Part shown: piece by piece, positions 1 through 64,000 of the stretch
How the letters are laid out: each line of letters begins with the position of its first letter
How positions within the stretch are numbered: the stretch's first letter is position 1
Assembly (NCBI GenBank): GCA_000092065.1
Contig: CP000601.1
DNA: 64,000 nt
DNA from: Ostreococcus lucimarinus
Lineage: Eukaryota
Reading direction: 5' to 3' (one strand)
Made by a program: the position numbers and the translations under genes
Notes under the pieces: model-generated
What the model saw: the letters and a program-made list of their open reading frames with translations, nothing else
What the model was told of the DNA's origin: nothing
Database searches by the model: none

Positions 1-2
1 CG

Positions 3-698
3 GGGAGTTACTTGTACGACACGTCGATTCCGCTCAAGCTGCCGTCGTTGTCGGAGAGCGTGCGCGTACCGGCGTACGTGGCACACGATTACATGCAGCG
101 CACGATGCGATTGACGGCATTTTCACGGTCGTGGCCGAGCTTGTTTGTCGCCGCGAAGAACACGCGATCGTCCCTGCACGTCGATCAGTGGCAGGGGCAC
201 TTTTTCATGGCCGTGGTGCGCGGCACGAAGCGATGGACCGTCTTCTCGCGCGAATCGCTCGCGTTTTTACGGCCGAGCTGGTCGCGCGGCACGCTCGATC
301 CCGCGATGCCACCGTTGGAGGAACAAGAAGAGATGGGAATGTTACCGCTCCCGCGTGAATTCGGCGCGCGCCGATGGGACGTCGATCTTGGCCCGGGCGA
401 GGTGCTTTTCGTGCCGGGCGGCTCGCCGCACGCCGTTCGAAACCTCGATTGCACGGTGGCGTTCGCGGGAAACTTCGTCGACGACGTCAATCTGGACCGC
501 GTGTTGGAAGATTTAAAGCTCATGGCCGCCAAAGATCCCGCGTTGATGGAGAGCTACCGAGCGCTCGACGAGGTGGATTTCGACGACGAAGGCGCCGCGC
601 TCGCGGCGGGCGACGACGACGTCCACGCGGGCGCGTTCGACGCGAACGCGCGCGTCGTGCGAGTCGCCGATTATCTCGCGGGGGGGCGACTCGTGTGA
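3..698 (+). CDS. JmjC/cupin-fold 2-oxoglutarate oxygenase-like protein, 5' end outside the window
   Basis: The frame is open from the window edge to the TGA at 696-698. It has the HxD...H metal-ligand pattern (SLHVDQ ... GGSPHAVRNL) followed by AFAGNFVD, typical of JmjC domains. Confidence 0.7.
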   Translation, partial: GSYLYDTSIPLKLPSLSESVRVPAYVAHDYMQRTMRLTAFSRSWPSLFVAAKNTRSSLHVDQWQGHFFMAVVRGTKRWTVFSRESLAFLRPSWSRGTLDPAMPPLEEQEEMGMLPLPREFGARRWDVDLGPGEVLFVPGGSPHAVRNLDCTVAFAGNFVDDVNLDRVLEDLKLMAAKDPALMESYRALDEVDFDDEGAALAAGDDDVHAGAFDANARVVRVADYLAGGRLV

Positions 699-924
699 TG
701 GGATGGATGTCTCGCGTCGCGTCTCGGAGTTCGGGACGAGGGGTTCGCGGCGTCGTGAAAAAGTGACAAAAAAATCAGGGAAGCCGAGCTCCCCCCATGG
801 GGGTGAATCTCACAGCGATAAATTTTTTAAAGTACTATCCGTCACCCCGAAACGACGAAAGTCACAGTGTTGTCGTGTCGCTTTTCCATCACGGACAATC
901 GGGTGTGGGAAAAAGTAAGGTGTG

Positions 925-934
925 ATGTCGACAC
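925..934. promoter_or_regulatory. ZDRE-like palindrome ATGTCGACAC (matches RTGTCGACAY) inside the left direct repeat
   Basis: Exact match to the degenerate 10-mer. It lies 3 nt beyond the 3' end of the tRNA-derived segment. Confidence 0.35.
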
Positions 935-936
935 AT

Positions 937-1036
937 CTCTTCCTGCGGGTTTCGATCCCGCGGCTTCCAGATCTCTATCGGAGCAGCCGTCATATTCGAC
1001 GGAGACTTTTTCCTAACAGTCTGACACTCTACCAGC
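937..1036 (-). pseudogene. 5'-truncated tRNA-Asn(GUU) copy (tRNA positions 15-73 including the 41-nt intron)
   Basis: Identical to 6872-6971 of the intact gene. It lacks the first 14 nt (5' acceptor strand and start of the D arm), so it cannot fold into a cloverleaf. Confidence 0.85.
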
Positions 1037-1066
1037 AAAATTGTTTACAGAGATACCGCGACGAGA

Positions 1067-1443
1067 TTGAAGCAATACAAGGAACTCGATGGGCACCTGA
1101 TGAACGCCTCCGTGTGGGACGAGTATTTGACCCCAGAGATGCTCAGTCTGTATAATCCCGAAACAGACCAATTCGAGGAGCCCAAGCACTGGCTAAATGG
1201 GAAGCGTGTAGGAATTGCAATACTGGCGGATGATGTAAAATCGAGTCCGTTGCTGTCTAACAAAGCCTGGCGCAACCTGTGTATCAAATGCCGCCACCTT
1301 GGATCCTTCCCTGACAGTTCTCCACCAATAGGGTGCTCGATTTTCTGCGCGAGGTCAAGGACGCCGACGCGACGCTCCCAGACAAGTTGAAAGCCGAGGT
1401 ACCGACCATGCTTCAGAAAGGCGTGCGCGCGTATCTGGATTAA
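1067..1443 (+). CDS. Hypothetical small protein, possibly two exons (1067/1100..1234 and 1318..1443)
   Basis: Two ORF segments in different frames join in phase 0 across a GT...AG interval at 1235-1317 (GTAAAA ... CTGACAG), giving ...GIAILADD|FSTNRVLDFLREVKDADATLPDKLKAEVPTMLQKGVRAYLD*. No family was recognised. The first ATG is at 1100. Confidence 0.25.
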
Positions 1444-1666
1444 GCTTCACAAGTACCGTGGTGTGGGTAACATCTGGGACATCTTATCGAAATAATTCAT
1501 CGATGTTCGCCAGGAGATCGAGGAACAGGTGCCGTAAATTACGAAGAGCGTTTCGATTTACAATTTATATGATCCTCTAGCTTGAAAAATAGATCTCCGT
1601 CAGTGGCCGTGGGTGTGTTTGCCACAACTTGATTTGATAGTAATTGACATTTTTTTACCGCTCTCA

Positions 1667-3196
1667 TTAGTGCGCGTGTGCGTGTGAGTCTCCGCCACCG
1701 CCACCGCCTGTGCAATGCTTGTGGTTGAGGAGCACGAGACTGATGGCAACAACGCCGACGATGAAGGTGAGAATGCTCGTCGCGCGAAGACGAGGTGAAG
1801 TGGCGCTCACTGATACTCGGGGCATGCACTCTGCGGCGGCGATTTGCAGATAGACTCCAGCACCGAAGGCGAGCAGCAGTCCATGCCAGAAGTCGTTGTT
1901 ATTTCCCGATCCAACACTAATGAGGACGCCAAGAATGACACTCAAGCCGGAAACGAAGTTTAAAGTCAGCGTCGGCAACGGCGCGAGATCGCCCTGGAAG
2001 GGGTCTACGAGCACCAAGTAGTCAGCAAGCTCTTGAGCGATTTCGTGATAGACGGTCGCGGCGGTGATCGACCATCCCATGGTACTGTCGCAGTTCAGAA
2101 AGCCGAAGCCAATGAAAATACCATCCACTAGGTTGTGCATGAAATCTCCAAGAATGATACCACTTCGAACGCGATACTTGTGTGAGTTACAAGTACAAGT
2201 ATCACAGTCATCTTGAGCGCCTTTGACTGCAAGTTCCGCATCGGTTGTCTTCGCTGTATTTCCAAGAGTTGGGAACACGACAGAGATACCAAAGTCGATG
2301 AAGTAGGCCATGAGAAAGCCGAAGATAGAAGCGGAAGCCCACCATGCGGTCTGCTCTGCCTCATCCGAGCCAGCAGGTTTGATTAAATGCGTGGCTTCGT
2401 AGAACATCAGATAAAACGCAGCCGAAAGAAGTGCGCCGGCGGCAAACGAGTTAATTGTGCAACTCACAGTTTCAGGGTACGCTTTCTGCTTCTTAGCGAT
2501 ACTCGGGATGAGAAAGACCACACCAGAAAGTGTGACGATATTGACGATAATTGCCGCCCCAATGGCGTTGGCCCACGGTTTTGATTTCGATTCGCTCACG
2601 GTGGATGCTTCGGGAAGTGAAGCTTTTGGCACCACGTCATCTCCGTGGAGGTCCTTGAGATAGTGCGCGTCGCGCTCGAACTCGGTGGGAACGTGCTCAG
2701 CGAAGATTGAGATCGCGTCGATGCCAGTCGTATTAATCTTAAACGGCGTCGTGTGCCAGGTGTTGTCAAATTCAAGGTTGACACACCCACTATCAGGTGT
2801 CAAAACACTATCTCGTATCTTAGCCGTCGTACAAGCTCCCCCGATTGCGGTATCACCGCTATCCTCGCGGGCTTCGAGCTCGTCGTGTCCGGCGGCGATT
2901 TCGTCGTAGATGACCATTTTCATGGTATCGGCGGCGTACTTATCGGCCACCTTTTGCGCCTGCCACACGTATTCATTCTCTGGCGTCTCAAAGATTCCAG
3001 CCCATTCGAATGCGTGCGCGCCGGACGCGTGCGCGCCGCGCTGCGCGAGCGCGCTCGCGACGATCGCGATGCCACCACCGAGCGCGCTCGCGCAGCGCAT
3101 CGTTCGCCCTCGTCGTCGCTCGACCGTCCTCGCACCGCGTGCGCGTTCGCGCGGCGGCATCGTCGTCTTCGTGTTCTTCGTGTTTTCGTTCGTCAT
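1667..3196 (-). CDS. ZIP-family (Zrt/Irt-like) divalent metal transporter
   Basis: ZIP signature helices HNLVDGIFIGFGF and HEIAQELADYLVL, several hydrophobic TM segments, a Cys/His-rich loop (DDCDTCTCNSHKY) and a His-rich C-terminus (DSHAHAH). Alternative starts are M13 (3160) and M33 (3100, followed by a signal-peptide-like MRCASALGGGIAIVASALA). Confidence 0.85.
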   Translation of the reverse strand: MTNENTKNTKTTMPPRERARGARTVERRRGRTMRCASALGGGIAIVASALAQRGAHASGAHAFEWAGIFETPENEYVWQAQKVADKYAADTMKMVIYDEIAAGHDELEAREDSGDTAIGGACTTAKIRDSVLTPDSGCVNLEFDNTWHTTPFKINTTGIDAISIFAEHVPTEFERDAHYLKDLHGDDVVPKASLPEASTVSESKSKPWANAIGAAIIVNIVTLSGVVFLIPSIAKKQKAYPETVSCTINSFAAGALLSAAFYLMFYEATHLIKPAGSDEAEQTAWWASASIFGFLMAYFIDFGISVVFPTLGNTAKTTDAELAVKGAQDDCDTCTCNSHKYRVRSGIILGDFMHNLVDGIFIGFGFLNCDSTMGWSITAATVYHEIAQELADYLVLVDPFQGDLAPLPTLTLNFVSGLSVILGVLISVGSGNNNDFWHGLLLAFGAGVYLQIAAAECMPRVSVSATSPRLRATSILTFIVGVVAISLVLLNHKHCTGGGGGGDSHAHAH

Positions 3197-3325
3197 CGTT
3201 TCCGTCGTCGTCGTCGTCTTCGCCGGCGTCGGTAAGTGCGGCTGCGCACAAACTAAAGCGGCATACGAACCGAACCGGCGCGATGGAGGGCGGTCGTTTA
3301 TAAGTCACGACTCGCGAACGACAAA

Positions 3326-3482
3326 ATGTCGACATCCGCCGCAGTGTCGACACATCTCGGTGGTACTTGGATATGTCGAAATATGTCGACATGTGCGTCG
3401 AGACGTTTTTCGTATATAGATGCATCACGGGGTTCAATGCGTACACGCGCGTGGGTAAATATGTCGACATGCGTGTCGACAT
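3326..3482. promoter_or_regulatory. Cluster of five exact RTGTCGACAY palindromes (ZDRE-like) in the bidirectional ZIP/COG0523 promoter
   Basis: Exact matches: ATGTCGACAT 3326-3335, GTGTCGACAC 3344-3353, ATGTCGACAT 3383-3392, ATGTCGACAT 3461-3470, GTGTCGACAT 3473-3482. There is also a 9/10 match, ATGTCGAAAT, at 3373-3382. Confidence 0.6.
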
Positions 3483-3546
3483 GTTTACGACGCGCGTCGC
3501 GACGCGATCCGTGATGGGCTTCGCGGGGCGTCGCGTACGACGATCC

Positions 3547-3589
3547 TCGACACGTGCACGACGCGAATCGTCGACACGTGCACGACGCG
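3547..3589. promoter_or_regulatory. Two copies of the 19-mer TCGACACGTGCACGACGCG (GTCGACAC half-site overlapping a CACGTG G-box) just upstream of the COG0523 start
   Basis: Copies at 3547-3565 and 3571-3589, with a 5-nt spacer. CACGTG occurs at 3551-3556 and 3575-3580. Confidence 0.45.
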
Positions 3590-3658
3590 CGCGCATCGCC
3601 GCACTTCGCGACGCCTCTTCGGCTCGTTCGCGCGCGGAGACGTCGATCGCCGTACATC

Positions 3659-5299
3659 ATGTCCACACCCGCCGCAATCGCCAATCATAATCGATTGCCG
3701 GTGACAACGCTGTGCGGGTTCCTCGGCGCTGGGAAGACGACAACTCTGAAACGCGTGCTCGAAGCTAAGCGAGACGCGAACGGAAAGTTTCGGTGTGCCG
3801 TCGTCGTGAACGACGTCGCGGAGTTGAACATCGACAAAAAATTAATCGATGATTCCGCTTTGCTGCAGAGCGACGAGGTGGTTGCCATGCAGAACGGATG
3901 CGTGTGCTGTTCGTTGAGCGGAGACTTTGTAAAACAAATCGGGGACATGGCCAAGAGTGGCAATTTTGACTACATGATCGTAGAGGCATCAGGAGTGTCG
4001 GAACCGGCGGAAATTGCGAAACTCTTCGCAAATTGTGAGGACGATCACGATCATGAAGCTGCGCACGTTGATGAGCATGAACATTTGAGCACACTGGCGC
4101 GGCTGGATACGTGCGTGACGGTCATCGCTGCAGGTGACTTTCTCGACATGATTGATTCTTTCAGGGCGTCAGCTGTGAACAGGCAGTCTTACTCTCAATT
4201 GTTGGCTGAACAGATAGAGTACGCGAATGTCGTCGTATTGAACAAGGTCGACACTGTCGATGACGAACAACTCGCCGAGATTAAAGCGCAGATACAACTT
4301 CTCAATTCACGTGCTGATATTCTTGAAGCTGTGAACGGCGCGATCGACGTTACGCGAATCGTCAATACAAAACTTTACAAAGAGAATGACTTTGCTGGTT
4401 TCATAACATGGGAACAAGAGATAGAAGCAACATCTGTGAAGTCATGCTGCGCCGGCGCTAGGGACAAAGGTGAGTCTCCATGCTGTAAGCGAGCTCGCAT
4501 GAGAGAAACAGCCTTAAGCGAGGTCACGCTTGCACCAAGTTCTTCCCAAACACGTCACGATAGTCGGTTCGGTATTACGTCTTTCATTTACCGAGCCAGA
4601 AGACCTTTTCATCCCAAACGGTTTTTAGGCTCATTTGTCGAGCGCTTCTTCAGCTCCCTCGAGGCCGATGACCGTGATGAAGAAAAAGATGAAGAGACAC
4701 CAAGTGTAGACTGGAGTGCAGTGAAAGATATTCGAGCGCGACAAGAAGCGATGAAACTCAAGCGCCGTAAAAGGGAAGGTGAAATTGGTGTGCTGCTACG
4801 TTCGAAGGGTGTAACGTGGCTCAGTGATGCCCACGACTTGATAATTGTTTTCAGTCAGGCTGGTAATATTTACTCTCTCGAAGGATCAAGCCGATGGACC
4901 GCGCTGAATAAAAATGCTTGGGTCGGCTCACAGGGGATAAAGCAAGAACTTCGTAAAGACTGGGAGGGGCCTTATGGTGATCGCCGACAAGAACTGGTGT
5001 TCATTGGCAAGGATCTTAAATACGATGAAATTCAATCAACGTTGGACTCTTGCCTCTTGACCGACGAAGAATTCGAAATGGGTTCTGATGGCTGGAGAGC
5101 AGTCATGGGTGATGTCTTTCTAGACGAAGACGACGAAGACGAAGACGACGAAGTCGATGACGAAGACGACGAAGAAATCGACGAAGATTTGGTCGACGAC
5201 GAGGAGATCGAAGAGGAGATCAGGCCGCAACCCACTTCAAAGTCGAAGGCAAAACCAAAGGCAAAGTCGGCGCCCTCTCAAAACGACGGCTTAGTCTGA
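3659..5299 (+). CDS. COG0523/CobW-family GTPase, eukaryotic ZNG1-type putative zinc metallochaperone
   Basis: Walker A GFLGAGKTTT, CxCC metal motif GCVCCS, His-rich stretch EDDHDHEAAHVDEHEH, and a CobW_C-like region (RFGITSFIYRARRPFHP ... GDRRQELVFIGKDL ... LDSCLLTDEE) followed by a long acidic tail. The ATG at 3659 was chosen over the upstream alternative-start ORF (3554). Confidence 0.9.
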   Translation: MSTPAAIANHNRLPVTTLCGFLGAGKTTTLKRVLEAKRDANGKFRCAVVVNDVAELNIDKKLIDDSALLQSDEVVAMQNGCVCCSLSGDFVKQIGDMAKSGNFDYMIVEASGVSEPAEIAKLFANCEDDHDHEAAHVDEHEHLSTLARLDTCVTVIAAGDFLDMIDSFRASAVNRQSYSQLLAEQIEYANVVVLNKVDTVDDEQLAEIKAQIQLLNSRADILEAVNGAIDVTRIVNTKLYKENDFAGFITWEQEIEATSVKSCCAGARDKGESPCCKRARMRETALSEVTLAPSSSQTRHDSRFGITSFIYRARRPFHPKRFLGSFVERFFSSLEADDRDEEKDEETPSVDWSAVKDIRARQEAMKLKRRKREGEIGVLLRSKGVTWLSDAHDLIIVFSQAGNIYSLEGSSRWTALNKNAWVGSQGIKQELRKDWEGPYGDRRQELVFIGKDLKYDEIQSTLDSCLLTDEEFEMGSDGWRAVMGDVFLDEDDEDEDDEVDDEDDEEIDEDLVDDEEIEEEIRPQPTSKSKAKPKAKSAPSQNDGLV

Positions 5300-5761
5300 T
5301 GTCTTTCTAGGTGACACTGAAGCGGAACAGGGTGGAGATGTGGACTCGGGCAACTCTTCCGACATGTAAGCTTGTCCTTTATAGTGAGCCCACACCGATG
5401 TGAGCGCAAGTCATTTTTATGCACACAGTGACATCTTCATCGAATACCAGACGTGGTTGCCAGCGGCTGCGCGCGGTCAAGATAGCGCGACGAAGGTCGG
5501 CAATAAGCTCAAGGACTTCTTCAAGAAGGAAAAGGGCCACAGGGTCCCAATGGAAGAGGACCACCTGAGGCAAGGTAGAGACGAGAAGGGCGTCTATTGG
5601 GAAATTCACCGCGACGGGTGCTTCGAGTGGCTGAAGGACAATGGGTACACAGGGGAGACGGAGCTCGCGCCGGCGGTCGTCTGGTGCTCATACTAATTTT
5701 GTAATTCGTACATTTGCAATATGAAGACTCAACGAGACACCAAAAAGACCATGGTTTGGAT

Positions 5762-5952
5762 CCTGACGAAATGACGAATGACGAACTGTTTTCATAAAGG
5801 TCCACACTGTTGCTTGTCATAGATCTAAAATAAAAATAAACATTAAAATATTTTAACATTTCGTCATTTTCATCATTGGTACACACAAAGTGTCACCGAA
5901 CGACGGGTTGACGAATTTGTGGACGACAAAACAAGTTCGTCATTTCGTCAGG
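5762..5952. repeat. Inverted repeat (CCTGACGAAATGACGAA[TGACGAA]CT / AGTTCGTCATTTCGTCAGG) flanking about 145 bp of very AT-rich spacer
   Basis: Left arm 5762-5787, right arm 5934-5952. The arms are 19 nt complementary once a 7-nt duplication in the left arm is allowed. A further TTCGTCATTTT motif lies near 5866. Confidence 0.4.
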
Positions 5953-6130
5953 TCTCGACGGATCACGAACGTCCAGGTGTGAAATCAGGCGGTTCGGTAT
6001 CTACATTCCGGACCTTGCAGCCCACGCAGCGATACGCGTACCTATGGTCTCTCGGATGTGACTGCAAACCGCAGGAGGAGGCACTTTTGGCAACAATATT
6101 TTCTTAGGGATAGATAGGTAACCAGGACAA

Positions 6131-6628
6131 ATGCCGTCGGGATGCGTGTACGAAATGTTTAGCGATAATGCGAAATGTAACAAAACGTACATCGGATCGA
6201 CGACGGGTTCGCTCAGAGCGCGCCTTGCCTCGCATAAATACGCACGACATCCAATCTTCACGTTTGGCGACGCGGACGTGAGAGTTCTCGAAAAGGACAT
6301 TCCAGCTGGAGAGCTCCATCAACGTAAAGGTGCCTACATGAGAGAGAAGCGTGACGGCTTATTCAACTCCCGAGCTGCTGGACGCAGCCAGAAACACGCG
6401 TGCCGCGAGAACGTGGACGAGAGTCCAGCCTACAGCAGAGCTCAATATACGCCGAAGCGGGACGGCGGCGATGGTAACTACAGACAACTCAATTATTACA
6501 AGCAGCACGCAAAAGGAATACTGCGCAAGACGTGCCTCAAGAATGCCCGAGCGCGCGGCACGCTGCCTTCGAAGCGCAGTCTCGACAAGTATCAATTTAC
6601 GGTAGATGAGTTACGCGGCTTGGCTTGA
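6131..6628 (+). CDS. GIY-YIG nuclease-like protein (homing-endonuclease-like)
   Basis: N-terminal GCVYEMF-x9-YIGSTTGSLRARLASHK matches GIY...YIG...R...H spacing. It is followed by VRVLE (candidate catalytic Glu) and an LFNSRAAG segment. The C-terminal half is basic. The ORF is lower in GC than most of the window. Confidence 0.55.
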   Translation: MPSGCVYEMFSDNAKCNKTYIGSTTGSLRARLASHKYARHPIFTFGDADVRVLEKDIPAGELHQRKGAYMREKRDGLFNSRAAGRSQKHACRENVDESPAYSRAQYTPKRDGGDGNYRQLNYYKQHAKGILRKTCLKNARARGTLPSKRSLDKYQFTVDELRGLA

Positions 6629-6844
6629 CCACTTCACTCACACGATTGGTTCTGGAGAAATCTTACATGCGGTACATCAACGTCGATGTGCGGTTTTATC
6701 ATGTTGGGGTGCCCCAACTCAAAAAAAAAGTTTATTTTTATTACTCATAGCGATAAATTTTTTAAAGTACTATCCGTCACCCCGAAACGACGAAAGTCAC
6801 AGTGTTGTCGTGTCGCTTTTCCATCACGGACAATCGGGTATGGG

Positions 6845-6849
6845 AAAAA
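6845..6849 (-). terminator. Candidate RNA polymerase III terminator (T5 on the minus strand), 22 nt downstream of the tRNA
   Basis: AAAAA on the plus strand is TTTTT on the tRNA strand. It is the first T-run after the discriminator base. Confidence 0.5.
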
Positions 6850-6859
6850 GTAAGGTTTG

Positions 6860-6869
6860 ATGTCGACAC
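6860..6869. promoter_or_regulatory. ZDRE-like palindrome ATGTCGACAC in the right direct repeat, 3 nt downstream of the tRNA 3' end
   Basis: Exact RTGTCGACAY match, duplicated from or to 925-934. Confidence 0.35.
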
Positions 6870-6871
6870 AT

Positions 6872-6985
6872 CTCTTCCTGCGGGTTTCGATCCCGCGGCT
6901 TCCAGATCTCTATCGGAGCAGCCGTCATATTCGACGGAGACTTTTTCCTAACAGTCTGACACTCTACCAGCTGAGTTAAGGAAGA
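6872..6985 (-). tRNA. tRNA-Asn (anticodon GUU) with a 41-nt intron at the canonical 37/38 position
   Basis: Manual cloverleaf: acceptor TCTTCCT/AGGAAGA, D arm ACTC-AGCTGGTA-GAGT, anticodon stem TCAGA/TCTGG, loop CTGTTA|intron|A, variable loop AAGCC, T arm GCGGG-ATCGAAA-CCCGC, discriminator G. The mature length is 73 nt. The T loop has A54/A60, unusual for an elongator tRNA. Confidence 0.8.
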
Positions 6986-7232
6986 CTGTTTATGCATACG
7001 CACAACATCGCGGACATTCGACTGCCCATGCTCTTTATTTCGAGGCTTAACTCGGCGAGGTGGACGAATAATTGGTATTATACGTCGCTCGATGGTGGGT
7101 TTGCGACAGATCTTCGCGGCTTGACGCCGTCGATCCGCGATCGCGAATGTTACAGGTTGAGGGCTCGGGCGAGGACGTCGGTGGTTTTCGCGCGTTCGTT
7201 CGTTCGTCGTCACTCCGCGGTCGAATCCATCG

Positions 7233-10200
7233 GTGGATACGATGGATTCGACGCGGTGCGCGACGTGCCGGGCCGTCGTGCGCGGCGGCGCGGCGACGTG
7301 CGCGGAATGCGGGGCGCCGCAGGGCTACGATTCGGATTCGGACGCAACGATTCGCGTCGACGATGACGATGATGACGATGATTCTTCGCACTACGCCCGG
7401 GACGCCCGGGACTCGAGCGCTTCAGACGCCGACTCGAGCACTTCCGCCTCGTCCACGACTCGGCGTCGGCGGGAAGTCGAGTCGCGCGAGCGGGAGATGG
7501 AGGAATCGCCCGAGGCGTTGAAATTGTTGTACATGCTGAGTTTGTACACCGACGCGTCTCAGAAACAGTCGAAGTCGAAGTCTGCGGTTTCCAACAACAA
7601 CAACAACAAACGTTCTCCCTGGATTCGCGAGCTGCCGCTCCTGGTGCTCGTGTACGAGGGCATCGTGCGAAACGCGGTGTTCGATTACGATTACGCGCCA
7701 AAATCAGAAAAGATATTTGGAGCGTGTCCGAGGTATTTGAACGTCTCGGAAGAGGGACGAGACGATTTAGACGATTTGCGTGAGCTTGGTTTCATCACGG
7801 CGCTCAAGGTGACGAGCGAGACGTACGATCACTCGACGTTGTTGAAGATTTCCAAGAAGGGGAGCGAATTCTTGCAGAGGATGACGGCCTCGGGACGGTT
7901 CACGAGCGCGATGCGCCAGTCGGTAGATTCGTTGGTGCACGAAGCTGGTCACCTCCTCGAGGTGCGGTACGACCGCGAGTCCTCGGATTTTTTCCTCACC
8001 GTCCCCTCGATCGGGGTCCGCATCCGCTCCACCATCACGGACGTCGAAGACGTGCCGTACGTCTCGTCTCCGTACATCCCTCCGCACATGCTGAGCTCCG
8101 ATGCGTTCACACCGAACGCGTTGAACGGGCACAAAAAGGCAAAACGCGTGCTCGGCGGCGCCGTTCAAAGTAGTCGCGATATTCGCGACCCGCGCCTGAG
8201 TGAAAGTATCTTGCTCGACTCGGTGAAAATCATCGTCACCGAATACGTGCCGATGGGATCGAACGAAATGGTTTCTTTCTGTAGAAAACTCGGCACGGGA
8301 GACCGCGTCGCGGGCGGTATGTTCACCGCGGAAGCGAGCGCGACGCAGGACGAATTCAACATGGTGGTCGGGATCAACGCCGACAATAAAACCGAGCTAA
8401 AAGTCCTCGACGTCGACGAAACGCGATTCGTAAACGTCGAGGCAGACTTGCTCGCCACCGGGGCGCCCAAGAGTAACTTGGTGCAGCAGCAAATCGAGGT
8501 TTTCGGCATCAACTTTCGGGAAAACGGCGCCATCACTTACGGCATCGTCGTCAACGGCATCGCCGATCGAATTCGAAACGATATCAGCGTCGATTTACTC
8601 GCGCGCTTACTTTCCGACGTCCACGAAGACACGAGCTCGCTGGTGGGAAATTTATTTTCCGAGCGTCAGCGCTCCATGTTGAACATCACATACAAGGGCG
8701 AGCCGGACAATCGCGACAAGTTTACGTGCATCATCGCCGAGCGCGCGACGCCAAAACTGAAAGCCGCGGCGTACATGGATGGTGAAGATAACGAAAACGA
8801 GCTCAAGCAAGTCATCGGCGCGACGTTTTACGCGTACGACCTGAACGAACAAGAAGTCATCGTCTTTGGTTCACGCGGTGTCGTCGTCTTTGGTCCGCGC
8901 ACCGAACGTCATCACAAGCTTCTCGCGACATATTCAGCGTTCCAAGCTCGCTCGTTGTTCATCAAAAGTGTCTTCAGCAGTTGTTTCGCGCTGAACGACG
9001 AGTTGAAGAAGACGCGAGCGTTGATTGAAACCTATCAGATCGATCCGACGAACGTAACGCGCATTCGTTCGCGCCTCGCCGATCACACGACGACGGTGAC
9101 GATCTTGAGCGCCACTCAGCAGTTCGTGCTCGAGTCGCTCGAAAACGTCGACACGTCTCGTGAAAAGTTGAGCGCGGATATGAGCGACGGCGCGTCGCAA
9201 GTGTTGTACGACTTGTTTCAGTTGGAACCGTCGTGGAAACGCTTGCAAAGACGCGCCGTTGACTTGGAAAAAGTCATCGCGGCGTGCGTCAACGATCTCG
9301 AGTCTCTGCGAGAAATGAACGCCGTCATCGGCTCACGAAGAAAGCTCCGCATCAACGAGGCGATAGAAGGGACGACGAAAAACTTAGAGGATGCTTTCCG
9401 AGCGCAGGCGCGCAACAGCACCACGCTCGAGGTGACGCAAGTGATTTTGTCGGGGACGCTCGCGTTTGACATTCTCGATCGATTCACGGGGCAATACCTT
9501 TCGTTCACCGAGATTCGATGGGCCGTCGAAGCGGTGCAGCCGTACATAGTGAATGTTCCCGCGGTTTGGTTCATCTTGAACATGCTCGCGTGGTCGGCGT
9601 TGGGCGGTGGAATTGTTTATTTGATGCGCTACTTGGCCTACATGCATTGCAGCGTGGAGACGAAAAAGCTCACACTCAATAAACCCATTCATTTGTCGCG
9701 ATGGCGGCGATTCATCGCGACGCGCAACGTGGAGTCGACGGCTTTTAAGGAGGAGAACAACCGTCGCGTGGTGAAATACGGCTGGACCGAGCCCATCGAC
9801 GTCAAAAAGTGGAAAGGAACGCCCCCGAAGATTAACGTCACCATCGACGAGCGATACGGTTTCATCTTGCAAGCGATGATCATCATCAATAAGCGCACGT
9901 GTACGCTCTCCGGCGATGCGGTGTGGCGTCAATTTTGGAGCGATGTTTTCGTCGCTCGCAACGTCCACGATCAAAGTCGAGAGCTGTTTGACACCGACAC
10001 CGGCGACCGTTTGCAAACGGCCGAATATTCGTCAGAAGAAGAAGACGAGACTCGCCGCGACGTCACGGCCAAGATCATCGGCATCGACAACCGAAAGTCC
10101 ACGTTAAAGTGGCGCGATGGCAGGCAAATCCTCGCGCAAGACGACACCGACGACGACATCGATTCGGACGAGGAGGCGATCGCGAAGACGGGCGATTTGA

Positions 10201-10292
10201 CGTTTGAAGGCTTCGTCGCGTCCAGGTCGTTGAAACTCGCTCGAGAGGAAGAGAAGGCTAAAAAGAAACGAGCGGCAAGGATGGAAAAGTGA
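7233..10292 (+). CDS. Large hypothetical protein with an N-terminal zinc-ribbon-like CxxC-x10-CxxC, acidic tracts, a coiled region and one C-terminal TM helix
   Basis: 1019-aa ORF with balanced composition after the N-terminus. It contains RCATCRAVVRGGAATCAECG, VPAVWFILNMLAWSALGGGIVYLM and a K/E-rich tail. No family was confidently recognised; the C-terminal layout loosely recalls CorA/DUF155-type proteins. Confidence 0.6.
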   Translation: MDTMDSTRCATCRAVVRGGAATCAECGAPQGYDSDSDATIRVDDDDDDDDSSHYARDARDSSASDADSSTSASSTTRRRREVESREREMEESPEALKLLYMLSLYTDASQKQSKSKSAVSNNNNNKRSPWIRELPLLVLVYEGIVRNAVFDYDYAPKSEKIFGACPRYLNVSEEGRDDLDDLRELGFITALKVTSETYDHSTLLKISKKGSEFLQRMTASGRFTSAMRQSVDSLVHEAGHLLEVRYDRESSDFFLTVPSIGVRIRSTITDVEDVPYVSSPYIPPHMLSSDAFTPNALNGHKKAKRVLGGAVQSSRDIRDPRLSESILLDSVKIIVTEYVPMGSNEMVSFCRKLGTGDRVAGGMFTAEASATQDEFNMVVGINADNKTELKVLDVDETRFVNVEADLLATGAPKSNLVQQQIEVFGINFRENGAITYGIVVNGIADRIRNDISVDLLARLLSDVHEDTSSLVGNLFSERQRSMLNITYKGEPDNRDKFTCIIAERATPKLKAAAYMDGEDNENELKQVIGATFYAYDLNEQEVIVFGSRGVVVFGPRTERHHKLLATYSAFQARSLFIKSVFSSCFALNDELKKTRALIETYQIDPTNVTRIRSRLADHTTTVTILSATQQFVLESLENVDTSREKLSADMSDGASQVLYDLFQLEPSWKRLQRRAVDLEKVIAACVNDLESLREMNAVIGSRRKLRINEAIEGTTKNLEDAFRAQARNSTTLEVTQVILSGTLAFDILDRFTGQYLSFTEIRWAVEAVQPYIVNVPAVWFILNMLAWSALGGGIVYLMRYLAYMHCSVETKKLTLNKPIHLSRWRRFIATRNVESTAFKEENNRRVVKYGWTEPIDVKKWKGTPPKINVTIDERYGFILQAMIIINKRTCTLSGDAVWRQFWSDVFVARNVHDQSRELFDTDTGDRLQTAEYSSEEEDETRRDVTAKIIGIDNRKSTLKWRDGRQILAQDDTDDDIDSDEEAIAKTGDLTFEGFVASRSLKLAREEEKAKKKRAARMEK

Positions 10293-10457
10293 AAGCCGCG
10301 CGATCGCGGCCGCGGTGAAGCGAGGTAGGCCGCCCGCGTCGTCGTCGTCGTCCCTCCCGTCGGGTAGAATAGACAAATTGCTACGTCACACACAGAGAAC
10401 CGACCCAAACTTCACGTCGCGACGCGCGCGAGGCGCCCGACGTCGGCGTCGATCGCC

Positions 10458-11867
10458 ATGCGCGCCGCGTGCGTGCGCGTCGTCGTCCCGGACGTCCCGT
10501 CGTCGTCGTCGTCGTCGTCGGGCGCCGCCGTCCCGACCTGGCTCCCTCCCGGCACGGGATTCGTCTCAAAAAGCCTCAAACTCGACGTCTCTCGACCCTC
10601 CCGCGCGACGCAGTGCGAATTCTACGTCGTCGGTACCTCCCACGCGAGCGCGGCGGCGGCGGCAGACGTTCGACGGGTCATACGACGCGCGAAACCGCAG
10701 GCTGTGGTGCTCGAGCTCGACCAAGAGCGCGCCGACGCCCTCGTCGCGAGCTTCGTCGAACGCGCGCGCGTGATCGACGATTCCGAATACGGGAGCGATT
10801 TGTTGACCGGTATCATCGAATCAGAGCGCGAGGACGCGCTGACGGTGTACGGGGACGTGCGGGCGAGAGGTATAGGCGAGGCGTTGGCGGCTCGCGCGTT
10901 CGGGACGAACCCTTTCGCGATCGAACGGTGGAAAACGGTGTTGGCGTACGTGAAAAACGCGTGGGATGGTGGATCCGTGGGTGTTTCGAGCGATGGCGCG
11001 CTCGCCGCGGCGGACGTGGCGAGAGCTCTCATGGACGAGCCGAGAAATCTGACGCCGCTCGCGGGACCGGCGGCGGCGTTCGTCGCGGCGACGTTGGCGA
11101 GCTTGGCGATGCCGAACGGAGCGGAGAACGGTCTCGTGGACGCAGTCGGCGTGTTCCTTGCGCTTTTATTATTTTGCCCGCTCGTGGAGACGCTGTGGAT
11201 GGAAAGAGACGAGGTGTTGTGCGCCAACGCGTTGAACGCCGTCGACGTGTGCTCGGGCATCGCTCGAGGGCGGGTACGCCGCGTGCGATTTGGGTTTTCC
11301 ACCGATCCGTCGGCGACGAAGAAGAGCATGCAAACATTCACCCCGAGTGATGCTGGCGCGGTGCCGTGCTTCACGCTGAAACGTCCGCTGAAACGGGGCG
11401 AAACGAGAAGGCTGAACTTGTGGGAGCCGCGTTGGCTAGCGCTCATGGACTCGCTCGCGGAAGCGAATGGCGGATCCCTCGTGGGCGCCGAGCTCGGGTG
11501 TTTACTCGGGCGCGCGAGACATTACGTGAGTAGTTCTTGCTTTGAGATTCTAGGCGATGCGGCTCGACGTACTGGAACCGTGGCCGTTGAGGATTCCATG
11601 CGCCGCGCACGAGTGACGCGCGTGGTGGAGGGCGAGCGCCCGACGACAAAGGCTCGGAAATTGGAGGTTTGGATCGAAGGAATGGACGAGTGCGACGTGC
11701 ACGCGTTAGAGACACATCCGGCTGGGTATTTACTCGCGAGCGCGAGCGTCGAGGCGTCGCAAGCGCCGCGGATTGATGAAGACGACGACGAAGTCGTCAC
11801 GTGCGTCATCGTCACCGGCTTGGCGCACGCGAACGGCATCGTTCGCGGCATAGCCGAGGCGCAGTAG
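10458..11867 (+). CDS. TraB-family domain protein with a C-terminal LON-N (PUA-like) substrate-binding-type domain
   Basis: EFYVVGTSHASAAAAADVRRVIRRAKPQAVVLELD resembles the TraB/PrgY N-terminal motif. PCFTLKRPLKRGETRRLNLWEPRWLALM resembles the LON N-terminal domain start (LPLFPL...L.IFEPRY..M). Confidence 0.55.
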   Translation: MRAACVRVVVPDVPSSSSSSSGAAVPTWLPPGTGFVSKSLKLDVSRPSRATQCEFYVVGTSHASAAAAADVRRVIRRAKPQAVVLELDQERADALVASFVERARVIDDSEYGSDLLTGIIESEREDALTVYGDVRARGIGEALAARAFGTNPFAIERWKTVLAYVKNAWDGGSVGVSSDGALAAADVARALMDEPRNLTPLAGPAAAFVAATLASLAMPNGAENGLVDAVGVFLALLLFCPLVETLWMERDEVLCANALNAVDVCSGIARGRVRRVRFGFSTDPSATKKSMQTFTPSDAGAVPCFTLKRPLKRGETRRLNLWEPRWLALMDSLAEANGGSLVGAELGCLLGRARHYVSSSCFEILGDAARRTGTVAVEDSMRRARVTRVVEGERPTTKARKLEVWIEGMDECDVHALETHPAGYLLASASVEASQAPRIDEDDDEVVTCVIVTGLAHANGIVRGIAEAQ

Positions 11868-11923
11868 AATATTGTAGTAGTATATCACACTTAGTTTATA
11901 TGTACATTCTCTGGTGTCGTGCC

Positions 11924-14476
11924 CTACGCCGCGGCGTTCTTCATGCCTAACTTCTCAACCTTCGCCGCGACGATTTCGGCGTCGAGCGGAGACGATAAAT
12001 TACGCACGACGCTCTCGCGATCATCCGGACCTTCATCACCGCTCGAGCTCGCGGGGCTGTCTAATTCAGGAGTGTGGCACGTCCCGGGATGACCTTCTTT
12101 GGGTGTCAACGCTGTGACGGAGTGTCGAACCTTGACCAAGCGCGAGTCACACAAAAAGTGCGTCCGACACAGCTTCAACGCCTTACCCACAGAGCTCAGT
12201 TCAGCGAACTCGATGAAGGCGATGGCTTGCTTCTCGCCCTTTTCGAACGCCTTGTACCAGAATAACGCCACCTCACCGCATTCCTCCTCAAACTTGTCGC
12301 GCACGAGCGTCGGTTCGATCTCAGGGTCGATATCCGTCACGTAAACCGTGCGATCCGCCTTTTCTTGCGCTACTGGATCCAATGGCCGTGTCAGGGCGCG
12401 CTTTTTGCTGTGCGAGATCTCAACTTTGAGCTGGCAATCATCCACTTCTTTGCCGTCTAAATCCAACGCGCGCTTTACCGCTTCGTTGTCCTCAAAGTCT
12501 ATGAAAGCGTACGGAAACTTACTCTTTGGGTTGGTGAGCAACTCGACGTGTCTCACTTGTCCACATTCGGAAAACATCGCCCTGAGACTCCCTGGAGATA
12601 AAGTTTTCGGAATGTTCCTCACGTAAACTTTGCACGGCGGCGACTCCGGCGTCGTCGGTTCATCACCGATGGTCCGGGTGGACGTCGAGTACGGGTAAGG
12701 GAACGGTGGCATGGTTGCGCGCTGCGATTCGGCAGACGAGTCGCCCGAAGTCGAAGCCGCGGATCCGTGATTCGTTCGTCGATGCAAACGGAGCGGCGTC
12801 TTTGACGCACTCACGCGAATCATGCGGTTTCCAAGCTGTTCACCCGTCAAATGCAGCGCGGTTCCCACGCTTTCGAGGTCGACGAACTCTACGAAGGCTA
12901 CATTCGCCACGGCGTTGTTCTTCACTTGCAAATGCAAGCGGTTGACGGGGCCGGCGCGGTCCTCGAAAAGTAACTTCAACGCGTGCGAGTCCACGGTCTT
13001 GTCGACGTTTGCGACGTAAATTGTCCTCGCGCACGATTCAACCTCTCGTTCATTCTGCGGTAGCAGTAACGGGTTCACTGGGATCACCGCGGTGTCGCTC
13101 TTCTTCACCATGATGTTTTTCCCGTGGAGCGGCGTCTTGTCCAACAATAACGCCCGATCCACCGCCTCGGCGCACTCAAACGCCACAAAGGCGTAGCTAA
13201 ACTTGTGTGTGTTCGCATCACCGCACATGCGACAGTCTATGATGCGGCCGCACGAGGCGAAAACATCCGCTAATTCGCGTTCGCTCACGCTCGCCGGCAC
13301 ATCCTTGACGAAGACGGTGTACGGCACCGCCTTTTCGTTCGCACGTCCATCGCCGAAATATCGTCCACTGGCGCCGTAGAAGCGGCCACCGACGATACCA
13401 CCGTTCACGTGCACACCATTACGCCACTGCTCGCCGCGACCTCGGCCGCCACGACCTCCCACTCGACCGCCGCGACCTCCCGGCGATCGCCTGCCGTATC
13501 CGCGACCGCCAGGGACAAAGCCCGCGCCCATGTAAGGCGGCATCACGTACCCGTAGTGGTCGTAATGATGCGCGTTATGCATGGCTGCGTAATACTCGTG
13601 CTGCGCCGCCGTCATCGCCGCGTATGCGTACTCACCGTACGCCCCCGGCGGCGCCGGCGCGCCCATCATCATCATCGGCGGCGGCACCCCGTACGCGCCC
13701 GCCGGCGCGTACGAACCGGCCGCCATCGCGTGCGGATCGTACCCCCCGTACCCCATATCCGCCACCCCAGGCGGTGACATACCCTCCCCACCCGGCATTA
13801 AGTTCACCGGCACCACCACCGGCACCGCGAACTCGTGCTGAGACACCACCTGCAACGGCGTCCCCGCCGCCGGCACCACGCCGCCGTTCGCCATCGCCGC
13901 TCGATACCACTCCATGTACGACGGCGTCATCATCGGTCGTTCGCTCGACTCGTACGACGCGCTCTGCGACGTTAAAAATCCACGTTTCGCGCCTTCGTCA
14001 GTCTCTCGCGCGCCTTCACCGCGCCCCGATCGCCCTCGCGTCTTCGCGTCCTCGCGTTTAAAAAATCTTTCAAAATCACCAGCCGTTTGAAAGATCGCCC
14101 ATCTCCCGAATGTTTCCCTCCCGTCGCCATCGCATCGCCCGTTCGCGCGTCGCGCGCACCCTCGTCGGCTCTCGAGCGGTTTTCCCATCGTTCCCGTTCG
14201 CCTCGCGCGCGTCCTCGCGCGTCGTCGACGCGCGCGCCGTTCGATTCGCATTCGCTTCATTTTCATTTTTCGCATTCGCGCGCGTGACGGCGACGCCGTC
14301 GTCTCCCGCGTCGTCGTCGCCTCGCGTCGCGCGTCTCGGCGCGGGCGCGCGCGGGGACGGGCGATCGACGTCGCGCGGCGTCGGCGGCGACATCGCGCGT
14401 CTCCCGCGTCCTCGAGCGTCGCGTCGTGCCGACGCGCGCGCGCCGTCTCCGGGCGCGCGTGGCGCCCAAAGGTCAC
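11924..14476 (-). CDS. Multi-RRM RNA-binding protein (plant CID/PABP-interacting-like RRM pair plus two further RRMs)
   Basis: TVFVKDVP...CGRIIDCRMCGDANTHKFSYAFVAFE and TIYVANVDKTV...VAFVEFVDLES resemble the CID8-13-type RRM pair. Further RRMs are KVYVRNIPKTL...YAFIDFED and TVYVTDIDPEI...IAFIEFAE. The true start within the Arg-rich 5' region is uncertain. Confidence 0.75.
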   Translation of the reverse strand: MTFGRHARPETARARRHDATLEDAGDARCRRRRRATSIARPRARPRRDARREATTTRETTASPSRARMRKMKMKRMRIERRARRRRARTRARRTGTMGKPLESRRGCARRANGRCDGDGRETFGRWAIFQTAGDFERFFKREDAKTRGRSGRGEGARETDEGAKRGFLTSQSASYESSERPMMTPSYMEWYRAAMANGGVVPAAGTPLQVVSQHEFAVPVVVPVNLMPGGEGMSPPGVADMGYGGYDPHAMAAGSYAPAGAYGVPPPMMMMGAPAPPGAYGEYAYAAMTAAQHEYYAAMHNAHHYDHYGYVMPPYMGAGFVPGGRGYGRRSPGGRGGRVGGRGGRGRGEQWRNGVHVNGGIVGGRFYGASGRYFGDGRANEKAVPYTVFVKDVPASVSERELADVFASCGRIIDCRMCGDANTHKFSYAFVAFECAEAVDRALLLDKTPLHGKNIMVKKSDTAVIPVNPLLLPQNEREVESCARTIYVANVDKTVDSHALKLLFEDRAGPVNRLHLQVKNNAVANVAFVEFVDLESVGTALHLTGEQLGNRMIRVSASKTPLRLHRRTNHGSAASTSGDSSAESQRATMPPFPYPYSTSTRTIGDEPTTPESPPCKVYVRNIPKTLSPGSLRAMFSECGQVRHVELLTNPKSKFPYAFIDFEDNEAVKRALDLDGKEVDDCQLKVEISHSKKRALTRPLDPVAQEKADRTVYVTDIDPEIEPTLVRDKFEEECGEVALFWYKAFEKGEKQAIAFIEFAELSSVGKALKLCRTHFLCDSRLVKVRHSVTALTPKEGHPGTCHTPELDSPASSSGDEGPDDRESVVRNLSSPLDAEIVAAKVEKLGMKNAAA

Positions 14477-14497
14477 GTCGCGCGTCGAAAGTTCATG

Positions 14498-14611
14498 GCG
14501 GTTTCGCCCCGGTGAATACGACTTTGCGCGCGTCGTTCGCGTTTATGTATACATTCGGCACGCGTCGCGATCGCGGTTTCGCCCCGGTGAATACGACTTT
14601 GCGCGCGTCGT
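14498..14611. repeat. 39-nt direct repeat (GCGGTTTCGCCCCGGTGAATACGACTTTGCGCGCGTCGT) x2, period 75 bp, in a divergent promoter
   Basis: Identical copies at 14498-14536 and 14573-14611, between the RRM gene (minus strand) and the FZR gene (plus strand). Confidence 0.8.
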
Positions 14612-14897
14612 CTGCGTGTCGTGACTTAGTATCACTGTCGTCGGAAGGCGTCACACACGGATTACGACGACCGCGCGACGCGACCGCGCGACGACCGACG
14701 CACCGCGACGCGCGTCGCGCGCGACGACGACCGCTCGACCGCGCCGATCGCGAGCGGACGCGCGCTTTAACGCCGAGACGCCGAGACGCGAACCGAAAAC
14801 GCGCGCGCCGACGTCCCACGCGCGAGAAAACGGACGGGAATTGCGTCTCGGGAGCGCCGGGACGACGACGCTGATTCGCGGCGACGGCGCGCGCGGG

Positions 14898-16631
14898 ATG
14901 GCGAACGGGGGGCATCGCGGCGTGGACGTGGCGCGGCGATTGATTTTCGAGGACTCGACGCGACGCGGGACGGGCGCGCGCGATGGGAGCGCGCCGGGGA
15001 CGCCGGAGAGGGAGGGGCGGGCGAGCGCGGGACGCGGCGCGAGCGCGGGACGGGCGAACGCGGGATACAGCGATCGGTACGTGCCGTCGAGGAGCGCGAG
15101 CGCGGGATTTCGGGGTGATTTTAGTATGCTGGAGGCGTGCGCGAGCGTCGGGGTCGGGGCGACGGGAGGGGGTAGGGGTGAAGAGATCGGCGGCGCGAGC
15201 GGCGGCGGCGGCGGACGAATCGGTCGGGACGGACGCGGCGACGCCGATCGGGGACGGGAGGGGGACGCGAATCGCGATGCTGATAGCGCGGGCGCGCACA
15301 GGGGTGATGGTGGTTCGGCGCGAGCGCACGAGCGCGAGGATACGAGCGCGGCGTACGGGGCGTTGTTGCGAAGCGAGTTGCTCGGAGACGTGTGTCCGCC
15401 CGAGGCGTACGGCGTGACGCCGCCGGCGACGCCGAGCGCGGCGAGGTACCGACCGCGGACGCCGGCGACGCCGATCGATGGATCGTCGTACTCGTACTCC
15501 ACTCCCGGAAGGAACTTGTTCAAATTTCGCGACGATGGCTCGTTCGGGACGATCGCTCGAGGCGAATCGCCGTACGCGTTGAATCCAGTCGGCGACGGCG
15601 ACGGACCGCTCGGCATGACGCTTTTATCGCCGCGCCGCCGCGCGCCGCGAAAGATCGCGCGTAGTCCGTTCAAAGTACTCGACGCGCCGGCGTTGCAGGA
15701 CGATTTCTACCTCAACCTCGTCGATTGGAGTTCGAGCAACGTGTTAGCCGTCGGTTTGGGAACGTGCGTCTACCTGTGGAGCGCGTGCACTAGCAAGGTG
15801 ACCAAGCTGTGTGAGCTCGCTCCTAACGATTCCGTCGCCTCTGTGGCGTGGACGCAGCGTGGGACGTATTTGGGCGTCGGCACGAACAGCGGCGAGGTGC
15901 AGATATGGGACGTGGCCAAGTGCAAAAAGACGCGAGCGATGCTCGGGCACCGCAGTCGCGCCGGGACGTTGGCGTGGAACTCGCACACGCTCTCGAGCGG
16001 GAGTCGCGATCGCGCCATCTTGAATCGCGACATTCGATCACCGAGCGATTACTCTAGCAAGCTTCTCGGGCATAAGAGCGAGGTGTGCGGATTGAAGTGG
16101 TCTTACGACGACCAACAGCTCGCGAGCGGCGGCAACGACAATCAACTCTTCGTGTGGAATTCGCACTCGACGTCACCAATCTTGCGATGCAGCGAGCACA
16201 CCGCCGCGGTCAAGGCCATCGCGTGGTCTCCACATCAACACGGCTTACTCGCCAGCGGCGGCGGTACCGCCGACCGATGCATTCGGTTTTGGAACACCGT
16301 CACCAACACGCCGTTGCAGTGCGTCGACACCGGTTCGCAGGTGTGCAACTTGGTTTGGAGCAAGAACGTGAACGAGATCGTCAGCACGCACGGCTACAGC
16401 CAAAATCAAATCGTCGTCTGGCGTTATCCGAGTATGTCCAAGCTCACCACGCTCACGGGCCACACCCTCCGCGTGCTCTTTCTCGCCATTTCTCCCGACG
16501 GCCAAACCATCGTCACCGGCGCCGGCGACGAGACGTTGCGCTTTTGGAACGTCTTCCCCGGCATGAAGTCCCCCGTCTCGGGCGCCGGCGACAACACCGT
16601 CAGCACGCTCGCGCGCACGAGCATTCGGTGA
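14898..16631 (+). CDS. FZR: APC/C activator CDH1/FZR (CCS52-type) WD40 protein
   Basis: C-box DRYVPSR, then RKIARSPFKVLDAPALQDDFYLNLVDWSSSNVLAVGLGTCVYLWSACTSKVTKLCEL, GHKSEVCGLKWSYDDQQLASGGNDNQLFVWN and a terminal IR tail (..TSIR*). The first ATG is at 14898. Confidence 0.9.
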   Translation: MANGGHRGVDVARRLIFEDSTRRGTGARDGSAPGTPEREGRASAGRGASAGRANAGYSDRYVPSRSASAGFRGDFSMLEACASVGVGATGGGRGEEIGGASGGGGGRIGRDGRGDADRGREGDANRDADSAGAHRGDGGSARAHEREDTSAAYGALLRSELLGDVCPPEAYGVTPPATPSAARYRPRTPATPIDGSSYSYSTPGRNLFKFRDDGSFGTIARGESPYALNPVGDGDGPLGMTLLSPRRRAPRKIARSPFKVLDAPALQDDFYLNLVDWSSSNVLAVGLGTCVYLWSACTSKVTKLCELAPNDSVASVAWTQRGTYLGVGTNSGEVQIWDVAKCKKTRAMLGHRSRAGTLAWNSHTLSSGSRDRAILNRDIRSPSDYSSKLLGHKSEVCGLKWSYDDQQLASGGNDNQLFVWNSHSTSPILRCSEHTAAVKAIAWSPHQHGLLASGGGTADRCIRFWNTVTNTPLQCVDTGSQVCNLVWSKNVNEIVSTHGYSQNQIVVWRYPSMSKLTTLTGHTLRVLFLAISPDGQTIVTGAGDETLRFWNVFPGMKSPVSGAGDNTVSTLARTSIR

Positions 16632-16920
16632 TTCACCGCATTCTTTCTTTCGATACGAATCCGTCTGTACCGCAAACTTTTTTCATTCATTCGTCGCCGT
16701 TGTAACTCGTACCACTCGACGCGTTCGTCCCGTCGCCCGCACACCGCGCCGCCCTTCCGCGCCGCGTCGACCGTCCACCAGCGCGCGCGTCGGCGCACCG
16801 TTCGCCGCCCATCCCGCGCGCGTCGCCCTCGCCTCGCCGTCCGCGCGCGCGTCCGCGCGTCCCGAAGCCGCCGCGCGGCGTCCCGAAGCCGCCGCGCGCG
16901 CGCGCCTCGCCTCGCCTCCG

Positions 16921-17778
16921 ATGTCCGCGCCGTCGTCCGGCGACGCCGCGCCCTCGACGAGCGGACGCGCGGTCTACGACGACGTCCTGCCCACGGCCTC
17001 GCCCTGGGGCGTCGTCGGGCGTCAGGCGGTGCTCGCCGCGGTGGCGGCGTTCAGCAAGTGCGTCCTGGACGTCGCCAACGTCACGACGACGACGAATCTC
17101 GCGACGTTCGAGCGCGCCATCGCGAATCGCGATCGAGCGAACGCGCAGGGATTACTCACGGTGTGCAATCACGTGAGCACGTTCGACGACCCGGGAATGC
17201 TGAGCGCGCTGATCCCGTGGTCGGTCTTCGTCGGCGAGCCGCGGCGCGGGGGCGTGCGGTGGACGCTGTGCACGGATGAGATTTGCGCGAAAACCAAGCT
17301 GCGAGAGAGCTTTTTCTTGTGCGGTAAGGCGCTGGCGATCAAGCGAGGCGGTGGGGTGGAGCAGCCGGCGATGCGAACGGCGGCGAATCTGTTACTGAGA
17401 GGGGATTGGGTGCACTTGTTTCCCGAGGGTCGCGTCAGTCGCGACGGAGAGTTGGGAACGATGCGAAGAGGCGTGGCGAAATTGCTGTGCGACGTCGAGA
17501 TCGCGGGCGGAACGCCGCCGATGGTGCTACCGTTTTGGCACTCCGGCATGTCCGACGTAAAACCGTACGGGCGATGGGAGATTGGCGTGGGTAAGCGCGT
17601 GCACGTTACCGTCGGCGAACCGCTCGATTTGACCGACTTGACGGCCAAGTGCGCGCGCTGCGAGAAGAACGCCAAGGCGCGCGACCATCTGCACGCGCAG
17701 ATCATGCGTCGCGTGGAGACCGCGTTGAAAGATTTAGAAGCCCAAAATAGGCGCGAGCGCGGCGACGCGTCCGCTTGA
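16921..17778 (+). CDS. TAZ: Tafazzin-like phospholipid acyltransferase
   Basis: HxxxxD acyltransferase motif NHVSTFDDPG and WVHLFPEGRV, arranged as in tafazzin. Confidence 0.8.
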   Translation: MSAPSSGDAAPSTSGRAVYDDVLPTASPWGVVGRQAVLAAVAAFSKCVLDVANVTTTTNLATFERAIANRDRANAQGLLTVCNHVSTFDDPGMLSALIPWSVFVGEPRRGGVRWTLCTDEICAKTKLRESFFLCGKALAIKRGGGVEQPAMRTAANLLLRGDWVHLFPEGRVSRDGELGTMRRGVAKLLCDVEIAGGTPPMVLPFWHSGMSDVKPYGRWEIGVGKRVHVTVGEPLDLTDLTAKCARCEKNAKARDHLHAQIMRRVETALKDLEAQNRRERGDASA

Positions 17779-17837
17779 CCTCGTATTGTAACCGTCCGCG
17801 CGCGTCCCGGGTCAGCCGCAGAGCGCGCCTCGCCGCC

Positions 17838-18455
17838 ATGTCCCACTCCCCGTGGCACCGCCTCAACGCCACGCTCACGCTCGCCGTCGCCATTTTCGCC
17901 GTCCTCGTCGCGTGCGCGTCCGTCACCGATGTCTTTCACGCCTGCGCGCCGACGTCTTCGATGCCGTTCATGTCCCGAAGCCCGATCGTTCGAGTCGTCG
18001 ACTACGAACGCTTCGCGCGCGTCGCCGACAGCCGAGACGAGGCAGTGGTGAGGCTGGAAGTAGACTACGATCTGTCGTCGTGCGCGAGCTGGAACACGAA
18101 GATGGTGTTCGCGCACGTGACGGTGTCGTGGGAGACGGAGACGCGCGGCGTCAACGAGGCGACGATTTGGGACGACGCGGTAAAGTTTGATAGATGGGAA
18201 AGCGCGGAGAGTAAGGCGAAGAAATTGAGGAAACAGGGCGTGATACGGGCGAAGTATAAGCTACGGAGCGTGGACGAGCGGTTGTCCGGACGAGGGATGG
18301 AGGTGAAATTACGGTGGGCGGTGACGCCGCGCGCGGGACGGATTTGGCGAGGCGAAACGTCGACGTCGAATGCGACGTTTCCGGTCGAATATTTGAATGT
18401 AGGTGGAGACGGACAACGCGCGAGGGCGGCGCCGCGGACGCCGGGGATGCCTTGA
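17838..18455 (+). CDS. SPCS3: Signal peptidase complex subunit 3 (SPC22/23)
   Basis: N-terminal signal anchor (LNATLTLAVAIFAVLVACASV), then VRLEVDYDLSSCASWNTKMVFAHVTVSWETETRGVNEATIWDDAV, which resembles the SPCS3 core. Confidence 0.7.
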   Translation: MSHSPWHRLNATLTLAVAIFAVLVACASVTDVFHACAPTSSMPFMSRSPIVRVVDYERFARVADSRDEAVVRLEVDYDLSSCASWNTKMVFAHVTVSWETETRGVNEATIWDDAVKFDRWESAESKAKKLRKQGVIRAKYKLRSVDERLSGRGMEVKLRWAVTPRAGRIWRGETSTSNATFPVEYLNVGGDGQRARAAPRTPGMP

Positions 18456-18558
18456 TTCGATCAAGAGTTTAGAGATTTGATAATCGTACAGTAGTCGTCG
18501 CGTTTCGTCGAGCGTCTAAGCTGAAGCTATTTACAGTGCGCGCGCTATTCCTACGTTT

Positions 18559-20517
18559 CTACATGTCGATTAAGTTTGGGAGCTCGTCAACGTCTGCCAT
18601 CGTCGCGCCCGTGCGCTTAGACGGCGTCACGGGGGCGAGCGTGTCTCCGGCGTCGTCGAAAGACATCAAGTTCGCCATCATGTTTGCCGCGCCCGAGACT
18701 GATTCGACGCGTGGCGGCGGTGCCGACGCGAGCGTCGGAGCCGGCGTCGGTGCCGATGCGAGCGAGTCGACGATGGGCTCGCTCATCGCCACTGGTTCGT
18801 TCACTTCGACGGCTTCGCGCTCGACCACCGGTGATTGCGTCTGCGGCGGCGCGGGAACCGGCGCCTCTGCGGTCGACGCCTCGGCGAAACTCAAATTCTT
18901 CGCCGTTCCCTCGTCCGTCCACTCCGCCCATTTCGCCTGCAAATCCTCCGAACTCTTTTCTCTGAGTTTTCCTATTGAGTGTGCGAGCTGCGAACGTTTC
19001 GATGCGAACGCCTCGCGCATGCCCTGAATCGTCTTTGACGTCGAGTACGCCTTCTTCGCCTTTCGCATCGTCTCGCGAAGCGCGGAGCTTCCCACGGAGA
19101 ACGCGTGCGACGAAGCGGAGGCGAACTGCTCGGACAACGCTTGACCTCGCATCATTAAATCAGAAAGCGTCAACTCGCCCTCTTCGAGATCGAAATCGAC
19201 GATTTCGTCCCCCATGGGCACGAAGCCGGTTTTCCTCGCCACCTGGGCGCACATGCGCAATCGCTGTCGCACGAAGACTTCGTACATTTGCGTCCCTCGC
19301 ATCGCGGCGAGAATGCCGGCGTGCTTCAAGTTTCCGAGCTCGAGTCCTCGTTGGTCGAGCCATAAACTATCGGCGATGATGGCGTCTCGAGGCGGCGGAT
19401 GCGCGACGACGCCCTTGATGTGCTGCTTGTACGGCCCGAGCACGCTCGAGAAAAACGTTCGAAACACGCGCGCCACCGCTTGCGAGTCTTCACCTCGCGT
19501 GCGCTCGATCTCCCTGAGCAACCCGACGCGAAGGAGCGTGAACGGACCGGACGGAATCGCCTCGAAATCTTCCTCAAAGTACGTGAACGATCCGTCGTCG
19601 AGATTCAACGTAAAGACGTCGTCGCACGGAAGTCGCTTCGCGTCCTCCGACAGACTCGAATGCAAACCGACCAAAAACGGCATCGGCGCCGTCAAATAAT
19701 CCAAAAACGCCTCCGGAACGACGGGTAAAAATATGTGCTGCCAACTCAGCGGATACAGCGCCGCGTTCGCCGCGTGCACCGCCGCGCTCACCGCCTCCAA
19801 CCGCCCGCTCGTCAGCACCACCCGTCGCTCCGTCACCAACGCCGCGAACAGCGCCAGCACCGCCTCCACGTGCCCGCAGTCCAACAGCGCCGTAAATTTT
19901 ATCCCCCCGTTAAACTCCTTCCTCAGATCCGGCGCTCGCAGCCGCACGCTCTGCGTCGCGACGCCCGCGAACTCGGTCCACGGCAGCCCGACGTCCGCCG
20001 TCGTCCCCGCCGTCGGCGCCCGCGTCCCGATCGTTCGATCCAGGTACTCCCACAGCGCGTCCCCCCGCGCGAGTTCCCGCGTCGTCCCGCGCGCCGTCGC
20101 GTCCAGCGCCTCCATCGCGCGCGTCATCGCGTGTCGCAGGACGTCGTCGTGGTACTCGAACCGCGCCGTCCGCGTCAGCGCCGCCGCCGCCCGCCTCGCG
20201 CCGACGCGTCGCACCGCCCCGATCGTCCGCGCGCCGTCCGCGCGCGTCAGGCAAAACGTGAATCGCGTCGTCGTCGTCGCGCCGTCCGTCGTCCGCGCGC
20301 GCGCCGCGGCGCGACGCTCGGGAAACGCGAATCTCCCGTCGACGACGTTCGCGCACATCGCGCGCAGCTCCGCGGCGAGCGCGCCGTCGTCGCCCGCGAG
20401 CGTCGCGAACACCACCGTCGGAGTCCCGTCGTCGTCGTCGATCGCGACGAACGCGGCGCCGGTCGCCGCGTCGGTCGCGCGCGACATTCGCGAAGCGCCG
20501 ACGCGATGCCGCGTCAC
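18559..20517 (-). CDS. DENN-domain protein (putative Rab GEF)
   Basis: uDENN/cDENN-like segments: FTFCLTRADGARTIGAVRR ... RRVVLTSGRLEAVSAAVHAANAALYPLSWQHIFLPVVPEAFLDYLTAPMPFLVGLH. Confidence 0.75.
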   Translation of the reverse strand: MTRHRVGASRMSRATDAATGAAFVAIDDDDGTPTVVFATLAGDDGALAAELRAMCANVVDGRFAFPERRAAARARTTDGATTTTRFTFCLTRADGARTIGAVRRVGARRAAAALTRTARFEYHDDVLRHAMTRAMEALDATARGTTRELARGDALWEYLDRTIGTRAPTAGTTADVGLPWTEFAGVATQSVRLRAPDLRKEFNGGIKFTALLDCGHVEAVLALFAALVTERRVVLTSGRLEAVSAAVHAANAALYPLSWQHIFLPVVPEAFLDYLTAPMPFLVGLHSSLSEDAKRLPCDDVFTLNLDDGSFTYFEEDFEAIPSGPFTLLRVGLLREIERTRGEDSQAVARVFRTFFSSVLGPYKQHIKGVVAHPPPRDAIIADSLWLDQRGLELGNLKHAGILAAMRGTQMYEVFVRQRLRMCAQVARKTGFVPMGDEIVDFDLEEGELTLSDLMMRGQALSEQFASASSHAFSVGSSALRETMRKAKKAYSTSKTIQGMREAFASKRSQLAHSIGKLREKSSEDLQAKWAEWTDEGTAKNLSFAEASTAEAPVPAPPQTQSPVVEREAVEVNEPVAMSEPIVDSLASAPTPAPTLASAPPPRVESVSGAANMMANLMSFDDAGDTLAPVTPSKRTGATMADVDELPNLIDM

Positions 20518-20645
20518 AATCTGACGCCGCGCGTCGTCGCGCGGCCCCGCGAGCGCGCGCGCGCGCGCGGGATGCTCGAGCGCGACGCGCGTCGCGCGCG
20601 ACGCGCGTCGGCGACGGCGTAGGCGCGAGCGACGCGACGCGCGCG

Positions 20646-20773
20646 ATGGAGAGCGATTTCGGCTGGGACGGCGCGGTCGACGACCGAGACGACGCGCGCG
20701 CGATCGACGACGGCGACGACGACGAAGAAGAAGAAGAAGAATCGTCCGCGCTCGCGAGGTCGCGCGACGCGTT

Positions 20774-20804
<31 letters not shown>

Positions 20805-23024
20805 CGGCGACGGCGACGACGCGCGACGGGACGACGGGCGACGACGGCGGCGACGGCGTTCGAGCGAACCGTCGCGGCGTGGACGGCGAAAGACCTGACG
20901 GCGAACGCGCGGGAGGGCGAGGGCGGGCGGATGGTGGCGGCGCGCGCGACGTACGCGAGCGCGGACGCGTGGTACGCGACGTGCGAGGCGTTGGCGTACG
21001 AGGAGGCGCGGGCGACGACGGCGGCGGCGACGTCGCGAGGACGAGGCGAAGCGTTCGACGCGGAGGTGGTGGAGACGCGCGCGAGCGATGGATTCGTGGA
21101 GCTGAGCGCGCGACGCGTCGGTGGCGAGAAGACGGCGAGGCGCGGAGGCGACGACGCGGATTGGCGTCGACCGGCGACGGTGGTGCTGTTGCGTCGCGCC
21201 GACGACGAGACGCGCTCGGCGCTCGCGCTCGTGCGGGGACGCGGCGACGCGCGGGGCGCGGACGTCGTGCCGCTGTTGGCGAAACGTTCGCGCATTTTCG
21301 ACGACGTCGAGGGCGTCGAGTTTAAAGCCGTCGCGCTGGCGTCGCTCGTCTCGTATCAGCGCATGGCGCACGCGTGCTTCGTGCGACCGCGCGTGGCGTT
21401 TGCGCACCAAATCGTCGGCGCCAAACGCGCGACGCACATAAAATTTAGCGATTCCGACGAAGACGACGACGAGCGAGTCGACGGGAAAAGTGGTGTCGAG
21501 GGTGATGATGAATCCTCGTGCGACGAGCGCGAGGGCGAGTACGTTTTACCGCTGAATGCGTCGCAGCGACGGGCGTTGCGTCGATTCTTCGCGCGCGACG
21601 GGCATTTCGATCAGTTACAAATGGTTCAAGGACCGCCGGGATGTGGGAAGACGCACTTCATCGTATCGCTCCTCGCGGTGCTCGCGGCGAAGAAACAGCG
21701 CGTACTCGTGTGCGCGCCGAGCAACAAGGCTGTGTGCGTCGTGATGGAACTTTACCTGCGAACGTGCGGCGAAGACGCCGCGCCGTGCGTGCTCACGGGC
21801 GCCGAGGATACGTTGCGAGAGGCGTCGTCGGTCGACGGCGGGGCGATGGATTATTTCATTTTCGAACGTTGCAACGTCATCGCGTCGTCTTTTCGACGAT
21901 CTTTCGTTTCGGGAGGCGACGGCATTCGCGAGAGCGCGAAAGCCGCGCGGCGAGCTCTGGAATCCATAGCGCCTTCGTTTTGCAAGGGCGTCGTCGCCGA
22001 AGGTCTCTCCGCCGTCGCCGCGATGGACGACGAAGCGTCCATGCGCGCTCGAGGTGAGGAGATCGCGCGAGAAATCGAAAAGGGCTCGGGGCGCGGTGAG
22101 CGTTCGGATGAATTCGCGCGCGAAGCTTTGAATCGCGCGAGCTTGGTGTTCTGCACGCTCGCGAGCGCAGGCCAGTCGATCATGTCTTCGCTCGAGCAGC
22201 CCGACGCCCTCGTCGTGGACGAAGCCGCGCAGGCGCTCGAGCCGGAGATTGCGATTCCATTTTTGCGGTATCCAAGAAAAGCACTGCTCGTGGGCGATCC
22301 TGCGCAGTTGCCAGCCACGTTGATCTCGGAAATCGCTCGACGTCACGGCCACGCGACTTCGCTCATGGAACGATTGATGTCCGCGAACGCCGAGCGCGCG
22401 AGTTTGCTCGACACGCAATACCGAATGCATCCGTCGATCGCGAGTTGGCCTGCAGCGCAATTTTACGGTGGACGCCTCGCGAACGCCGATCACGTGTTGA
22501 CGCGAAATCTCCCGCAAGGTCTTTCATCCAGCGTGCCGTCGTACGCCTTCGTGGACGTGGCGAGCGTCGAGAGTGGCGGAGTGGGAAAATCGAAGTGGAA
22601 CCAGCGCGAGGCCGACGTCGCGTGTGCGCTGATTCGAGCGTTGAAAACCAAGTCTCCGACGCTTTTCGTCGTGTGCATTACGTTTTACAGCGCGCAAGTT
22701 CGTGCCATCGCTCGAGCTTTGCAACGAGCAGGCGTTCGCGATGTGGCGGTGCACAGCGTCGATTCGTTTCAAGGAAGCGAGGCGGACGTCGTCGTGTGTT
22801 CCGCCGTGCGAAGCAACGCAAAGGCGAACGTGGGATTTTTATCCGATAAACGTCGTCTCAACGTCGCGCTGACGCGCGCAAAATATTCCTCAATTGTCCT
22901 CGGGTCGCGCGATACGTTGTCTCGATGCGGCGTCGACGCGTTGCGTTCGCTCGTCGAAGACGCCGCGGCGCGCGACGTCATCGTCTCCGAGCATGACATC
23001 GTGCGTAGAATTATTAGAAATTAG
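20646..23024 (+). CDS. Superfamily-1 helicase, UPF1/SEN1/DNA2-like (AAA_11/AAA_12)
   Basis: Motif I VQGPPGCGKTH, Ia VLVCAPSNKAV, II LVVDEAAQ, III LLVGDPAQLPAT, then LLDTQYRMHPSI, VDSFQGSEADVVV and RRLNVALTRAK. Confidence 0.85.
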
Positions 23025-23088
23025 CTACAGTAGTCGATGTAGTCGATGTAGAAGTACTAGGCTATCGCAGCGCCGACGTGTCGAAATC

Positions 23089-24039
23089 TCACGCCAACCC
23101 TTGGCTCTTCAAACGCTGGATGAACAAATTAATCGGCGACAGGAGCTGCTGCGGATCCTCCATCGTCGCCACGGTGCCGCAGCCCTCGATCTCGATCCAG
23201 CTCGTCTTGCTCGCCTTCATCAACGAATTCATCACGATCGTGTCCTTGTACCAAGGGCTGCTCGTTCCCGCCAAAATCATCGCGTCTATGTCTAACGACG
23301 CGTACACGTGCTCGTTATCCAATCGATGCAACGCCGCGTCGTAATACGCCAACGTCGCCTCCGGGTTCATCTCTCGCATCTCCCTTCGCGCCGTCTGCGC
23401 CAGATCGCTCTCGTACATCCCATTCGACCCACCAAGTCCGCGATAACTAAACATTCGCTTCAGCAAGTGTTTCAACGTCCACGGCGTCCATCCGTGACGC
23501 TTCAAATTAAACTTGCAAACCGCCCCCAACGCGTGCTCCATCGTCCTCGCTCGTCCGCAACTCGGCGACACGAATATTCCCGCCCGACACGCGCTCGAGT
23601 GTCGTCCCGCGTACAGCGCCATCACCGTCGCTCCCGCGCCGACCCCCAAGCACGTCACATCGCGCAATCCAAAGTGTTTCACGACGTCCTCGACGATCTC
23701 CGCGTGCGCGTCCAGCGTCGTCGCCGTCGTCGCCGCGTCCCCGTCCCCGCCTCGATCTCGCCCCCGCGCGCCGTCCTGGCACCCCGGGGCGTCGATGTGA
23801 TACGCGCAGAACCTGCTGACGAGGTCGCTCCGCGGTCCCGCGCACACGAACAGCGGCTGGAAGCACGTGCGGTGGTTTAAACCGACGTCGTGGTAGGTGA
23901 CGAGCGCGGGTCTCGAGCGATCGGCGCCCTGCGCGGTGACGGTGACGGGGCCGTGGCGCGTCGGCACGACGTGCGCGACGCCCGAGACGTCGAAGGACGC
24001 CGCGGGTAACAGATCGAGCCCGTCCTCGGGGAGCGACAT
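23089..24039 (-). CDS. NDRG/Ndr-family alpha/beta-hydrolase-fold protein
   Basis: VPTRHGPVTVTAQGADRSRPALVTYHDVGLNHRTCFQPLF and the downstream layout match the Ndr family (plant NDL/SF21-like). Confidence 0.75.
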   Translation of the reverse strand: MSLPEDGLDLLPAASFDVSGVAHVVPTRHGPVTVTAQGADRSRPALVTYHDVGLNHRTCFQPLFVCAGPRSDLVSRFCAYHIDAPGCQDGARGRDRGGDGDAATTATTLDAHAEIVEDVVKHFGLRDVTCLGVGAGATVMALYAGRHSSACRAGIFVSPSCGRARTMEHALGAVCKFNLKRHGWTPWTLKHLLKRMFSYRGLGGSNGMYESDLAQTARREMREMNPEATLAYYDAALHRLDNEHVYASLDIDAMILAGTSSPWYKDTIVMNSLMKASKTSWIEIEGCGTVATMEDPQQLLSPINLFIQRLKSQGLA

Positions 24040-24139
24040 GACGGGACGGCGCGCGACACGCGCGACGACGAGTGCGGCGCCGGCGGCGCGGCGAACGCGA
24101 AGGCGACGCGCGAAGCGCGCGGAATTCTCACGCGAGTTC

Positions 24140-24772
24140 TCACGCGAAGCGCGCGTTGGCGTTCAACGCCAACCCGAGCTTAAAATCTAAATCGTCTCCC
24201 GGATCGACGAGCGCGCCGCGGACGAGCGCGGCGTGGCGTTGACGCATCTCGCCCAGGAGCGCTCGACTCTCGAGCGAGAAATCGTCCGCGGAATCGAAGG
24301 GTTCGTCTGCGAACACCATGTCCTTCAAAACCTCCCGCGGCGACTTGGCGCACCCGAGGCGAGCGTCCGCGAACACGCATCCCCACGGATCGCCGTCGCG
24401 GTCGGCGTCCTTCGCGAGGACGATTTCGAGCGCGTCCGACGCGACGCTCCACGCCGTCTCGTCCGCCTTGACTCGCCGCGCGAGCGCGCCGGATAATCCC
24501 TCGACGACGCCGTGCCACGACGTCCACACCGTCAGCGCGCCGTCGTCGACCGTCACGCGCACGTCCCGCCCGCGCGTGTTCGCGGGCAGTTCGACGGTGA
24601 TCTCCACCGTCGACGTCGTTTGATTCCACAACGCAATCTCCGTCCAGCACCTCGAAGAACCGCGACACGCGGACGACCACGCGCGACGCGCGCGCGCCGA
24701 GTCGGCGTCGCCGTCGGCGCGCGCGACGCATCCGTCGCTGTCGTACCCATCGTCGGCGTCGCCGGCGCCCAT
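24140..24772 (-). CDS. CS-domain (p23/NudC-like) protein
   Basis: WNQTTSTVEITVELPANTRGRDVRVTVDDGALTV ... ETAWSVASDALEIVLAK is a CS beta-sandwich signature. The ATG at 24772 was chosen; the upstream part of the ORF is Arg-rich GC artefact. Confidence 0.65.
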   Translation of the reverse strand: MGAGDADDGYDSDGCVARADGDADSARARRAWSSACRGSSRCWTEIALWNQTTSTVEITVELPANTRGRDVRVTVDDGALTVWTSWHGVVEGLSGALARRVKADETAWSVASDALEIVLAKDADRDGDPWGCVFADARLGCAKSPREVLKDMVFADEPFDSADDFSLESRALLGEMRQRHAALVRGALVDPGDDLDFKLGLALNANARFA

Positions 24773-25149
24773 CGTCGCGCGCGTCGCCGTGTGACGCGTT
24801 TTCCGTCGACGTGCGTTTCGCGCTCGAGTAAAATAAAAACGGTCCGTCGCGCGCGCCGCCGTCGGCCTTCGACGCGCGTCGCGTCGCGCGCGCGTCGCGT
24901 CGCGCGCGCGGGGGCGTCGAAAACGAAGCGATCCATCGTTTTCGGCGCGTCGCGTCGCCCGTCGTCGCGCGCGTCGCGTCGCGACGCGCGCGTGCCGGCG
25001 CCGAATCGGCAAAAAAAAACGGTTTAGGTCGCGCGACGGACGGCGCGCGGCGCGCACACCGCGTCGCTTCGCGCGGCGTCGCGCGACGCTCGACGCCTCG
25101 GCGCGCGCGCGAGCGAAGGAACCGGACGACGACGCGCGCGGTCGACGCG

Positions 25150-26958
25150 ATGACGGCGTCCGGCGCGTCGGCCGCGGCGCGCGCGACGCGCGCGGACGTC
25201 GAAACGATCGGCGCCGAGGTCTTTCGAGACGCCGTCGACGACGGTTTGCACGACGCGGTGTGCGCGTGGGTCGCGGAAGAGCTCGAGCGAGGACGGCGAG
25301 GGGAGCTTGAGGGTAAGACGCACGCGCCGGTGCCGCCGAAGTGGGCGCGAAGGGATCAGTCGAGGGAGATGCTGCAGTACGGGACGTACACGCACAGTAA
25401 CCGAGTGGACGCGGAGACGCGCGTAGCGGCGATGCCGGCGATGTTTGAAGACGTGCTGGACGCGCTGGTGGCGAGAGGGGTGATCGGGAAGGATGAAAAG
25501 ATGGATTCGTGCACGGTGAACGTGTACGGGAAGGGACAGTGGATACCGCCGCACATCGATAATCCGACGTTCGCGCGGCCGTTTGTGACGGTTTCGTTGG
25601 CGAGCGCGCAGACGATGACGATGGGGCGAGGGATGCTGTGGCCGAGTGGGGACGAAAAACCGGATCCGGGGGTCGTTTATGAGGGGGAGGAGTTCAGGGT
25701 GGTGCTTCCGGCGAAATCGGCGGTGCGCATGGAGGGAAGGGCGGCGGACGAGTACGAGCACGCGATTCCGCCCGTGAGCGAGGATAGGATTTCGCTCACG
25801 TTTAGACGACGAATGGCGGCGAATACCGAAGGCGACGCGATCGCGGCGCAGATGGCGATGACGGAGCAGTTTCGAGCGATGTATAGGGAAAAGCGCGCGG
25901 TCGGTCGAGACGATTCGTTGAAGGAACCCAAGGAAGTTTCCGAGGAGCAGAGACGACGCGAGAGCATCGCCGCCGAGAGGGCGGCGATCAAGGCGGCGCG
26001 AGAGGAGCGTAAGAAGGCGAAACAGTTGCGCAAGGAAGGTAAGCGGTCGGATGCGCTCGAAATGGAAGAGGCGACGAGGAAGAATCCGTCGCCGTCCGTA
26101 AAAACGAGCGTGTCGAACGCAGGGACGACGGCGACAGAGTTGGTGAAGAAGCCGCCCAAGCGAGCGTGCGCCGTGGTGCCAGAAAATTTCATAGACGCCG
26201 CGGAAAAGGTGACAGCGATGCCCGAAGTCGAGCGCGAGCACGTGCAGAAGGTGTACGATATCGTCGCGCAGCAATGGCACGGCACGAGGTATCGCGCGTG
26301 GACCGGGGTGGAGGCTTTCGTTAGGAAACAGCCGCCCGGTTTGCTCGCCGCGGACGTCGGATGCGGCAACGGTAAGAACATTCCCGAAATCGTCAAGGGC
26401 GGTGGTTTCGCGCTCGGAAGCGACTTTAGCAGAGGCTTGATTGAAATCTGTCGCGATAGCGGATACGAGGTAATGGTGGCCGACGCCGTTATTTTGCCGT
26501 ATCGATCCGACGTGTTCGACTACGCGCTCAACATCGCCGTGTTGCATCACATATCGTCTCCCGAACGTCGCGTGGAGCTCGTAAAGGAAACGATGCGCAT
26601 CGTCAAGGTTGGTGGTGTCGCATTATTCTACGCCTGGGCGCTCGAGCAAGAGCAAGGGGGGGTTTCTGGTCACCAATTTGAAGGCCAAGACGTCTTGGTG
26701 CCGTTTCATAACAAGATCAAAGTCAAGGGCGTCGCGCCCGAGGACGAGCGAGAGCGCCAATCGCGCGTGAGCGGCGCGCCCACGCACGGTGAGGCCGATC
26801 GCGAGAAACGATCGGTTGTGTATCAGCGATATTGTCACGTGTACACCGAGGGTGAGCTTCCAAAGCTGTTTGAAAACCTTCCTTGGTGCGAGGTCACGGC
26901 GGCGTATTACGATCACGGCAACTGGTGCGTCGAGGTTTTGAAGACGTCTCGTCCTTAG
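25150..26958 (+). CDS. ALKBH8-like fusion of an AlkB 2OG-Fe(II) oxygenase domain and a TRM9-type tRNA methyltransferase domain
   Basis: AlkB: VNVYGKGQWIPPHIDNP (HxD), EHAIPPV and RISLTFRR. Methyltransferase: VYDIVAQQWHGTRYRAW, ADVGCGNGKN, DYALNIAVLHHISSPERR and KVGGVALFYAWA. A K/E-rich linker lies between them. Confidence 0.85.
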   Translation: MTASGASAAARATRADVETIGAEVFRDAVDDGLHDAVCAWVAEELERGRRGELEGKTHAPVPPKWARRDQSREMLQYGTYTHSNRVDAETRVAAMPAMFEDVLDALVARGVIGKDEKMDSCTVNVYGKGQWIPPHIDNPTFARPFVTVSLASAQTMTMGRGMLWPSGDEKPDPGVVYEGEEFRVVLPAKSAVRMEGRAADEYEHAIPPVSEDRISLTFRRRMAANTEGDAIAAQMAMTEQFRAMYREKRAVGRDDSLKEPKEVSEEQRRRESIAAERAAIKAAREERKKAKQLRKEGKRSDALEMEEATRKNPSPSVKTSVSNAGTTATELVKKPPKRACAVVPENFIDAAEKVTAMPEVEREHVQKVYDIVAQQWHGTRYRAWTGVEAFVRKQPPGLLAADVGCGNGKNIPEIVKGGGFALGSDFSRGLIEICRDSGYEVMVADAVILPYRSDVFDYALNIAVLHHISSPERRVELVKETMRIVKVGGVALFYAWALEQEQGGVSGHQFEGQDVLVPFHNKIKVKGVAPEDERERQSRVSGAPTHGEADREKRSVVYQRYCHVYTEGELPKLFENLPWCEVTAAYYDHGNWCVEVLKTSRP

Positions 26959-27014
26959 ATGTCGTACGCGTCACCTTACAAAACTACTACTCGTACCGCG
27001 GATTGTCATCGTCA

Positions 27015-27992
27015 TCATCTGTACTCTATTCTCACCGCCTTGCGCGTTTTGTGCACCTCGTGCCTGGCCTGCTTAATTCTCCTTCGCGCGTCCTTGTAAA
27101 TTTCGTTCGCCTCCTTCCACGCCTTTTTCGCCTCGTCGAGCTCGGCTTTGGCGTTCGCGTACCGCGCGTTATTCTCCACCTGCGACAGCCTTCTCGGTCG
27201 CACGACGGAATCATCCATCATCGCCTTCATCGCGTTCCAATTCCCATCGTCGCGCACGTACCGCGCGCTCGCGTCGTCCCCGTCCACCTCCGTCACGACG
27301 GCGTCGAACGCCTCGCGCACCCGCGCCCACTCCTCAAACGTCAACGTCGCCCCCGCGTACTCCAAGTATCCGTTCACGTTCCCGCACGCCATGCGCCACT
27401 TCTCCGGTATCCCATTCACGCCGTCACCGTCACCGTCACCGTCACCGTCACCGCGCGCCTCGGACGTCGTCGCGTCGTCCGCCGCCTCGCGCGTCTCGAA
27501 CGCCTCCGTCGCCTCGATCGCCTCGTGCGCGAATCGCCGCGCGAGCGCCGTCGCCTCCGCCTCGCACTTTCCCACCTCCCTCGCCACCGCTCGCGCCGCC
27601 GCCGACCCATCCTCCGCCTCCAGCGACGCTCGCACGCGTCCCAGTCGCCCGCCGACGCGCGCGCTCCACCGTTCACAAATCTTCGCGACGCACGCCGTCT
27701 CGCCGCGCGTCGCGCGCCGACGCCGAATCGCGCCGACGTAGCACATCGCCGTCATCGCCTCCGCGTCGATCGCGCGTCGGCTTTCGCGCAGGAGCTCGAA
27801 CGCGCGCGTCGCGCGCGGCGTCGCGCGCGCGAACGCGTCGAGCGCGTCGCGGTCGTCGGCGCTCGAGCGCGTCGCGGTCGCGTCGGCGCGCGCGGCGCGG
27901 CGGCGGCGAATCGGCGCCGGTCGACGGCGCGCGACGGCGCGCGCGGGCGCGCTCGAGCGCGCGGGCGAGCGCGCGCGGGCGGCGGCGCGCAT
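27015..27992 (-). CDS. Hypothetical protein (Ala/Arg-rich N-terminus, (GD)5 tract, conserved-looking W/Y/K-rich C-terminal about 170 aa)
   Basis: The minus-strand C-terminal region has balanced composition (GIPEKWRMACGNVNGYLEYAGATLTFEEW...AKKAWKEANEIYKDARRRIKQ). The overlapping plus-strand ORF 26883-28070 is R/L/V-rich nonsense. Confidence 0.45.
   Translation of the reverse strand: MRAAARARSPARSSAPARAVARRRPAPIRRRRAARADATATRSSADDRDALDAFARATPRATRAFELLRESRRAIDAEAMTAMCYVGAIRRRRATRGETACVAKICERWSARVGGRLGRVRASLEAEDGSAAARAVAREVGKCEAEATALARRFAHEAIEATEAFETREAADDATTSEARGDGDGDGDGDGVNGIPEKWRMACGNVNGYLEYAGATLTFEEWARVREAFDAVVTEVDGDDASARYVRDDGNWNAMKAMMDDSVVRPRRLSQVENNARYANAKAELDEAKKAWKEANEIYKDARRRIKQARHEVHKTRKAVRIEYR
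27423..27452. repeat. (GTCACC)5 hexanucleotide microsatellite encoding (GD)n on the minus strand
   Basis: Five perfect tandem units. Confidence 0.9.
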
Positions 27993-28066
27993 GCGTCGAC
28001 GCGCGGGCGCGCCCGACGGCGCGCGCGCGGCAGAGCGCGACGCGGTGTGCGGCGAAAGGATTCGTC

Positions 28067-30365
28067 ATGACGCGCGGTGACGGCGCGCGCGACGGCGCGT
28101 CGACGCCGCGCGCCATCGGGCGCCTGCCGAGCGACGTCGTCAATCGCGTCGCCGCGGGAGAGGTGCGTCGAGGGCCGGCGCGCGACGGCGCGCGCGATGA
28201 GAGATTGAATGTTTGAACGTCAGCTCGACGACGGACGACGCGAACGCGCGACTGACGACGCGAGACGACGCGACGACCGAACGCGCGCGCAGGTGATCCA
28301 TCGACCGTCGAACGCGCTGAAAGAGCTGGTGGAGAACTCGTTGGACGCGGGCGCGAAGTCGATCGCGGTGACGACGAGGGAGGGCGGGAATAAACTGTTG
28401 CGAGTGCAAGACGACGGACACGGAGTGCGAATAGAGGACTTGCCGCTGCTGTGCGAGCGACACGCGACGAGTAAGATTGAAAAGTTTGAGGATTTAGCGC
28501 GATGCGAGAGCTTTGGGTTTCGAGGAGAGGCGCTGGCGAGCATGAGCTACGTGGCGCACGTGTCGGCGACGACGATGGCGGCGGGGGCGACGCACGCGAC
28601 TCGAGCGACGTATACGGATGGGAAGATGGATGCGGAGGGGGCGAAACCGATCGCGGGGGTGTTAGGAACTACGATTAGCGTGGAGAACTTGTTTTATAAC
28701 GTCGTGACTCGAAGGAAGGCGTTGAAGAGCGCGTCAGAGGAGTACTCGAAAGTGCTCGAGGTGTTGCAGAGGTACGCGGCGTTGCGAACGGATGTGGCGT
28801 TCACGTGTCGGAAGCACGGTGAGTCGCGAGCGACGTTGCACACTCCCGTGGCGCAATCGCGCGTCGAGCGGTTGCAGGCGATTTACGGTCCCACGGTGGC
28901 GAGAGATTTGAAGAAGCTCGACTTCGACAGCGAGCTGTCCAAGAAAAAGTTTGATTTCAAGCTGCAAGTGGACGGTTTAGTGAGCGGTGGGAATTATCAT
29001 TCAAAGAAGACGACGTTCATTTTGTTCATCAATTCGCGTTTAGTGGAGTGCGCGCCGCTCAAGCGCGCGTGTGAGTCGGTGTACGCGGCGATACTCCCCA
29101 AGGCTGAGAAGCCGTTTGTATTCATGCACCTCCGCCTGCCGTTTGAAGACGTCGACGTCAACGTGCATCCCACGAAACAGGAGGTGCACTTTCTGCACCA
29201 AGAAGCCATTGTGGAGTTGATTCAGTCCAAACTAGAGAAGATTCTTCTCGCGACGAATTCGTCGCGAACATTCACCGTGCAAACACTGCTTCCTGGCGCG
29301 GAGAAACTGGCAAAGAAGGATGACGAAAACGACGCCGAGCGAAGCGGCGACAAGGAAAATAGCGAAAAAGCGGACGAACCGCCGGCGTCGCAGGCGAAGA
29401 CGATGCGGACACAGCGCGAACGCGCGGGTGGTGATCACAAGCTCGTTCGCACGGATGCGAATTTAGCAGCGGGGAGTTTGGACGCGTACTTGCAGCGAGC
29501 GATGAATTCCGAGGGACGCGAACACGAGAAAATAGAAGAGGTTCGACGCGCGGTGAGAGAGCGTCGAGGACAGCGCACGGAACCCGAAGACACGTACGTG
29601 TGCGAGTTGACGTCTATTCGCCAGCTTAACACCGAAATCGCCAATCGCGCGCACAAGGAGCTCGGCGACGTGATTAAAAATCACACACTCGTCGGCGCCG
29701 TGGACGCGCGCAAAGGCGTGTGGTTACTTCAGCACCAAACCAAGCTCTTCATGGTGGACGCCGTAAAGCTCACCGAGGAAATGTTCCATCAAATGGCTTT
29801 GAAGAACTTCGCCAACTTTGGGTACCAATCGCTGCAAGATCCCGCGTCTTTGGCCGAACTCGCGCTGTGCGCGCTGGAGGATAAATTCGTCGACGACGAA
29901 GAGTGGGACGCGAGCGATGGCTCCAAGGAGGAAGTCGCAGAGAAAATCGCAGAGATGCTCGTCGAAAAGGCGGACATGCTCAAGGAGTATCTCGGCGTCG
30001 TCATCGACAAGGAACGGCGTCAGATCACCGGAGTGCCGTCGATGCTTCCCGGGTACGCGCCGGAAATCGGCAAACTTCCCGAGTTCGTCCTCGCCCTCGC
30101 CGAAGACGTCGATTGGACGAGTGAAAAAGAGTGCTTCGAAACCTGCGCTCGAGTCATCGGCGCATTTTTCGCCATGGACTGCTCTTTCCACGATCCGAAA
30201 GCCGAAGAAGGCGACGCCGAGTCCGACGCTCGTCGCGTCGCTCGCCTCTGCGTCTTTCCCGCGATGAAGCGCCGTCTCGCCCCGCCTCGTCGTTTCGCCG
30301 ACGACGGCACCGTCATTCAGATCGCGTGCCTCGAGCAGTTGTACAAAATTTTCGAGCGCTGTTAG
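28067..30365 (+). CDS. MLH1: DNA mismatch repair protein MLH1; two exons (28067..28162, 28293..30365)
   Basis: Exon 1 ends ...IGRLPSDVVNRVAAGE and exon 2 starts VIHRPSNALKELVENSLDAGA (GHKL ATPase motif I). Also present are FGFRGEALASMS and the diagnostic C-terminus ...LYKIFERC*. Confidence 0.95.
28163..28292 (+). other. Spliceosomal intron (130 nt, phase 0) in MLH1
   Basis: GAG|GTGCGT donor, ACTGACGA branch-like motif and GCGCAG| acceptor. Removing it restores the conserved AAGEVIHRP junction. Confidence 0.85.
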
Positions 30366-30717
30366 TCGGTCCGCGTCGTCGTCGTCGCCCTCGAACGGCG
30401 TCGGCGTTCCGAATCGTCTCGCGGCGCGTCGCCCGGTCGTAAAGCTTGAAATCGTGAACCAACCAGCCGTTCGATTCAACCGACGCGCGTCGACCGCGCG
30501 CGCCTCGGTCGTCACTCCCGCGCGCGCCACCGGCTCGACGGACGGACCGACGCGACCGACGCGACCGACGCGCGCGTTCGAATCGTGCATGCGCGCCGCG
30601 CGTCTCGTCGCCGCGCGCGTCGCCGCGAGAACGCCGACGTCATCGCGTCGCCTCGCCGCTCGAAAACTCAAAACGACGACCCGCGCGCGCGACGCCGCGA
30701 TCGCCGAGCGAGCGAGC

Positions 30718-32702
30718 ATGACGACGGGCGAACGCTCGAACGCGTCGAAGCTCGCGGCGGTGCGAGAGGCGATGGCGAAGCGAGGGGTGCGAGCGGTCGT
30801 CGTGCCGTCGCAGGATCCGCACTTTAGGCGCGTCGGCGAAGCGAAGGCGAACGAACGAAACGAGGAACGACGACGCGCGCGACGGGAAAGACTGACGAAC
30901 GGGCGAGGGCGTGTTTTTGTGGGGAACGCAGTGAGTACGTGGCGGCGTGCTTCGAGCGACGACGATGGTTGAGCGATTTTACGGGGTCGGCGGGGACGGT
31001 GGTGGTGACGGACGCGGCGGCGTTGTTGTGGACGGATGGACGGTATTTCGTGCAGGCTGAAGACGAGCTGAGCGAGGACTGGACTCTGATGCGAAGTGGG
31101 GTGAAGGATGTGCCGGACGTGAAGAAGTGGTTGTGCGCGGAGGAGGCGGGACTGGCGTTTACCGGAGCCAAGGTGGGCATCGATCCAAACGTGCACTCGG
31201 TGAGCGAGGCGCGAGGTTTGAGAGAAGCGTTGAGCGCGTGCGGGATCGAGTTGATGAGCGTCGAAGAGAACTTGGTAGATTTGGTTTGGAGCGATCGTCC
31301 ACCGTTCCCGAAGACGCCGCTCAGAGTGCACCCGATGGAGTACGCGGGGAAGAGCGTGGCGGAAAAATTGGAAAACCTTCGAGAAAAAATGAAGGAAAAC
31401 GACGCGCAGAAGCTCGTCGTGAGCTCGTTGGATGACGTCATGTGGCTATGCAATGTTCGAGGCGGTGATGCACCGTGTAATCCGGTGACGTTGTCTTACG
31501 TCTTGGTGGGTGAAAACGACGCTTCGTTTTACGTCGACACGGACAAGGCGACGCCTGAAGTCGTGGCGCATCTCGCCGAGGCAAACGTGACGATCAAGCC
31601 GTACGAAGACATGGCCAAAGACGTGTATGCCGCGGCACAGCGCGGTGAGCGACTCTGGATGGACGTCGATAAGGTCTCCATCGCCATGCTCGAACAGGCT
31701 GAAGCCGGAGCCGCCGAAGCGCCCAAGGATGCGAAAAAGGTGAAGACGGAGAGCGCGCCGTCCGCCATCAAGGAGGGCACGTGTCCGGTCCCGATCGCAA
31801 AGGCGGTGAAGAATGAGGCCGAGATGGCCGGTATGGTCGAAGCCCACCTCATGGATGGCGCTGCGATGGCTGAATTCTGGTGCGCGATCGAGCGAGACGT
31901 CGCCGAGGGGCGCGCCATTGACGAGTACGAAGCTGGCGAGAGGGTCTTGGCGTGCCGAGCCAAGCAAAACGGTTTCTTCGAAGAATCGTTCCCGACGATC
32001 GCGGGTGAAGGTCCTCATGGCGCCGTGGTGCACTACCGTGCTTCGAAAAAGAGCGCGAGGGCTATCGGTAAGGACAGCTTATTACTCTGCGACAGCGGCG
32101 GCCAGTACGCGTGTGGCACGACGGATGTCACTCGAACGGTGCACTTCGGAACGCCCACCGCTCATCAAAAGGAGTGCTACACGCGCGTGCTCCAAGGTCA
32201 CATCGCACTCGACCAAATGGTTTTCCCTGTCGGCACGAAAGGTTTCGTTCTCGACGCCTTTGCGCGATCGCACCTGTGGGCCAACGGCTTGGATTACCGT
32301 CACGGCACCGGCCACGGCGTCGGCGCGGCGCTCAACGTGCACGAAGGTCCGCAAGGAATCTCTCCGCGTTTTGGAAACATGACGCCCCTTATGCCAGGAA
32401 TGATCTTGAGCAACGAGCCGGGGTATTACGAAGACGGTGCGTTCGGTATCCGCATCGAGACGCTTCTGCAAGTGAAGGAGGCGAAGACTGCGCACAACTT
32501 CGGAGACACTGGATTTTTATGCTTTGACGTCTTGACGTTGATCCCGATTCAAACGAAACTCATGGACTTGAGCATTATGAGTGAAAAAGAAATCGCGTGG
32601 GTGAACGCGTATCACGAAAAAGTTTGGCAACAAATTTCCCCGCGAGTGTCGGGGGAGACTAAAACGTGGCTCGAACGCGCGTGTGCAAAGATTTCCAAGT
32701 AG
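30718..32702 (+). CDS. Xaa-Pro aminopeptidase (aminopeptidase P, M24B); two exons (30718..30827, 30932..32702)
   Basis: The spliced junction restores SQDPHF|SEYVAACFERRRWLSDFTGSAGTVVVT. M24 metal-site motifs HGTGHGVGAALNVHEGP and SNEPGYYEDGAFGIRIE are present. Confidence 0.9.
30828..30931 (+). other. Spliceosomal intron (104 nt) with an apparent GC-AG boundary in the aminopeptidase P gene
   Basis: Only AG|GCGCGT ... ACTGACGA ... AACGCAG|T joins frame 1 to frame 0 and gives the conserved HFSEY. No in-phase GT donor is available nearby. Confidence 0.7.
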
Positions 32703-32883
32703 GCGGCGTAGATTTACGTGTTTTAATTTGATGTTGAATTCGAGGTTGTTTTCGGCGAAAATTTGAATGCGTCTCTCGTTACAACTTTATTTTAGGATCA
32801 CATTCGTTCGTTGAACACAAAAGTATGGTACGACGTATTTTCTCACTGGGACTCTATACCGCTAAGATCAAGAAGCAAAGGCT

Positions 32884-34287
32884 TTAGATGGCCTTGTACT
32901 CAACCTTGGTGATCTTACCCAACATGACGGCGGTGTTACCGTCCAAGAAAGCGATGCGGGAAAGACCTTCGCACTTCTTGAAGGAGTCGACGACGAGCGG
33001 GTGGACCGGCTCGAAGACGCACTCGGCGACTTCGTTGGACTTCAACGACATCGGGGACTCGAGCTTCTTACCGCCGGTTTCCTTGCCAACCTTGAAGTTG
33101 AGCGCGGTCAACTTGCACGCGGAGCGGCCGCATCGGACGAAACCGATGGGGCTGTAGCCCGCCTTGAGTTCACCCGGAATGTCCAAGGTTTGGATTTGCG
33201 CGGTGAACTCCTTGCACGGGGCGAGGGAGGTGTCCTTCTTGTAGATCATCACGTCACCGGTGCGCGGCATGTTGAGCTTGTCGAGACCCTTGATGTTCAT
33301 ACCGACGTTGTCACCCGGCGCGGCGGCTTCGACGCGCTTGTGGTGCATTTCGACGGTGAACACCTTACCACCGCACGGGTTGGAGGAGGTGTGGGTCGGG
33401 AGGAAGACGACGTCTTCACCCGGCTTGACGAGACCTTGCTCGACGCGACCGGCGAGGACATCACCGACACCCTTGATCTTGTAGACACCGGAAATCGGAA
33501 GGCGCATGGCGGCTTCCGTGTTGCGGTCCGGCTTGTCGACCATGTCGTTGAGGACGTTGAGGAGGCAGTCGATGTGGAACTTCTTGCCGCCGCCCATGTA
33601 GTCTTCGACGTCGACGCCGTTCCACCACGGCATCTTCGCGGACTTGGACAACAAGTTGTCGCCGTTCCAGCCAGAGATCGGGAGGACCGGGACGCTCTTC
33701 TCGACGTAATCCTTCTTCCAGCCGACCTTGATCAACATGTTCTTCATTTCGTTGCGAATTTCTTCGTAACGCTCTTGCTTGTAGCCAGCCATGTCGCAAT
33801 CCATCTTGTTGATGCCGCAAATGAGCTGCTTGACGCCGAGCAAGTTGAGAAGACGCGCGTGCTGGCGCGTTTGGCCTTGGACTTCACCAGCCTTGTGGTT
33901 ACCCTTTTGGATGGCGACCGTGAAGTTACCGTCCGCCGGCACCATGAGAAGCGCCACATCGGCTTGCGCCGCGCCGGAAATCATGTTCTTGATGAAATCG
34001 CGGTGACCCGGGGCGTCGATGATGGTGTAGTGCCACTTGTCCGTGAAGAATTCCTTGGTCGTGCAAGAAATCGTCACACCACGCTCACGCTCTTCCTTTT
34101 GGCGATCCATGTAGAACGCGAACGCGAAAGAAGACTTACCGAGCGCATCGGCTTCGGCGCGAAGCTTTTCGAGTTCGCGCTCCGGGATACCCCCGAGCTC
34201 GAATAACAAGCGACCGGTCGTCGTCGACTTACCGGAATCGACGTGACCGCAGATCACGATGGAAAGATGTTCCTTGCCTTCAGACAT
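32884..34287 (-). CDS. EFL: Elongation factor-like GTPase EFL (EF-1alpha paralogue/replacement)
   Basis: GHVDSGKSTT, DAPGHRDF and NKMD GTPase motifs. EFL-type sequence throughout (MSEGKEHLSIVICGHVDSGKSTTTGRLLFELGGIPERELEKL...). Intronless 467-aa ORF. Confidence 0.9.
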   Translation of the reverse strand: MSEGKEHLSIVICGHVDSGKSTTTGRLLFELGGIPERELEKLRAEADALGKSSFAFAFYMDRQKEERERGVTISCTTKEFFTDKWHYTIIDAPGHRDFIKNMISGAAQADVALLMVPADGNFTVAIQKGNHKAGEVQGQTRQHARLLNLLGVKQLICGINKMDCDMAGYKQERYEEIRNEMKNMLIKVGWKKDYVEKSVPVLPISGWNGDNLLSKSAKMPWWNGVDVEDYMGGGKKFHIDCLLNVLNDMVDKPDRNTEAAMRLPISGVYKIKGVGDVLAGRVEQGLVKPGEDVVFLPTHTSSNPCGGKVFTVEMHHKRVEAAAPGDNVGMNIKGLDKLNMPRTGDVMIYKKDTSLAPCKEFTAQIQTLDIPGELKAGYSPIGFVRCGRSACKLTALNFKVGKETGGKKLESPMSLKSNEVAECVFEPVHPLVVDSFKKCEGLSRIAFLDGNTAVMLGKITKVEYKAI

Positions 34288-34901
34288 TGTGCGTTTATTT
34301 CAACTGTTTCGAGCCACGCGCGCATCGTCAGTCCCCCTTCCTCTCGTCTCGCCTCGTCCCGCGTCCAAACCTCCCGCCATCGCGCCGCCATCGGATCGCG
34401 ATCGTCAACCTCGCCCCCCCCCCTCGCTCGCGACCCTCGCGCGCGTCCCGCGCCGCCCGATCCATCGCGCGCGTATTCCTCCCGATCGTTTCCATCCGCG
34501 ACCGACGCCTCGCGCGTCGCATCGCGGCGTCACCGCGTCCGATCGTCGTCCGCGCGCCGTCCGCGATCGATCGTCGTCCGCGATCGATCGCGCGGCGCCC
34601 GCATCGCCTCGCCCTCGCGTCGTCGCGCGCCCTCGCGCGCGCGCCGCGACGCGCGCGAATATTTCCCACCGCCGCGTCCGTCGATCGCCGTCGCGCGCGC
34701 GTCGTTCGCCGCGCGCGGGCGCACCTTTGACCGTCGAAGAATGGCGCCGCCGCCGTCCTGGGGTCTTCGCGAGGATGCGTCGACGCGTGCGTTTCGTCGA
34801 CGGTTCATGACTCAAGAGTATGTGTCTTCGTATGGGTAAACAGTGTGAGTATCAGCAGAACGCCGCCCAGCCTCGACGGCCCGCGCGGCGGACGCCGCAG
34901 C

Positions 34902-35894
34902 ATGGCGCGCGCGCGCGCCGACGCGCGCGACGCGCGCGCGAGCGATTGGCGCGCGTTCGTCGCCGGCGTCGCGGGCGGCGCGTCGAGCACGCTCGCGCTG
35001 CACCCGCTCGACGTCGTGAAGACGCGGCTGCAGGTGCAGGACGACCCGGACGCGCGACGCGCGCGGTACGCGGGCGCGTGGCGAGGCGCGCGACGGATCG
35101 TCGCCGAGGAAGGCGCGCGCGGGATCTACGCGGGCGCCGCGCCGGCGATCGTCGGGAGCGCGGTGAGCTGGGGGGCGTATTTCGCGTGGTACGACGGCGC
35201 GCGGGCGCGGTACGCGGACGCGCTCGGACGAGAGCGAAACGGGGCGCTGCCGGCGGGCGCGAACATGATGGCGGCCACGGAGGCGGGGGTGGTGACGACG
35301 GTGCTGACGAACCCGATTTGGGTGGTGAAGACGCGGTTGCAGTTGCAGAGAGGAGGAGGATTAGGGGACGCGGCGAGCGAAGCGGCGAAGAGCGGCGAAA
35401 AGCGATACGCGGGATTCGTCGACGCGTTGGCGACGATCGCGCGAAAGGAAGGGTTGAGAGGGTTATACAAGGGACTCGTGCCGTCGATATGGCTCGTCTC
35501 GCACGGTTCGATACAGTTGACGGCGTACGAGTGGTTGAAGGAAATCGCGGCGAGCGGCAGAGCGAGACGCGCGCGAGGGGGCGCGGCGGACGTCGCCCCG
35601 GTCGAGGCTGGCGCCCTGGGCTTGGCGTCGAAATTCATCGCCGTGACCGCGACTTATCCAATTCAAGTCGTGCGCGCGCGCATTCAACAGCGCTCGGACG
35701 TCGGTAGACCCGCGGACGCCCCGACGTACGCGCGCTTCGGCGAAGCCGTCTCGCGCACCTTCGCTCGCGAGGGCGTTCGCGGCTTCTACAAGGGCTTCGC
35801 CCCCAACGTCGTTCGCGTGTTACCGAGTTCGGCCATCACGTTCGCCGCGTACGAGGGCGTTTTAGGCGTATTAAACGACGATCCCGTCGCGTAG
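34902..35894 (+). CDS. Mitochondrial carrier family protein (folate/FAD transporter-like, SLC25A32-type)
   Basis: Three carrier repeats: HPLDVVKTRLQVQ, TNPIWVVKTRLQLQ and TYPIQVVRARIQQR. Confidence 0.8.
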   Translation: MARARADARDARASDWRAFVAGVAGGASSTLALHPLDVVKTRLQVQDDPDARRARYAGAWRGARRIVAEEGARGIYAGAAPAIVGSAVSWGAYFAWYDGARARYADALGRERNGALPAGANMMAATEAGVVTTVLTNPIWVVKTRLQLQRGGGLGDAASEAAKSGEKRYAGFVDALATIARKEGLRGLYKGLVPSIWLVSHGSIQLTAYEWLKEIAASGRARRARGGAADVAPVEAGALGLASKFIAVTATYPIQVVRARIQQRSDVGRPADAPTYARFGEAVSRTFAREGVRGFYKGFAPNVVRVLPSSAITFAAYEGVLGVLNDDPVA

Positions 35895-35920
35895 CGTAGC
35901 GTAGCGTAGCGTAGCGTAGC
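35891..35920. repeat. (GTAGC)6 pentanucleotide microsatellite overlapping the carrier gene stop codon
   Basis: Six perfect units. The TAG stop at 35892-35894 lies in the first unit. Confidence 0.9.
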
Positions 35921-36003
35921 CGTTTGCAACGCGTCCTCGCGCGAGGGCGCCTCGAAACGACGATTGGCTTCGCCGACCGACGCCTCGCGCACTTCGCGAC
36001 GCG

Positions 36004-37260
36004 ATGTCGCGCGCGCCCGACGTCGCGAGCGAGCGACGCGACGCGTCGCGCGTGTCCATGCCGTTCGCGCCCGGCGCGATCCCGCGAAGCGAGAGCTACG
36101 ACGCGTTCGTCGCGTCGGTGCCCGACTCGCGCGCGTCGCCGGTGAAATCGCTCGCGCGCGCGCGCGATGCCTCCGCGAGCGCGACGACGGGCGACGACGA
36201 GCGACCGCGCGTGATGCTGCTCCACTGCGGCGGCACGCTCGGGATGGGGGTGGAGTCGTTCGAGCTGCGAGAGGCGGACGTCGTCCCGCGCGCGGGTGGC
36301 AAGTACAGACCGCTGGGGGCGTCGAAATATCTGTTGGACGTGCAGGAGGTGATACCCGAGCTGCGAGATTTCGCGCGGCTGGACGTGGAGGTGTTGATGA
36401 ATAAAGACTCGAGCGAGATGGACGGAAAGGATTGGGTGACGCTCGCGCGGGCGCTGCACGAGAGGAGGGAGGAGTACTCGGCGTTCGTCGTGGCGCACGG
36501 AACGGATACGATGGCGTACGCGGCGAGCGCGCTGTCGTTGATGCTGGTTGGGTTCGGAAAGCCGATCGTGTTGACGGGCTCGCAGTTGCCTCTGTCGTTC
36601 GCGCGATCGGACGCGCGCCAAAATTTGATTGACGCCCTGACGTGCTGTTGCGCGAGTCGAAGCTGCGGAGGTACCGTGGATTTCGCGGAGGTGGCGATTT
36701 GTTTCGGCGGTAAGCTTTTACGCGGGAATCGCGCGTCAAAGACGAGCGCGACGGTGTACGCGGCGTTTAGTTCACCTTCGTATCCAGCGCTCGCGAGATT
36801 AGGAGTGGGGGTCGATTGGAACCACGCGCGTTTGTTACGGCCGGCGCCAGAGTACGCGCCGCAATTTGAGTTGAATTCGAACGTCATACGCGTCCCGGTG
36901 ATTCCTGGCTTAGACATCGAAAAGGCGTACGGCGATTTGTACGGTCGAGGCGTGCGAGGCATCATCTTGGAAGCGTTCGGCGTGGGAAACTTCCCGCAGA
37001 GCCTCGTCCCTTGGCTCACCAGCCAAGCGTCGCGCGGATTGCAAATCTACCTATCGACGCAGTGTCAAAGCGGCGAATTACGACCGGAGCTCTACGCCGC
37101 CGGTCTCGGCGCGTTAGCCGTAGGGGCCAAATCTGGCCCGGTCATGACCAGCGAGTGCGCCGTGGTCAAAATGATGCTCCACATCGCGAATCCCGAGCTC
37201 GAGCTCCACGTATCGTACTCTGGCGAAGCCGGCGACGTCGATTTTTGCGACATCAAGTGA
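36004..37260 (+). CDS. L-asparaginase, type I (bacterial AnsA / 60-kDa lysophospholipase N-domain type)
   Basis: LLHCGGTLGM (catalytic Thr motif), VVAHGTDTMAY and KPIVLTGSQLPL. Confidence 0.85.
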   Translation: MSRAPDVASERRDASRVSMPFAPGAIPRSESYDAFVASVPDSRASPVKSLARARDASASATTGDDERPRVMLLHCGGTLGMGVESFELREADVVPRAGGKYRPLGASKYLLDVQEVIPELRDFARLDVEVLMNKDSSEMDGKDWVTLARALHERREEYSAFVVAHGTDTMAYAASALSLMLVGFGKPIVLTGSQLPLSFARSDARQNLIDALTCCCASRSCGGTVDFAEVAICFGGKLLRGNRASKTSATVYAAFSSPSYPALARLGVGVDWNHARLLRPAPEYAPQFELNSNVIRVPVIPGLDIEKAYGDLYGRGVRGIILEAFGVGNFPQSLVPWLTSQASRGLQIYLSTQCQSGELRPELYAAGLGALAVGAKSGPVMTSECAVVKMMLHIANPELELHVSYSGEAGDVDFCDIK

Positions 37261-37518
37261 CCGCTCGCGCCTCGTTCCACGCACTATCCAAACCTAAAAG
37301 TAGCCCTTTTAATTTTAGCCACCGCGCGCCGAATCGACCGACCGCGCCGGCGTCGGGGCCACGGTCAAAATCGCGAACCGCCGCTGGACTCGCGAATGGC
37401 GACTTTGGATGGATGACTTTGGTCGGCATCAGATCGCGACGCGTCCACGACGCACGCGCGCATCGATCTCCCTTTGGACGCGCACACGCGCGCGTGAACG
37501 TGATCCCACGCCGTCGCG

Positions 37519-39286
37519 ATGTCGCTCAAGTCCATCAACCCCAACGCCGAGCTCATGAACGCCGATGCCGCGCTGTTCATGAACATCAACGCCGCCAAGG
37601 GTCTCCAAGACGTGATGAAGACGAATTTAGGCCCGAAAGGGACGATCAAGATGCTCGTCGACGGTGCTGGAGGTGCGTGTACGATCGTTTCGTCGATACA
37701 TCGCGGTTTCGCGCGTCACGGCGGCGCGTGAGAGATGCGCGGTGACGGTGATCTGTTGGATTTCGCGCGAACGCGGCGCGGCGTTGACTCTGTTGACCGA
37801 ACGACTGACGGCGATGTTGAAATCGATGTGCGTAGGTTTGAAGCTCACGAAGGATGGGAACGTGCTGCTGAGAGAGATGCAGATTCAAAACCCGACGGCG
37901 ATCATGATCGCGAGGACGGCGGTGGCGCAGGATGATATCACCGGGGACGGGACGACGACGACGGTGCTCGTCATCGGAGAGTTGTTGAAGCAAGCGGAGC
38001 GGTATTTGAATGAGGGTTTGCATCCGAGAGTGATCGTGGAGGGATTCGATGTGGCGAAACGCGAGTCGCTGAAGTTTTTGGAAACGTTCAAGCGCGCGGC
38101 GCCGGGTGTGGAAGCGCCGGATCGAGAAATGTTGTTGTGCGTGGCGCGCACGGCGTTGCGAACAAAGTTGCGGGAAGAGTTGGCTGATAAGTTGACGACG
38201 ATCGTCGTCGACGCTGTGTTGTGCATCGCCAAACCGGAAGAGTCGATCGATTTGCACATGGTGGAGATCATGACCATGAAGCATCAGACGGATGACGAAA
38301 CCAAATTGATTCAGGGTTTGGTCCTCGACCACGGGGCGAGACATCCGGATATGAAGAGATACGTGGAGGACGCGTTCGTGTTGACGTGTAACATCAGCCT
38401 GGAATACGAACGATCGGAGGTGAACTCGACGTTCATGTACACCGATGCGGAACAGCGCGAGAAGATGGTCGCCGCCGAGCGCGCGTACACCGATGAAACC
38501 GTGCGCAAGGTGATCGCGCTCAAGAAGCAGGTGTGCGACGGCAACGACAAGGGTTTCGTCGTCATCACACAAAAGGGGATCGACCCAATCTCTCTGGACA
38601 TGCTCTGTAAGGAAGGCATTATGGGACTTCGTCGCGCCAAGCGCCGAAACATGGAGCGTCTCGTCCTCGCATGTGGTGGTCAATGCATCAACTCTGTTGA
38701 GGAACTCTCGCCGGAAATTTTGGGCCACGCCGGCGAAGTGTACGAGTACGTCTTGGGCGAGGAAAAGTACACTTTTGTGGAAAAAGTCGTCAACCCGACG
38801 TCGTGCACGGTACTTTTAAAAGGCTCGAACGATCACACCATCGCACAGCTCAAGGATGCGGTGCGAGATGGCTTGCGGGCGGTGAAGAATGTGTTGACCG
38901 ACAAGGCCGTGGTTCCGGGCGCGGGTGCGTTTGAGATGGCCTTGAACAAGCACTTGAAGGAGAACGTCACCAAGATGGTCGAAGGTCGCGCGAAACGCGG
39001 CGTCGAGGCGTTTGCGGAAGCCATGCTCGTGGTCCCGAAGACACTCGCGGAGAACAGCGGTTACGATCCGCAAGACGCCATCATCGACATGCAAGAGGAG
39101 CACGACAGAGGCAACGTCGTCGGTTTCGATATCAGCATCGGCGAGCCCTTCGACCCCACCATGAGTGGTATCTACGACAACTTTCTCGTCAAACAGCAAA
39201 TTCTGCACTCTGCGCCCATCATCGCCACGCAGTTACTCTGCACGGATGAGGTTCTCAGAGCGGGCGTGAACATGCGCAAGCGATGA
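37519..39286 (+). CDS. CCT6: T-complex protein 1 subunit zeta (CCT6); two exons (37519..37672, 37836..39286)
   Basis: The junction gives KMLVDGAG|[22 protein letters not shown], followed by [34 protein letters not shown]. It closely parallels CCT zeta. Confidence 0.95.
37673..37835 (+). other. Spliceosomal intron (163 nt, phase 1) in CCT6
   Basis: GAG|GTGCGT donor, ACTGACGG branch-like motif and GTGCGTAG| acceptor. The frames of the two ORF segments are reconciled. Confidence 0.9.
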
Positions 39287-39380
39287 TCGACGCGAGTCAG
39301 AAACTTATAGAATTTAGTGGTGGTGCGTACGCACGTACGTAGTAGCAGCGTGTGTGAATCTACAAGGAAAGAATTGCTAA

Positions 39381-40340
39381 TTAAGCGCGCGTGAAAATGT
39401 ATATTCCGCCCGCGGCGGCGCGTCCGATCAACATGTCCTCGTCGCAAAACGTGAGATGATACGTGCCCACGGCGGCGCCAGCTTCTCCGCCGCCCATGGA
39501 CGTCAGAGCGCCCCGAAGCGGAAACTTCAGCTCGAGCTCTTTGATAAACATCAGCACTTGATGATTCAGCGACGACCGAGGCAAAATCGCCGGCGCCAAC
39601 AACGTCTCGGCGAGCGGCGAAATACTAATCTCGCTCACCTGCGCCTCTTGAAACGTCAACGCGATGCGCCGCCGCCCGACATCCTTAAAACTCGCCTGCA
39701 CGCGCAATCCGACGCCTCCCGGCGCGCCAACCTTCGCCTCGCTCAACAAAAACGGCACGCTCAGGCGTATCTCGTTCGTGATCCCCGTATTCGTCCCGTT
39801 CGCGCACCCGAAGCTCTGAAAAATATCCCCCACCTCGGGCACCCCCAACCTCTGCGACGCCATCAACAGCCCCAGCACGTCCGCCGCGTTCGTGTACGCC
39901 AACCGCCACTTCCCATCCAGCGCATCCCACTCGATCGTCTCGCTCGTCGTCAGCCGCTCGAGCGCGCCCGCCGCCGCCATGATCTCCGCCGCGTCGTCGC
40001 GCGTCGCCAGCGCCCCGCGATACGTCCCCGCGCACGCCTCCCGCAGCCGCGCCCTCGCGCGCGCGCGCGCCTCGTCCGCGCGCGCCTCCGCGTCGACGTC
40101 ACCACCCTTTCCTCGCGCGCGCGCGTCGTCGATCGCGCGCGTCGTCGTCGCGCGCGCCCGCTCGAACCTCGAACCGACCCCCGTCGACGTCGTCCTTCGC
40201 GGCGACGCCGCCGCGCGCGCGCGCGCGCGCGTCGCGTCCGCGCGCGCGACGGCGACGCGCATCGTCGCGATCGCGTCCCGTTCGCCCGAGCGCCGCGAAC
40301 TCGCGTCGCGCGCGCGTCGCGCGATTGTGACGCGCCACAT
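39381..40340 (-). CDS. Plastid lipid-associated protein / fibrillin (PAP_fibrillin) family
   Basis: An Arg/Ala/Ser-rich transit-like N-terminus is followed by GTYRGALATRDDAAEIMAAAGALE ... LDGKWRLAYTNA ... FQEAQVSEISISP. The start codon is uncertain. Confidence 0.7.
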   Translation of the reverse strand: MWRVTIARRARDASSRRSGERDAIATMRVAVARADATRARARAAASPRRTTSTGVGSRFERARATTTRAIDDARARGKGGDVDAEARADEARARARARLREACAGTYRGALATRDDAAEIMAAAGALERLTTSETIEWDALDGKWRLAYTNAADVLGLLMASQRLGVPEVGDIFQSFGCANGTNTGITNEIRLSVPFLLSEAKVGAPGGVGLRVQASFKDVGRRRIALTFQEAQVSEISISPLAETLLAPAILPRSSLNHQVLMFIKELELKFPLRGALTSMGGGEAGAAVGTYHLTFCDEDMLIGRAAAGGIYIFTRA

Positions 40341-40366
40341 CGCGCGCGATCGTATTCTCGACGCGA

Positions 40367-41302
40367 ATGCCGCCGCGCCCTCGCGCGGACGCGTCGGTGG
40401 ACCTCGCGCGCGCGCGCGCGAGCGCGGACGACGTCTCGCATCGCCTGTCGGACACGCGCGCGCGCACGGTGCAGGCGGTGGAGCTCACGGAGCGCGCGCT
40501 GAGGGAATTCAGAGACGCGGACGCGCGCGACGCATCGAAACCGCGATCGACGCTCGTCTCGCCGTACGACGGCGAGGAGGACGAGGAGGGCGGAGATAAC
40601 GAACTCACGGCGCTGGTGCGGCAGCTGGAGTCGTTCGCGGAGAAACGAACGGGGACGGGACAGGCGCCGCGAGGGGCGAACGGGACGAGCGGGACGACGC
40701 GCGGCGAACGGGAACGAGAACGGGAACGAGGAGGGGATAAATGGAGCGTGAAGAGCGGAGATAGCGGCGATGGACGATCGATGAACGATGAAAATTCGTT
40801 GGTCGGGTACTCGATGATGTACGGGAGCACGGTGGACGACGATGGGAGCGCGGCGGACGCGGATGAGCTCGCGAGCGAGTTTTCGGTTGATTTTTCGCTG
40901 CCGAGCGAACGCGTGGCTGGGGGTGCGACGGCGAGGAACGATAAAAAGAGCGAGCTCGGGAGCGTGAGTGGGCGGATAAACGCGGTGAGCGATAGTTTAA
41001 CGACGAGCAAGTCGCGATTGCACGAGAGCATCGCGAGCTTGGAGCTCGAAGCCGGGTTGACTGAAAACGGCGCCGAGATGGATTTCGAGCAGTACAAGGA
41101 CGACATGCCCGTGGTCGGGAACACGAAGACCGGTCAGGTCGTCATCGATTTAGCCGCGAGAGGCGTGAACTCGCTCAGTCGATCGAGTTCGCAGTTCATG
41201 GGCGAAGGCAAAGGCGGTCGGGGCGGCGACGGCGCCGAGCTCAGTCCGCTTGTGCGAATGTTCAATAGCGTGTGCGGCGGTTGTTGCGCCCTGCGCAAGT
41301 GA
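40367..41302 (+). CDS. Hypothetical acidic/Ser-rich protein with a C-terminal Cys cluster (CGGCCALRK)
   Basis: 311-aa ORF with non-Arg-biased composition in its second half. No recognisable domain. Confidence 0.4.
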   Translation: MPPRPRADASVDLARARASADDVSHRLSDTRARTVQAVELTERALREFRDADARDASKPRSTLVSPYDGEEDEEGGDNELTALVRQLESFAEKRTGTGQAPRGANGTSGTTRGERERERERGGDKWSVKSGDSGDGRSMNDENSLVGYSMMYGSTVDDDGSAADADELASEFSVDFSLPSERVAGGATARNDKKSELGSVSGRINAVSDSLTTSKSRLHESIASLELEAGLTENGAEMDFEQYKDDMPVVGNTKTGQVVIDLAARGVNSLSRSSSQFMGEGKGGRGGDGAELSPLVRMFNSVCGGCCALRK

Positions 41303-41461
41303 CGCCGCGCGCGAGATGACAACCACCACTAGCTACGGTGGGTGCGTGTAAAACTAAACAGCGCAGCGCGACGCGATTCGACGCGACGCGCGCGCTCGAA
41401 TCGAGACGAGCGTCTCTCGGCGCCGCCGCCGCCCTCGCGCGTCACTTCGAGCCCGCCCGCC

Positions 41462-42610
41462 ATGCCGCGACTCCTCTCTCCACGCGCCCTCGCGTCGTCG
41501 CGACTCTCCCTCGAAGCGACGGTGCTTCCGGGTCGTCGCGCGCGCGCCTCGCCGCGCGCGCGCGTCGCCGTCGCGCGGGCGTCCTCGCTGACCATCGCTC
41601 GACCGGACGACTGGCACCTGCACGTCCGCGACGCCTCAAAGCTCGCCGACGTCGTCCCGTTCACGTCGAAGACGTTCAAGCGCGCGCTGGTGATGCCGAA
41701 CCTGACGCCGCCCGTGCGCACGGCGAGCGAGGCTGAAAAGTACCGGGAACTCATCGCGAAGGCGGCGCCGGCGAGCGACGGATTCGAACCGCACATGACG
41801 CTGTATCTCACGGATAACACCACGGTAGAGCAAGTCGAGGAAGCGCACGCGTGTGGATTCGTGCGAGGGTATAAGCTGTACCCGGCAGGGGCGACGACGA
41901 ACAGTGAATTTGGGGTGACGGATGTGGCGAACGTGGCGAAGGCGACGAAACGCATGGCGGAACTGGGGCTGACGTTGCAAGTGCACGGAGAAGTGACGCA
42001 CGCGAGCGTGGACGTGTTCGATCGAGAGGCGAGATTCATTCAGGACGTTTTGATGCCGCTGTTGGATAGATCTCCGGATTTGAGGGTGGTGATGGAACAC
42101 ATCACGACGCGCGACGCCGCCGAGTTTGTCGCCGCGGCGGGGCCGAACGTCGCAGCGTCAGTGACGCCGCAACACGTGCTGTTCAATCGTAACGCCCTTT
42201 TCAAGGGTGGTTTAAGACCACATTTCTATTGCTTGCCCATCTTAAAGCGTGAGGAGCATCGCGAAGCCGTGCTCGCGGCGGCGACGAGCGGGAGCGGCAA
42301 GTTTTTCCTCGGCACCGACAGCGCGCCGCACCCCAAAGGCGCAAAGGAGGCCGCGTGCGGGTGCGCGGGTATCTTCTCTGCGCATGCCGCGTTGCCACTC
42401 TACGCCATGGCTTTCGAATCCGTCGACGCGCTCGACAAGCTCGAGGCGTTTGCGTCGCACAACGGAGCCGACTTTTACCGCGTCCCGCGTAACACCGAGA
42501 CGGTGACGTTGGAGAAGAAGGCTTGGAAAGTGCCGGATGAGTACAAGTTTGGTGACACTACGGTGGTGCCATTTTACGCGGGTGAGGAAATTCCGTGGAG
42601 CGTGGTGTAA
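41462..42610 (+). CDS. pyrC: Dihydroorotase, bacterial PyrC (class II) type, with a transit-peptide-like N-terminus
   Basis: LTIARPDDWHLHVRDASKLADVVPFTSKTFKRALVMPNLTPPV parallels E. coli PyrC (RPDDWHLHLRD...AIVMPNL.PPV). Also FLGTDSAPH. Confidence 0.9.
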   Translation: MPRLLSPRALASSRLSLEATVLPGRRARASPRARVAVARASSLTIARPDDWHLHVRDASKLADVVPFTSKTFKRALVMPNLTPPVRTASEAEKYRELIAKAAPASDGFEPHMTLYLTDNTTVEQVEEAHACGFVRGYKLYPAGATTNSEFGVTDVANVAKATKRMAELGLTLQVHGEVTHASVDVFDREARFIQDVLMPLLDRSPDLRVVMEHITTRDAAEFVAAAGPNVAASVTPQHVLFNRNALFKGGLRPHFYCLPILKREEHREAVLAAATSGSGKFFLGTDSAPHPKGAKEAACGCAGIFSAHAALPLYAMAFESVDALDKLEAFASHNGADFYRVPRNTETVTLEKKAWKVPDEYKFGDTTVVPFYAGEEIPWSVV

Positions 42611-42658
42611 TTAAAATCGACAACAAATTGTAGGAGACGCGGCGAAGATAATCAGCCA

Positions 42659-43750
42659 TTACAAATTGTACGCCTCGCAGCTCTTGACGCCGTTCTCCTT
42701 GCAAAACTCGATGCTCAAATCCCAAAGCTTCGCGTTAGACTCGGCGTTTTTCGCGCGCGGCGCCATGGCATCGGCGCCGAAACCGGCGAACGCTTTGGAT
42801 AAGAGAGGCATGCCGAACATGTACGTCGCGCTCTTGTGCATCTTGAACAGCTTGGACATTTTAATCTTGAACGGCATGTAAAGCGTCGCCTTTGTTATGG
42901 ACGGCAGCGACGCCGCGTTCACGCTCGTCATCGCTCCTTGCGCGGGCGTCAAGGCCAAGATGCTCATGATCTTTCGCAAAACCGGGTTGTAATCTCTCCA
43001 AATGTTGCTCGCCACGAAGCCCGGATCTGCGGCGGCGCAGACGATCTTGTTATCCGGATACGCCGCATCCAATCGTCGCTGCAGCTCCACCGTCATCGCC
43101 AAACACGCCAACTTGCTCGACCCGTAGTTCCCCTTCGTCTTACTCGCACCCTTGTAGTAGTACTGATACTTGTTTGACCCGAACCACGTCGTCACCGAAC
43201 TCAACGCCACCACCCTCGCGCCGTCGCTCTTCATCAACTGCGGCAACAACAACGACGTGAGCATGAAGTGTCCGAGATAATTCACCCCCATGCATATGTC
43301 GTACCCTTGTTTCGTCGTCTTCGGTCCACTGTATCCGCTCGCCCCGTTCAATCCCGCGTTATTCACCAAGACGTCCAATTTTTCATACTCCTTCCCAAAC
43401 TTTTCCGCGAACGCCCTGACGCTCGCGGCGTCGCTCAGATCGAGCGCCATCACCGCCACGTCGTTCGCGCCCCCGTTTGACGCGTACTCGAGCGCCGCCC
43501 TCGCTCTGTCGATCGAGCGACACGCCATGACGACGCGCGCGCCGGCGTCCGCGAGCAACCTGGCCGTCTGCAACCCGATCCCGGTGTTCGCGCCGGTGAC
43601 CACGGCGATCTTACCGCGCATGTCCACCGCGCACGCGGCGCGAATGCCCATGGCGCTTCGTTGGACGACGTCGACGACGGTCGGGCGCGATCGCGCGCGC
43701 GACGCGACGTCGCGGCGGAGTGACGACTTTATCCACTTCGCTCGGGACAC
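42659..43750 (-). CDS. Short-chain dehydrogenase/reductase (retinol dehydrogenase/WWOX-like)
   Basis: TGANTGIG cofactor motif, NNAG and the catalytic YGSSK. The start may be the internal MGIRAAC or MRGK. Confidence 0.8.
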   Translation of the reverse strand: MSRAKWIKSSLRRDVASRARSRPTVVDVVQRSAMGIRAACAVDMRGKIAVVTGANTGIGLQTARLLADAGARVVMACRSIDRARAALEYASNGGANDVAVMALDLSDAASVRAFAEKFGKEYEKLDVLVNNAGLNGASGYSGPKTTKQGYDICMGVNYLGHFMLTSLLLPQLMKSDGARVVALSSVTTWFGSNKYQYYYKGASKTKGNYGSSKLACLAMTVELQRRLDAAYPDNKIVCAAADPGFVASNIWRDYNPVLRKIMSILALTPAQGAMTSVNAASLPSITKATLYMPFKIKMSKLFKMHKSATYMFGMPLLSKAFAGFGADAMAPRAKNAESNAKLWDLSIEFCKENGVKSCEAYNL

Positions 43751-43860
43751 TTTTCGGCGCGACTCCGAGGCGCGACGCGCACGTCGCGACGCGCCGACGC
43801 GCTTCGACCGGTCGCGCGCGCGCGGACGAGCGACGATAGACGCGGGCGATCGTCGAGACG

Positions 43861-44505
43861 ATGCCGGCGCCGACGCGACCGCCGACGCGACACCACCACT
43901 TCGAGACTGGGACGTACAAACCGAGCGGGCTGTTCCTGCCGGACGACGAGTACGGACGCGCTTTGGACGCGCTGGTGAAGGGCTGCGTCGATTGCTTGCT
44001 GACGAACGAAAAGGGAGAGGTTTTGCTCGGGCTGCGCAAGCACGAACCGGCGAAAGGGACGTGGTGGTACATCGGTGGACGGATGCGCACGGGGGAGACG
44101 GTGGAGGAGACGGCGAGACGGCACGCGAAGCGAGACATCGGGATCGAGATCGACACGGAGCGGTTTCGATTCGTGACCACGAGCACGATGAATTGGGAAT
44201 TTCGAGTGCAGGAGCCGGCGGGGAACGGGACGTGCGATATTAACGTGGTCCTCGCGGCGACGCTGACGGAGGAGGAAATCGCGCGCAAGACGATGTGCGC
44301 CGACGAATATTTAGATCAAAAATTTTGGTCCGTGGAGGACATCTTAGCCGTGACGGACGAAAAAGTGATTTTACCGCCGATTCACATCTCTGCAAAGAAA
44401 ATGGTGTGGTCTGAACGCGAGGATGCGATGTACGCGGCGGTGGCTCGCGGCGCGGACGACGCGGAAATCGCCCGACTCGCGCGCCGCGCGTACGAGTTCG
44501 CGTGA
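43861..44505 (+). CDS. Nudix hydrolase
   Basis: Nudix box GGRMRTGETVEETARRHAKRDIGIE (GX5EX7REUXEEXGU-like). Confidence 0.75.
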   Translation: MPAPTRPPTRHHHFETGTYKPSGLFLPDDEYGRALDALVKGCVDCLLTNEKGEVLLGLRKHEPAKGTWWYIGGRMRTGETVEETARRHAKRDIGIEIDTERFRFVTTSTMNWEFRVQEPAGNGTCDINVVLAATLTEEEIARKTMCADEYLDQKFWSVEDILAVTDEKVILPPIHISAKKMVWSEREDAMYAAVARGADDAEIARLARRAYEFA

Positions 44506-44726
44506 AGCGTTCGACGTGGCGGACGCGGGCTTTCGCGAAGCCATAGTTAGACGCAATTGTTTTAATGATTGATGCGCAAATGTTTTCGTGTTGTTACACT
44601 AACTGACTAAGTAAGAAGTCTTCGATCATCGTCGTGAAAATTGGCGCGGCGGAGCGCACATCGTTAGCGCTGCCCATCCTTGCTTGAAAAAATGTTGTTT
44701 GTTTATCTTTGTCCGATATCGTTCGA

Positions 44727-45383
44727 TTAGAACAGCGCGGAGCCGCCCATGATCTTTTCGACGATCGGCAACGCGACGAGACCGATCATCGCACCGCGAC
44801 CGTTCGTCATCTCCGCCTCCGCGCGGAACGGCCCGAACGCCTCGGGCGCCTCGTCCAAGCCGTTCGGCGACGACTTCTTGAGCGCCGGCGCCAAAGAGGA
44901 CGCCAAGGTCAAGATCACGCAGGCCGGCACGAGGAAGAACCCGGCCGCCGGGTACGTGGACGTGCGCGTGATGCCGTCCGCGAGCGTGAACGTGCGTTCG
45001 TTGAACAATTGGTGCATGAAGCTCGTGTTCGACGTCAGCTCCACGTAGAGCGCCGCCGTCCACCCAATCATCGCCGCGCGACCGTTGATCGTCTCCACCG
45101 CGCGCGAGTCCTTGAACGCGAGCATGACGGAGTCGAGCATGGAGTTATCGTTCCCGAGCGGCGCCGCTTCGGCGATGGAGCCGTCGGCCGGGTCGATCGC
45201 GTCGACGCGCATCGTCGGCTGCTTGGACGCCGCGTCGGCATCCTTCCACTCGGAGTTCGCCTCTTCGACCGCCTTGGAGACGTCGTTTTCGGCGCGGACC
45301 GCGACGGAGGCGCGGCGGTGCGCGCGCTGCGTCTTGACGACGGCGCGGGCGGCGAGTTGGGGGCGAGTCGTGACGGCGAACAT
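44727..45383 (-). CDS. ELIP/LIL-type chlorophyll a/b-binding-like protein
   Basis: Two LHC motifs, ETINGRAAMIGW and AEMTNGRGAMIGL, separated by a hydrophobic helix. Transit-like N-terminus. ATG at 45383. Confidence 0.75.
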   Translation of the reverse strand: MFAVTTRPQLAARAVVKTQRAHRRASVAVRAENDVSKAVEEANSEWKDADAASKQPTMRVDAIDPADGSIAEAAPLGNDNSMLDSVMLAFKDSRAVETINGRAAMIGWTAALYVELTSNTSFMHQLFNERTFTLADGITRTSTYPAAGFFLVPACVILTLASSLAPALKKSSPNGLDEAPEAFGPFRAEAEMTNGRGAMIGLVALPIVEKIMGGSALF

Positions 45384-45766
45384 GTCGTGCGTGCGTGTGC
45401 GAGAGTGACGCGATGCGGCGCGCCGTCGACGGTGACGTCGAATTTTGTCATTTTCGCGCGTCACTGTTTACGCATACGAGCGGTCGGTCGCGCGACACGA
45501 ATCGTCGACGTCGACGGTTCGCGCGTGACGTCACGCGACCGCGCGACGAAACGCGCGGTCGCCGCGGTCGACGCGGTCGACGCGCGCGCGGTCGGAGGCG
45601 AGGCGTCGGCGTCGGCGTCGCGCGCGACGCGCGAAGCCCGCGGGGCGCGCGGCGAAGGGCGCGGCGAGACGCGACGGTGCGCGCGACGACGCGATGGACG
45701 CTTTATGACTTTATGGGTCCTCGGGACGAGGGGGCGAATGTTACAAGTTTGAGCGATGCGCGCGAT

Positions 45767-47947
45767 TCATCGCCCGTCGCAGACGTCCGCGACGTCGTCC
45801 GGTCGTCCGACGATGACGTCTTCGCGGTCGATGGTGACCATGCCGAGCCTGGCGCCCTTGGGCTTTTTCACGTACTTAGGAGACGTGTACGAAACGTTGA
45901 CTTTGCCGCCCGTTCTCACTTTCGAATGAAAGCTCGCGACGTTGGCGGCGAATTGGATGTCGTCGTCTGAGGCGGTTTCGCCTGGTTGTTGGCGAAGGAT
46001 GACGTGCGCGCCCGGGGCGCCGCGAACGTGAAACCACACGTCTTGGTCTTGTCCGAAGAAAAGCGAAACCGCTTCGTTTCCGCGGCTATTTCTTCCGCAG
46101 TACACCTCCTTTCCACTCGGCGCGGTATAGATGCGAATGGCGTTCATCATCTCTTGCTTACGCGCTTGCTTACCGGTTTTCGGCTTCGCGCCGCCGCCCT
46201 TCTTCGCCGCCGCCATCGCGCGCGTCTTCGCGTCGGCGCCCTTGCCCGTGGGCTTTAAGAATCCACCGTCCACGAGTTCGGCGCCAATTTCCTCGATGAA
46301 CAATAAATCGTCGCGCGATTTGAACTCGCTGACTTCGAGAATACTAAATTCGACGCCCTCTAAATACTCAATCTCGCTCGCATTTTGTTCGATGAGCGGC
46401 TCGACGGCGTCGGCGGTGCGACGCAGCTTTCTCGTCTTTTTGTACAGCGCCTCGGCGGTGCCCACAGGACCTTTCTCGGGATCTACTTTAAACATCACTG
46501 TCTCGCCCGTGGTGAAGTCTTGACCCTCAAGCTCGCTCGAACCAGGCTTATAGTTGTAACTGTACGCCATCAACGCGTCGGCGAGCAGTTGAATTTCTTC
46601 GTGCCCGCTCGCCGCCTCTAATTGCTTGCGGAACCCAACGTCTTTGCTCGCCAACTTTTTCAGACGCGCGCGCACGGCTTGTAAAATGCGCGAGCGTTCG
46701 CGCTCGAACACGTCGGTTTCGCCCGCTTCGCCGTACACAGCGCCGAAAAGAGCGCCGATCGGCCCGCCGGCAACGCTCAAATCGTCGGCGGCGGGCGGCA
46801 AGACGACGCCCGCGGACGACGGGTGCAATAACAACTGCCCGAACTCTTCGCACCACGTGGCGTTTGCGAGCGTACCCGCACTGTCGGCATCACTTGAAAC
46901 GCTCGCAATCCATCGCATGAACTCATCGTACACGGCGACCCAATCGCTCGCACTCGCGGTTTCGACGCGCTCGCCATCGGCGACGCCCGCGCCGCGAATC
47001 AACGCCTTGGCCAAAGCCGGTGACACCCCTCGAAACGCGCGCACCATGCACTCATCCAAACGCGCTTCGCCCATATCACCACTGCGACCGCGTGCGACGT
47101 CGCGCAACACCGCGGTCCATCCGTCCACGCCCCCTTCAACCCCGGTCGTGGGATCGATCCCGGGCGCCGAGGGCGGCGGCTCGTACGCGTACCCGATCGC
47201 CAATCGCCGCACACTCGTCTGTTTCTCCCCAACCTGATACCCACACGCTAAAACTTCATCATTATTTTTACTATCAAGCAAGAACGCGTTGCTGTACCGC
47301 CCCATGACCTCACACAACAGCTCGTACTCTGCCTCACCTCCCGGCCTATCGCCGAATCGCAACCGACACGCGCGTTCCCACGCCGTCCCCACGCGCGCAT
47401 CCAGCAGCACCTTCCCCTTGAGCAGCGCGTTCGCGCTCTCGCCAAAACTAAGATTCATCCCCTTCTCCACCTTGGCCCCGCGCGCGCTCATCGCGACGTG
47501 CGCGGTCACCGGGTGCCAACTCACTCGCACGCTCCGCCGTCCATCCGCCGCGCGCGCGTCCAGCGTCATCGAGTGCGCGTCCACCTGCGCGCACGCGTCG
47601 ATCTTCACCGGCGTCGACAGCGCGTTTATCTCCCGCACGCTCGCGACGAGGGCGGTGTAATCGAACGTCGCGGGCGTCGCGCGCGCGGCGCGAACGACGA
47701 CGAGCGAGCGGCGGTGACGCGGCGACGGCGCGCGCCGCGGCGACGCGAGCGACGCGATGCGCCAACGCGCGCGCGCGGGGATGCGTGACGCGCGGTACAT
47801 GACGCCGAGCGCGGGCGCGGGCGGGCCGCGGGCGCGCCGCGGGCGGACGCGCGCGAGGGAAAGTGAGGACGCGGCGCGAGCGGGACGCGAAGCGTCTCGG
47901 CGAAAGGTTCGGCGCGCGAATGAATATCTGGCGATGAGCGTTGACAC
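45767..47947 (-). CDS. NFACT-family protein (bacterial FbpA/RqcH-like ribosome quality-control factor) with an N-terminal extension
   Basis: FbpA-like N-domain (FDYTALVASVREI...VSWHPVTAHVAM...GYAYEPPP) and an NFACT-R/DUF814 module (DVWFHVRGAPGAHVILRQ...VNVSYTSPKYVKKPKGARLGMV). The roughly 95-aa R/A/S-rich leader may be partly upstream of the true start. Confidence 0.75.
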   Translation of the reverse strand: MSTLIARYSFARRTFRRDASRPARAASSLSLARVRPRRARGPPAPALGVMYRASRIPARARWRIASLASPRRAPSPRHRRSLVVVRAARATPATFDYTALVASVREINALSTPVKIDACAQVDAHSMTLDARAADGRRSVRVSWHPVTAHVAMSARGAKVEKGMNLSFGESANALLKGKVLLDARVGTAWERACRLRFGDRPGGEAEYELLCEVMGRYSNAFLLDSKNNDEVLACGYQVGEKQTSVRRLAIGYAYEPPPSAPGIDPTTGVEGGVDGWTAVLRDVARGRSGDMGEARLDECMVRAFRGVSPALAKALIRGAGVADGERVETASASDWVAVYDEFMRWIASVSSDADSAGTLANATWCEEFGQLLLHPSSAGVVLPPAADDLSVAGGPIGALFGAVYGEAGETDVFERERSRILQAVRARLKKLASKDVGFRKQLEAASGHEEIQLLADALMAYSYNYKPGSSELEGQDFTTGETVMFKVDPEKGPVGTAEALYKKTRKLRRTADAVEPLIEQNASEIEYLEGVEFSILEVSEFKSRDDLLFIEEIGAELVDGGFLKPTGKGADAKTRAMAAAKKGGGAKPKTGKQARKQEMMNAIRIYTAPSGKEVYCGRNSRGNEAVSLFFGQDQDVWFHVRGAPGAHVILRQQPGETASDDDIQFAANVASFHSKVRTGGKVNVSYTSPKYVKKPKGARLGMVTIDREDVIVGRPDDVADVCDGR

Positions 47948-47977
47948 GCGCGCGCGTTCGTTCGGTCGGTCGTTTGT

Positions 47978-49108
47978 CTAGGATGTCTTGGCCGATTTCG
48001 GGGTGACTTCCTCGGCGCGCGTCTCGCGAAGGAAGACGCGGTCTTCGGGCTTGTTGTTCTCTCGCTCTTCGTGCGCGTACGAAGACGCGATGGCGAGCAA
48101 GGACCCACAAGGACTGAAAGCGAGCGCTGAGATGGAGGTGGGGTAGCGGGGCGACTGAAAAAGTCGCTTTTTAGCGTCGCCATCCCAAAAATTGACGTAA
48201 CCGTCGCCGCCGCCCGTGGCGAATGTGCCGTGGACGGGATGAAACGCCACCGCGTGGACGGGATAAACAATCTCACCCACGCTCGCGTCATCGGTTTTGC
48301 GATGACACTTGAACGCATATTTTCGCTTGTCGTTCTCTTCATCGCGTATGAACTCCACCGCTACGCGTCCCTCGACGCTCGCGGCCACGAATCCATCGCC
48401 TCGGATATTTGCTGCGATGGCGCGCGTTTGAAACCGCATGCTCGAACGTCTATTTATCAACGGACGCGGCGGCGCTTCCGACGCGCGTCGTCCGTCATCA
48501 CCATCCACACCGCGCACTAAATCTCGCGTCTCGTACGCCAAAACTTGCCCATCGCTCGTCGCCACGAAAATCTTACCGTCTCTCAAATCCGCCGCGTAGC
48601 ACTTCCCAGCCGTCTTCGTCGTCGACACCGCGCGCCCTCGCTCGTCCTTCGTCAAATCCCACGCCCTAATCGTTCGATCCCAGCCAAACGTAAACAATTT
48701 CTTCGTCGCATCATCGTACTCCACCGCCGACACCGCGCCGTCGTCGTGCGCGCCGACGACGCGAAACGCGCCAGTTTTAAAATCGACGAGGCGCACCGAC
48801 CCGTCGAGGCATCCCACGCACGCCGCGTCCTCATCCGTCCCGACGAACGTCCCGCACAGCGCGGGCGCGCCCAAATCGATCGAGTTCAACGATTTCACGT
48901 CCCCGATCTCGCGCGCGCGGCACGCGTACCGCCGCGCGGTCCCGTCCCAGGACGTCACCAGGAGCGTCAACCGTCGCGCCATCCCATCGTCGTCGTCGTC
49001 GCGACCCTCTCCCGCGCTGACCGCGCAGAACCGCACCGCGCTGACGCCGTCGCCGAACGCCGCGCCTCCGGCCCCTCGCACGTCGCGACCGAGGTCTCGA
49101 TGCGCCAT
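47978..49108 (-). CDS. BUB3: Mitotic checkpoint WD40 protein BUB3
   Basis: KYAFKCHRK...IVYPVHAVAFHPVHGTFATGGGDGYVNFWDGDAKKRLFQSPRYPTSISALAFSPCGSLLAIASSY closely parallels plant BUB3. Confidence 0.85.
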   Translation of the reverse strand: MAHRDLGRDVRGAGGAAFGDGVSAVRFCAVSAGEGRDDDDDGMARRLTLLVTSWDGTARRYACRAREIGDVKSLNSIDLGAPALCGTFVGTDEDAACVGCLDGSVRLVDFKTGAFRVVGAHDDGAVSAVEYDDATKKLFTFGWDRTIRAWDLTKDERGRAVSTTKTAGKCYAADLRDGKIFVATSDGQVLAYETRDLVRGVDGDDGRRASEAPPRPLINRRSSMRFQTRAIAANIRGDGFVAASVEGRVAVEFIRDEENDKRKYAFKCHRKTDDASVGEIVYPVHAVAFHPVHGTFATGGGDGYVNFWDGDAKKRLFQSPRYPTSISALAFSPCGSLLAIASSYAHEERENNKPEDRVFLRETRAEEVTPKSAKTS

Positions 49109-49381
49109 CGCGCGCGCGCGTCTCGCGCGCGCACCGCGCGCGCGTCCCGACCGTCACCGCGACGACGTCGTCGTCGCCCGCGCGCGCATCGGTTTATCGC
49201 CGATCGACGACGGTCAAACGCGCGTTCGGGCGCCGTCTCGATCCATGTGCGATCGCGATGACGCGCGCATAAATAATCATCGCCGCGACCGAACGCGCAT
49301 TGCGACGCGCGCGAACGCCGTGTCGTGCGAGCGCGTCTCGCGCGGGCGTCGCGCGCGCACCGCATTTCGCGACGGCGGTCG

Positions 49382-52300
49382 ATGCGGGCCCCGTCGCGCG
49401 CGCCGTGCGCGTCCGCGCGCCCGGAGGCCGGCGTCGTCGACGCCCTCGATGATCTCGCCGCCGTCGACGCCCGCGCGTGCGGCATCGGCAAGCTCACGAT
49501 CGCGCACGACGACGACGACGACGACGCGCGAGGTCTCCGCCATCGCGACCGCGGCGCGTTCGCCCTCGATTTGCGCGCGTGGTCGTTCACCGCGCGCACG
49601 CAGCCGGTCCGCGCGCTCGGGGCGTGCGCGCGAGACGCGTCCGTCGACATGCGCGTGCCGTTCAGGGACGAATACGAGCGACACAGGGCGTCGCGACCGG
49701 ACGAACGCGCGCCGCGAGGGGCGAGTTGGCGCATCCATCGAGTGCGAGGATGGCGCTTCGACCTGCGCGCGCTGTACGAGGAGGTGAAAAGACGCGGTGG
49801 CGCGGACGCGATCGATGGAAATCAAGGCTGGCGCGAGGTCGCGGAGGCGATCGGGGCGCACGGACGCGGATGCGCGGCGGGACACGCGGCGAGAGCGCTG
49901 CACGGGGCGTGGCTGGAGGCGTTCGCGCGCGACGCCAAGCGAAGAGAAGACGCGGTGAAGAGCGCGCAGTTCGACGCGGTGAAGGGAGAGATCGAACAAG
50001 ATGACGCGCTGGCGATCGATGCGCTGTGTGGGCTCGAATTTGGGGCGTCGGGCGCGCCCGAACGGCGAGTCAAGGTGGAAAATGTGCGTAATTCGTGCCA
50101 TATCTTCTTCGCGCGGGACCGGGATGACGGCGAATCGCACGCGTTCGCGGCGCGTGCGACGCGCGCGCGCGATGATGGGCGTCGCGATGACGTGCGACTG
50201 ACTTTTACGGCGCGTGTTTTCGCGACGCAGGGCCTCGATCTCGTCGCCTCGCAGCTCGCGGACGCGCCCGAGGGCGACGCCGACTGCGACGTGTGCGGCG
50301 CGAGCGGGAACGAAGACGCGATGATCCTGTGCGATGGGTGCGATCGAGGGTGCGTATACGACAATGCCACGCGAGAACGCGCGCGTGAAAATTATCTCGA
50401 TCGTTCGGACGCGCGTTCGGGGAGAGAGAGCGCTCGCGCGGCGCGCGAGGGCGCGGCGAACGCGCGCGTGGGCGACGGTTAGACGTGGGGTTTAGAGGCG
50501 CGCGGGGGAGAAGGAGCCGCGAAGGAGCGACGAGACTGACGAATGATGCGCGCGTAGGTCACATATGTACTGCTTAACGCCGAAGATGACTGAAGTGCCG
50601 AGTGGAGAGTGGTTTTGTGGACGATGCGAAGAGATTGACGCGGAGGTGGAGCGATTGAGCGCGGATGAAGGGACGCAGTTTACGCTCGGCGATTTCAACG
50701 AGGCGTGCATAGAATTTGATACGGCGTTCTTTGGCGAGGACGCCAAGCGAACTGGGATCGATATGCAGGTGATTGAGGAGTGTTTCTGGCGAATGGTTGA
50801 AGATGCGAGCTCGGTGGATGATGTTTGCGAGGTCAAATGCGGCACGGCGATTGACACGACAAAGTACGGAAGCGGGTTCCCGAGACACGGCGAAGCGCTT
50901 CAGGTAAAGATTGACGGCGTGAGCCCGGAATCTATCAAGCGCTGGTCAGAGTCGAAATGGAATCTCAACAACGTCGCGCGCGCGAGTGGGGAAAAGTCGT
51001 CGCTACTGGGCGCGTTGAAGGATGACGTGGCGGGCGTGACGACGCCATTCTTAGAAGTCGGAAGCACGTTTAGTTCCACGACTTGGCGTCGAGAAGAGCA
51101 TAACATGTACAGTATCACTTACAATCACTGGGGTGCCGCGAAACTGTGGTACTGCGTGCCGGCGAGTGCAGCGGACAAGTTGGAAGAATGCTTCCAGAAG
51201 GTGATGCCCGACGTCTACGAGGCGCACGTCAACGATTTGGGAAGCGTCTTTACGATGCTCTCGCCGAGCTTCTTGATGAGCGCGGGAGTGCCCGTGCACA
51301 CGTTGGAGCAATTCCCAGGAGAATACGTGGTGACGTATCCCGGGGCGTACTACGCGTCGTTCAACTGTGGATTGAACTGCACGGAGAGCGTCAACTTTGT
51401 GCCCGCTGACTGGCTCCCAGAGGGCTCGGCGAGCGTGGAGAGAAACCGATCGTACGCCAAGCGTTCATTGTTTAGTCACGACGAGTTGGTTTGCAGAGTA
51501 GCAAACAATCCTAGTTCGAGCATAGCGCCGCACTTGTGGCCCGAGATTGCGCGCTTGTACGCTGAAGAGGCAAACGGTCGCGCCGAGCTTTTCGCGTCTG
51601 GCGTGACGCGCAGCGCGCAAATGACGTCAGCAGACGACGACGACGACGACGATGGCTGCGAAAAGCCTCGTAAAGTACGATCTAGGTTTGACGATGCATC
51701 GAACTCTGGATCCGATGAGTGCGTTGTTTGTCGACACATTTTGTACTCGTCTGGCGTCGGGTGCTCGTGCGACGAGACGCGCAAGGCGTGCTTGCGACAC
51801 GTCAACGACTTGTGCAAATGTGCGATGTCGAAGAAGACGATGTTTTACAGAGAAACAGTGGCTGATTTAGAAAGTCTGGTGAAGAAGACGGAGAAGGCGC
51901 TTTCTCAGAAGGAACTAGCCAGCTTAAAATCCAAGCACAGCGACTTGGACTCAGTCACAGTGAACAAGAATCTCGTCAAGAAGGCTCAGGCTTGGGTGAA
52001 ACGAGTGGGCGAAGAGCTCGTCAAACCACCTTTGCCGCCGCTGGACAAGATGAGAAATTTACTCGCTGCGGGTGAAGAGTTTATTTGGGGTGGTGCTGAT
52101 ATGAAGGCGGCTCGAGAAGCGTACACTCGCGTGACGAACGCCGTCGCGTGGCAGACGAGTCTTGTGGCGCTGAAGCAAAGGCTTGGATCCAGTGCTGGTG
52201 CCGAGGCCGCGCACGATGACGCTGGTGAAGCGCGATTGAGATTGAACAGACTAAAAGAGCTCCTTGACAACCCACCGGTACCGATGCCTAAGGCTGATAC

Positions 52301-54224
52301 TCAACCTTTCCGCGATTTGCTCGCGGCGGGCTTGAAATTGGAGGAACGCATCAAGGCGGCTCTCGCCGAGGTACCGAATCCATCTCCTCGCGCTTGTACG
52401 ACGCTTCAAACTGAAGCGAATAAGTTTGGTGTGGAAGTCCCTTCATATAAAAAGCTGAAGGACGTCATCGTTAGAGCAGGCGCGTGGTCCACGAAGGTGC
52501 GCGGCGCGCTTCCAGGACGACGACAACTCCCGCCGCGCGAGGAACTAGCGAATGCTCGAGAGATCGAGGCGTTATACGAAGAGGCGCATGGATTACCCGT
52601 TCAGCAGAGCGAACTCTTGACTTTGCGCAAATCTTTAGAAGAGTTGAATTTTTGGCGCGCAAAGTCTGAGTCGCTGTTCGTCGCCAAGGTTGACGTGGAA
52701 GAAGCCGAGGCGCTTCTCAAGGAGGGCATGGCGTTGTCAACAAAACTCGACGAGGTCGACAGACTAGCCGATCAAATCAAAGCTGTCAAAGTGTGGGCCG
52801 ATCATGCTCGAGCGAGTGATTATCCGGGAGCAAGAGTGACGGATTTGCACATGCTTCTCGTCGAGGGTGAAAAGTTTAGCGTGCGAGTGGACGAAGTCGA
52901 GTGGTTGCGAAACCGTATCGTCGTCCGGGAGCTGGCAGAGAAATTGAAGGACATGGTTTCATCGAAGAAATATCCGCTCGCCGAAGTCGAAGCGGCCGTG
53001 CGGGCGGGTAACGAGTTCCTCGACTCCGAAGATAAAGAGGTTGCCCCAGATGAAGAAGCGCTGCTGGCGCAGTGCGAGAGCCACATCAACGCGGCGAAGA
53101 AGTGGAACGAGCGCGCGGCGGTGATGCTCAAATCTCTCGATAGTAAGGACCGACCGTCACTCGAAGACGCCGCGTCGCTCATCCGCGAAGGAAGCTCGAT
53201 TCCAATCTTTCTGAATGGATTCGACGTGCTTTCAGAAGCGGTCAATGTAGCCAAGTCTTGGTTGGATCGTGCACAACCTTGTTTGAAGGGAAAGCAGCTC
53301 ACTCGTCGCGGTGTGTCAAATCCGATTCCGCCGCTTTCCGAGGCGCAAGAGCTCATGAAAGAGTCTTCGAACTTGAAATTGTTTGTCAAGGAAGTTGAAG
53401 CTTTGGAAGAACGCGTCGAAGCCGCAGAAGAGTGGGACGTGGACGCGAAGGACGCCATCGAGCGCTGGCGAGAAGACGGCGCCGAGGTGACGTTGACCGA
53501 GCTTGAACTTTCGCACGAAGACTTTGGATTAGAATTACCAGCCATGGAGACAGTTCGCATTCGTTTAAAGTCGCTCAAGTGGGAAGAACGCGTCGCTAAG
53601 ATCATTGCACCCAAGGCGAAGCTCGTCGAGGACACCGTTTTGGACGAGCTCAGGGAAGAAATCGACGTGCTTCAAGACTTGAAAGAGGATCTTGTCGCTG
53701 AAATCATGAAACGGTACACGATTGTGGACGAATGGCGCAAGAAAGCGGATCGTTTGCTCGATCCTCCTCTCCTTGAAGACGGTCGATTGGCTCCGAGTGC
53801 ATCACCGGAGGAAATAGACGCCCTCATCGCCGAAGGCAAGGCACTTCCCGCTGACGTCTCGAAGGTAGAAGACCTCGAGGCGTCGTTGGCGGATCACGCA
53901 CAGTGGGTCGACACCGTTCGTAAGTGCTTGAACAGTGTCGCTGAAGGTCGATCTCGCCCTTCGATTGACGAATTATACGATCTTCTAGCGGAGGTGGAAG
54001 ATTTGACCTTCAAGTGCTCAGAGAGACAAGCGCTCACAAATGCGTGCAACGCCGCCACGGCGTGGACGGAGAGGCTCAACGCGTTGCTCTGGGCAAACGA
54101 TCAGGGTGAAGTCAAACAAGAAAAAACGCTTATCGAAATGTTGAGCAATGTTCTTGATTCCATCAAAGCTGGTGTGGAAGACATCACCGGGACTGGCGAA
54201 CCGCCGGAGACGGAGGAGGGTTAG
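49382..54224 (+). CDS. KDM5/JARID-type protein (JmjN-like, ARID, PHD, JmjC, C5HC2, PLU-1 region); exons 49382..50349 and 50558..54221, ending at an in-frame TAG
   Basis: ARID (WRFDLRALYEEVKRRGG...GWREVAEAIG). PHD1 is split by an intron (CDVCGASGNEDAMILCDGCDRG|SHMYCLTPKMTEVPSGEWFCGRC). JmjC (FSSTTWRREEHNMYSITYNHWGAAKLWYCVP ... GEYVVTYPGAYYASFN). C5HC2 (CVVCRHILYSSGVGCSCDETRKACLRHVNDLCKC). Confidence 0.85.
50350..50557 (+). other. Spliceosomal intron (208 nt, phase 2) inside the PHD1 coding region of the KDM5-like gene
   Basis: GG|GTGCGT donor, GAGACTGACGA branch-like motif and GCGCGTAG| acceptor. Splicing restores the C-x2-C-x4-H-x2-C spacing (CDGC-DRGS-H-MY-C). Confidence 0.85.
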
Positions 54225-56087
54225 TTCTGCCTTTGTCGACAAGCTGGAGGAATTCAAATGGTTGGATGTGATGATTGCGGTGACTGGTATCACTTAAAAT
54301 GTATCAATGTGACGCCTACTATGGCAAAGACGATGCACAATTACATCTGTCCGCCATGCATCGCGAAGAGTGGCAAGGCGAGCGCACTCTCGTTGGATAC
54401 GTATCGCTCGGTGCATCGCACCAATCGCCCAAACGTCATGCTTTTGCGAGAACTCCTCGGTGAAGCGCAGCGATTTCCTGGAGAAGTGCCAGAAGAAGCC
54501 GTGTTGAATCAAGTCATCAATACTCACGACGCGTGGCGATTGGAAGTACGAAAGACTTTGCATAGAAAGAGTATGAAGGAAGCACACGACAACGCCATCA
54601 GTCAAGCTTCGAAGATTGCCCAAGAAGCAGCGATGAGAGAATCTGAGGAACGCACACGACGAATCGCCGAAGCGTCGCTCGCGGCGACTGCAGAGAACCC
54701 CAATCCTCCAGCTTCTCTCACGCCATTACAGCAAGTCATGCTGATGGGTCAAGCTGTCACGTTCGCCGCAACGCAGCGCACGCACGCGTTGAACATTTCG
54801 CCGTGTTCGCAGGAGATTTCAGATGTCGTCACAAAGCAGCTCGGGCAACTTCAACAGCTCGCCATGCAACTCGCGATGTGCCAAGCTCAAATTCACATGG
54901 CTCCAGTTCGGTCTAGGCCCCACATCCTCCACGTCTTGATGATGCAGCAACAGCATCTAAAGATGACAAACGAGCACGAGGAAGAGCTGGCAAATGTTGG
55001 CGCTAGCAACTGGCTCATGGAAGCGACTCTGCAACTATCTGGAATGTCTGGCATGATGCCGCCGCCGACGGCGCAAGACACCGGCAAAGAACCTTCAACA
55101 TCCACGGGTCATGGTAGTCCAAGCGATATGTCTGCTCAGTTGAAGACGAACGAACCGATGATGGTTCCGCAGCAGTTCATGTTGCAACCGGCCATGCCAT
55201 CGCTTGTCGGCGACGCGTCTGGAATGCCCAAGCAAGAGATGGATTACACGTATGACATTCCTCGAAAAGATAATGTCGATCCAGCGCTGCAAGTGTACGC
55301 GGGCATGAAGGGTGCTCTGGCGATGGAGCTGGAACCTGTTGAGGAGACGCTCGCGTTGATGCGCGAAGTGTGCGGTCCGGCGTGGAGAGAACAAGCCACG
55401 CGGCTCATGACTGGTGCGCCGTTCCCGAGGTTGATCAAGCTTCACGAGCTCAAGGAATCTGCCATGGCTGCTGGTCTTTGCCCTGGTGCCGGCATTGATC
55501 CTTTGGCCGATCGCGCGCACGCGTTGGAGGTTGCTGGACAAATCTGGCTCGAACGCGCCGCCGCCGTCGTGCAAGACAAAACGATTCCTATCGAGGCGGC
55601 GCAGTTGCTGCTTCAAGAGGGTCGATCTTTGCCTTTATACTTGAAGGAGGAGCTCGAGGAGTTGGGAGAGCGATGCGAACTGTATTGCGTTTGCCGAAGC
55701 GCGTACGACGCTCTCAGGCCGATGATTTGCTGCGATCGATGCGATGGTTGGTTTCATTACGAGTGCATCGGCATGCAGTCGCCGGCGCCGGGCGAGGAAG
55801 ACGAAAACGCCGAAAACGTCAAGTTTGCCTGCCCAGAGTGCTGCGCGGCGCAAGGTATTCCGTACGTTCCGTTCCGTCCAGCGCCGAAGGACACGGACAA
55901 AGCGCCGGAGCGAGCCGCGCCTCCGCCGGCTGAAGAAGCTCCGGAGCCGCCAAAGACGGAAGAAGAAGCGAAGCCGCCCGCTAAACCAGAACCGGAAGTC
56001 GCGGACAACAAGAAGAAACGAAAAACGGTGGAGCCGACTCCGCCTGCTAATAAAAGTACCTCTAGTCGCAGCAGAAGACGAAAGTAG
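54225..56087 (+). CDS. In-frame continuation of the KDM5-like gene (two C-terminal PHD fingers, Q/M-rich region, K/E/P-rich tail)
   Basis: Same frame as 50558-54224. FCLCRQAGGIQMVGCDDCGDWYHLKCINV...YICPPC starts at the codon right after the TAG. The second PHD is YCVCRSAYDALRPMICCDRCDGWFHYECIG...FACPEC. The ATG at 54258 would truncate the first PHD. Confidence 0.6.
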   Translation, partial: FCLCRQAGGIQMVGCDDCGDWYHLKCINVTPTMAKTMHNYICPPCIAKSGKASALSLDTYRSVHRTNRPNVMLLRELLGEAQRFPGEVPEEAVLNQVINTHDAWRLEVRKTLHRKSMKEAHDNAISQASKIAQEAAMRESEERTRRIAEASLAATAENPNPPASLTPLQQVMLMGQAVTFAATQRTHALNISPCSQEISDVVTKQLGQLQQLAMQLAMCQAQIHMAPVRSRPHILHVLMMQQQHLKMTNEHEEELANVGASNWLMEATLQLSGMSGMMPPPTAQDTGKEPSTSTGHGSPSDMSAQLKTNEPMMVPQQFMLQPAMPSLVGDASGMPKQEMDYTYDIPRKDNVDPALQVYAGMKGALAMELEPVEETLALMREVCGPAWREQATRLMTGAPFPRLIKLHELKESAMAAGLCPGAGIDPLADRAHALEVAGQIWLERAAAVVQDKTIPIEAAQLLLQEGRSLPLYLKEELEELGERCELYCVCRSAYDALRPMICCDRCDGWFHYECIGMQSPAPGEEDENAENVKFACPECCAAQGIPYVPFRPAPKDTDKAPERAAPPPAEEAPEPPKTEEEAKPPAKPEPEVADNKKKRKTVEPTPPANKSTSSRSRRRK

Positions 56088-56135
56088 TTCTCTAGATTTA
56101 CAACATTTGACACAATAAACAACAACTTCAATAAT

Positions 56136-57362
56136 TCAACCGTCCAGGTGCTCGTCCCATCCCAGGTCTCGTTTCGGCTTGCGCCTACCGACCAACTTGG
56201 CCGCGTCCAGTTCGGTCAACAATTCAATTTCGTCGAGTGTTTCCTCGCTCACATCGATGTCGTCCGTCACCGCGAGCTTTTGACCCTTTCTATGACGCTC
56301 GACGAGTTCTTCGAGATATCCTTGCTTTGCGTAGTTCGGTATCAACCTAGACATGTACACGCCGCGCAAAATACGTTTTTCTTCCTCAGTCAAATCGCCG
56401 TGAAACCCTCGGCGGTTGATCCGGTCCGTCACGGCGTGCGACATCACGAGCGCGGCGGCGACGGAAATGTTCAAAGACTCGGTGAAGCCAAACATCGGAA
56501 TGTACACGGCGCCATCCCGCAGCGCTCGCGCCTCGTCCGAAACCCCCTCGCGCTCGTTCCCAAACACCACCGCCGTGGGCACGGTCCAATCGTAATGCGA
56601 CAGCGGCTGCGCGCCGTCAAACTCAGTCGTAAGAACGCGGTATCCTTTCGCCTTCGCGACTCTGAGCGCGCGTTCCGACGTCTCAAACTGCTCCACGTGT
56701 TGCCACTTCAGCGCCCCTCCCGACGTCCTCCCGCTCGCCTTGAACGACAGCCCCTTCGAGCTCACGATCGACGCGCACCCGATCCCCAGCGCCTCCGTCG
56801 TCCGACACACCGCCAAGATATTGCCGACGTCGTAGACGCCCTCTAGAATCGGCAGCAACGAAAAACTTCTATGCTCCAAAACGTTTTCCAGCCGCATGCG
56901 TCGCTCTTCCCCGACCATCGCCGTCGCGAGCGCCACCATCGTCTCCGTCTCGCACGTCGCCCTCGCGAACGCGAATCCATCGCCGTACGGGAATCTTTCC
57001 CTCTCGTCCTCGTTCGCGCGCGTCCCCAAATCTTCCCGCCGCGCCCGCACCAGCCCGTGAAACTCCAGCGCGTCCGGCGCCCACGCGCGCTGCCTTCGGT
57101 GCGCCTTCGCGCTCTTCGTCGCCACCGCGCCCGTGCGCGCCACCGCGCGCGTCGGTCGCGGCGTCGTGCGCTTCACGACGACGTCGTGCGGGCCGGCGTG
57201 CGCGCGCGACCCCGGTTCCGACACCGATTCCGATTCCGCCGCGTCGTCGTCGCGCGCGCGTCGCGTCGCCGGTCGAGCGACGCGCGCGGCGCGCTCGCGA
57301 GCGTCGCGTCGATTCGCGTCGATTCGCGATCCCGCGCCCGCGATCGCGCGCGTCGACGCCAT
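56136..57362 (-). CDS. SpoU/TrmH-family RNA 2'-O-ribose methyltransferase
   Basis: RMRLENVLEHRSFSLLPILEGVYDVGNILAVCRTTEALGI, AVVFGNEREGVSDEA and IPMFGFTESLNISVAAALVMSH (SPOUT motifs 1-3). Arg-rich, presequence-like N-terminus. Confidence 0.8.
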   Translation of the reverse strand: MASTRAIAGAGSRIDANRRDARERAARVARPATRRARDDDAAESESVSEPGSRAHAGPHDVVVKRTTPRPTRAVARTGAVATKSAKAHRRQRAWAPDALEFHGLVRARREDLGTRANEDERERFPYGDGFAFARATCETETMVALATAMVGEERRMRLENVLEHRSFSLLPILEGVYDVGNILAVCRTTEALGIGCASIVSSKGLSFKASGRTSGGALKWQHVEQFETSERALRVAKAKGYRVLTTEFDGAQPLSHYDWTVPTAVVFGNEREGVSDEARALRDGAVYIPMFGFTESLNISVAAALVMSHAVTDRINRRGFHGDLTEEEKRILRGVYMSRLIPNYAKQGYLEELVERHRKGQKLAVTDDIDVSEETLDEIELLTELDAAKLVGRRKPKRDLGWDEHLDG

Positions 57363-57384
57363 TCGAATCGCCGCGCGACGCGAA

Positions 57385-57394
57385 GTGTCGACAT
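57385..57394. promoter_or_regulatory. Isolated exact RTGTCGACAY match (GTGTCGACAT) in the divergent promoter between the SpoU methyltransferase and the 57461 gene
   Basis: Single copy, so functional relevance is unknown. Confidence 0.2.
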
Positions 57395-57460
57395 CGCGTC
57401 GCGCGGCGATTCGAATCGCGTCGCGCTCGAACGGCGTCGCGTCCTCGCGACGCGCGCGCG

Positions 57461-59032
57461 ATGACGCGCGAACGTCGCGCGCGCGCCGCGCGGTCGCGGG
57501 GCGCGCGCGCGCGCGAGACGATGGCGGCGGTGACGCTCGGGACGTTTTTGGTGTTGGGACGCGCGGGCGCGTTTCGCGGCGCGAGCGCGCGGCGCGCGCC
57601 GCTACAGGCGATGGACGCGGGCGCGGGAAGCGCGGGAGGGACGGCGTCGCGGCCGGCGCGGCGATGGATGACGCACCTGCTGCGCGATCACCCGGAGATG
57701 CGATGCACGCAGATTCCGAGCAAGCCGGTGATCGTCGGCGGCGACGGCGGCGGCGCGGGAAAGCCGCTGATGGAATTCCTGAGGGATTCGAACGCGGTGA
57801 CGTTCGGACCGACGGATAAGGATGGGAACAGCGACGCGGAGCGGTTGAGCGGGTTGGATGACATGGTGGTGGACGTCATGGCGTTTTCGAAGCGGTTGCT
57901 GTACGAACCGGATGATTTGCCGATGGATTTGCAAGCGGATTTAGCGAAACATTTGTGCGATATGTTTGCGAGACAGGAGAAGTGGTTGCACCCGGGATTG
58001 ACGATGAATGGGATACAACACGATCAAGAGGTCGGGCGGTGGGGATGGAAGGATCCGTTGGCGATGTATTTGGTGCCGATTTGGAGAGACGTGTACGGGC
58101 CGTCGGTGACGTACGTGCACTTGGTGCGGGATCCGCGGACGCTGCCGCTCGGGAATTTGCACGACAAGGAGCGGGATTTACAAAAGGCGTACTTTGGTCA
58201 AGAGCGATGGGAGCAGTTGACGGCAAAATTTGAATCCGAGTGGGCGCATCTCTCCCAGCACCAGTCGATGACGAGCGTGAAGAAGGACGACGTGATTGAT
58301 TTATTGCGCACGACGGCGTACTGGACGTCCATCAACTTTGAGCTCGGGGCGCTCATCAAGGGCCCGCTCAAGAACTACGCCACGGTGCTCCGGGCGGAGG
58401 ATTTGGTGCAACCGGACATGGATCACTTCCGACGCGACGCCACCGGGAAAAAACCGGAAAAGTACCAAGCCGCGCAAAAAGTCATGCAAGAGCTCACGAC
58501 GCTCCTCAAGCTCCCGGCGAAACTTTCCAACACGCTGGGAAGCCACGAACACATGAAGCAAAACCTCCGACGGTTCACGATCCACCGCGAAAAGTTCGTC
58601 TACCGCACCGACTCCCCCATCATCGAAGTCCAAACCCGCATCGCCGAGAAGACGTTGGAACTCTTCGGCTACTCCGCCGACGCCGCGCTCTTCGTCTCGC
58701 GGCACCCGTCGTCGAGCGAGCCCCACGGCCATCGTCTCACCCCCGAGGGCGAGTACATGCACGAGGAGCACAGGTATACTCCCGACGATTTCGAGCCCAC
58801 GATCGAACCCGCGTCGGAGGGCGATCTTCCCGGCATCACCAACCACGTCCTCGGCGCTCAGCTCAAGTACACCGACCGCGTCGAGCTCGAGCGCGCCAAG
58901 ACGCGCGCGCCCGACACGGAGCAATCTCGCGCCGTCGAGGCCCAGCTCATGGAGGCTAAGAAGAAGACCTTTTTGCTCGAAACCACCAAAATCGACGGCA
59001 AGTCTCTCAAGGACGTCATCGACCATCTGTGA
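57461..59032 (+). CDS. Sulfotransferase-like protein with an N-terminal signal anchor (assignment tentative)
   Basis: MAAVTLGTFLVLG hydrophobic start (alternative ATG at 57521). GGGAGKP, WGWKDPLAMYLVPIW and YVHLVRDPR loosely resemble the sulfotransferase 5'-PSB/3'-PB regions. Confidence 0.4.
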   Translation: MTRERRARAARSRGARARETMAAVTLGTFLVLGRAGAFRGASARRAPLQAMDAGAGSAGGTASRPARRWMTHLLRDHPEMRCTQIPSKPVIVGGDGGGAGKPLMEFLRDSNAVTFGPTDKDGNSDAERLSGLDDMVVDVMAFSKRLLYEPDDLPMDLQADLAKHLCDMFARQEKWLHPGLTMNGIQHDQEVGRWGWKDPLAMYLVPIWRDVYGPSVTYVHLVRDPRTLPLGNLHDKERDLQKAYFGQERWEQLTAKFESEWAHLSQHQSMTSVKKDDVIDLLRTTAYWTSINFELGALIKGPLKNYATVLRAEDLVQPDMDHFRRDATGKKPEKYQAAQKVMQELTTLLKLPAKLSNTLGSHEHMKQNLRRFTIHREKFVYRTDSPIIEVQTRIAEKTLELFGYSADAALFVSRHPSSSEPHGHRLTPEGEYMHEEHRYTPDDFEPTIEPASEGDLPGITNHVLGAQLKYTDRVELERAKTRAPDTEQSRAVEAQLMEAKKKTFLLETTKIDGKSLKDVIDHL

Positions 59033-59135
59033 GGTGTAATTAAAACCAAACGCGCCTCGCGCGTCCCGCCGCGTCGCGAACGACCGTTCAAACCCGCGCG
59101 CTGGATGTGCGTCACATCGCGCCCGGTCGTCCGTC

Positions 59136-61355
59136 ATGGACGCCCCCGAGCTCGCGATCGCGCTGGACGAGCTCGCCATCTTACCTCCCGCGTCGCTCGC
59201 GCACGTTCCCACCCTGCGCGCCGCGCACGCCGCGCTCCGGTCGTCCCAGTGTCCCGGCGTCGCCGCCGCGCCCGCGCGCGACGTCGCCGACGCGCCCGAA
59301 CAGCTCGACGTCGACCGCCTCCACGACGTCTTCGACGCGTGCGCGCGCGCGGGGTGCGCGTCGGTGATCGCGCACTACGTCGACGAAGTGTGCCTGAGCG
59401 ACGATGGAAGGTTCTCGAGCGACGACGGCGCGGAGGCGTACGCGCGGGACGGGGCGTGCGCGAGCGCGTGGGCGCGAAGAGCGACGAGACGAGCGAGCGA
59501 AAGAGTGCACGCGAGCGCGGGAAGACCGCGAGAGGCGAGAGTGGCGGCGGTGGAGGACGCGATGCGAACGCTGGAGGCGGCGCGAAGGACGGTGGAGGCG
59601 CTGGGAGGATGGAGAGAGGACGGGGACGAGGCGAACGCGGAGCGAGAGGCGCTGCGAGCGACGGCGGATGAAGTGGTGACGAGACAGCTGCAGGCGGAGG
59701 CGCTGCTGTGGGCGGCGAGAGAGGGATTGAGTGATGCGGTGGGGGCGCGATACGGTGGACCGGCGGCGTGGGCGGGGGCGGTGCAACGGCGAAGGAGCGC
59801 GGCGGCGAACGGGGACGCGCGATTCGGAGGCGCAAACGCGACGACGTTTTTAGATGATTTACTCGCGGGGGTGGGCGAGCATCAGCCAGCGTATCCGTTC
59901 AAGACGGTGACGGATGCGGCGAAGTGCGTGTTCGTGGACGGGAGCGCGTCGCCGGCGGCGCTCGTGGCGAAGAAGTGTTTGTTTCTGTACTTTTTGCTCG
60001 ATTCCGGCTTGCCGCACGACGGGTCGCCGATGGAGTACGCGCGACAAGCGCGTATTCATCCGAGGTTGTTTCAAGAAACGCGCGCAGCGGTATTGCTCGA
60101 TGACTCAGAGAACGAGGCGTCGCTCGACGAGGCGTGCGCGCTCTTACCTCGCGTCGCGCATCCGTTGTTGCCGGTGAAGTTTATCGCGAGTTTAGCTCGA
60201 CGCGGTCGCGCGACGACGGCGTTAATGGTGGCGCGCGCGCGCGCGCCTTCGTCCTCGGACACCGAGGCCATAGGTTTAGATGTTTCAATCCGTCTCGCGT
60301 GCGGTCTCATCGCCGAGGCGTTTATCGCCGTCAGAGACGCGTTCAAGACGTTTCCCGAATTGCGCGGCGATTCAAAATCAGGCGCATACCTCGTGAGTCT
60401 GTTGTTAGATCACGGCGTCGAGAAGCTTTGCCTGGACAAGGTCCTCGAGCTTCCGTTTTACGGCGAGATGGAGAAGTTACTGCTCGACCTCTTGTGGGCG
60501 CGACGCTCGGAAGTTCCCGTGGAGACTGGAATTTTGTACTTGCTCAACCGAGGACGCGCGCTCGAGGCGTCCGAGTTGTTCTCCAAAGCCAGAAGTGAAG
60601 GGCGTTTAGAAGACGAGCACGCCGCGAAACTCGTGAAGCGAATGCAGGAGAGTTTGTCACGCTTGCCGGTGCCGCAAAAAGTACTCGTGGCGGAAGCCGC
60701 GAGGCAAAGAGGCGACGACGACGCCTTGTTGGCTCGCTCGCTCGTCGTGCGGGACGCATCGGAGGACGCTTTGGCCACCACCGCGAGCGCACTGTTGATC
60801 GATGAAGTCAAGGAATTCGAGGCCGTGTTGAAGAGCGAAGACGCCGCCGTCGGCATCTTGCCGTTTCTCAAACCACCCATCGAACTTGCGCGCGAGCGGC
60901 GAGAGCCGTCGATCGACAGCGCGACGGCGGCGTTGGCCACGACGATGTTGGTAAGCCCGGGCAAACCTTTGACGTTCGTTCGACCGCACGACGCGAAGGC
61001 CGATCGTCGCAGCGCGCTCGAACGCGGTCCGTCGTCCTCACCCGCTGGCATCAAATCTCTGATGACTCCGTCGGGCGCGCGAACTTCGAGCTACACGGTT
61101 CCCGAACCGACCATGTACGCCTCACCGTTCGGTGCGCGTCGTCGACCATCACTGGACGAGCCCACCGTCGCACCGCCGCCGAAGGATCACACCGCGTCTT
61201 TGCTGTTCGGCGCGCGTCCGACGCCGCTTCCCGGCGGAGACTTCCCATCCTTCCTCTCGCCCGCGCCCAAGCGCGCCGCGCGTGCATCGACGCGCGACGA
61301 ACGCGGCGATCCCTCCGACTCTCCTCGGCGTCGAAGCTCACGACTCGCGAAATAA
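59136..61355 (+). CDS. ELYS-domain-like protein (possible nucleoporin ELYS/HOS1-related), assignment tentative
   Basis: KKCLFLYFLLDSGLPHDGSPMEYARQARIHPRLFQETRAAVLLDD...LDEACALL and LELPFYGEMEKLLLDLL recall the ELYS nuclear-pore-assembly domain. The C-terminus is disordered and S/P/R-rich. Confidence 0.4.
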   Translation: MDAPELAIALDELAILPPASLAHVPTLRAAHAALRSSQCPGVAAAPARDVADAPEQLDVDRLHDVFDACARAGCASVIAHYVDEVCLSDDGRFSSDDGAEAYARDGACASAWARRATRRASERVHASAGRPREARVAAVEDAMRTLEAARRTVEALGGWREDGDEANAEREALRATADEVVTRQLQAEALLWAAREGLSDAVGARYGGPAAWAGAVQRRRSAAANGDARFGGANATTFLDDLLAGVGEHQPAYPFKTVTDAAKCVFVDGSASPAALVAKKCLFLYFLLDSGLPHDGSPMEYARQARIHPRLFQETRAAVLLDDSENEASLDEACALLPRVAHPLLPVKFIASLARRGRATTALMVARARAPSSSDTEAIGLDVSIRLACGLIAEAFIAVRDAFKTFPELRGDSKSGAYLVSLLLDHGVEKLCLDKVLELPFYGEMEKLLLDLLWARRSEVPVETGILYLLNRGRALEASELFSKARSEGRLEDEHAAKLVKRMQESLSRLPVPQKVLVAEAARQRGDDDALLARSLVVRDASEDALATTASALLIDEVKEFEAVLKSEDAAVGILPFLKPPIELARERREPSIDSATAALATTMLVSPGKPLTFVRPHDAKADRRSALERGPSSSPAGIKSLMTPSGARTSSYTVPEPTMYASPFGARRRPSLDEPTVAPPPKDHTASLLFGARPTPLPGGDFPSFLSPAPKRAARASTRDERGDPSDSPRRRSSRLAK

Positions 61356-61569
61356 CGATCGATCGACTGTATTTGAAACGTTTCCATTCGACGCGCGCGT
61401 TCCCGCCCGACCGCGCGAACCGCCCGACCGACGCGCGAACCGTCGCGGTTCCGTCTCGCGCTCTGGGCAACGGTCAGTGCGCGGGACATCGCCAGACGCC
61501 GACGCGCGCGCGGCGCGTCCGCGACGCGGCTCGCGTCGAACGAAAGAAAGCGCATCGTGGCGTCGTCAC

Positions 61570-64000
61570 ATGCCGTCGCGCGCGAGAGACGTCGCGCGAA
61601 CGACGCGCGACGTCGCCGCGAAAGAGATTGGATTGTTGAGCTCTGGAGCCACCACCGCGGAGCGAAGTTTTTGGGACGTCGTCGGCGCCGCCGTCGTTTC
61701 CGCGGACGATGACGACGCTTCGCGAGAGGACTCGAACGCGCCGCTGCGCGCGGGAAGCTGCGTGGCGATGTACGCGCTCGGGGCGAGGGAAGGACGAGGG
61801 ATGTACGCGGCGCGGGACGGCGGCGGTCGGTCGACGCGCGCGAACGACGCGCCGGCGGCGACGGAGGGGAAGCGCGCGCTGGAGTTTTCGTGCGCGACGC
61901 TTCGGCGAGACGGAGTTTCAACGTCGACGTCGGCGAGTGGGGGTGGCGCGGACATCGATTCGTTGATGCTCACGGCGAGAGACGCGTCGACGCAGTTGGT
62001 GGTGCTGAGATTTGGCGAATTCTACGGGTTTCGTTCGCACGCGGCGGGGGGGAAGCTTTTGCAAGCGAGACGCAAGGCTGCGAGCGAGCTGTGCTTTTAC
62101 AACTACAACTTTGGAGTGTGCGAACAATGGGAACTGGTGAGCGTCGATCACGAGCGTGCGACGTACGGACGGGCGATGCTGTTTAGGAATAGACGCTTCG
62201 AGCACGTGACGATCAACGCCGCGGTGGTGGAGGTGCCGAAGGAGTTTTTGCCAAAGTATGCGTTGGATGATATGAGTCTCTACGACGATGATTTGGCGTA
62301 CGTGGAATATGGGACGTCGTACTACGGCAGTGACACGGAATCCGAATCGTCGGTGCTCAATCTAAAACCTTTGGCGGCGCCACCGAGTCCGAGCGCCGCA
62401 GCAAACGCGTCGCCGTCGAAGCCAAAATCGAAACAGAAGCGAGTCGAACAGCAACCCGTGTTGATCGAGCCACCGAAACCGGCCGAGTCTGCACCAAGTT
62501 GGCTTTCCGCCGCCATAGTAGAAAAGTGGACGCGCATATTCAAAGACGAAATTGAAATCCGTCGCGGTGTGGAGCGGGAGCTGGAAGGTTTGCGAGAAGA
62601 GCTGAAAATAGTGGAGAAGAGCTGGATGAACTCGGTACAAACGGTACAGTTAGAGTTTGAGTCTATCAACAATGAAGCTTTGAAGACAATGCGCAAGACG
62701 ATGCAGCAAAAGATGCGAAAGCGCGTTCAAGCGGTTCAGGTGAAAGCGATAGAGCGCATGACGCGGACGTCTGCACGCGCGTTCAGGGATGAAACTTTTA
62801 AAAGGTGGAGAGCGTTTGCGGATAAGGAACGTCGAAAGCGCGTCGGCGTCGTTCGGTTCTTATTACGGGCTGATAGACGAGGTCTCGGCGCGGCGTTTGA
62901 TGCTTGGAAGAATTACGCGAACACTCGAAAGTTGAAGCGCGAGAGGGACGCGCTGTTGAGCGCGAGGCGACGCGAGAGTCTTGCTCGACAATTCTTTGAT
63001 AGATGGAAGTCGTGTGCTTCGGAATCAAATCAAACGCGTCGAATAGCCGCGAGGGCGCATAGACGTGCGTTGACTGATAAATCCAGAGAGCTGAAGCAAA
63101 AAGTGTTCGTATCGTGGTATTTGTACGCGAAACGAGGGAAGCATGTCGCAAAGATTCAGCGTCTCGCGGTGCACAAGATGCGTGAGCGTCTGATGTTTGA
63201 CGCGTTTGAGTGTTGGAAGAACCGAGCGGAAGAGAGAAAAAGTTTCACTCAACGTCTGATGCGGACGTTCGCGCGCTGGGATAACCGCACCGCATGCGCA
63301 GCGTTTTTGAAGTGGAAAGAAGTCGTGGACGATTCACGTCATGCAAAGAAGACGTACAACGGCGTGTTACTGTGCTGGAACAAGGACTCACGCAAGACGC
63401 TGACGAAGCTTCACTTTTTCGCATGGAGAACGACTGCTCGATTCGTACGGGTGCATCGCGAAAAGATGTATGCCGTCACGCGGGAACGCATGAAAAATAA
63501 CACAACGCGAATCGTCTTCCATAATTGGAAAATGCTGAGTGCGCGACGGCAGCGCGAGGAACAACATCAGAGAGGCGTCGTGCACGCGATGGCGTCGTTG
63601 CGGTTCAAATATATTCGAGCGAATTTCGACGCTTGGCGATCACAAACGATCAAGTCTGCGTTCCGTAAACACACTGTCTCAAAGTTTATGAACAAACTAC
63701 GTCGTTACGAACTGTTGAGAGCGTTCCAAGGCTGGAGATACCGCACGCATACGTTGAGAACGCAGAGACGAAGCGTAGCGGCGACGCTAACGAGATGGCG
63801 TCAACGTGTGTTGTTGAGTTCGTGGAACCAATGGAAGTTCGCCACTCAAGAGCACTCTAAGTTGATCGCTGTGAGCGCGTTAGCCATCTTTAACCGCCAA
63901 CGACAGTCTCGACTGCGCCGAAGTTTCGCGATTTGGCGCGGCATGTGGCGGGCGCAAATGGTCGCTCTCGTCAAGATGCGCGCGTCGCACCAGTTCGCCA
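61570..64000 (+). CDS. SFI1: Sfi1-like centrin-binding-repeat protein, 3' end outside the window (absent from the supplied ORF track)
   Basis: Frame 1 is open from before 61570 to the window end. From about 62800 there are at least 12 [FLV]-x2-W-[KRNDY] motifs (FDAWKNY, FDRWKSC, FECWKNR, FLKWKEV, FFAWRTT, FHNWKML, FDAWRSQ, FQGWRYR, WNQWKFA, FAIWRGM...). They are commonly 33 residues apart, or 21 plus 12. Confidence 0.6.
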   Translation, partial: MPSRARDVARTTRDVAAKEIGLLSSGATTAERSFWDVVGAAVVSADDDDASREDSNAPLRAGSCVAMYALGAREGRGMYAARDGGGRSTRANDAPAATEGKRALEFSCATLRRDGVSTSTSASGGGADIDSLMLTARDASTQLVVLRFGEFYGFRSHAAGGKLLQARRKAASELCFYNYNFGVCEQWELVSVDHERATYGRAMLFRNRRFEHVTINAAVVEVPKEFLPKYALDDMSLYDDDLAYVEYGTSYYGSDTESESSVLNLKPLAAPPSPSAAANASPSKPKSKQKRVEQQPVLIEPPKPAESAPSWLSAAIVEKWTRIFKDEIEIRRGVERELEGLREELKIVEKSWMNSVQTVQLEFESINNEALKTMRKTMQQKMRKRVQAVQVKAIERMTRTSARAFRDETFKRWRAFADKERRKRVGVVRFLLRADRRGLGAAFDAWKNYANTRKLKRERDALLSARRRESLARQFFDRWKSCASESNQTRRIAARAHRRALTDKSRELKQKVFVSWYLYAKRGKHVAKIQRLAVHKMRERLMFDAFECWKNRAEERKSFTQRLMRTFARWDNRTACAAFLKWKEVVDDSRHAKKTYNGVLLCWNKDSRKTLTKLHFFAWRTTARFVRVHREKMYAVTRERMKNNTTRIVFHNWKMLSARRQREEQHQRGVVHAMASLRFKYIRANFDAWRSQTIKSAFRKHTVSKFMNKLRRYELLRAFQGWRYRTHTLRTQRRSVAATLTRWRQRVLLSSWNQWKFATQEHSKLIAVSALAIFNRQRQSRLRRSFAIWRGMWRAQMVALVKMRASHQFA

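Follow-up and report, generated by a model that had tools for sequence, protein, structure and literature searches.

The closest described relatives of the protein considered here are KDM5A-D and plant JMJ17, which are active H3K4me3/2 demethylases with the domain order JmjN-ARID-PHD1-JmjC-helical domain-C5HC2-PLU-1-PHD2-PHD3. Mutation of the histidines that bind Fe(II) kills KDM5 enzymes. JmjC proteins that are dead as enzymes are already known, and JARID2 and Ecm5 are examples. JARID2, a cofactor of PRC2 in animals, has a JARID-family JmjC domain with a dead catalytic site and works non-enzymatically. Ecm5 of S. cerevisiae and Msc1 of S. pombe are not known to carry the Fe(II) ligands; both have several PHD fingers and a JmjC domain in a KDM5-like arrangement and function within chromatin complexes. 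These two are fungal JARID-like proteins, and the complexes concerned are Snt2/Rpd3 and Swr1. Yeast has five JmjC proteins, and Ecm5 alone among them has not been shown to demethylate (PMC8329514; PMC2614481). The Jumonji/JARID2 branch of the JARID family is described as inactive ('Jumonji inactive', PMC2938197). The cofactor residues of the KDM5/JARID subfamily are reported to be conserved (PMC9029850).

We analysed a stretch of 64,000 nucleotides from contig CP000601.1 (assembly GCA_000092065.1) of Ostreococcus lucimarinus CCE9901, which we call the window; Ostreococcus is a tiny marine green alga. Judged by its sequence, the window contains a KDM5/JARID gene of the plant JMJ17 type with three exons (all coordinates below are on the + strand). 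We consider it quite probable that this gene is orthologous to the JARID/KDM5 (JMJ17-type) H3K4 demethylases and that it turned into a non-catalytic pseudo-demethylase in the Ostreococcus lineage. The change appears to be independently derived and genus-wide. The protein is ~28% identical to plant JMJ17 across ~80-98% of the query, and its best phmmer match among PDB sequences is human KDM5A (5ceh, E 3.7e-70), with which it also shares its fold. JMJ14 (9.3e-65) and JARID2 chains (~1e-34) match as well. The original prediction likened the protein to animal JARID2. As an analogy between two inactive JmjC sites this is apt, but as kinship it is not, since KDM5A and JMJ14 are far closer by E-value. 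JARID2 is not an orthologue: according to a neighbour-joining tree, the Ostreococcus protein arose independently from an intact KDM5, and it retains PHD fingers and PLU-1. Ecm5 and Msc1 likewise belong to a separate lineage of independent origin.

The translation of 50565-54224 contains the JmjC motifs ...VGSTFSSTTWRREEHNMYSITYNHWGAAKLWYCVP... and ...VVTYPGAYYASFN..., and its HMMER alignment to KDM5A has no gaps over either motif. This alignment is identical to the one from which the loss of catalytic residues had been predicted, and the three codons at the ligand positions read as they had been given. Arg (CGT, 51087-51089; residue 451, numbered on the full-length conceptual translation) stands at the position of KDM5A His483, the first Fe(II) ligand, and Tyr (TAC, 51351-51353; residue 539) at that of His571, the distal ligand, while Glu485 is kept (GAA, 51093-51095). 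The Fe(II) facial triad HxE...H is thus missing, and RxE...Y is found instead. Asn493, a 2OG contact, is replaced by Thr (51117-51119), or by Ser in one sister lineage, and Lys501 is kept (51141-51143), so that the predicted loss of both histidines and of Asn493, with retention of Lys501, is borne out. Two further replacements, which the original prediction did not list, are Cys (50838-50840) at KDM5A Tyr409 and Glu (51054-51056) at Tyr472 in the active-site wall. From the KDM5A structures we take Tyr409 to be a 2OG contact; its position is Tyr in every outgroup shown and Cys in every Ostreococcus-type sequence. The 2OG contacts Tyr409, Asn493 and Lys501 and the Phe480 position are therefore Cys, Thr, Lys and Thr, with Lys alone kept; other JmjC subfamilies normally have Thr where KDM5A has Phe480 (PMC9029850). 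We infer that binding of Fe(II) and of 2-oxoglutarate would be lost, and that demethylation would therefore be impossible; the activity known from KDM5A-D and JMJ17 is accordingly one that we predict to be absent here.

It had been proposed to check whether the substitutions are conserved in relatives within the Mamiellales. Indeed they are kept in all Ostreococcus-type lineages: read at KDM5A positions 409, 472, 480, 483, 485, 493, 501 and 571, the pattern C-E-T-R-E-T/S-K-Y occurs in every one of the 44 mappable clade members. Because all of them have this eight-residue pattern in common, chance or an oddity of assembly is ruled out as the source of RxE...Y. The canonical HxE...H is present in 191 other KDM5-like proteins, and it is intact in the syntenic orthologues of relatives that we call Micromonas-like, a label based only on synteny, place in the tree and a GC content of 60-68%. 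The gene order of the window, WD40(-) / KDM5(+) / SpoU methylase(-), is found again in L001 and L007-14, which are sister lineages, and in L005, where the active site is intact. In L016, whose active site is likewise intact and whose contig covers the downstream flank only, the downstream SpoU gene is in common. The neighbour-joining tree gives the Ostreococcus-type clade 100% bootstrap, with the Micromonas-like clade as its sister at 76%. Judged by gene order and tree, the gene is a positional orthologue of bona fide Mamiellophyceae KDM5 genes. No AT-rich, Bathycoccus-like orthologue was recognised among the best 150 matches of an exhaustive HMMER search, and the contig of P0139 is too short for synteny. 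Other metagenome proteins with KDM5-like JmjC cores, namely P0146, P0154 and P0210, then P0224, P0227, P0233 and P0269, and finally P0239, have at least one histidine replaced and lie on other branches of the tree than the Ostreococcus-type clade. Since one or both histidines are absent from these proteins too, ligand loss is recurrent. The idea that P0146 belongs to a relative within the Mamiellales that lost its ligands earlier was rejected, the protein being non-syntenic, on a different tree branch and in possession of a JmjN domain.

Exon 1 (49382-50083) begins with a start codon at 49382 and codes for an eroded JmjN remnant and a partial ARID; its end was set by alignment with P0103, a complete, spliced, MMETSP transcript-derived protein of 2096 aa from a sister lineage. 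Intron 1 (50084-50230, 147 nt) has a GTGCGT donor, a CTGAC branch-like motif and a CAG acceptor; it is in frame and free of stops, and P0103 reads ...PKLEN|GLEEIAHQL across the junction. Exon 2 (50231-50349) holds the first half of PHD1, which is split by intron 2 (50350-50557, 208 nt); here the donor is GTGCGT and the acceptor TAG, with ACTGAC as a branch-like motif. Spliced across intron 2, the protein reads ...CDGCDRGSHMYCLTP, exactly as the transcript-derived P0103 does. Exon 3 (50558-56087) encodes JmjC, the helical domain, C5HC2, PLU-1, PHD2 and PHD3 and has an in-frame TAG inside. GC content is 71.5% in exon 1 versus ~55% in exon 3. A query with the N-terminus matched ORF-type metagenome proteins only. 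An ORF adjoining the gene is identical to XP_001422834.1 of O. lucimarinus CCE9901.

The domains follow the KDM5 order. ARID (49739-49924; PF01388, 29.6 bits, E 9.6e-07, against a Pfam cut-off of 24.1 bits) is a partial match covering profile positions 25-88 of 89, and PHD1 (50285-50627 across intron 2; spliced protein residues 253-297, Pfam PHD 48.7 bits) follows it, so that both are placed between JmjN and JmjC, as in KDM5 proteins. JmjC (51051-51398; 108.8 bits, E 2.8e-31) is followed by the KDM5 C-terminal helical domain (51408-51515; PF21323, 29.4 bits), the C5HC2 zinc finger (51720-51878; PF02928, 52.6 bits, matching KDM5A 664-719) and PLU-1 (best-scoring stretch 53103-54086; PF08429, 209.2 bits). 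Beyond the TAG come PHD2 (54225-54368; Pfam PHD on the ORF 54258-56087) and PHD3 (LYCVCRSAYD...MICCDRCDGWFH, 55686-55841; Pfam PHD, 56 bits in two stretches), the latter with a BPTF-like cage pattern Y/Y/M/W. However, the attribution of a full KDM5 domain set to this protein has to be corrected. The JmjN remnant GVVDAL...GIGKLTI...FALDLRAWSFTARTQPV (49430-49606) is visible by alignment only, with its hallmark residues lost, and a Pfam search for JmjN at E <= 10 matched neither the window protein nor P0103, whereas Micromonas-like orthologues scored 67.6 and 50.2 bits. The ARID match is partial, while a Micromonas-like orthologue matches the full profile at 81 bits. Finally, PHD2 and PHD3 are encoded and highly conserved, and intact in environmental alleles, but in CCE9901 they lie downstream of the TAG. 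JmjN is the domain that completes the catalytic core (PMC2938197).

The TAG in question (54222-54224) is a C-to-T change from CAG (Gln), and it shortens the protein to 1495 of 2116 residues, ahead of PHD2 and PHD3. Gln is read at this site in all sister lineages, and the environmental contig L006, which is 99.89% identical, has C at 54222. Forms of 1841 aa that read through the site are found on at least 65 contigs versus one contig with the truncated form. It could be supposed that the TAG is an assembly or sequencing error, or that it is read through, in which case CCE9901 would make the full-length protein; the difference from L006 is indeed a single base, and the 1,863 nt beyond the TAG are still open in a conserved frame. 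However, run SRR1179203, assembled independently in Logan, gives a sequence with 100% identity across 9,660 bp, the TAG included. This run possibly derives from the same culture, so it indicates that the base is real in the strain and implies nothing about its age. As to read-through, the context GGT TAG TTC resembles no readthrough context known to us. We regard error or read-through as improbable. A short intron removing the TAG was rejected as well: nearby there is just one GT...AG pair, 24 nt in span, and P0103 from the sister lineage continues through the site with Gln. Hence CCE9901 probably carries an allele crippled by a C-to-T nonsense mutation. From the TAG it follows that, in culture at least, the alga can do without the full-length protein, which weakens any claim of an essential function. 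As the CCE9901 allele is apparently truncated, the reference strain should not be taken as wild type here.

A more radical proposal is that the gene is a decaying, functionless pseudogene, the active-site changes and the TAG being steps of its loss. Besides the TAG in CCE9901, the eroded JmjN, the fast-evolving N-terminus (47-60% identity among lineages) and the unusually low GC3 of exon 3 could be cited in its favour. Such a reading could apply to the CCE9901 allele alone, never to the genus. In every environmental lineage the ORF stays open over ~1,800 codons. Between Ostreococcus species pN amounts to 0.13-0.18 for JmjC and 0.01-0.06 for the PHD fingers, against a saturated pS of 0.7-0.8 (0.70-0.80 for JmjC). 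We report pN versus pS instead of a dN/dS ratio because only between-species pairs, with saturated synonymous sites, were usable. The DNAs of P0088 (L017) and P0004 (L001) are identical. An AlphaFold2 model has a pLDDT of 83.9 and a pTM of 0.82 (87-96 pLDDT in the barrel), and Foldseek matches it to KDM5B/C/A and JMJ14 with TM ~0.75 and E ~1e-34. By this model, the core of JmjC double-stranded beta-helix, helical domain and C5HC2 retains a KDM5-like fold, in agreement with the original prediction of a retained demethylase fold. Given the low pN versus saturated pS, the confident model and the complete spliced transcript of the sister lineage, the JmjC domain is not decaying, and we find the pseudogene proposal very improbable.

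What the comparisons suggest is a change of constraint. JmjC identity to plant JMJ17 is 0.47 for the Ostreococcus-type versus 0.65 for the Micromonas-like proteins, while for C5HC2 and PLU-1 the two are equal, which points to an acceleration specific to JmjC first and constraint afterwards. Purifying selection, as read from these alignments, acts over the whole protein and is strongest on the C-terminal PHD fingers and PLU-1; PHD2 is 96% and PHD3 94% identical among Ostreococcus lineages. That the protein is still an enzyme, whose Arg/Glu/Tyr site, perhaps with a nearby residue, catalyses demethylation or other chemistry, might be argued from the kept Glu485 and Lys501, the intact fold and the invariance of the replaced residues (seven of the eight active-site positions are invariant over five lineages, versus 48% of core columns; p ~0.03), but it seems to us extremely unlikely, given that both histidine ligands and three more pocket residues are altered together, that JmjN, needed to complete the catalytic core, is eroded, and that no 2OG oxygenase is known to us to function with Arg and Tyr in place of the histidine ligands.

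We return, then, to a KDM5 protein that has become non-catalytic. Its iron and cofactor residues are lost yet the gene is conserved, therefore it most likely acts without enzymatic activity. It may act as a chromatin reader or scaffold, and the strong conservation of PHD2 and PHD3 is consistent with such a role. The PHD fingers and the ARID remnant would target the protein, and the dead core of JmjC and zinc finger would serve as a structural module, in which the invariant Arg may form a pair with both glutamates, the retained one and the new one, where the metal would have been. Some ligand may still be bound, for Glu485 and Lys501 are unchanged and so is much of the pocket.

A bolder and, in our opinion, rather unlikely extension is that an active H3K4me3 demethylase of the KDM5 class is altogether absent from Ostreococcus, its sole JARID orthologue being a non-catalytic reader whose remodelled pocket, with its invariant Cys/Glu/Thr/Arg/Glu/Thr/Tyr, binds something new. 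A tblastn search of the window found no second JmjC. For O. lucimarinus, 9 JmjC genes are reported, with none of KDM4 and none of KDM3, in tables that pool two green algae (PMC9029850). The metagenome protein P0052 (JmjN and JmjC) was considered as a second Ostreococcus protein of KDM5/JMJ14 type; it is Ala/Pro-rich, comes from a short contig and is not assignable. If the extension were true, H3K4me3 would be removed only through histone turnover or dilution, and these minimal eukaryotes would be a natural separation-of-function experiment on what KDM5 does independently of demethylation.

Surveys such as PMC9029850, in which JmjC genes of Ostreococcus count as demethylases, overstate its demethylase repertoire. 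The Ostreococcus and Micromonas-like orthologues form a natural pair for biochemical comparison. Gene targeting has been reported in O. tauri. Catalysis-independent functions of KDM5 are debated in animals, where they are usually probed with an engineered histidine mutant. Evolution appears to have fixed the equivalent of that mutant throughout a genus, with an intact orthologue one genus away, and the strong constraint on PHD2, PHD3 and PLU-1 points to what a non-catalytic function may need.

The plus-strand ORF at 50565-54224 encloses the region 51087-51353, and its translation includes SSTTWRREEHNMYSITYNHWGAAKLWYCVP and YPGAYYASFN, letter for letter as the original prediction had given them. 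The best match among PDB sequences is human KDM5A (5ceh; phmmer, E 3.7e-70), in an alignment that is gap-free across both ligand motifs: KDM5A His483 is replaced by Arg, Glu485 is retained, Asn493 is replaced by Thr, Lys501 is retained and His571 is replaced by Tyr. This is the pairing that had been claimed by eye, so the substitutions are now confirmed by a tool as well. The prediction had missed two further changes, Tyr409 to Cys (50838-50840) and Tyr472 to Glu (51054-51056), and residue mapping puts Thr at the position of Phe480. In the numbering of the full-length product, the key residues are C368, E440, T448, R451, E453, T461, K469 and Y539.

The substitutions are not peculiar to one strain. 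A word-indexed search, together with an exhaustive HMMER search of 1.84 billion representatives, yielded five clusters, built at 90% identity, that are 72-100% identical to the window protein; their sources are marine metagenomes, a single transcriptome and a single NCBI assembly. When the eight active-site positions were mapped on each retrieved protein, all 44 members of the Ostreococcus-type clade had C-E-T-R-E-T/S-K-Y, which answers the question of conservation in relatives. The next relatives, at 36-47% identity (P0129, P0006, P0131 and P0007), have the canonical Y-Y-F-H-E-N-K-H, and for the three iron ligands alone, 191 examined proteins show HxE...H. Some ten further KDM5-like representatives are without ligands as well, and they are placed in other branches of the tree; since at least three such branches are involved, loss of the site is recurrent in the KDM5-like family. 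One or both iron-binding histidines are missing from P0146 (L018, 6616-13437), P0154, P0210, P0224, P0227, P0233, P0269 and P0239. In P0146 the ligand positions read Q-D...R, and its locus is not syntenic with the KDM5-like gene.

Could the gene be an old inactive paralogue? Gene order and phylogeny argue against it. The ORF at 57461-59029 equals XP_001422834.1/ABP01193.1 of Ostreococcus lucimarinus CCE9901 (Mamiellales, Bathycoccaceae) at every residue. The KDM5-like gene lies between a WD40 gene upstream (47978-49108, minus strand) and a SpoU-type methylase gene downstream (56136-57362, minus strand), with an NFACT gene beyond the WD40 gene, and this order recurs in two sister lineages (L001-4, L007-14). 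The WD40/KDM5/SpoU arrangement also surrounds the intact-site orthologue P0007 (L005); for P0129 (L016), likewise intact, the SpoU gene is downstream and the contig ends short of the upstream flank. Both intact-site contigs, at 60-68% GC, appear Micromonas-like. In a neighbour-joining tree of the JmjC-to-zinc-finger region, the Ostreococcus-type clade has 100% bootstrap and is sister to the intact clade (76%), on a longer stem. Judged by synteny and tree together, the replaced site is a derived change inside a KDM5 orthologue.

Elsewhere in the window, the sole Rfam match is a tRNA gene (6872-6985, minus strand), which probably contains an intron, given that the match spans 114 nt against a 71-position model. 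The plus-strand ORF at 10458-11867 has 469 residues, while full-length members of its 90% cluster have about 1028, and this gene model is probably split by an intron. One JGI record calls the protein WD repeat-containing protein 35, a name of the intraflagellar-transport type, yet this alga has no flagella.

The gene has three plus-strand exons (49382-50083, 50231-50349 and 50558-56087), which join into a conceptual product of 2116 residues. Intron 1 (50084-50230, 147 nt) and intron 2 (50350-50557, 208 nt) both open with GTGCGT and carry CTGAC some 25-30 nt ahead of the acceptor. Because intron 1 is in frame and free of stops, an ORF scan misses it and yields a translation with 49 spurious residues; intron 2 splits PHD1. 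Both splice junctions, KLEN joined to GLEE and CDGCDRGSHMYCLTP, are confirmed by P0103, a complete protein of 2096 residues that derives from a sister-lineage MMETSP transcript. Exons 1-2 (49382-50557) have 71% GC and GC3 of 0.82, exon 3 has 55% and 0.62, and GC3 in the adjoining genes is 0.74-0.81. This sharp break within one gene recurs in the sister lineages L007 and L001 and is absent from the Micromonas-like orthologues L016 and L005.

The full KDM5 domain set that had been claimed needs qualification. In the ORF at 50565-54224, Pfam detects JmjC with 108.8 bits and, besides it, the KDM5 C-terminal helical domain, C5HC2 and PLU-1; in the ORF downstream of it there are matches to two PHD fingers. 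The upstream ORF has only a weak ARID (profile positions 25-88, 29.6 bits, against 81 bits in an intact orthologue), and JmjN, which the literature describes as extending the JmjC core structurally (PMC2938197), has no Pfam match in the window protein or P0103 even at E <= 10, although it scores 67.6 and 50.2 bits in the Micromonas-like orthologues; just a remnant can be aligned. Among Ostreococcus lineages these N-terminal exons (49382-50349) share 47-60% identity, compared with 72-76% elsewhere in the protein, and are the fastest-evolving part of the gene.

An in-frame TAG at 54222-54224 in exon 3, directly before PHD2, leaves 1495 of the 2116 residues and removes PHD2 and PHD3, the two most conserved domains. 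Neither a plausible intron nor a plausible readthrough context was found at this TAG. All sister lineages have Gln there, and a 7.9-kb environmental contig, 99.89% identical to the window (six substitutions, this one included, and one 3-nt indel), has CAG. The truncated 1219-residue ORF was found on one other contig only, from an independent Logan assembly of run SRR1179203; this contig matches the window at 100% identity across 9,660 bp, TAG included. Read-through forms of 1841 residues are on at least 65 contigs. The identical Logan contig and the CAG elsewhere indicate that the TAG is real in the strain, or at least reproducible, and is not the population state. Strain CCE9901 thus appears to carry a truncated allele.

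Between Ostreococcus lineages pS is saturated (0.70-0.80) and pN is far lower: 0.13-0.18 in JmjC, 0.01-0.04 in PHD2 and 0.03-0.06 in PHD3. The JmjC domain is not decaying, and selection on the protein is purifying. Amino-acid identity among Ostreococcus lineages and among Micromonas-like sequences, respectively, is 0.77 and 0.85 for JmjC, 0.68 and 0.92 for C5HC2, and 0.81 and 0.51-0.64 for PLU-1; PHD2 and PHD3 reach 0.96 and 0.94 in Ostreococcus, and conservation in the Micromonas-like clade is highest in JmjC and C5HC2. At the level of protein identity, this shows that where constraint lies has shifted between the two clades. Identity to plant JMJ17 is equal in both clades for C5HC2 and PLU-1, while for JmjC it is 0.47 in the Ostreococcus type versus 0.65 in the Micromonas-like, which means that a burst of change specific to JmjC took place on the Ostreococcus stem and that constraint then returned. 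AlphaFold2 modelled residues 1-450 encoded by exon 3 with mean pLDDT 83.9 and pTM 0.82 (87-96 in the barrel), and Foldseek matched the catalytic cores of KDM5B, KDM5C, KDM5A and JMJ14 (TM about 0.75, E about 1e-34); in the model, the KDM5-like fold is retained.

Fe(II)/2OG oxygenase chemistry requires the 2-His-1-carboxylate triad, and KDM5 histidine mutants serve as catalytically dead controls. We infer that the window protein would not demethylate and would function through its PHD fingers as a reader or scaffold, to which the ARID remnant and PLU-1 may also contribute. PHD3 (LYCVCRSAYD..PMICCDRCDGWFH) has the Y/Y/M/W pattern seen in fingers that bind H3K4me3, for example that of BPTF. Seven of the eight active-site positions are invariant, against 48% of core columns (p about 0.03), which hints at a new role for the pocket; an Arg-Glu-Glu salt bridge in place of the metal is one possibility.

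The parallel with JARID2 that had been drawn holds for function, as JARID2 is a JARID-family protein with a non-enzymatic JmjC (PMC2938197) and the window protein would resemble it in role, but not for descent, since ours is a KDM5/JMJ17 orthologue. Yeast Ecm5, a JARID-family protein whose JmjC is not known as an enzyme, is probably another likeness (PMC8329514, PMC2614481). By architecture and orthology the protein belongs with the KDM5 demethylases, but by its catalytic residues it does not. Our literature search found no paper reporting a replaced site in an Ostreococcus KDM5 homologue; the only survey to cover JmjC genes of O. lucimarinus describes the KDM5/JARID cofactor residues as conserved, from sequence logos (PMC9029850). 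In our opinion, an independently derived pseudo-demethylase, predicted to be inactive, is well supported, and it would be of greater interest if it is true that Ostreococcus has no other H3K4me3 demethylase.

Follow-up and report, generated by a model that had tools for sequence, protein, structure and literature searches.

A premature TAG codon in the KDM5/JARID-like gene of Ostreococcus lucimarinus CCE9901 is very probably a recent nonsense mutation

What does a single in-frame stop codon signify when it divides a conserved gene just before one of its domains? The question is raised by a KDM5/JARID-like gene of Ostreococcus lucimarinus, located in a 64,000-nucleotide stretch of contig CP000601.1 (assembly GCA_000092065.1) that was analyzed as a whole and is here called the window; all features described below are on its plus strand. 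A TAG at positions 54222–54224 is the sole stop between two open segments, 50547–54221 and 54225–56084, which share a common frame. Translation across the stop reads ...GTGEPPETEEG*FCLCRQAGGIQMVGCDDCGDWYHLKC. Two codons past the TAG, a PHD finger begins. The original prediction, made from the letters of the sequence, had described this split and listed same-frame ORFs at 50565–54224 and 54258–56087; we find the stop, the shared frame and the ORF coordinates as they were given. It left several readings side by side, among them a small intron, stop-codon readthrough, a recent nonsense mutation and a sequencing error.

The gene is reconstructed from two exons. Exon 1 (49382–50349), whose start codon is provisionally set at the first ATG, encodes an ARID domain and the first half of a PHD finger (PHD1), as detected with Pfam. 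It is followed by a predicted intron inside PHD1 (50350–50557; 208 nt, phase 2), which begins with GTGCGT as its donor, ends with TAG as its acceptor and contains a branch-like CTGAC motif. The intron is placed on the basis of a frame change between the segments and of the CDGCDRGSHMYC PHD motif that splicing restores. Only once it is removed is PHD1 complete, matching profile positions 1–47 with 46.3 bits (Pfam) and reading ...CDGCDRGSHMYCLTP.... Exon 2 upstream of the stop (50558–54221) encodes the second half of PHD1 and, among other Pfam matches, the KDM5 C-helical region, with JmjC at 51051–51398, a C5HC2 zinc finger at 51720–51878 and PLU-1 at 53103–54086. The ARID domain, PHD1, the JmjC fold, the C5HC2 zinc finger and PLU-1 are thus all present above the Pfam cut-off, and among PDB structures KDM5A is matched best (E = 4e-70).

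The remainder of the gene lies behind the TAG. PHD2 (54228–54359; Pfam PF00628, residues 2–45 of the segment 54225–56084) has its first cysteine at 54228, and the PF00628 profile begins at residue 2 of that segment. PHD3 (55683–55844) comes next; a basic tail runs from 56010, and the gene closes with its natural stop, likewise a TAG, at 56085–56087. With glutamine in place of the premature stop, the spliced coding sequence encodes 2165 amino acids, of which the TAG is codon 1545. PHD2 and PHD3 are encoded in both alleles described below, behind the stop in one and within the same polypeptide in the other.

Two adjacent long frames are weak evidence for a split gene on their own, because 23 such pairs (each frame at least 150 codons) occur within this window of GC-rich DNA. 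The split is meaningful here because the two halves match one family, with PLU-1 before the stop and a PHD finger after it, and because the homologues are continuous.

Relatives carry glutamine at the position of the stop. A homologue search returned four proteins, none of them from O. lucimarinus, and two of these read ...EEG-Q-FCLCRQ... across the site. At the DNA level, three related loci read CAA or CAG where the window has the TAG. A metagenome scan added 80 more loci, and the codon count was made on the 81 loci with a readable motif. Every one of the 81 has a glutamine codon (CAA in 59 and CAG in 22) and none has a stop; they span Ostreococcus clades, a group of approximately 50% GC, and Micromonas-type loci. 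This comparison of the orthologous position had been proposed in the original prediction. The DNA alignment over the site is colinear and free of gaps. Among Ostreococcus-clade haplotypes, variable sites fall at codon positions 1:2:3 in a ratio of 13:11:36 across the 38 codons upstream of the TAG, and 3:1:27 across the 38 codons downstream. Variation is thus biased toward third positions on both sides, which indicates that the sequence on both sides of the TAG is coding.

That both sides are coding refutes the proposal that a small intron ends at the TAG and removes it. The 38 upstream codons are exactly those that the proposed introns of 51–114 nt would delete. The GT donors put forward for such an intron (54174, 54150 and 54111) do occur at the positions and in the phases reported, and the real intron of the gene likewise ends in TAG. 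However, these donors do not have the GTGCGT form, as had already been remarked, and no branch motif of the CTGAC/CTAAC type accompanies them. The 17–38 codons to be removed keep their sequence and length over the 81 loci, with variation biased to third positions. The residues concerned (…GVEDITGTGEPPETEEG) are conserved and colinear, and show codon-level constraint, in all relatives. Furthermore, the CAG allele, found on the same haplotype (see below), is a continuous ORF. We therefore regard the chance that an intron ends here as practically nil. A separate donor-like hexamer, GTTAGT, overlies the TAG itself (54220–54225); it was rejected as a splice site, as an intron starting there would delete conserved PHD cysteines.

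Programmed readthrough, or decoding of TAG as glutamine, would preserve the full-length protein, and it might be suggested by a stop that sits on a glutamine codon and is followed by an intact frame. The downstream frame is intact, however, because the mutation is young, and the stop itself is conserved in none of the 81 relatives. TAG also ends the adjacent WD40 gene, whose product of 376 amino acids has the length common to most members of its cluster, and it ends the KDM5/JARID-like gene itself. The context of the premature stop (GGT TAG TTCT) matches that of the natural one (AAG TAG TTCT) in the shared TAG-TTCT. The 120 nt past the stop fold no better than shuffled sequences (z = +0.9), and a tRNA scan found no tRNA gene in the window. 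No other in-frame TAG was present among the Pfam-supported genes checked in the window. TAG is a normal, working terminator in the O. lucimarinus genome, and codon reassignment is unsupported. The readthrough option thus finds no support, and we give it hardly any credence.

Among assembled contigs of the same haplotype, one carries the TAG allele and others the CAG allele. Window proteins are exact matches to the O. lucimarinus CCE9901 entries XP_001420982.1, XP_001421123.1 and XP_001421124.1. The Logan contig SRR1179203_456 (18.9 kb), from a run whose independence of the reference is perhaps incomplete, matches window positions 40565–59283 (18.7 kb) with 100% identity, including the TAG. Two further contigs, compared like the first as assemblies rather than as reads, have C at 54222. 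SRR23274481_3577 differs from window positions 41205–64000 (22.8 kb) by this C and by an intergenic 48-bp deletion (57361–57408), found in this one of the two intact-allele runs, and by nothing else. In SRR847308_1758, compared with positions 49643–56139 (6.5 kb), the C is the sole difference. Both read CAG and contain an uninterrupted ORF of 1840 amino acids.

Such near-identity is not expected of independent isolates. Environmental contigs of O. lucimarinus diverge from the window by 0.06–0.4%; over 22.8 kb this predicts 14 or more differences, and the probability of one or fewer is approximately 1e-5. The near-zero divergence observed instead shows that the TAG and CAG alleles belong to one clonal haplotype. 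Taken together, the sequences indicate that the TAG mutation is extremely young and that CAG is ancestral. The mutation is restricted to one line, and CCE9901 stocks apparently differ at 54222.

Three non-synonymous changes, at 54222, 54675 (Ala to Ser) and 55434 (Leu to Ile), are private to the window when it is compared with the environmental contigs. The latter two might be read as a sign of relaxed selection after the stop. We rejected this reading: the intact CAG allele carries both, and they are thus strain alleles and not decay.

The same contigs bear on whether the reference is simply in error at a base that is truly C. The two runs with an identical haplotype have C, as do all relatives, which is what an error in sequencing or assembly would predict. 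Against this, the T appears again in the de novo assembly of SRR1179203, a separate SRA run, where it is embedded in 18.7 kb that match the window at every base, and the reference annotation has the split product at two loci. An error, one of the options originally listed, is accordingly very unlikely.

We conclude that the CCE9901 KDM5/JARID-like gene very probably lost a conserved glutamine codon through a single C to T transition at 54222, CAG becoming TAG, as the related loci and the same-haplotype contigs indicate. The DNA of the sequenced line carries this change. The sense codon is one mutation away, an intact allele exists on an identical haplotype, and the TAG recurs in the SRR1179203 assembly. 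Of the readings first proposed, it is therefore the recent nonsense mutation that the data support, given CAG on the same haplotype and glutamine in all relatives. The TAG is an ordinary nonsense allele; it is neither an intron boundary nor a recoding signal.

Within the single clonal lineage in which the mutation would have arisen, a difference between culture sublines is the most likely origin. A second origin has to be weighed, as chromosome 21 of O. lucimarinus is described as fused from duplicated parts of chromosomes 9 and 13 (PMC2367439). When ten more window proteins were looked up, 32.9–57.4 kb of the window proved to lie inside a duplicated block, and neighboring proteins have two GenBank/RefSeq accessions each. 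The copy on chromosome 13 or 9 and the copy on chromosome 21 might therefore differ, one having TAG and the other CAG. Short-read assemblies could collapse such near-identical copies differently and report one allele each, and the TAG and CAG runs follow no time order, going by their accession numbers. However, the 609-aa split product is itself entered under two accession pairs (ABO99414.1 and ABP01192.1), and both numbering series put one unnamed model between this product and a Nudix protein. This suggests that both reference copies carry the split, and hence the TAG. Moreover, no assembly has both alleles. A paralogue-specific stop is thus unlikely, and an origin between the duplicate copies on chromosomes 13 and 21 is less likely than one between culture sublines. 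Whichever origin applies, the nonsense mutation is young.

The mutation is predicted to truncate the protein. Translation would end after residue 1544, and the product would retain the ARID-PHD1-JmjC-ZnF-PLU-1 series. It would lose PHD2, a PLU-1-like stretch, PHD3 and the basic C-terminal tail, and with them its reader function. In addition, nonsense-mediated decay might act on the mutant mRNA.

The public annotation already splits the gene, since the downstream ORF of 609 amino acids (54258–56087), which starts at the ATG at 54258 and contains a truncated PHD2, the PLU-1-like stretch, PHD3 and the basic tail, is listed as a protein of its own. It is an exact-sequence match to the “predicted protein” entries XP_001421121.1 and XP_001422833.1. 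A survey of the JmjC family (PMC9029850) does not mention the split.

Could the downstream ORF be the product of a functional fission, expressed in its own right? Its annotation as a protein would favor this reading. Yet its start lies inside PHD2, and as first predicted the result is a broken finger, with only PHD profile positions 13–47 matched and the first two zinc-ligand cysteines missing. No relative has a separate gene at this locus. To our knowledge, reinitiation is not to be expected after an ORF of 1544 codons. Separate translation of the 609-aa ORF is unlikely, and a functional fission seems scarcely believable. The annotated downstream “gene” would instead be a by-product of the split and not an independent gene.

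These observations are mainly of practical value, to annotators and to those who work with the strain; they offer no new recoding or splicing biology. The CCE9901 reference genome carries a private allele of the loss-of-function type in its KDM5/JARID-like gene, and the 609-aa entry XP_001421121.1 (“PHD-type domain-containing protein”) represents only a piece of the protein, split off by the mutation and with a broken PHD finger. Those who use the reference for comparative or epigenetic work should take the intact 1840-aa ORF (2165 aa when spliced).

A more speculative reading, which we consider improbable, is that the CCE9901 line has fixed a truncation of the PHD2/PHD3 reader module in a KDM5-like protein whose JmjC iron ligands had already been lost in the whole Ostreococcus clade. 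If this were true, and if the truncation were either tolerated or favored in culture or a sign that one copy had begun to decay after the duplication from chromosome 13 to chromosome 21, TAG and CAG sublines would form a natural isogenic pair, with which a non-catalytic KDM5-type function could be tested in a minimal eukaryote.

The encoded protein is similar in architecture to the KDM5/JARID1 H3K4 demethylases. Human KDM5A and KDM5B and Arabidopsis JMJ14 have the same domain order, ARID-PHD1-JmjC-C5HC2-PLU-1-PHD-PHD. KDM5/JARID1 proteins also have a JmjN domain at the N-terminus, whereas none was detected in exon 1 of the Ostreococcus gene by Pfam (E ≤ 0.01) and no JmjN-like sequence was seen in the three upstream frames, where a 5' exon may have been missed. 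A further difference concerns the Fe(II) ligands of KDM5A, two of which are replaced out of three (H483 to R and H571 to Y). In the alignment to human KDM5A, the Ostreococcus protein reads WRREEH against WHIEDH and GAYYASFN against RAYHSGFN. These substitutions are common to other Ostreococcus-clade loci, while a Micromonas-type homologue retains the H-x-E...H triad. Judged by its residues, the Ostreococcus protein has a KDM5-like architecture but is probably not an active demethylase.

Substituted iron ligands are also found in JARID2 (Jumonji), a catalytically inactive relative among the JARID proteins; such substitutions in JmjC suggest a non-enzymatic role in chromatin. JARID2 has neither PHD fingers nor PLU-1, whereas the Ostreococcus protein has the KDM5 domain set. 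JARID2 chains are matched at E ~1e-34, far worse than the KDM5 match.

The mutation itself most resembles the premature stop alleles that are specific to a strain or culture and become part of a reference (unitary nonsense polymorphisms). In these, too, a stop replaces a conserved sense codon through the change of one base, an intact allele persists in the lineage and throughout the species, and annotation is split into two “genes”. By this comparison, nothing is unusual about the TAG of CCE9901 except its location within a block that also has a copy on chromosome 21.

Every protein checked between about 32.9 and 57.4 kb of the window has two GenBank/RefSeq accessions, one in the ABO99xxx and one in the ABP01xxx series, and EF-1alpha has three in GenBank (ABO99278.1, ABO99358.1, and ABP01268.1). 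The paired accessions are consistent with this region lying in a block of the CCE9901 genome that is duplicated between chromosome 9/13 and chromosome 21. We found that, besides the T/C difference at 54222, the two sublines or copies carrying the TAG and CAG alleles of the KDM5-like gene are distinguished solely by a 48-bp indel at 57361-57408, in the divergent promoter region that separates the SpoU-type methylase from the gene following it. An 11-bp direct repeat (ATTCGAATCGC) borders the 48 bp. The window and the TAG-bearing assembly from SRR1179203 both contain them, as do environmental contigs, and the CAG-bearing contig from SRR23274481 has the deletion.

A second apparent in-frame TAG, at 47978-47980, was rejected. 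This codon terminates the WD40/THOC3-like gene on the minus strand and by chance shares the reading frame of the NFACT ORF downstream, which is a gene of its own. Elsewhere, the neighboring plus-strand ORFs at 7242-10292 (1016 amino acids) and 10458-11867 (469 amino acids) belong to one protein cluster at 90% identity. Its listed members are mostly about 1025-1053 amino acids long, and one member is named WD repeat-containing protein 35. The two ORFs may be pieces of a single gene, or tandem relatives.

The KDM5-like gene (50547-56087) has a third-position GC of 0.59-0.63, clearly below the 0.74-0.81 of surrounding genes. Its poly-Asp tract (SADDDDDDDG, about 51632) has one GAC fewer in the window than its counterpart in the environmental contigs (L004 and L006), and thus the intact ORF measures 1840 rather than 1841 amino acids.

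The iron-binding triad of its JmjC domain (51051-51398) is degenerate. The positions of KDM5A H483 and H571 are occupied by Arg (WRREEH) and Tyr (GAYYASFN), respectively. Both substitutions are common to the Ostreococcus-clade loci (L001, L003, L004, L012, and L025), compared with the Micromonas-type homologue (L002), which retains H-x-E...H. The KDM5-like protein could be a JARID2-like reader that no longer has catalytic activity.
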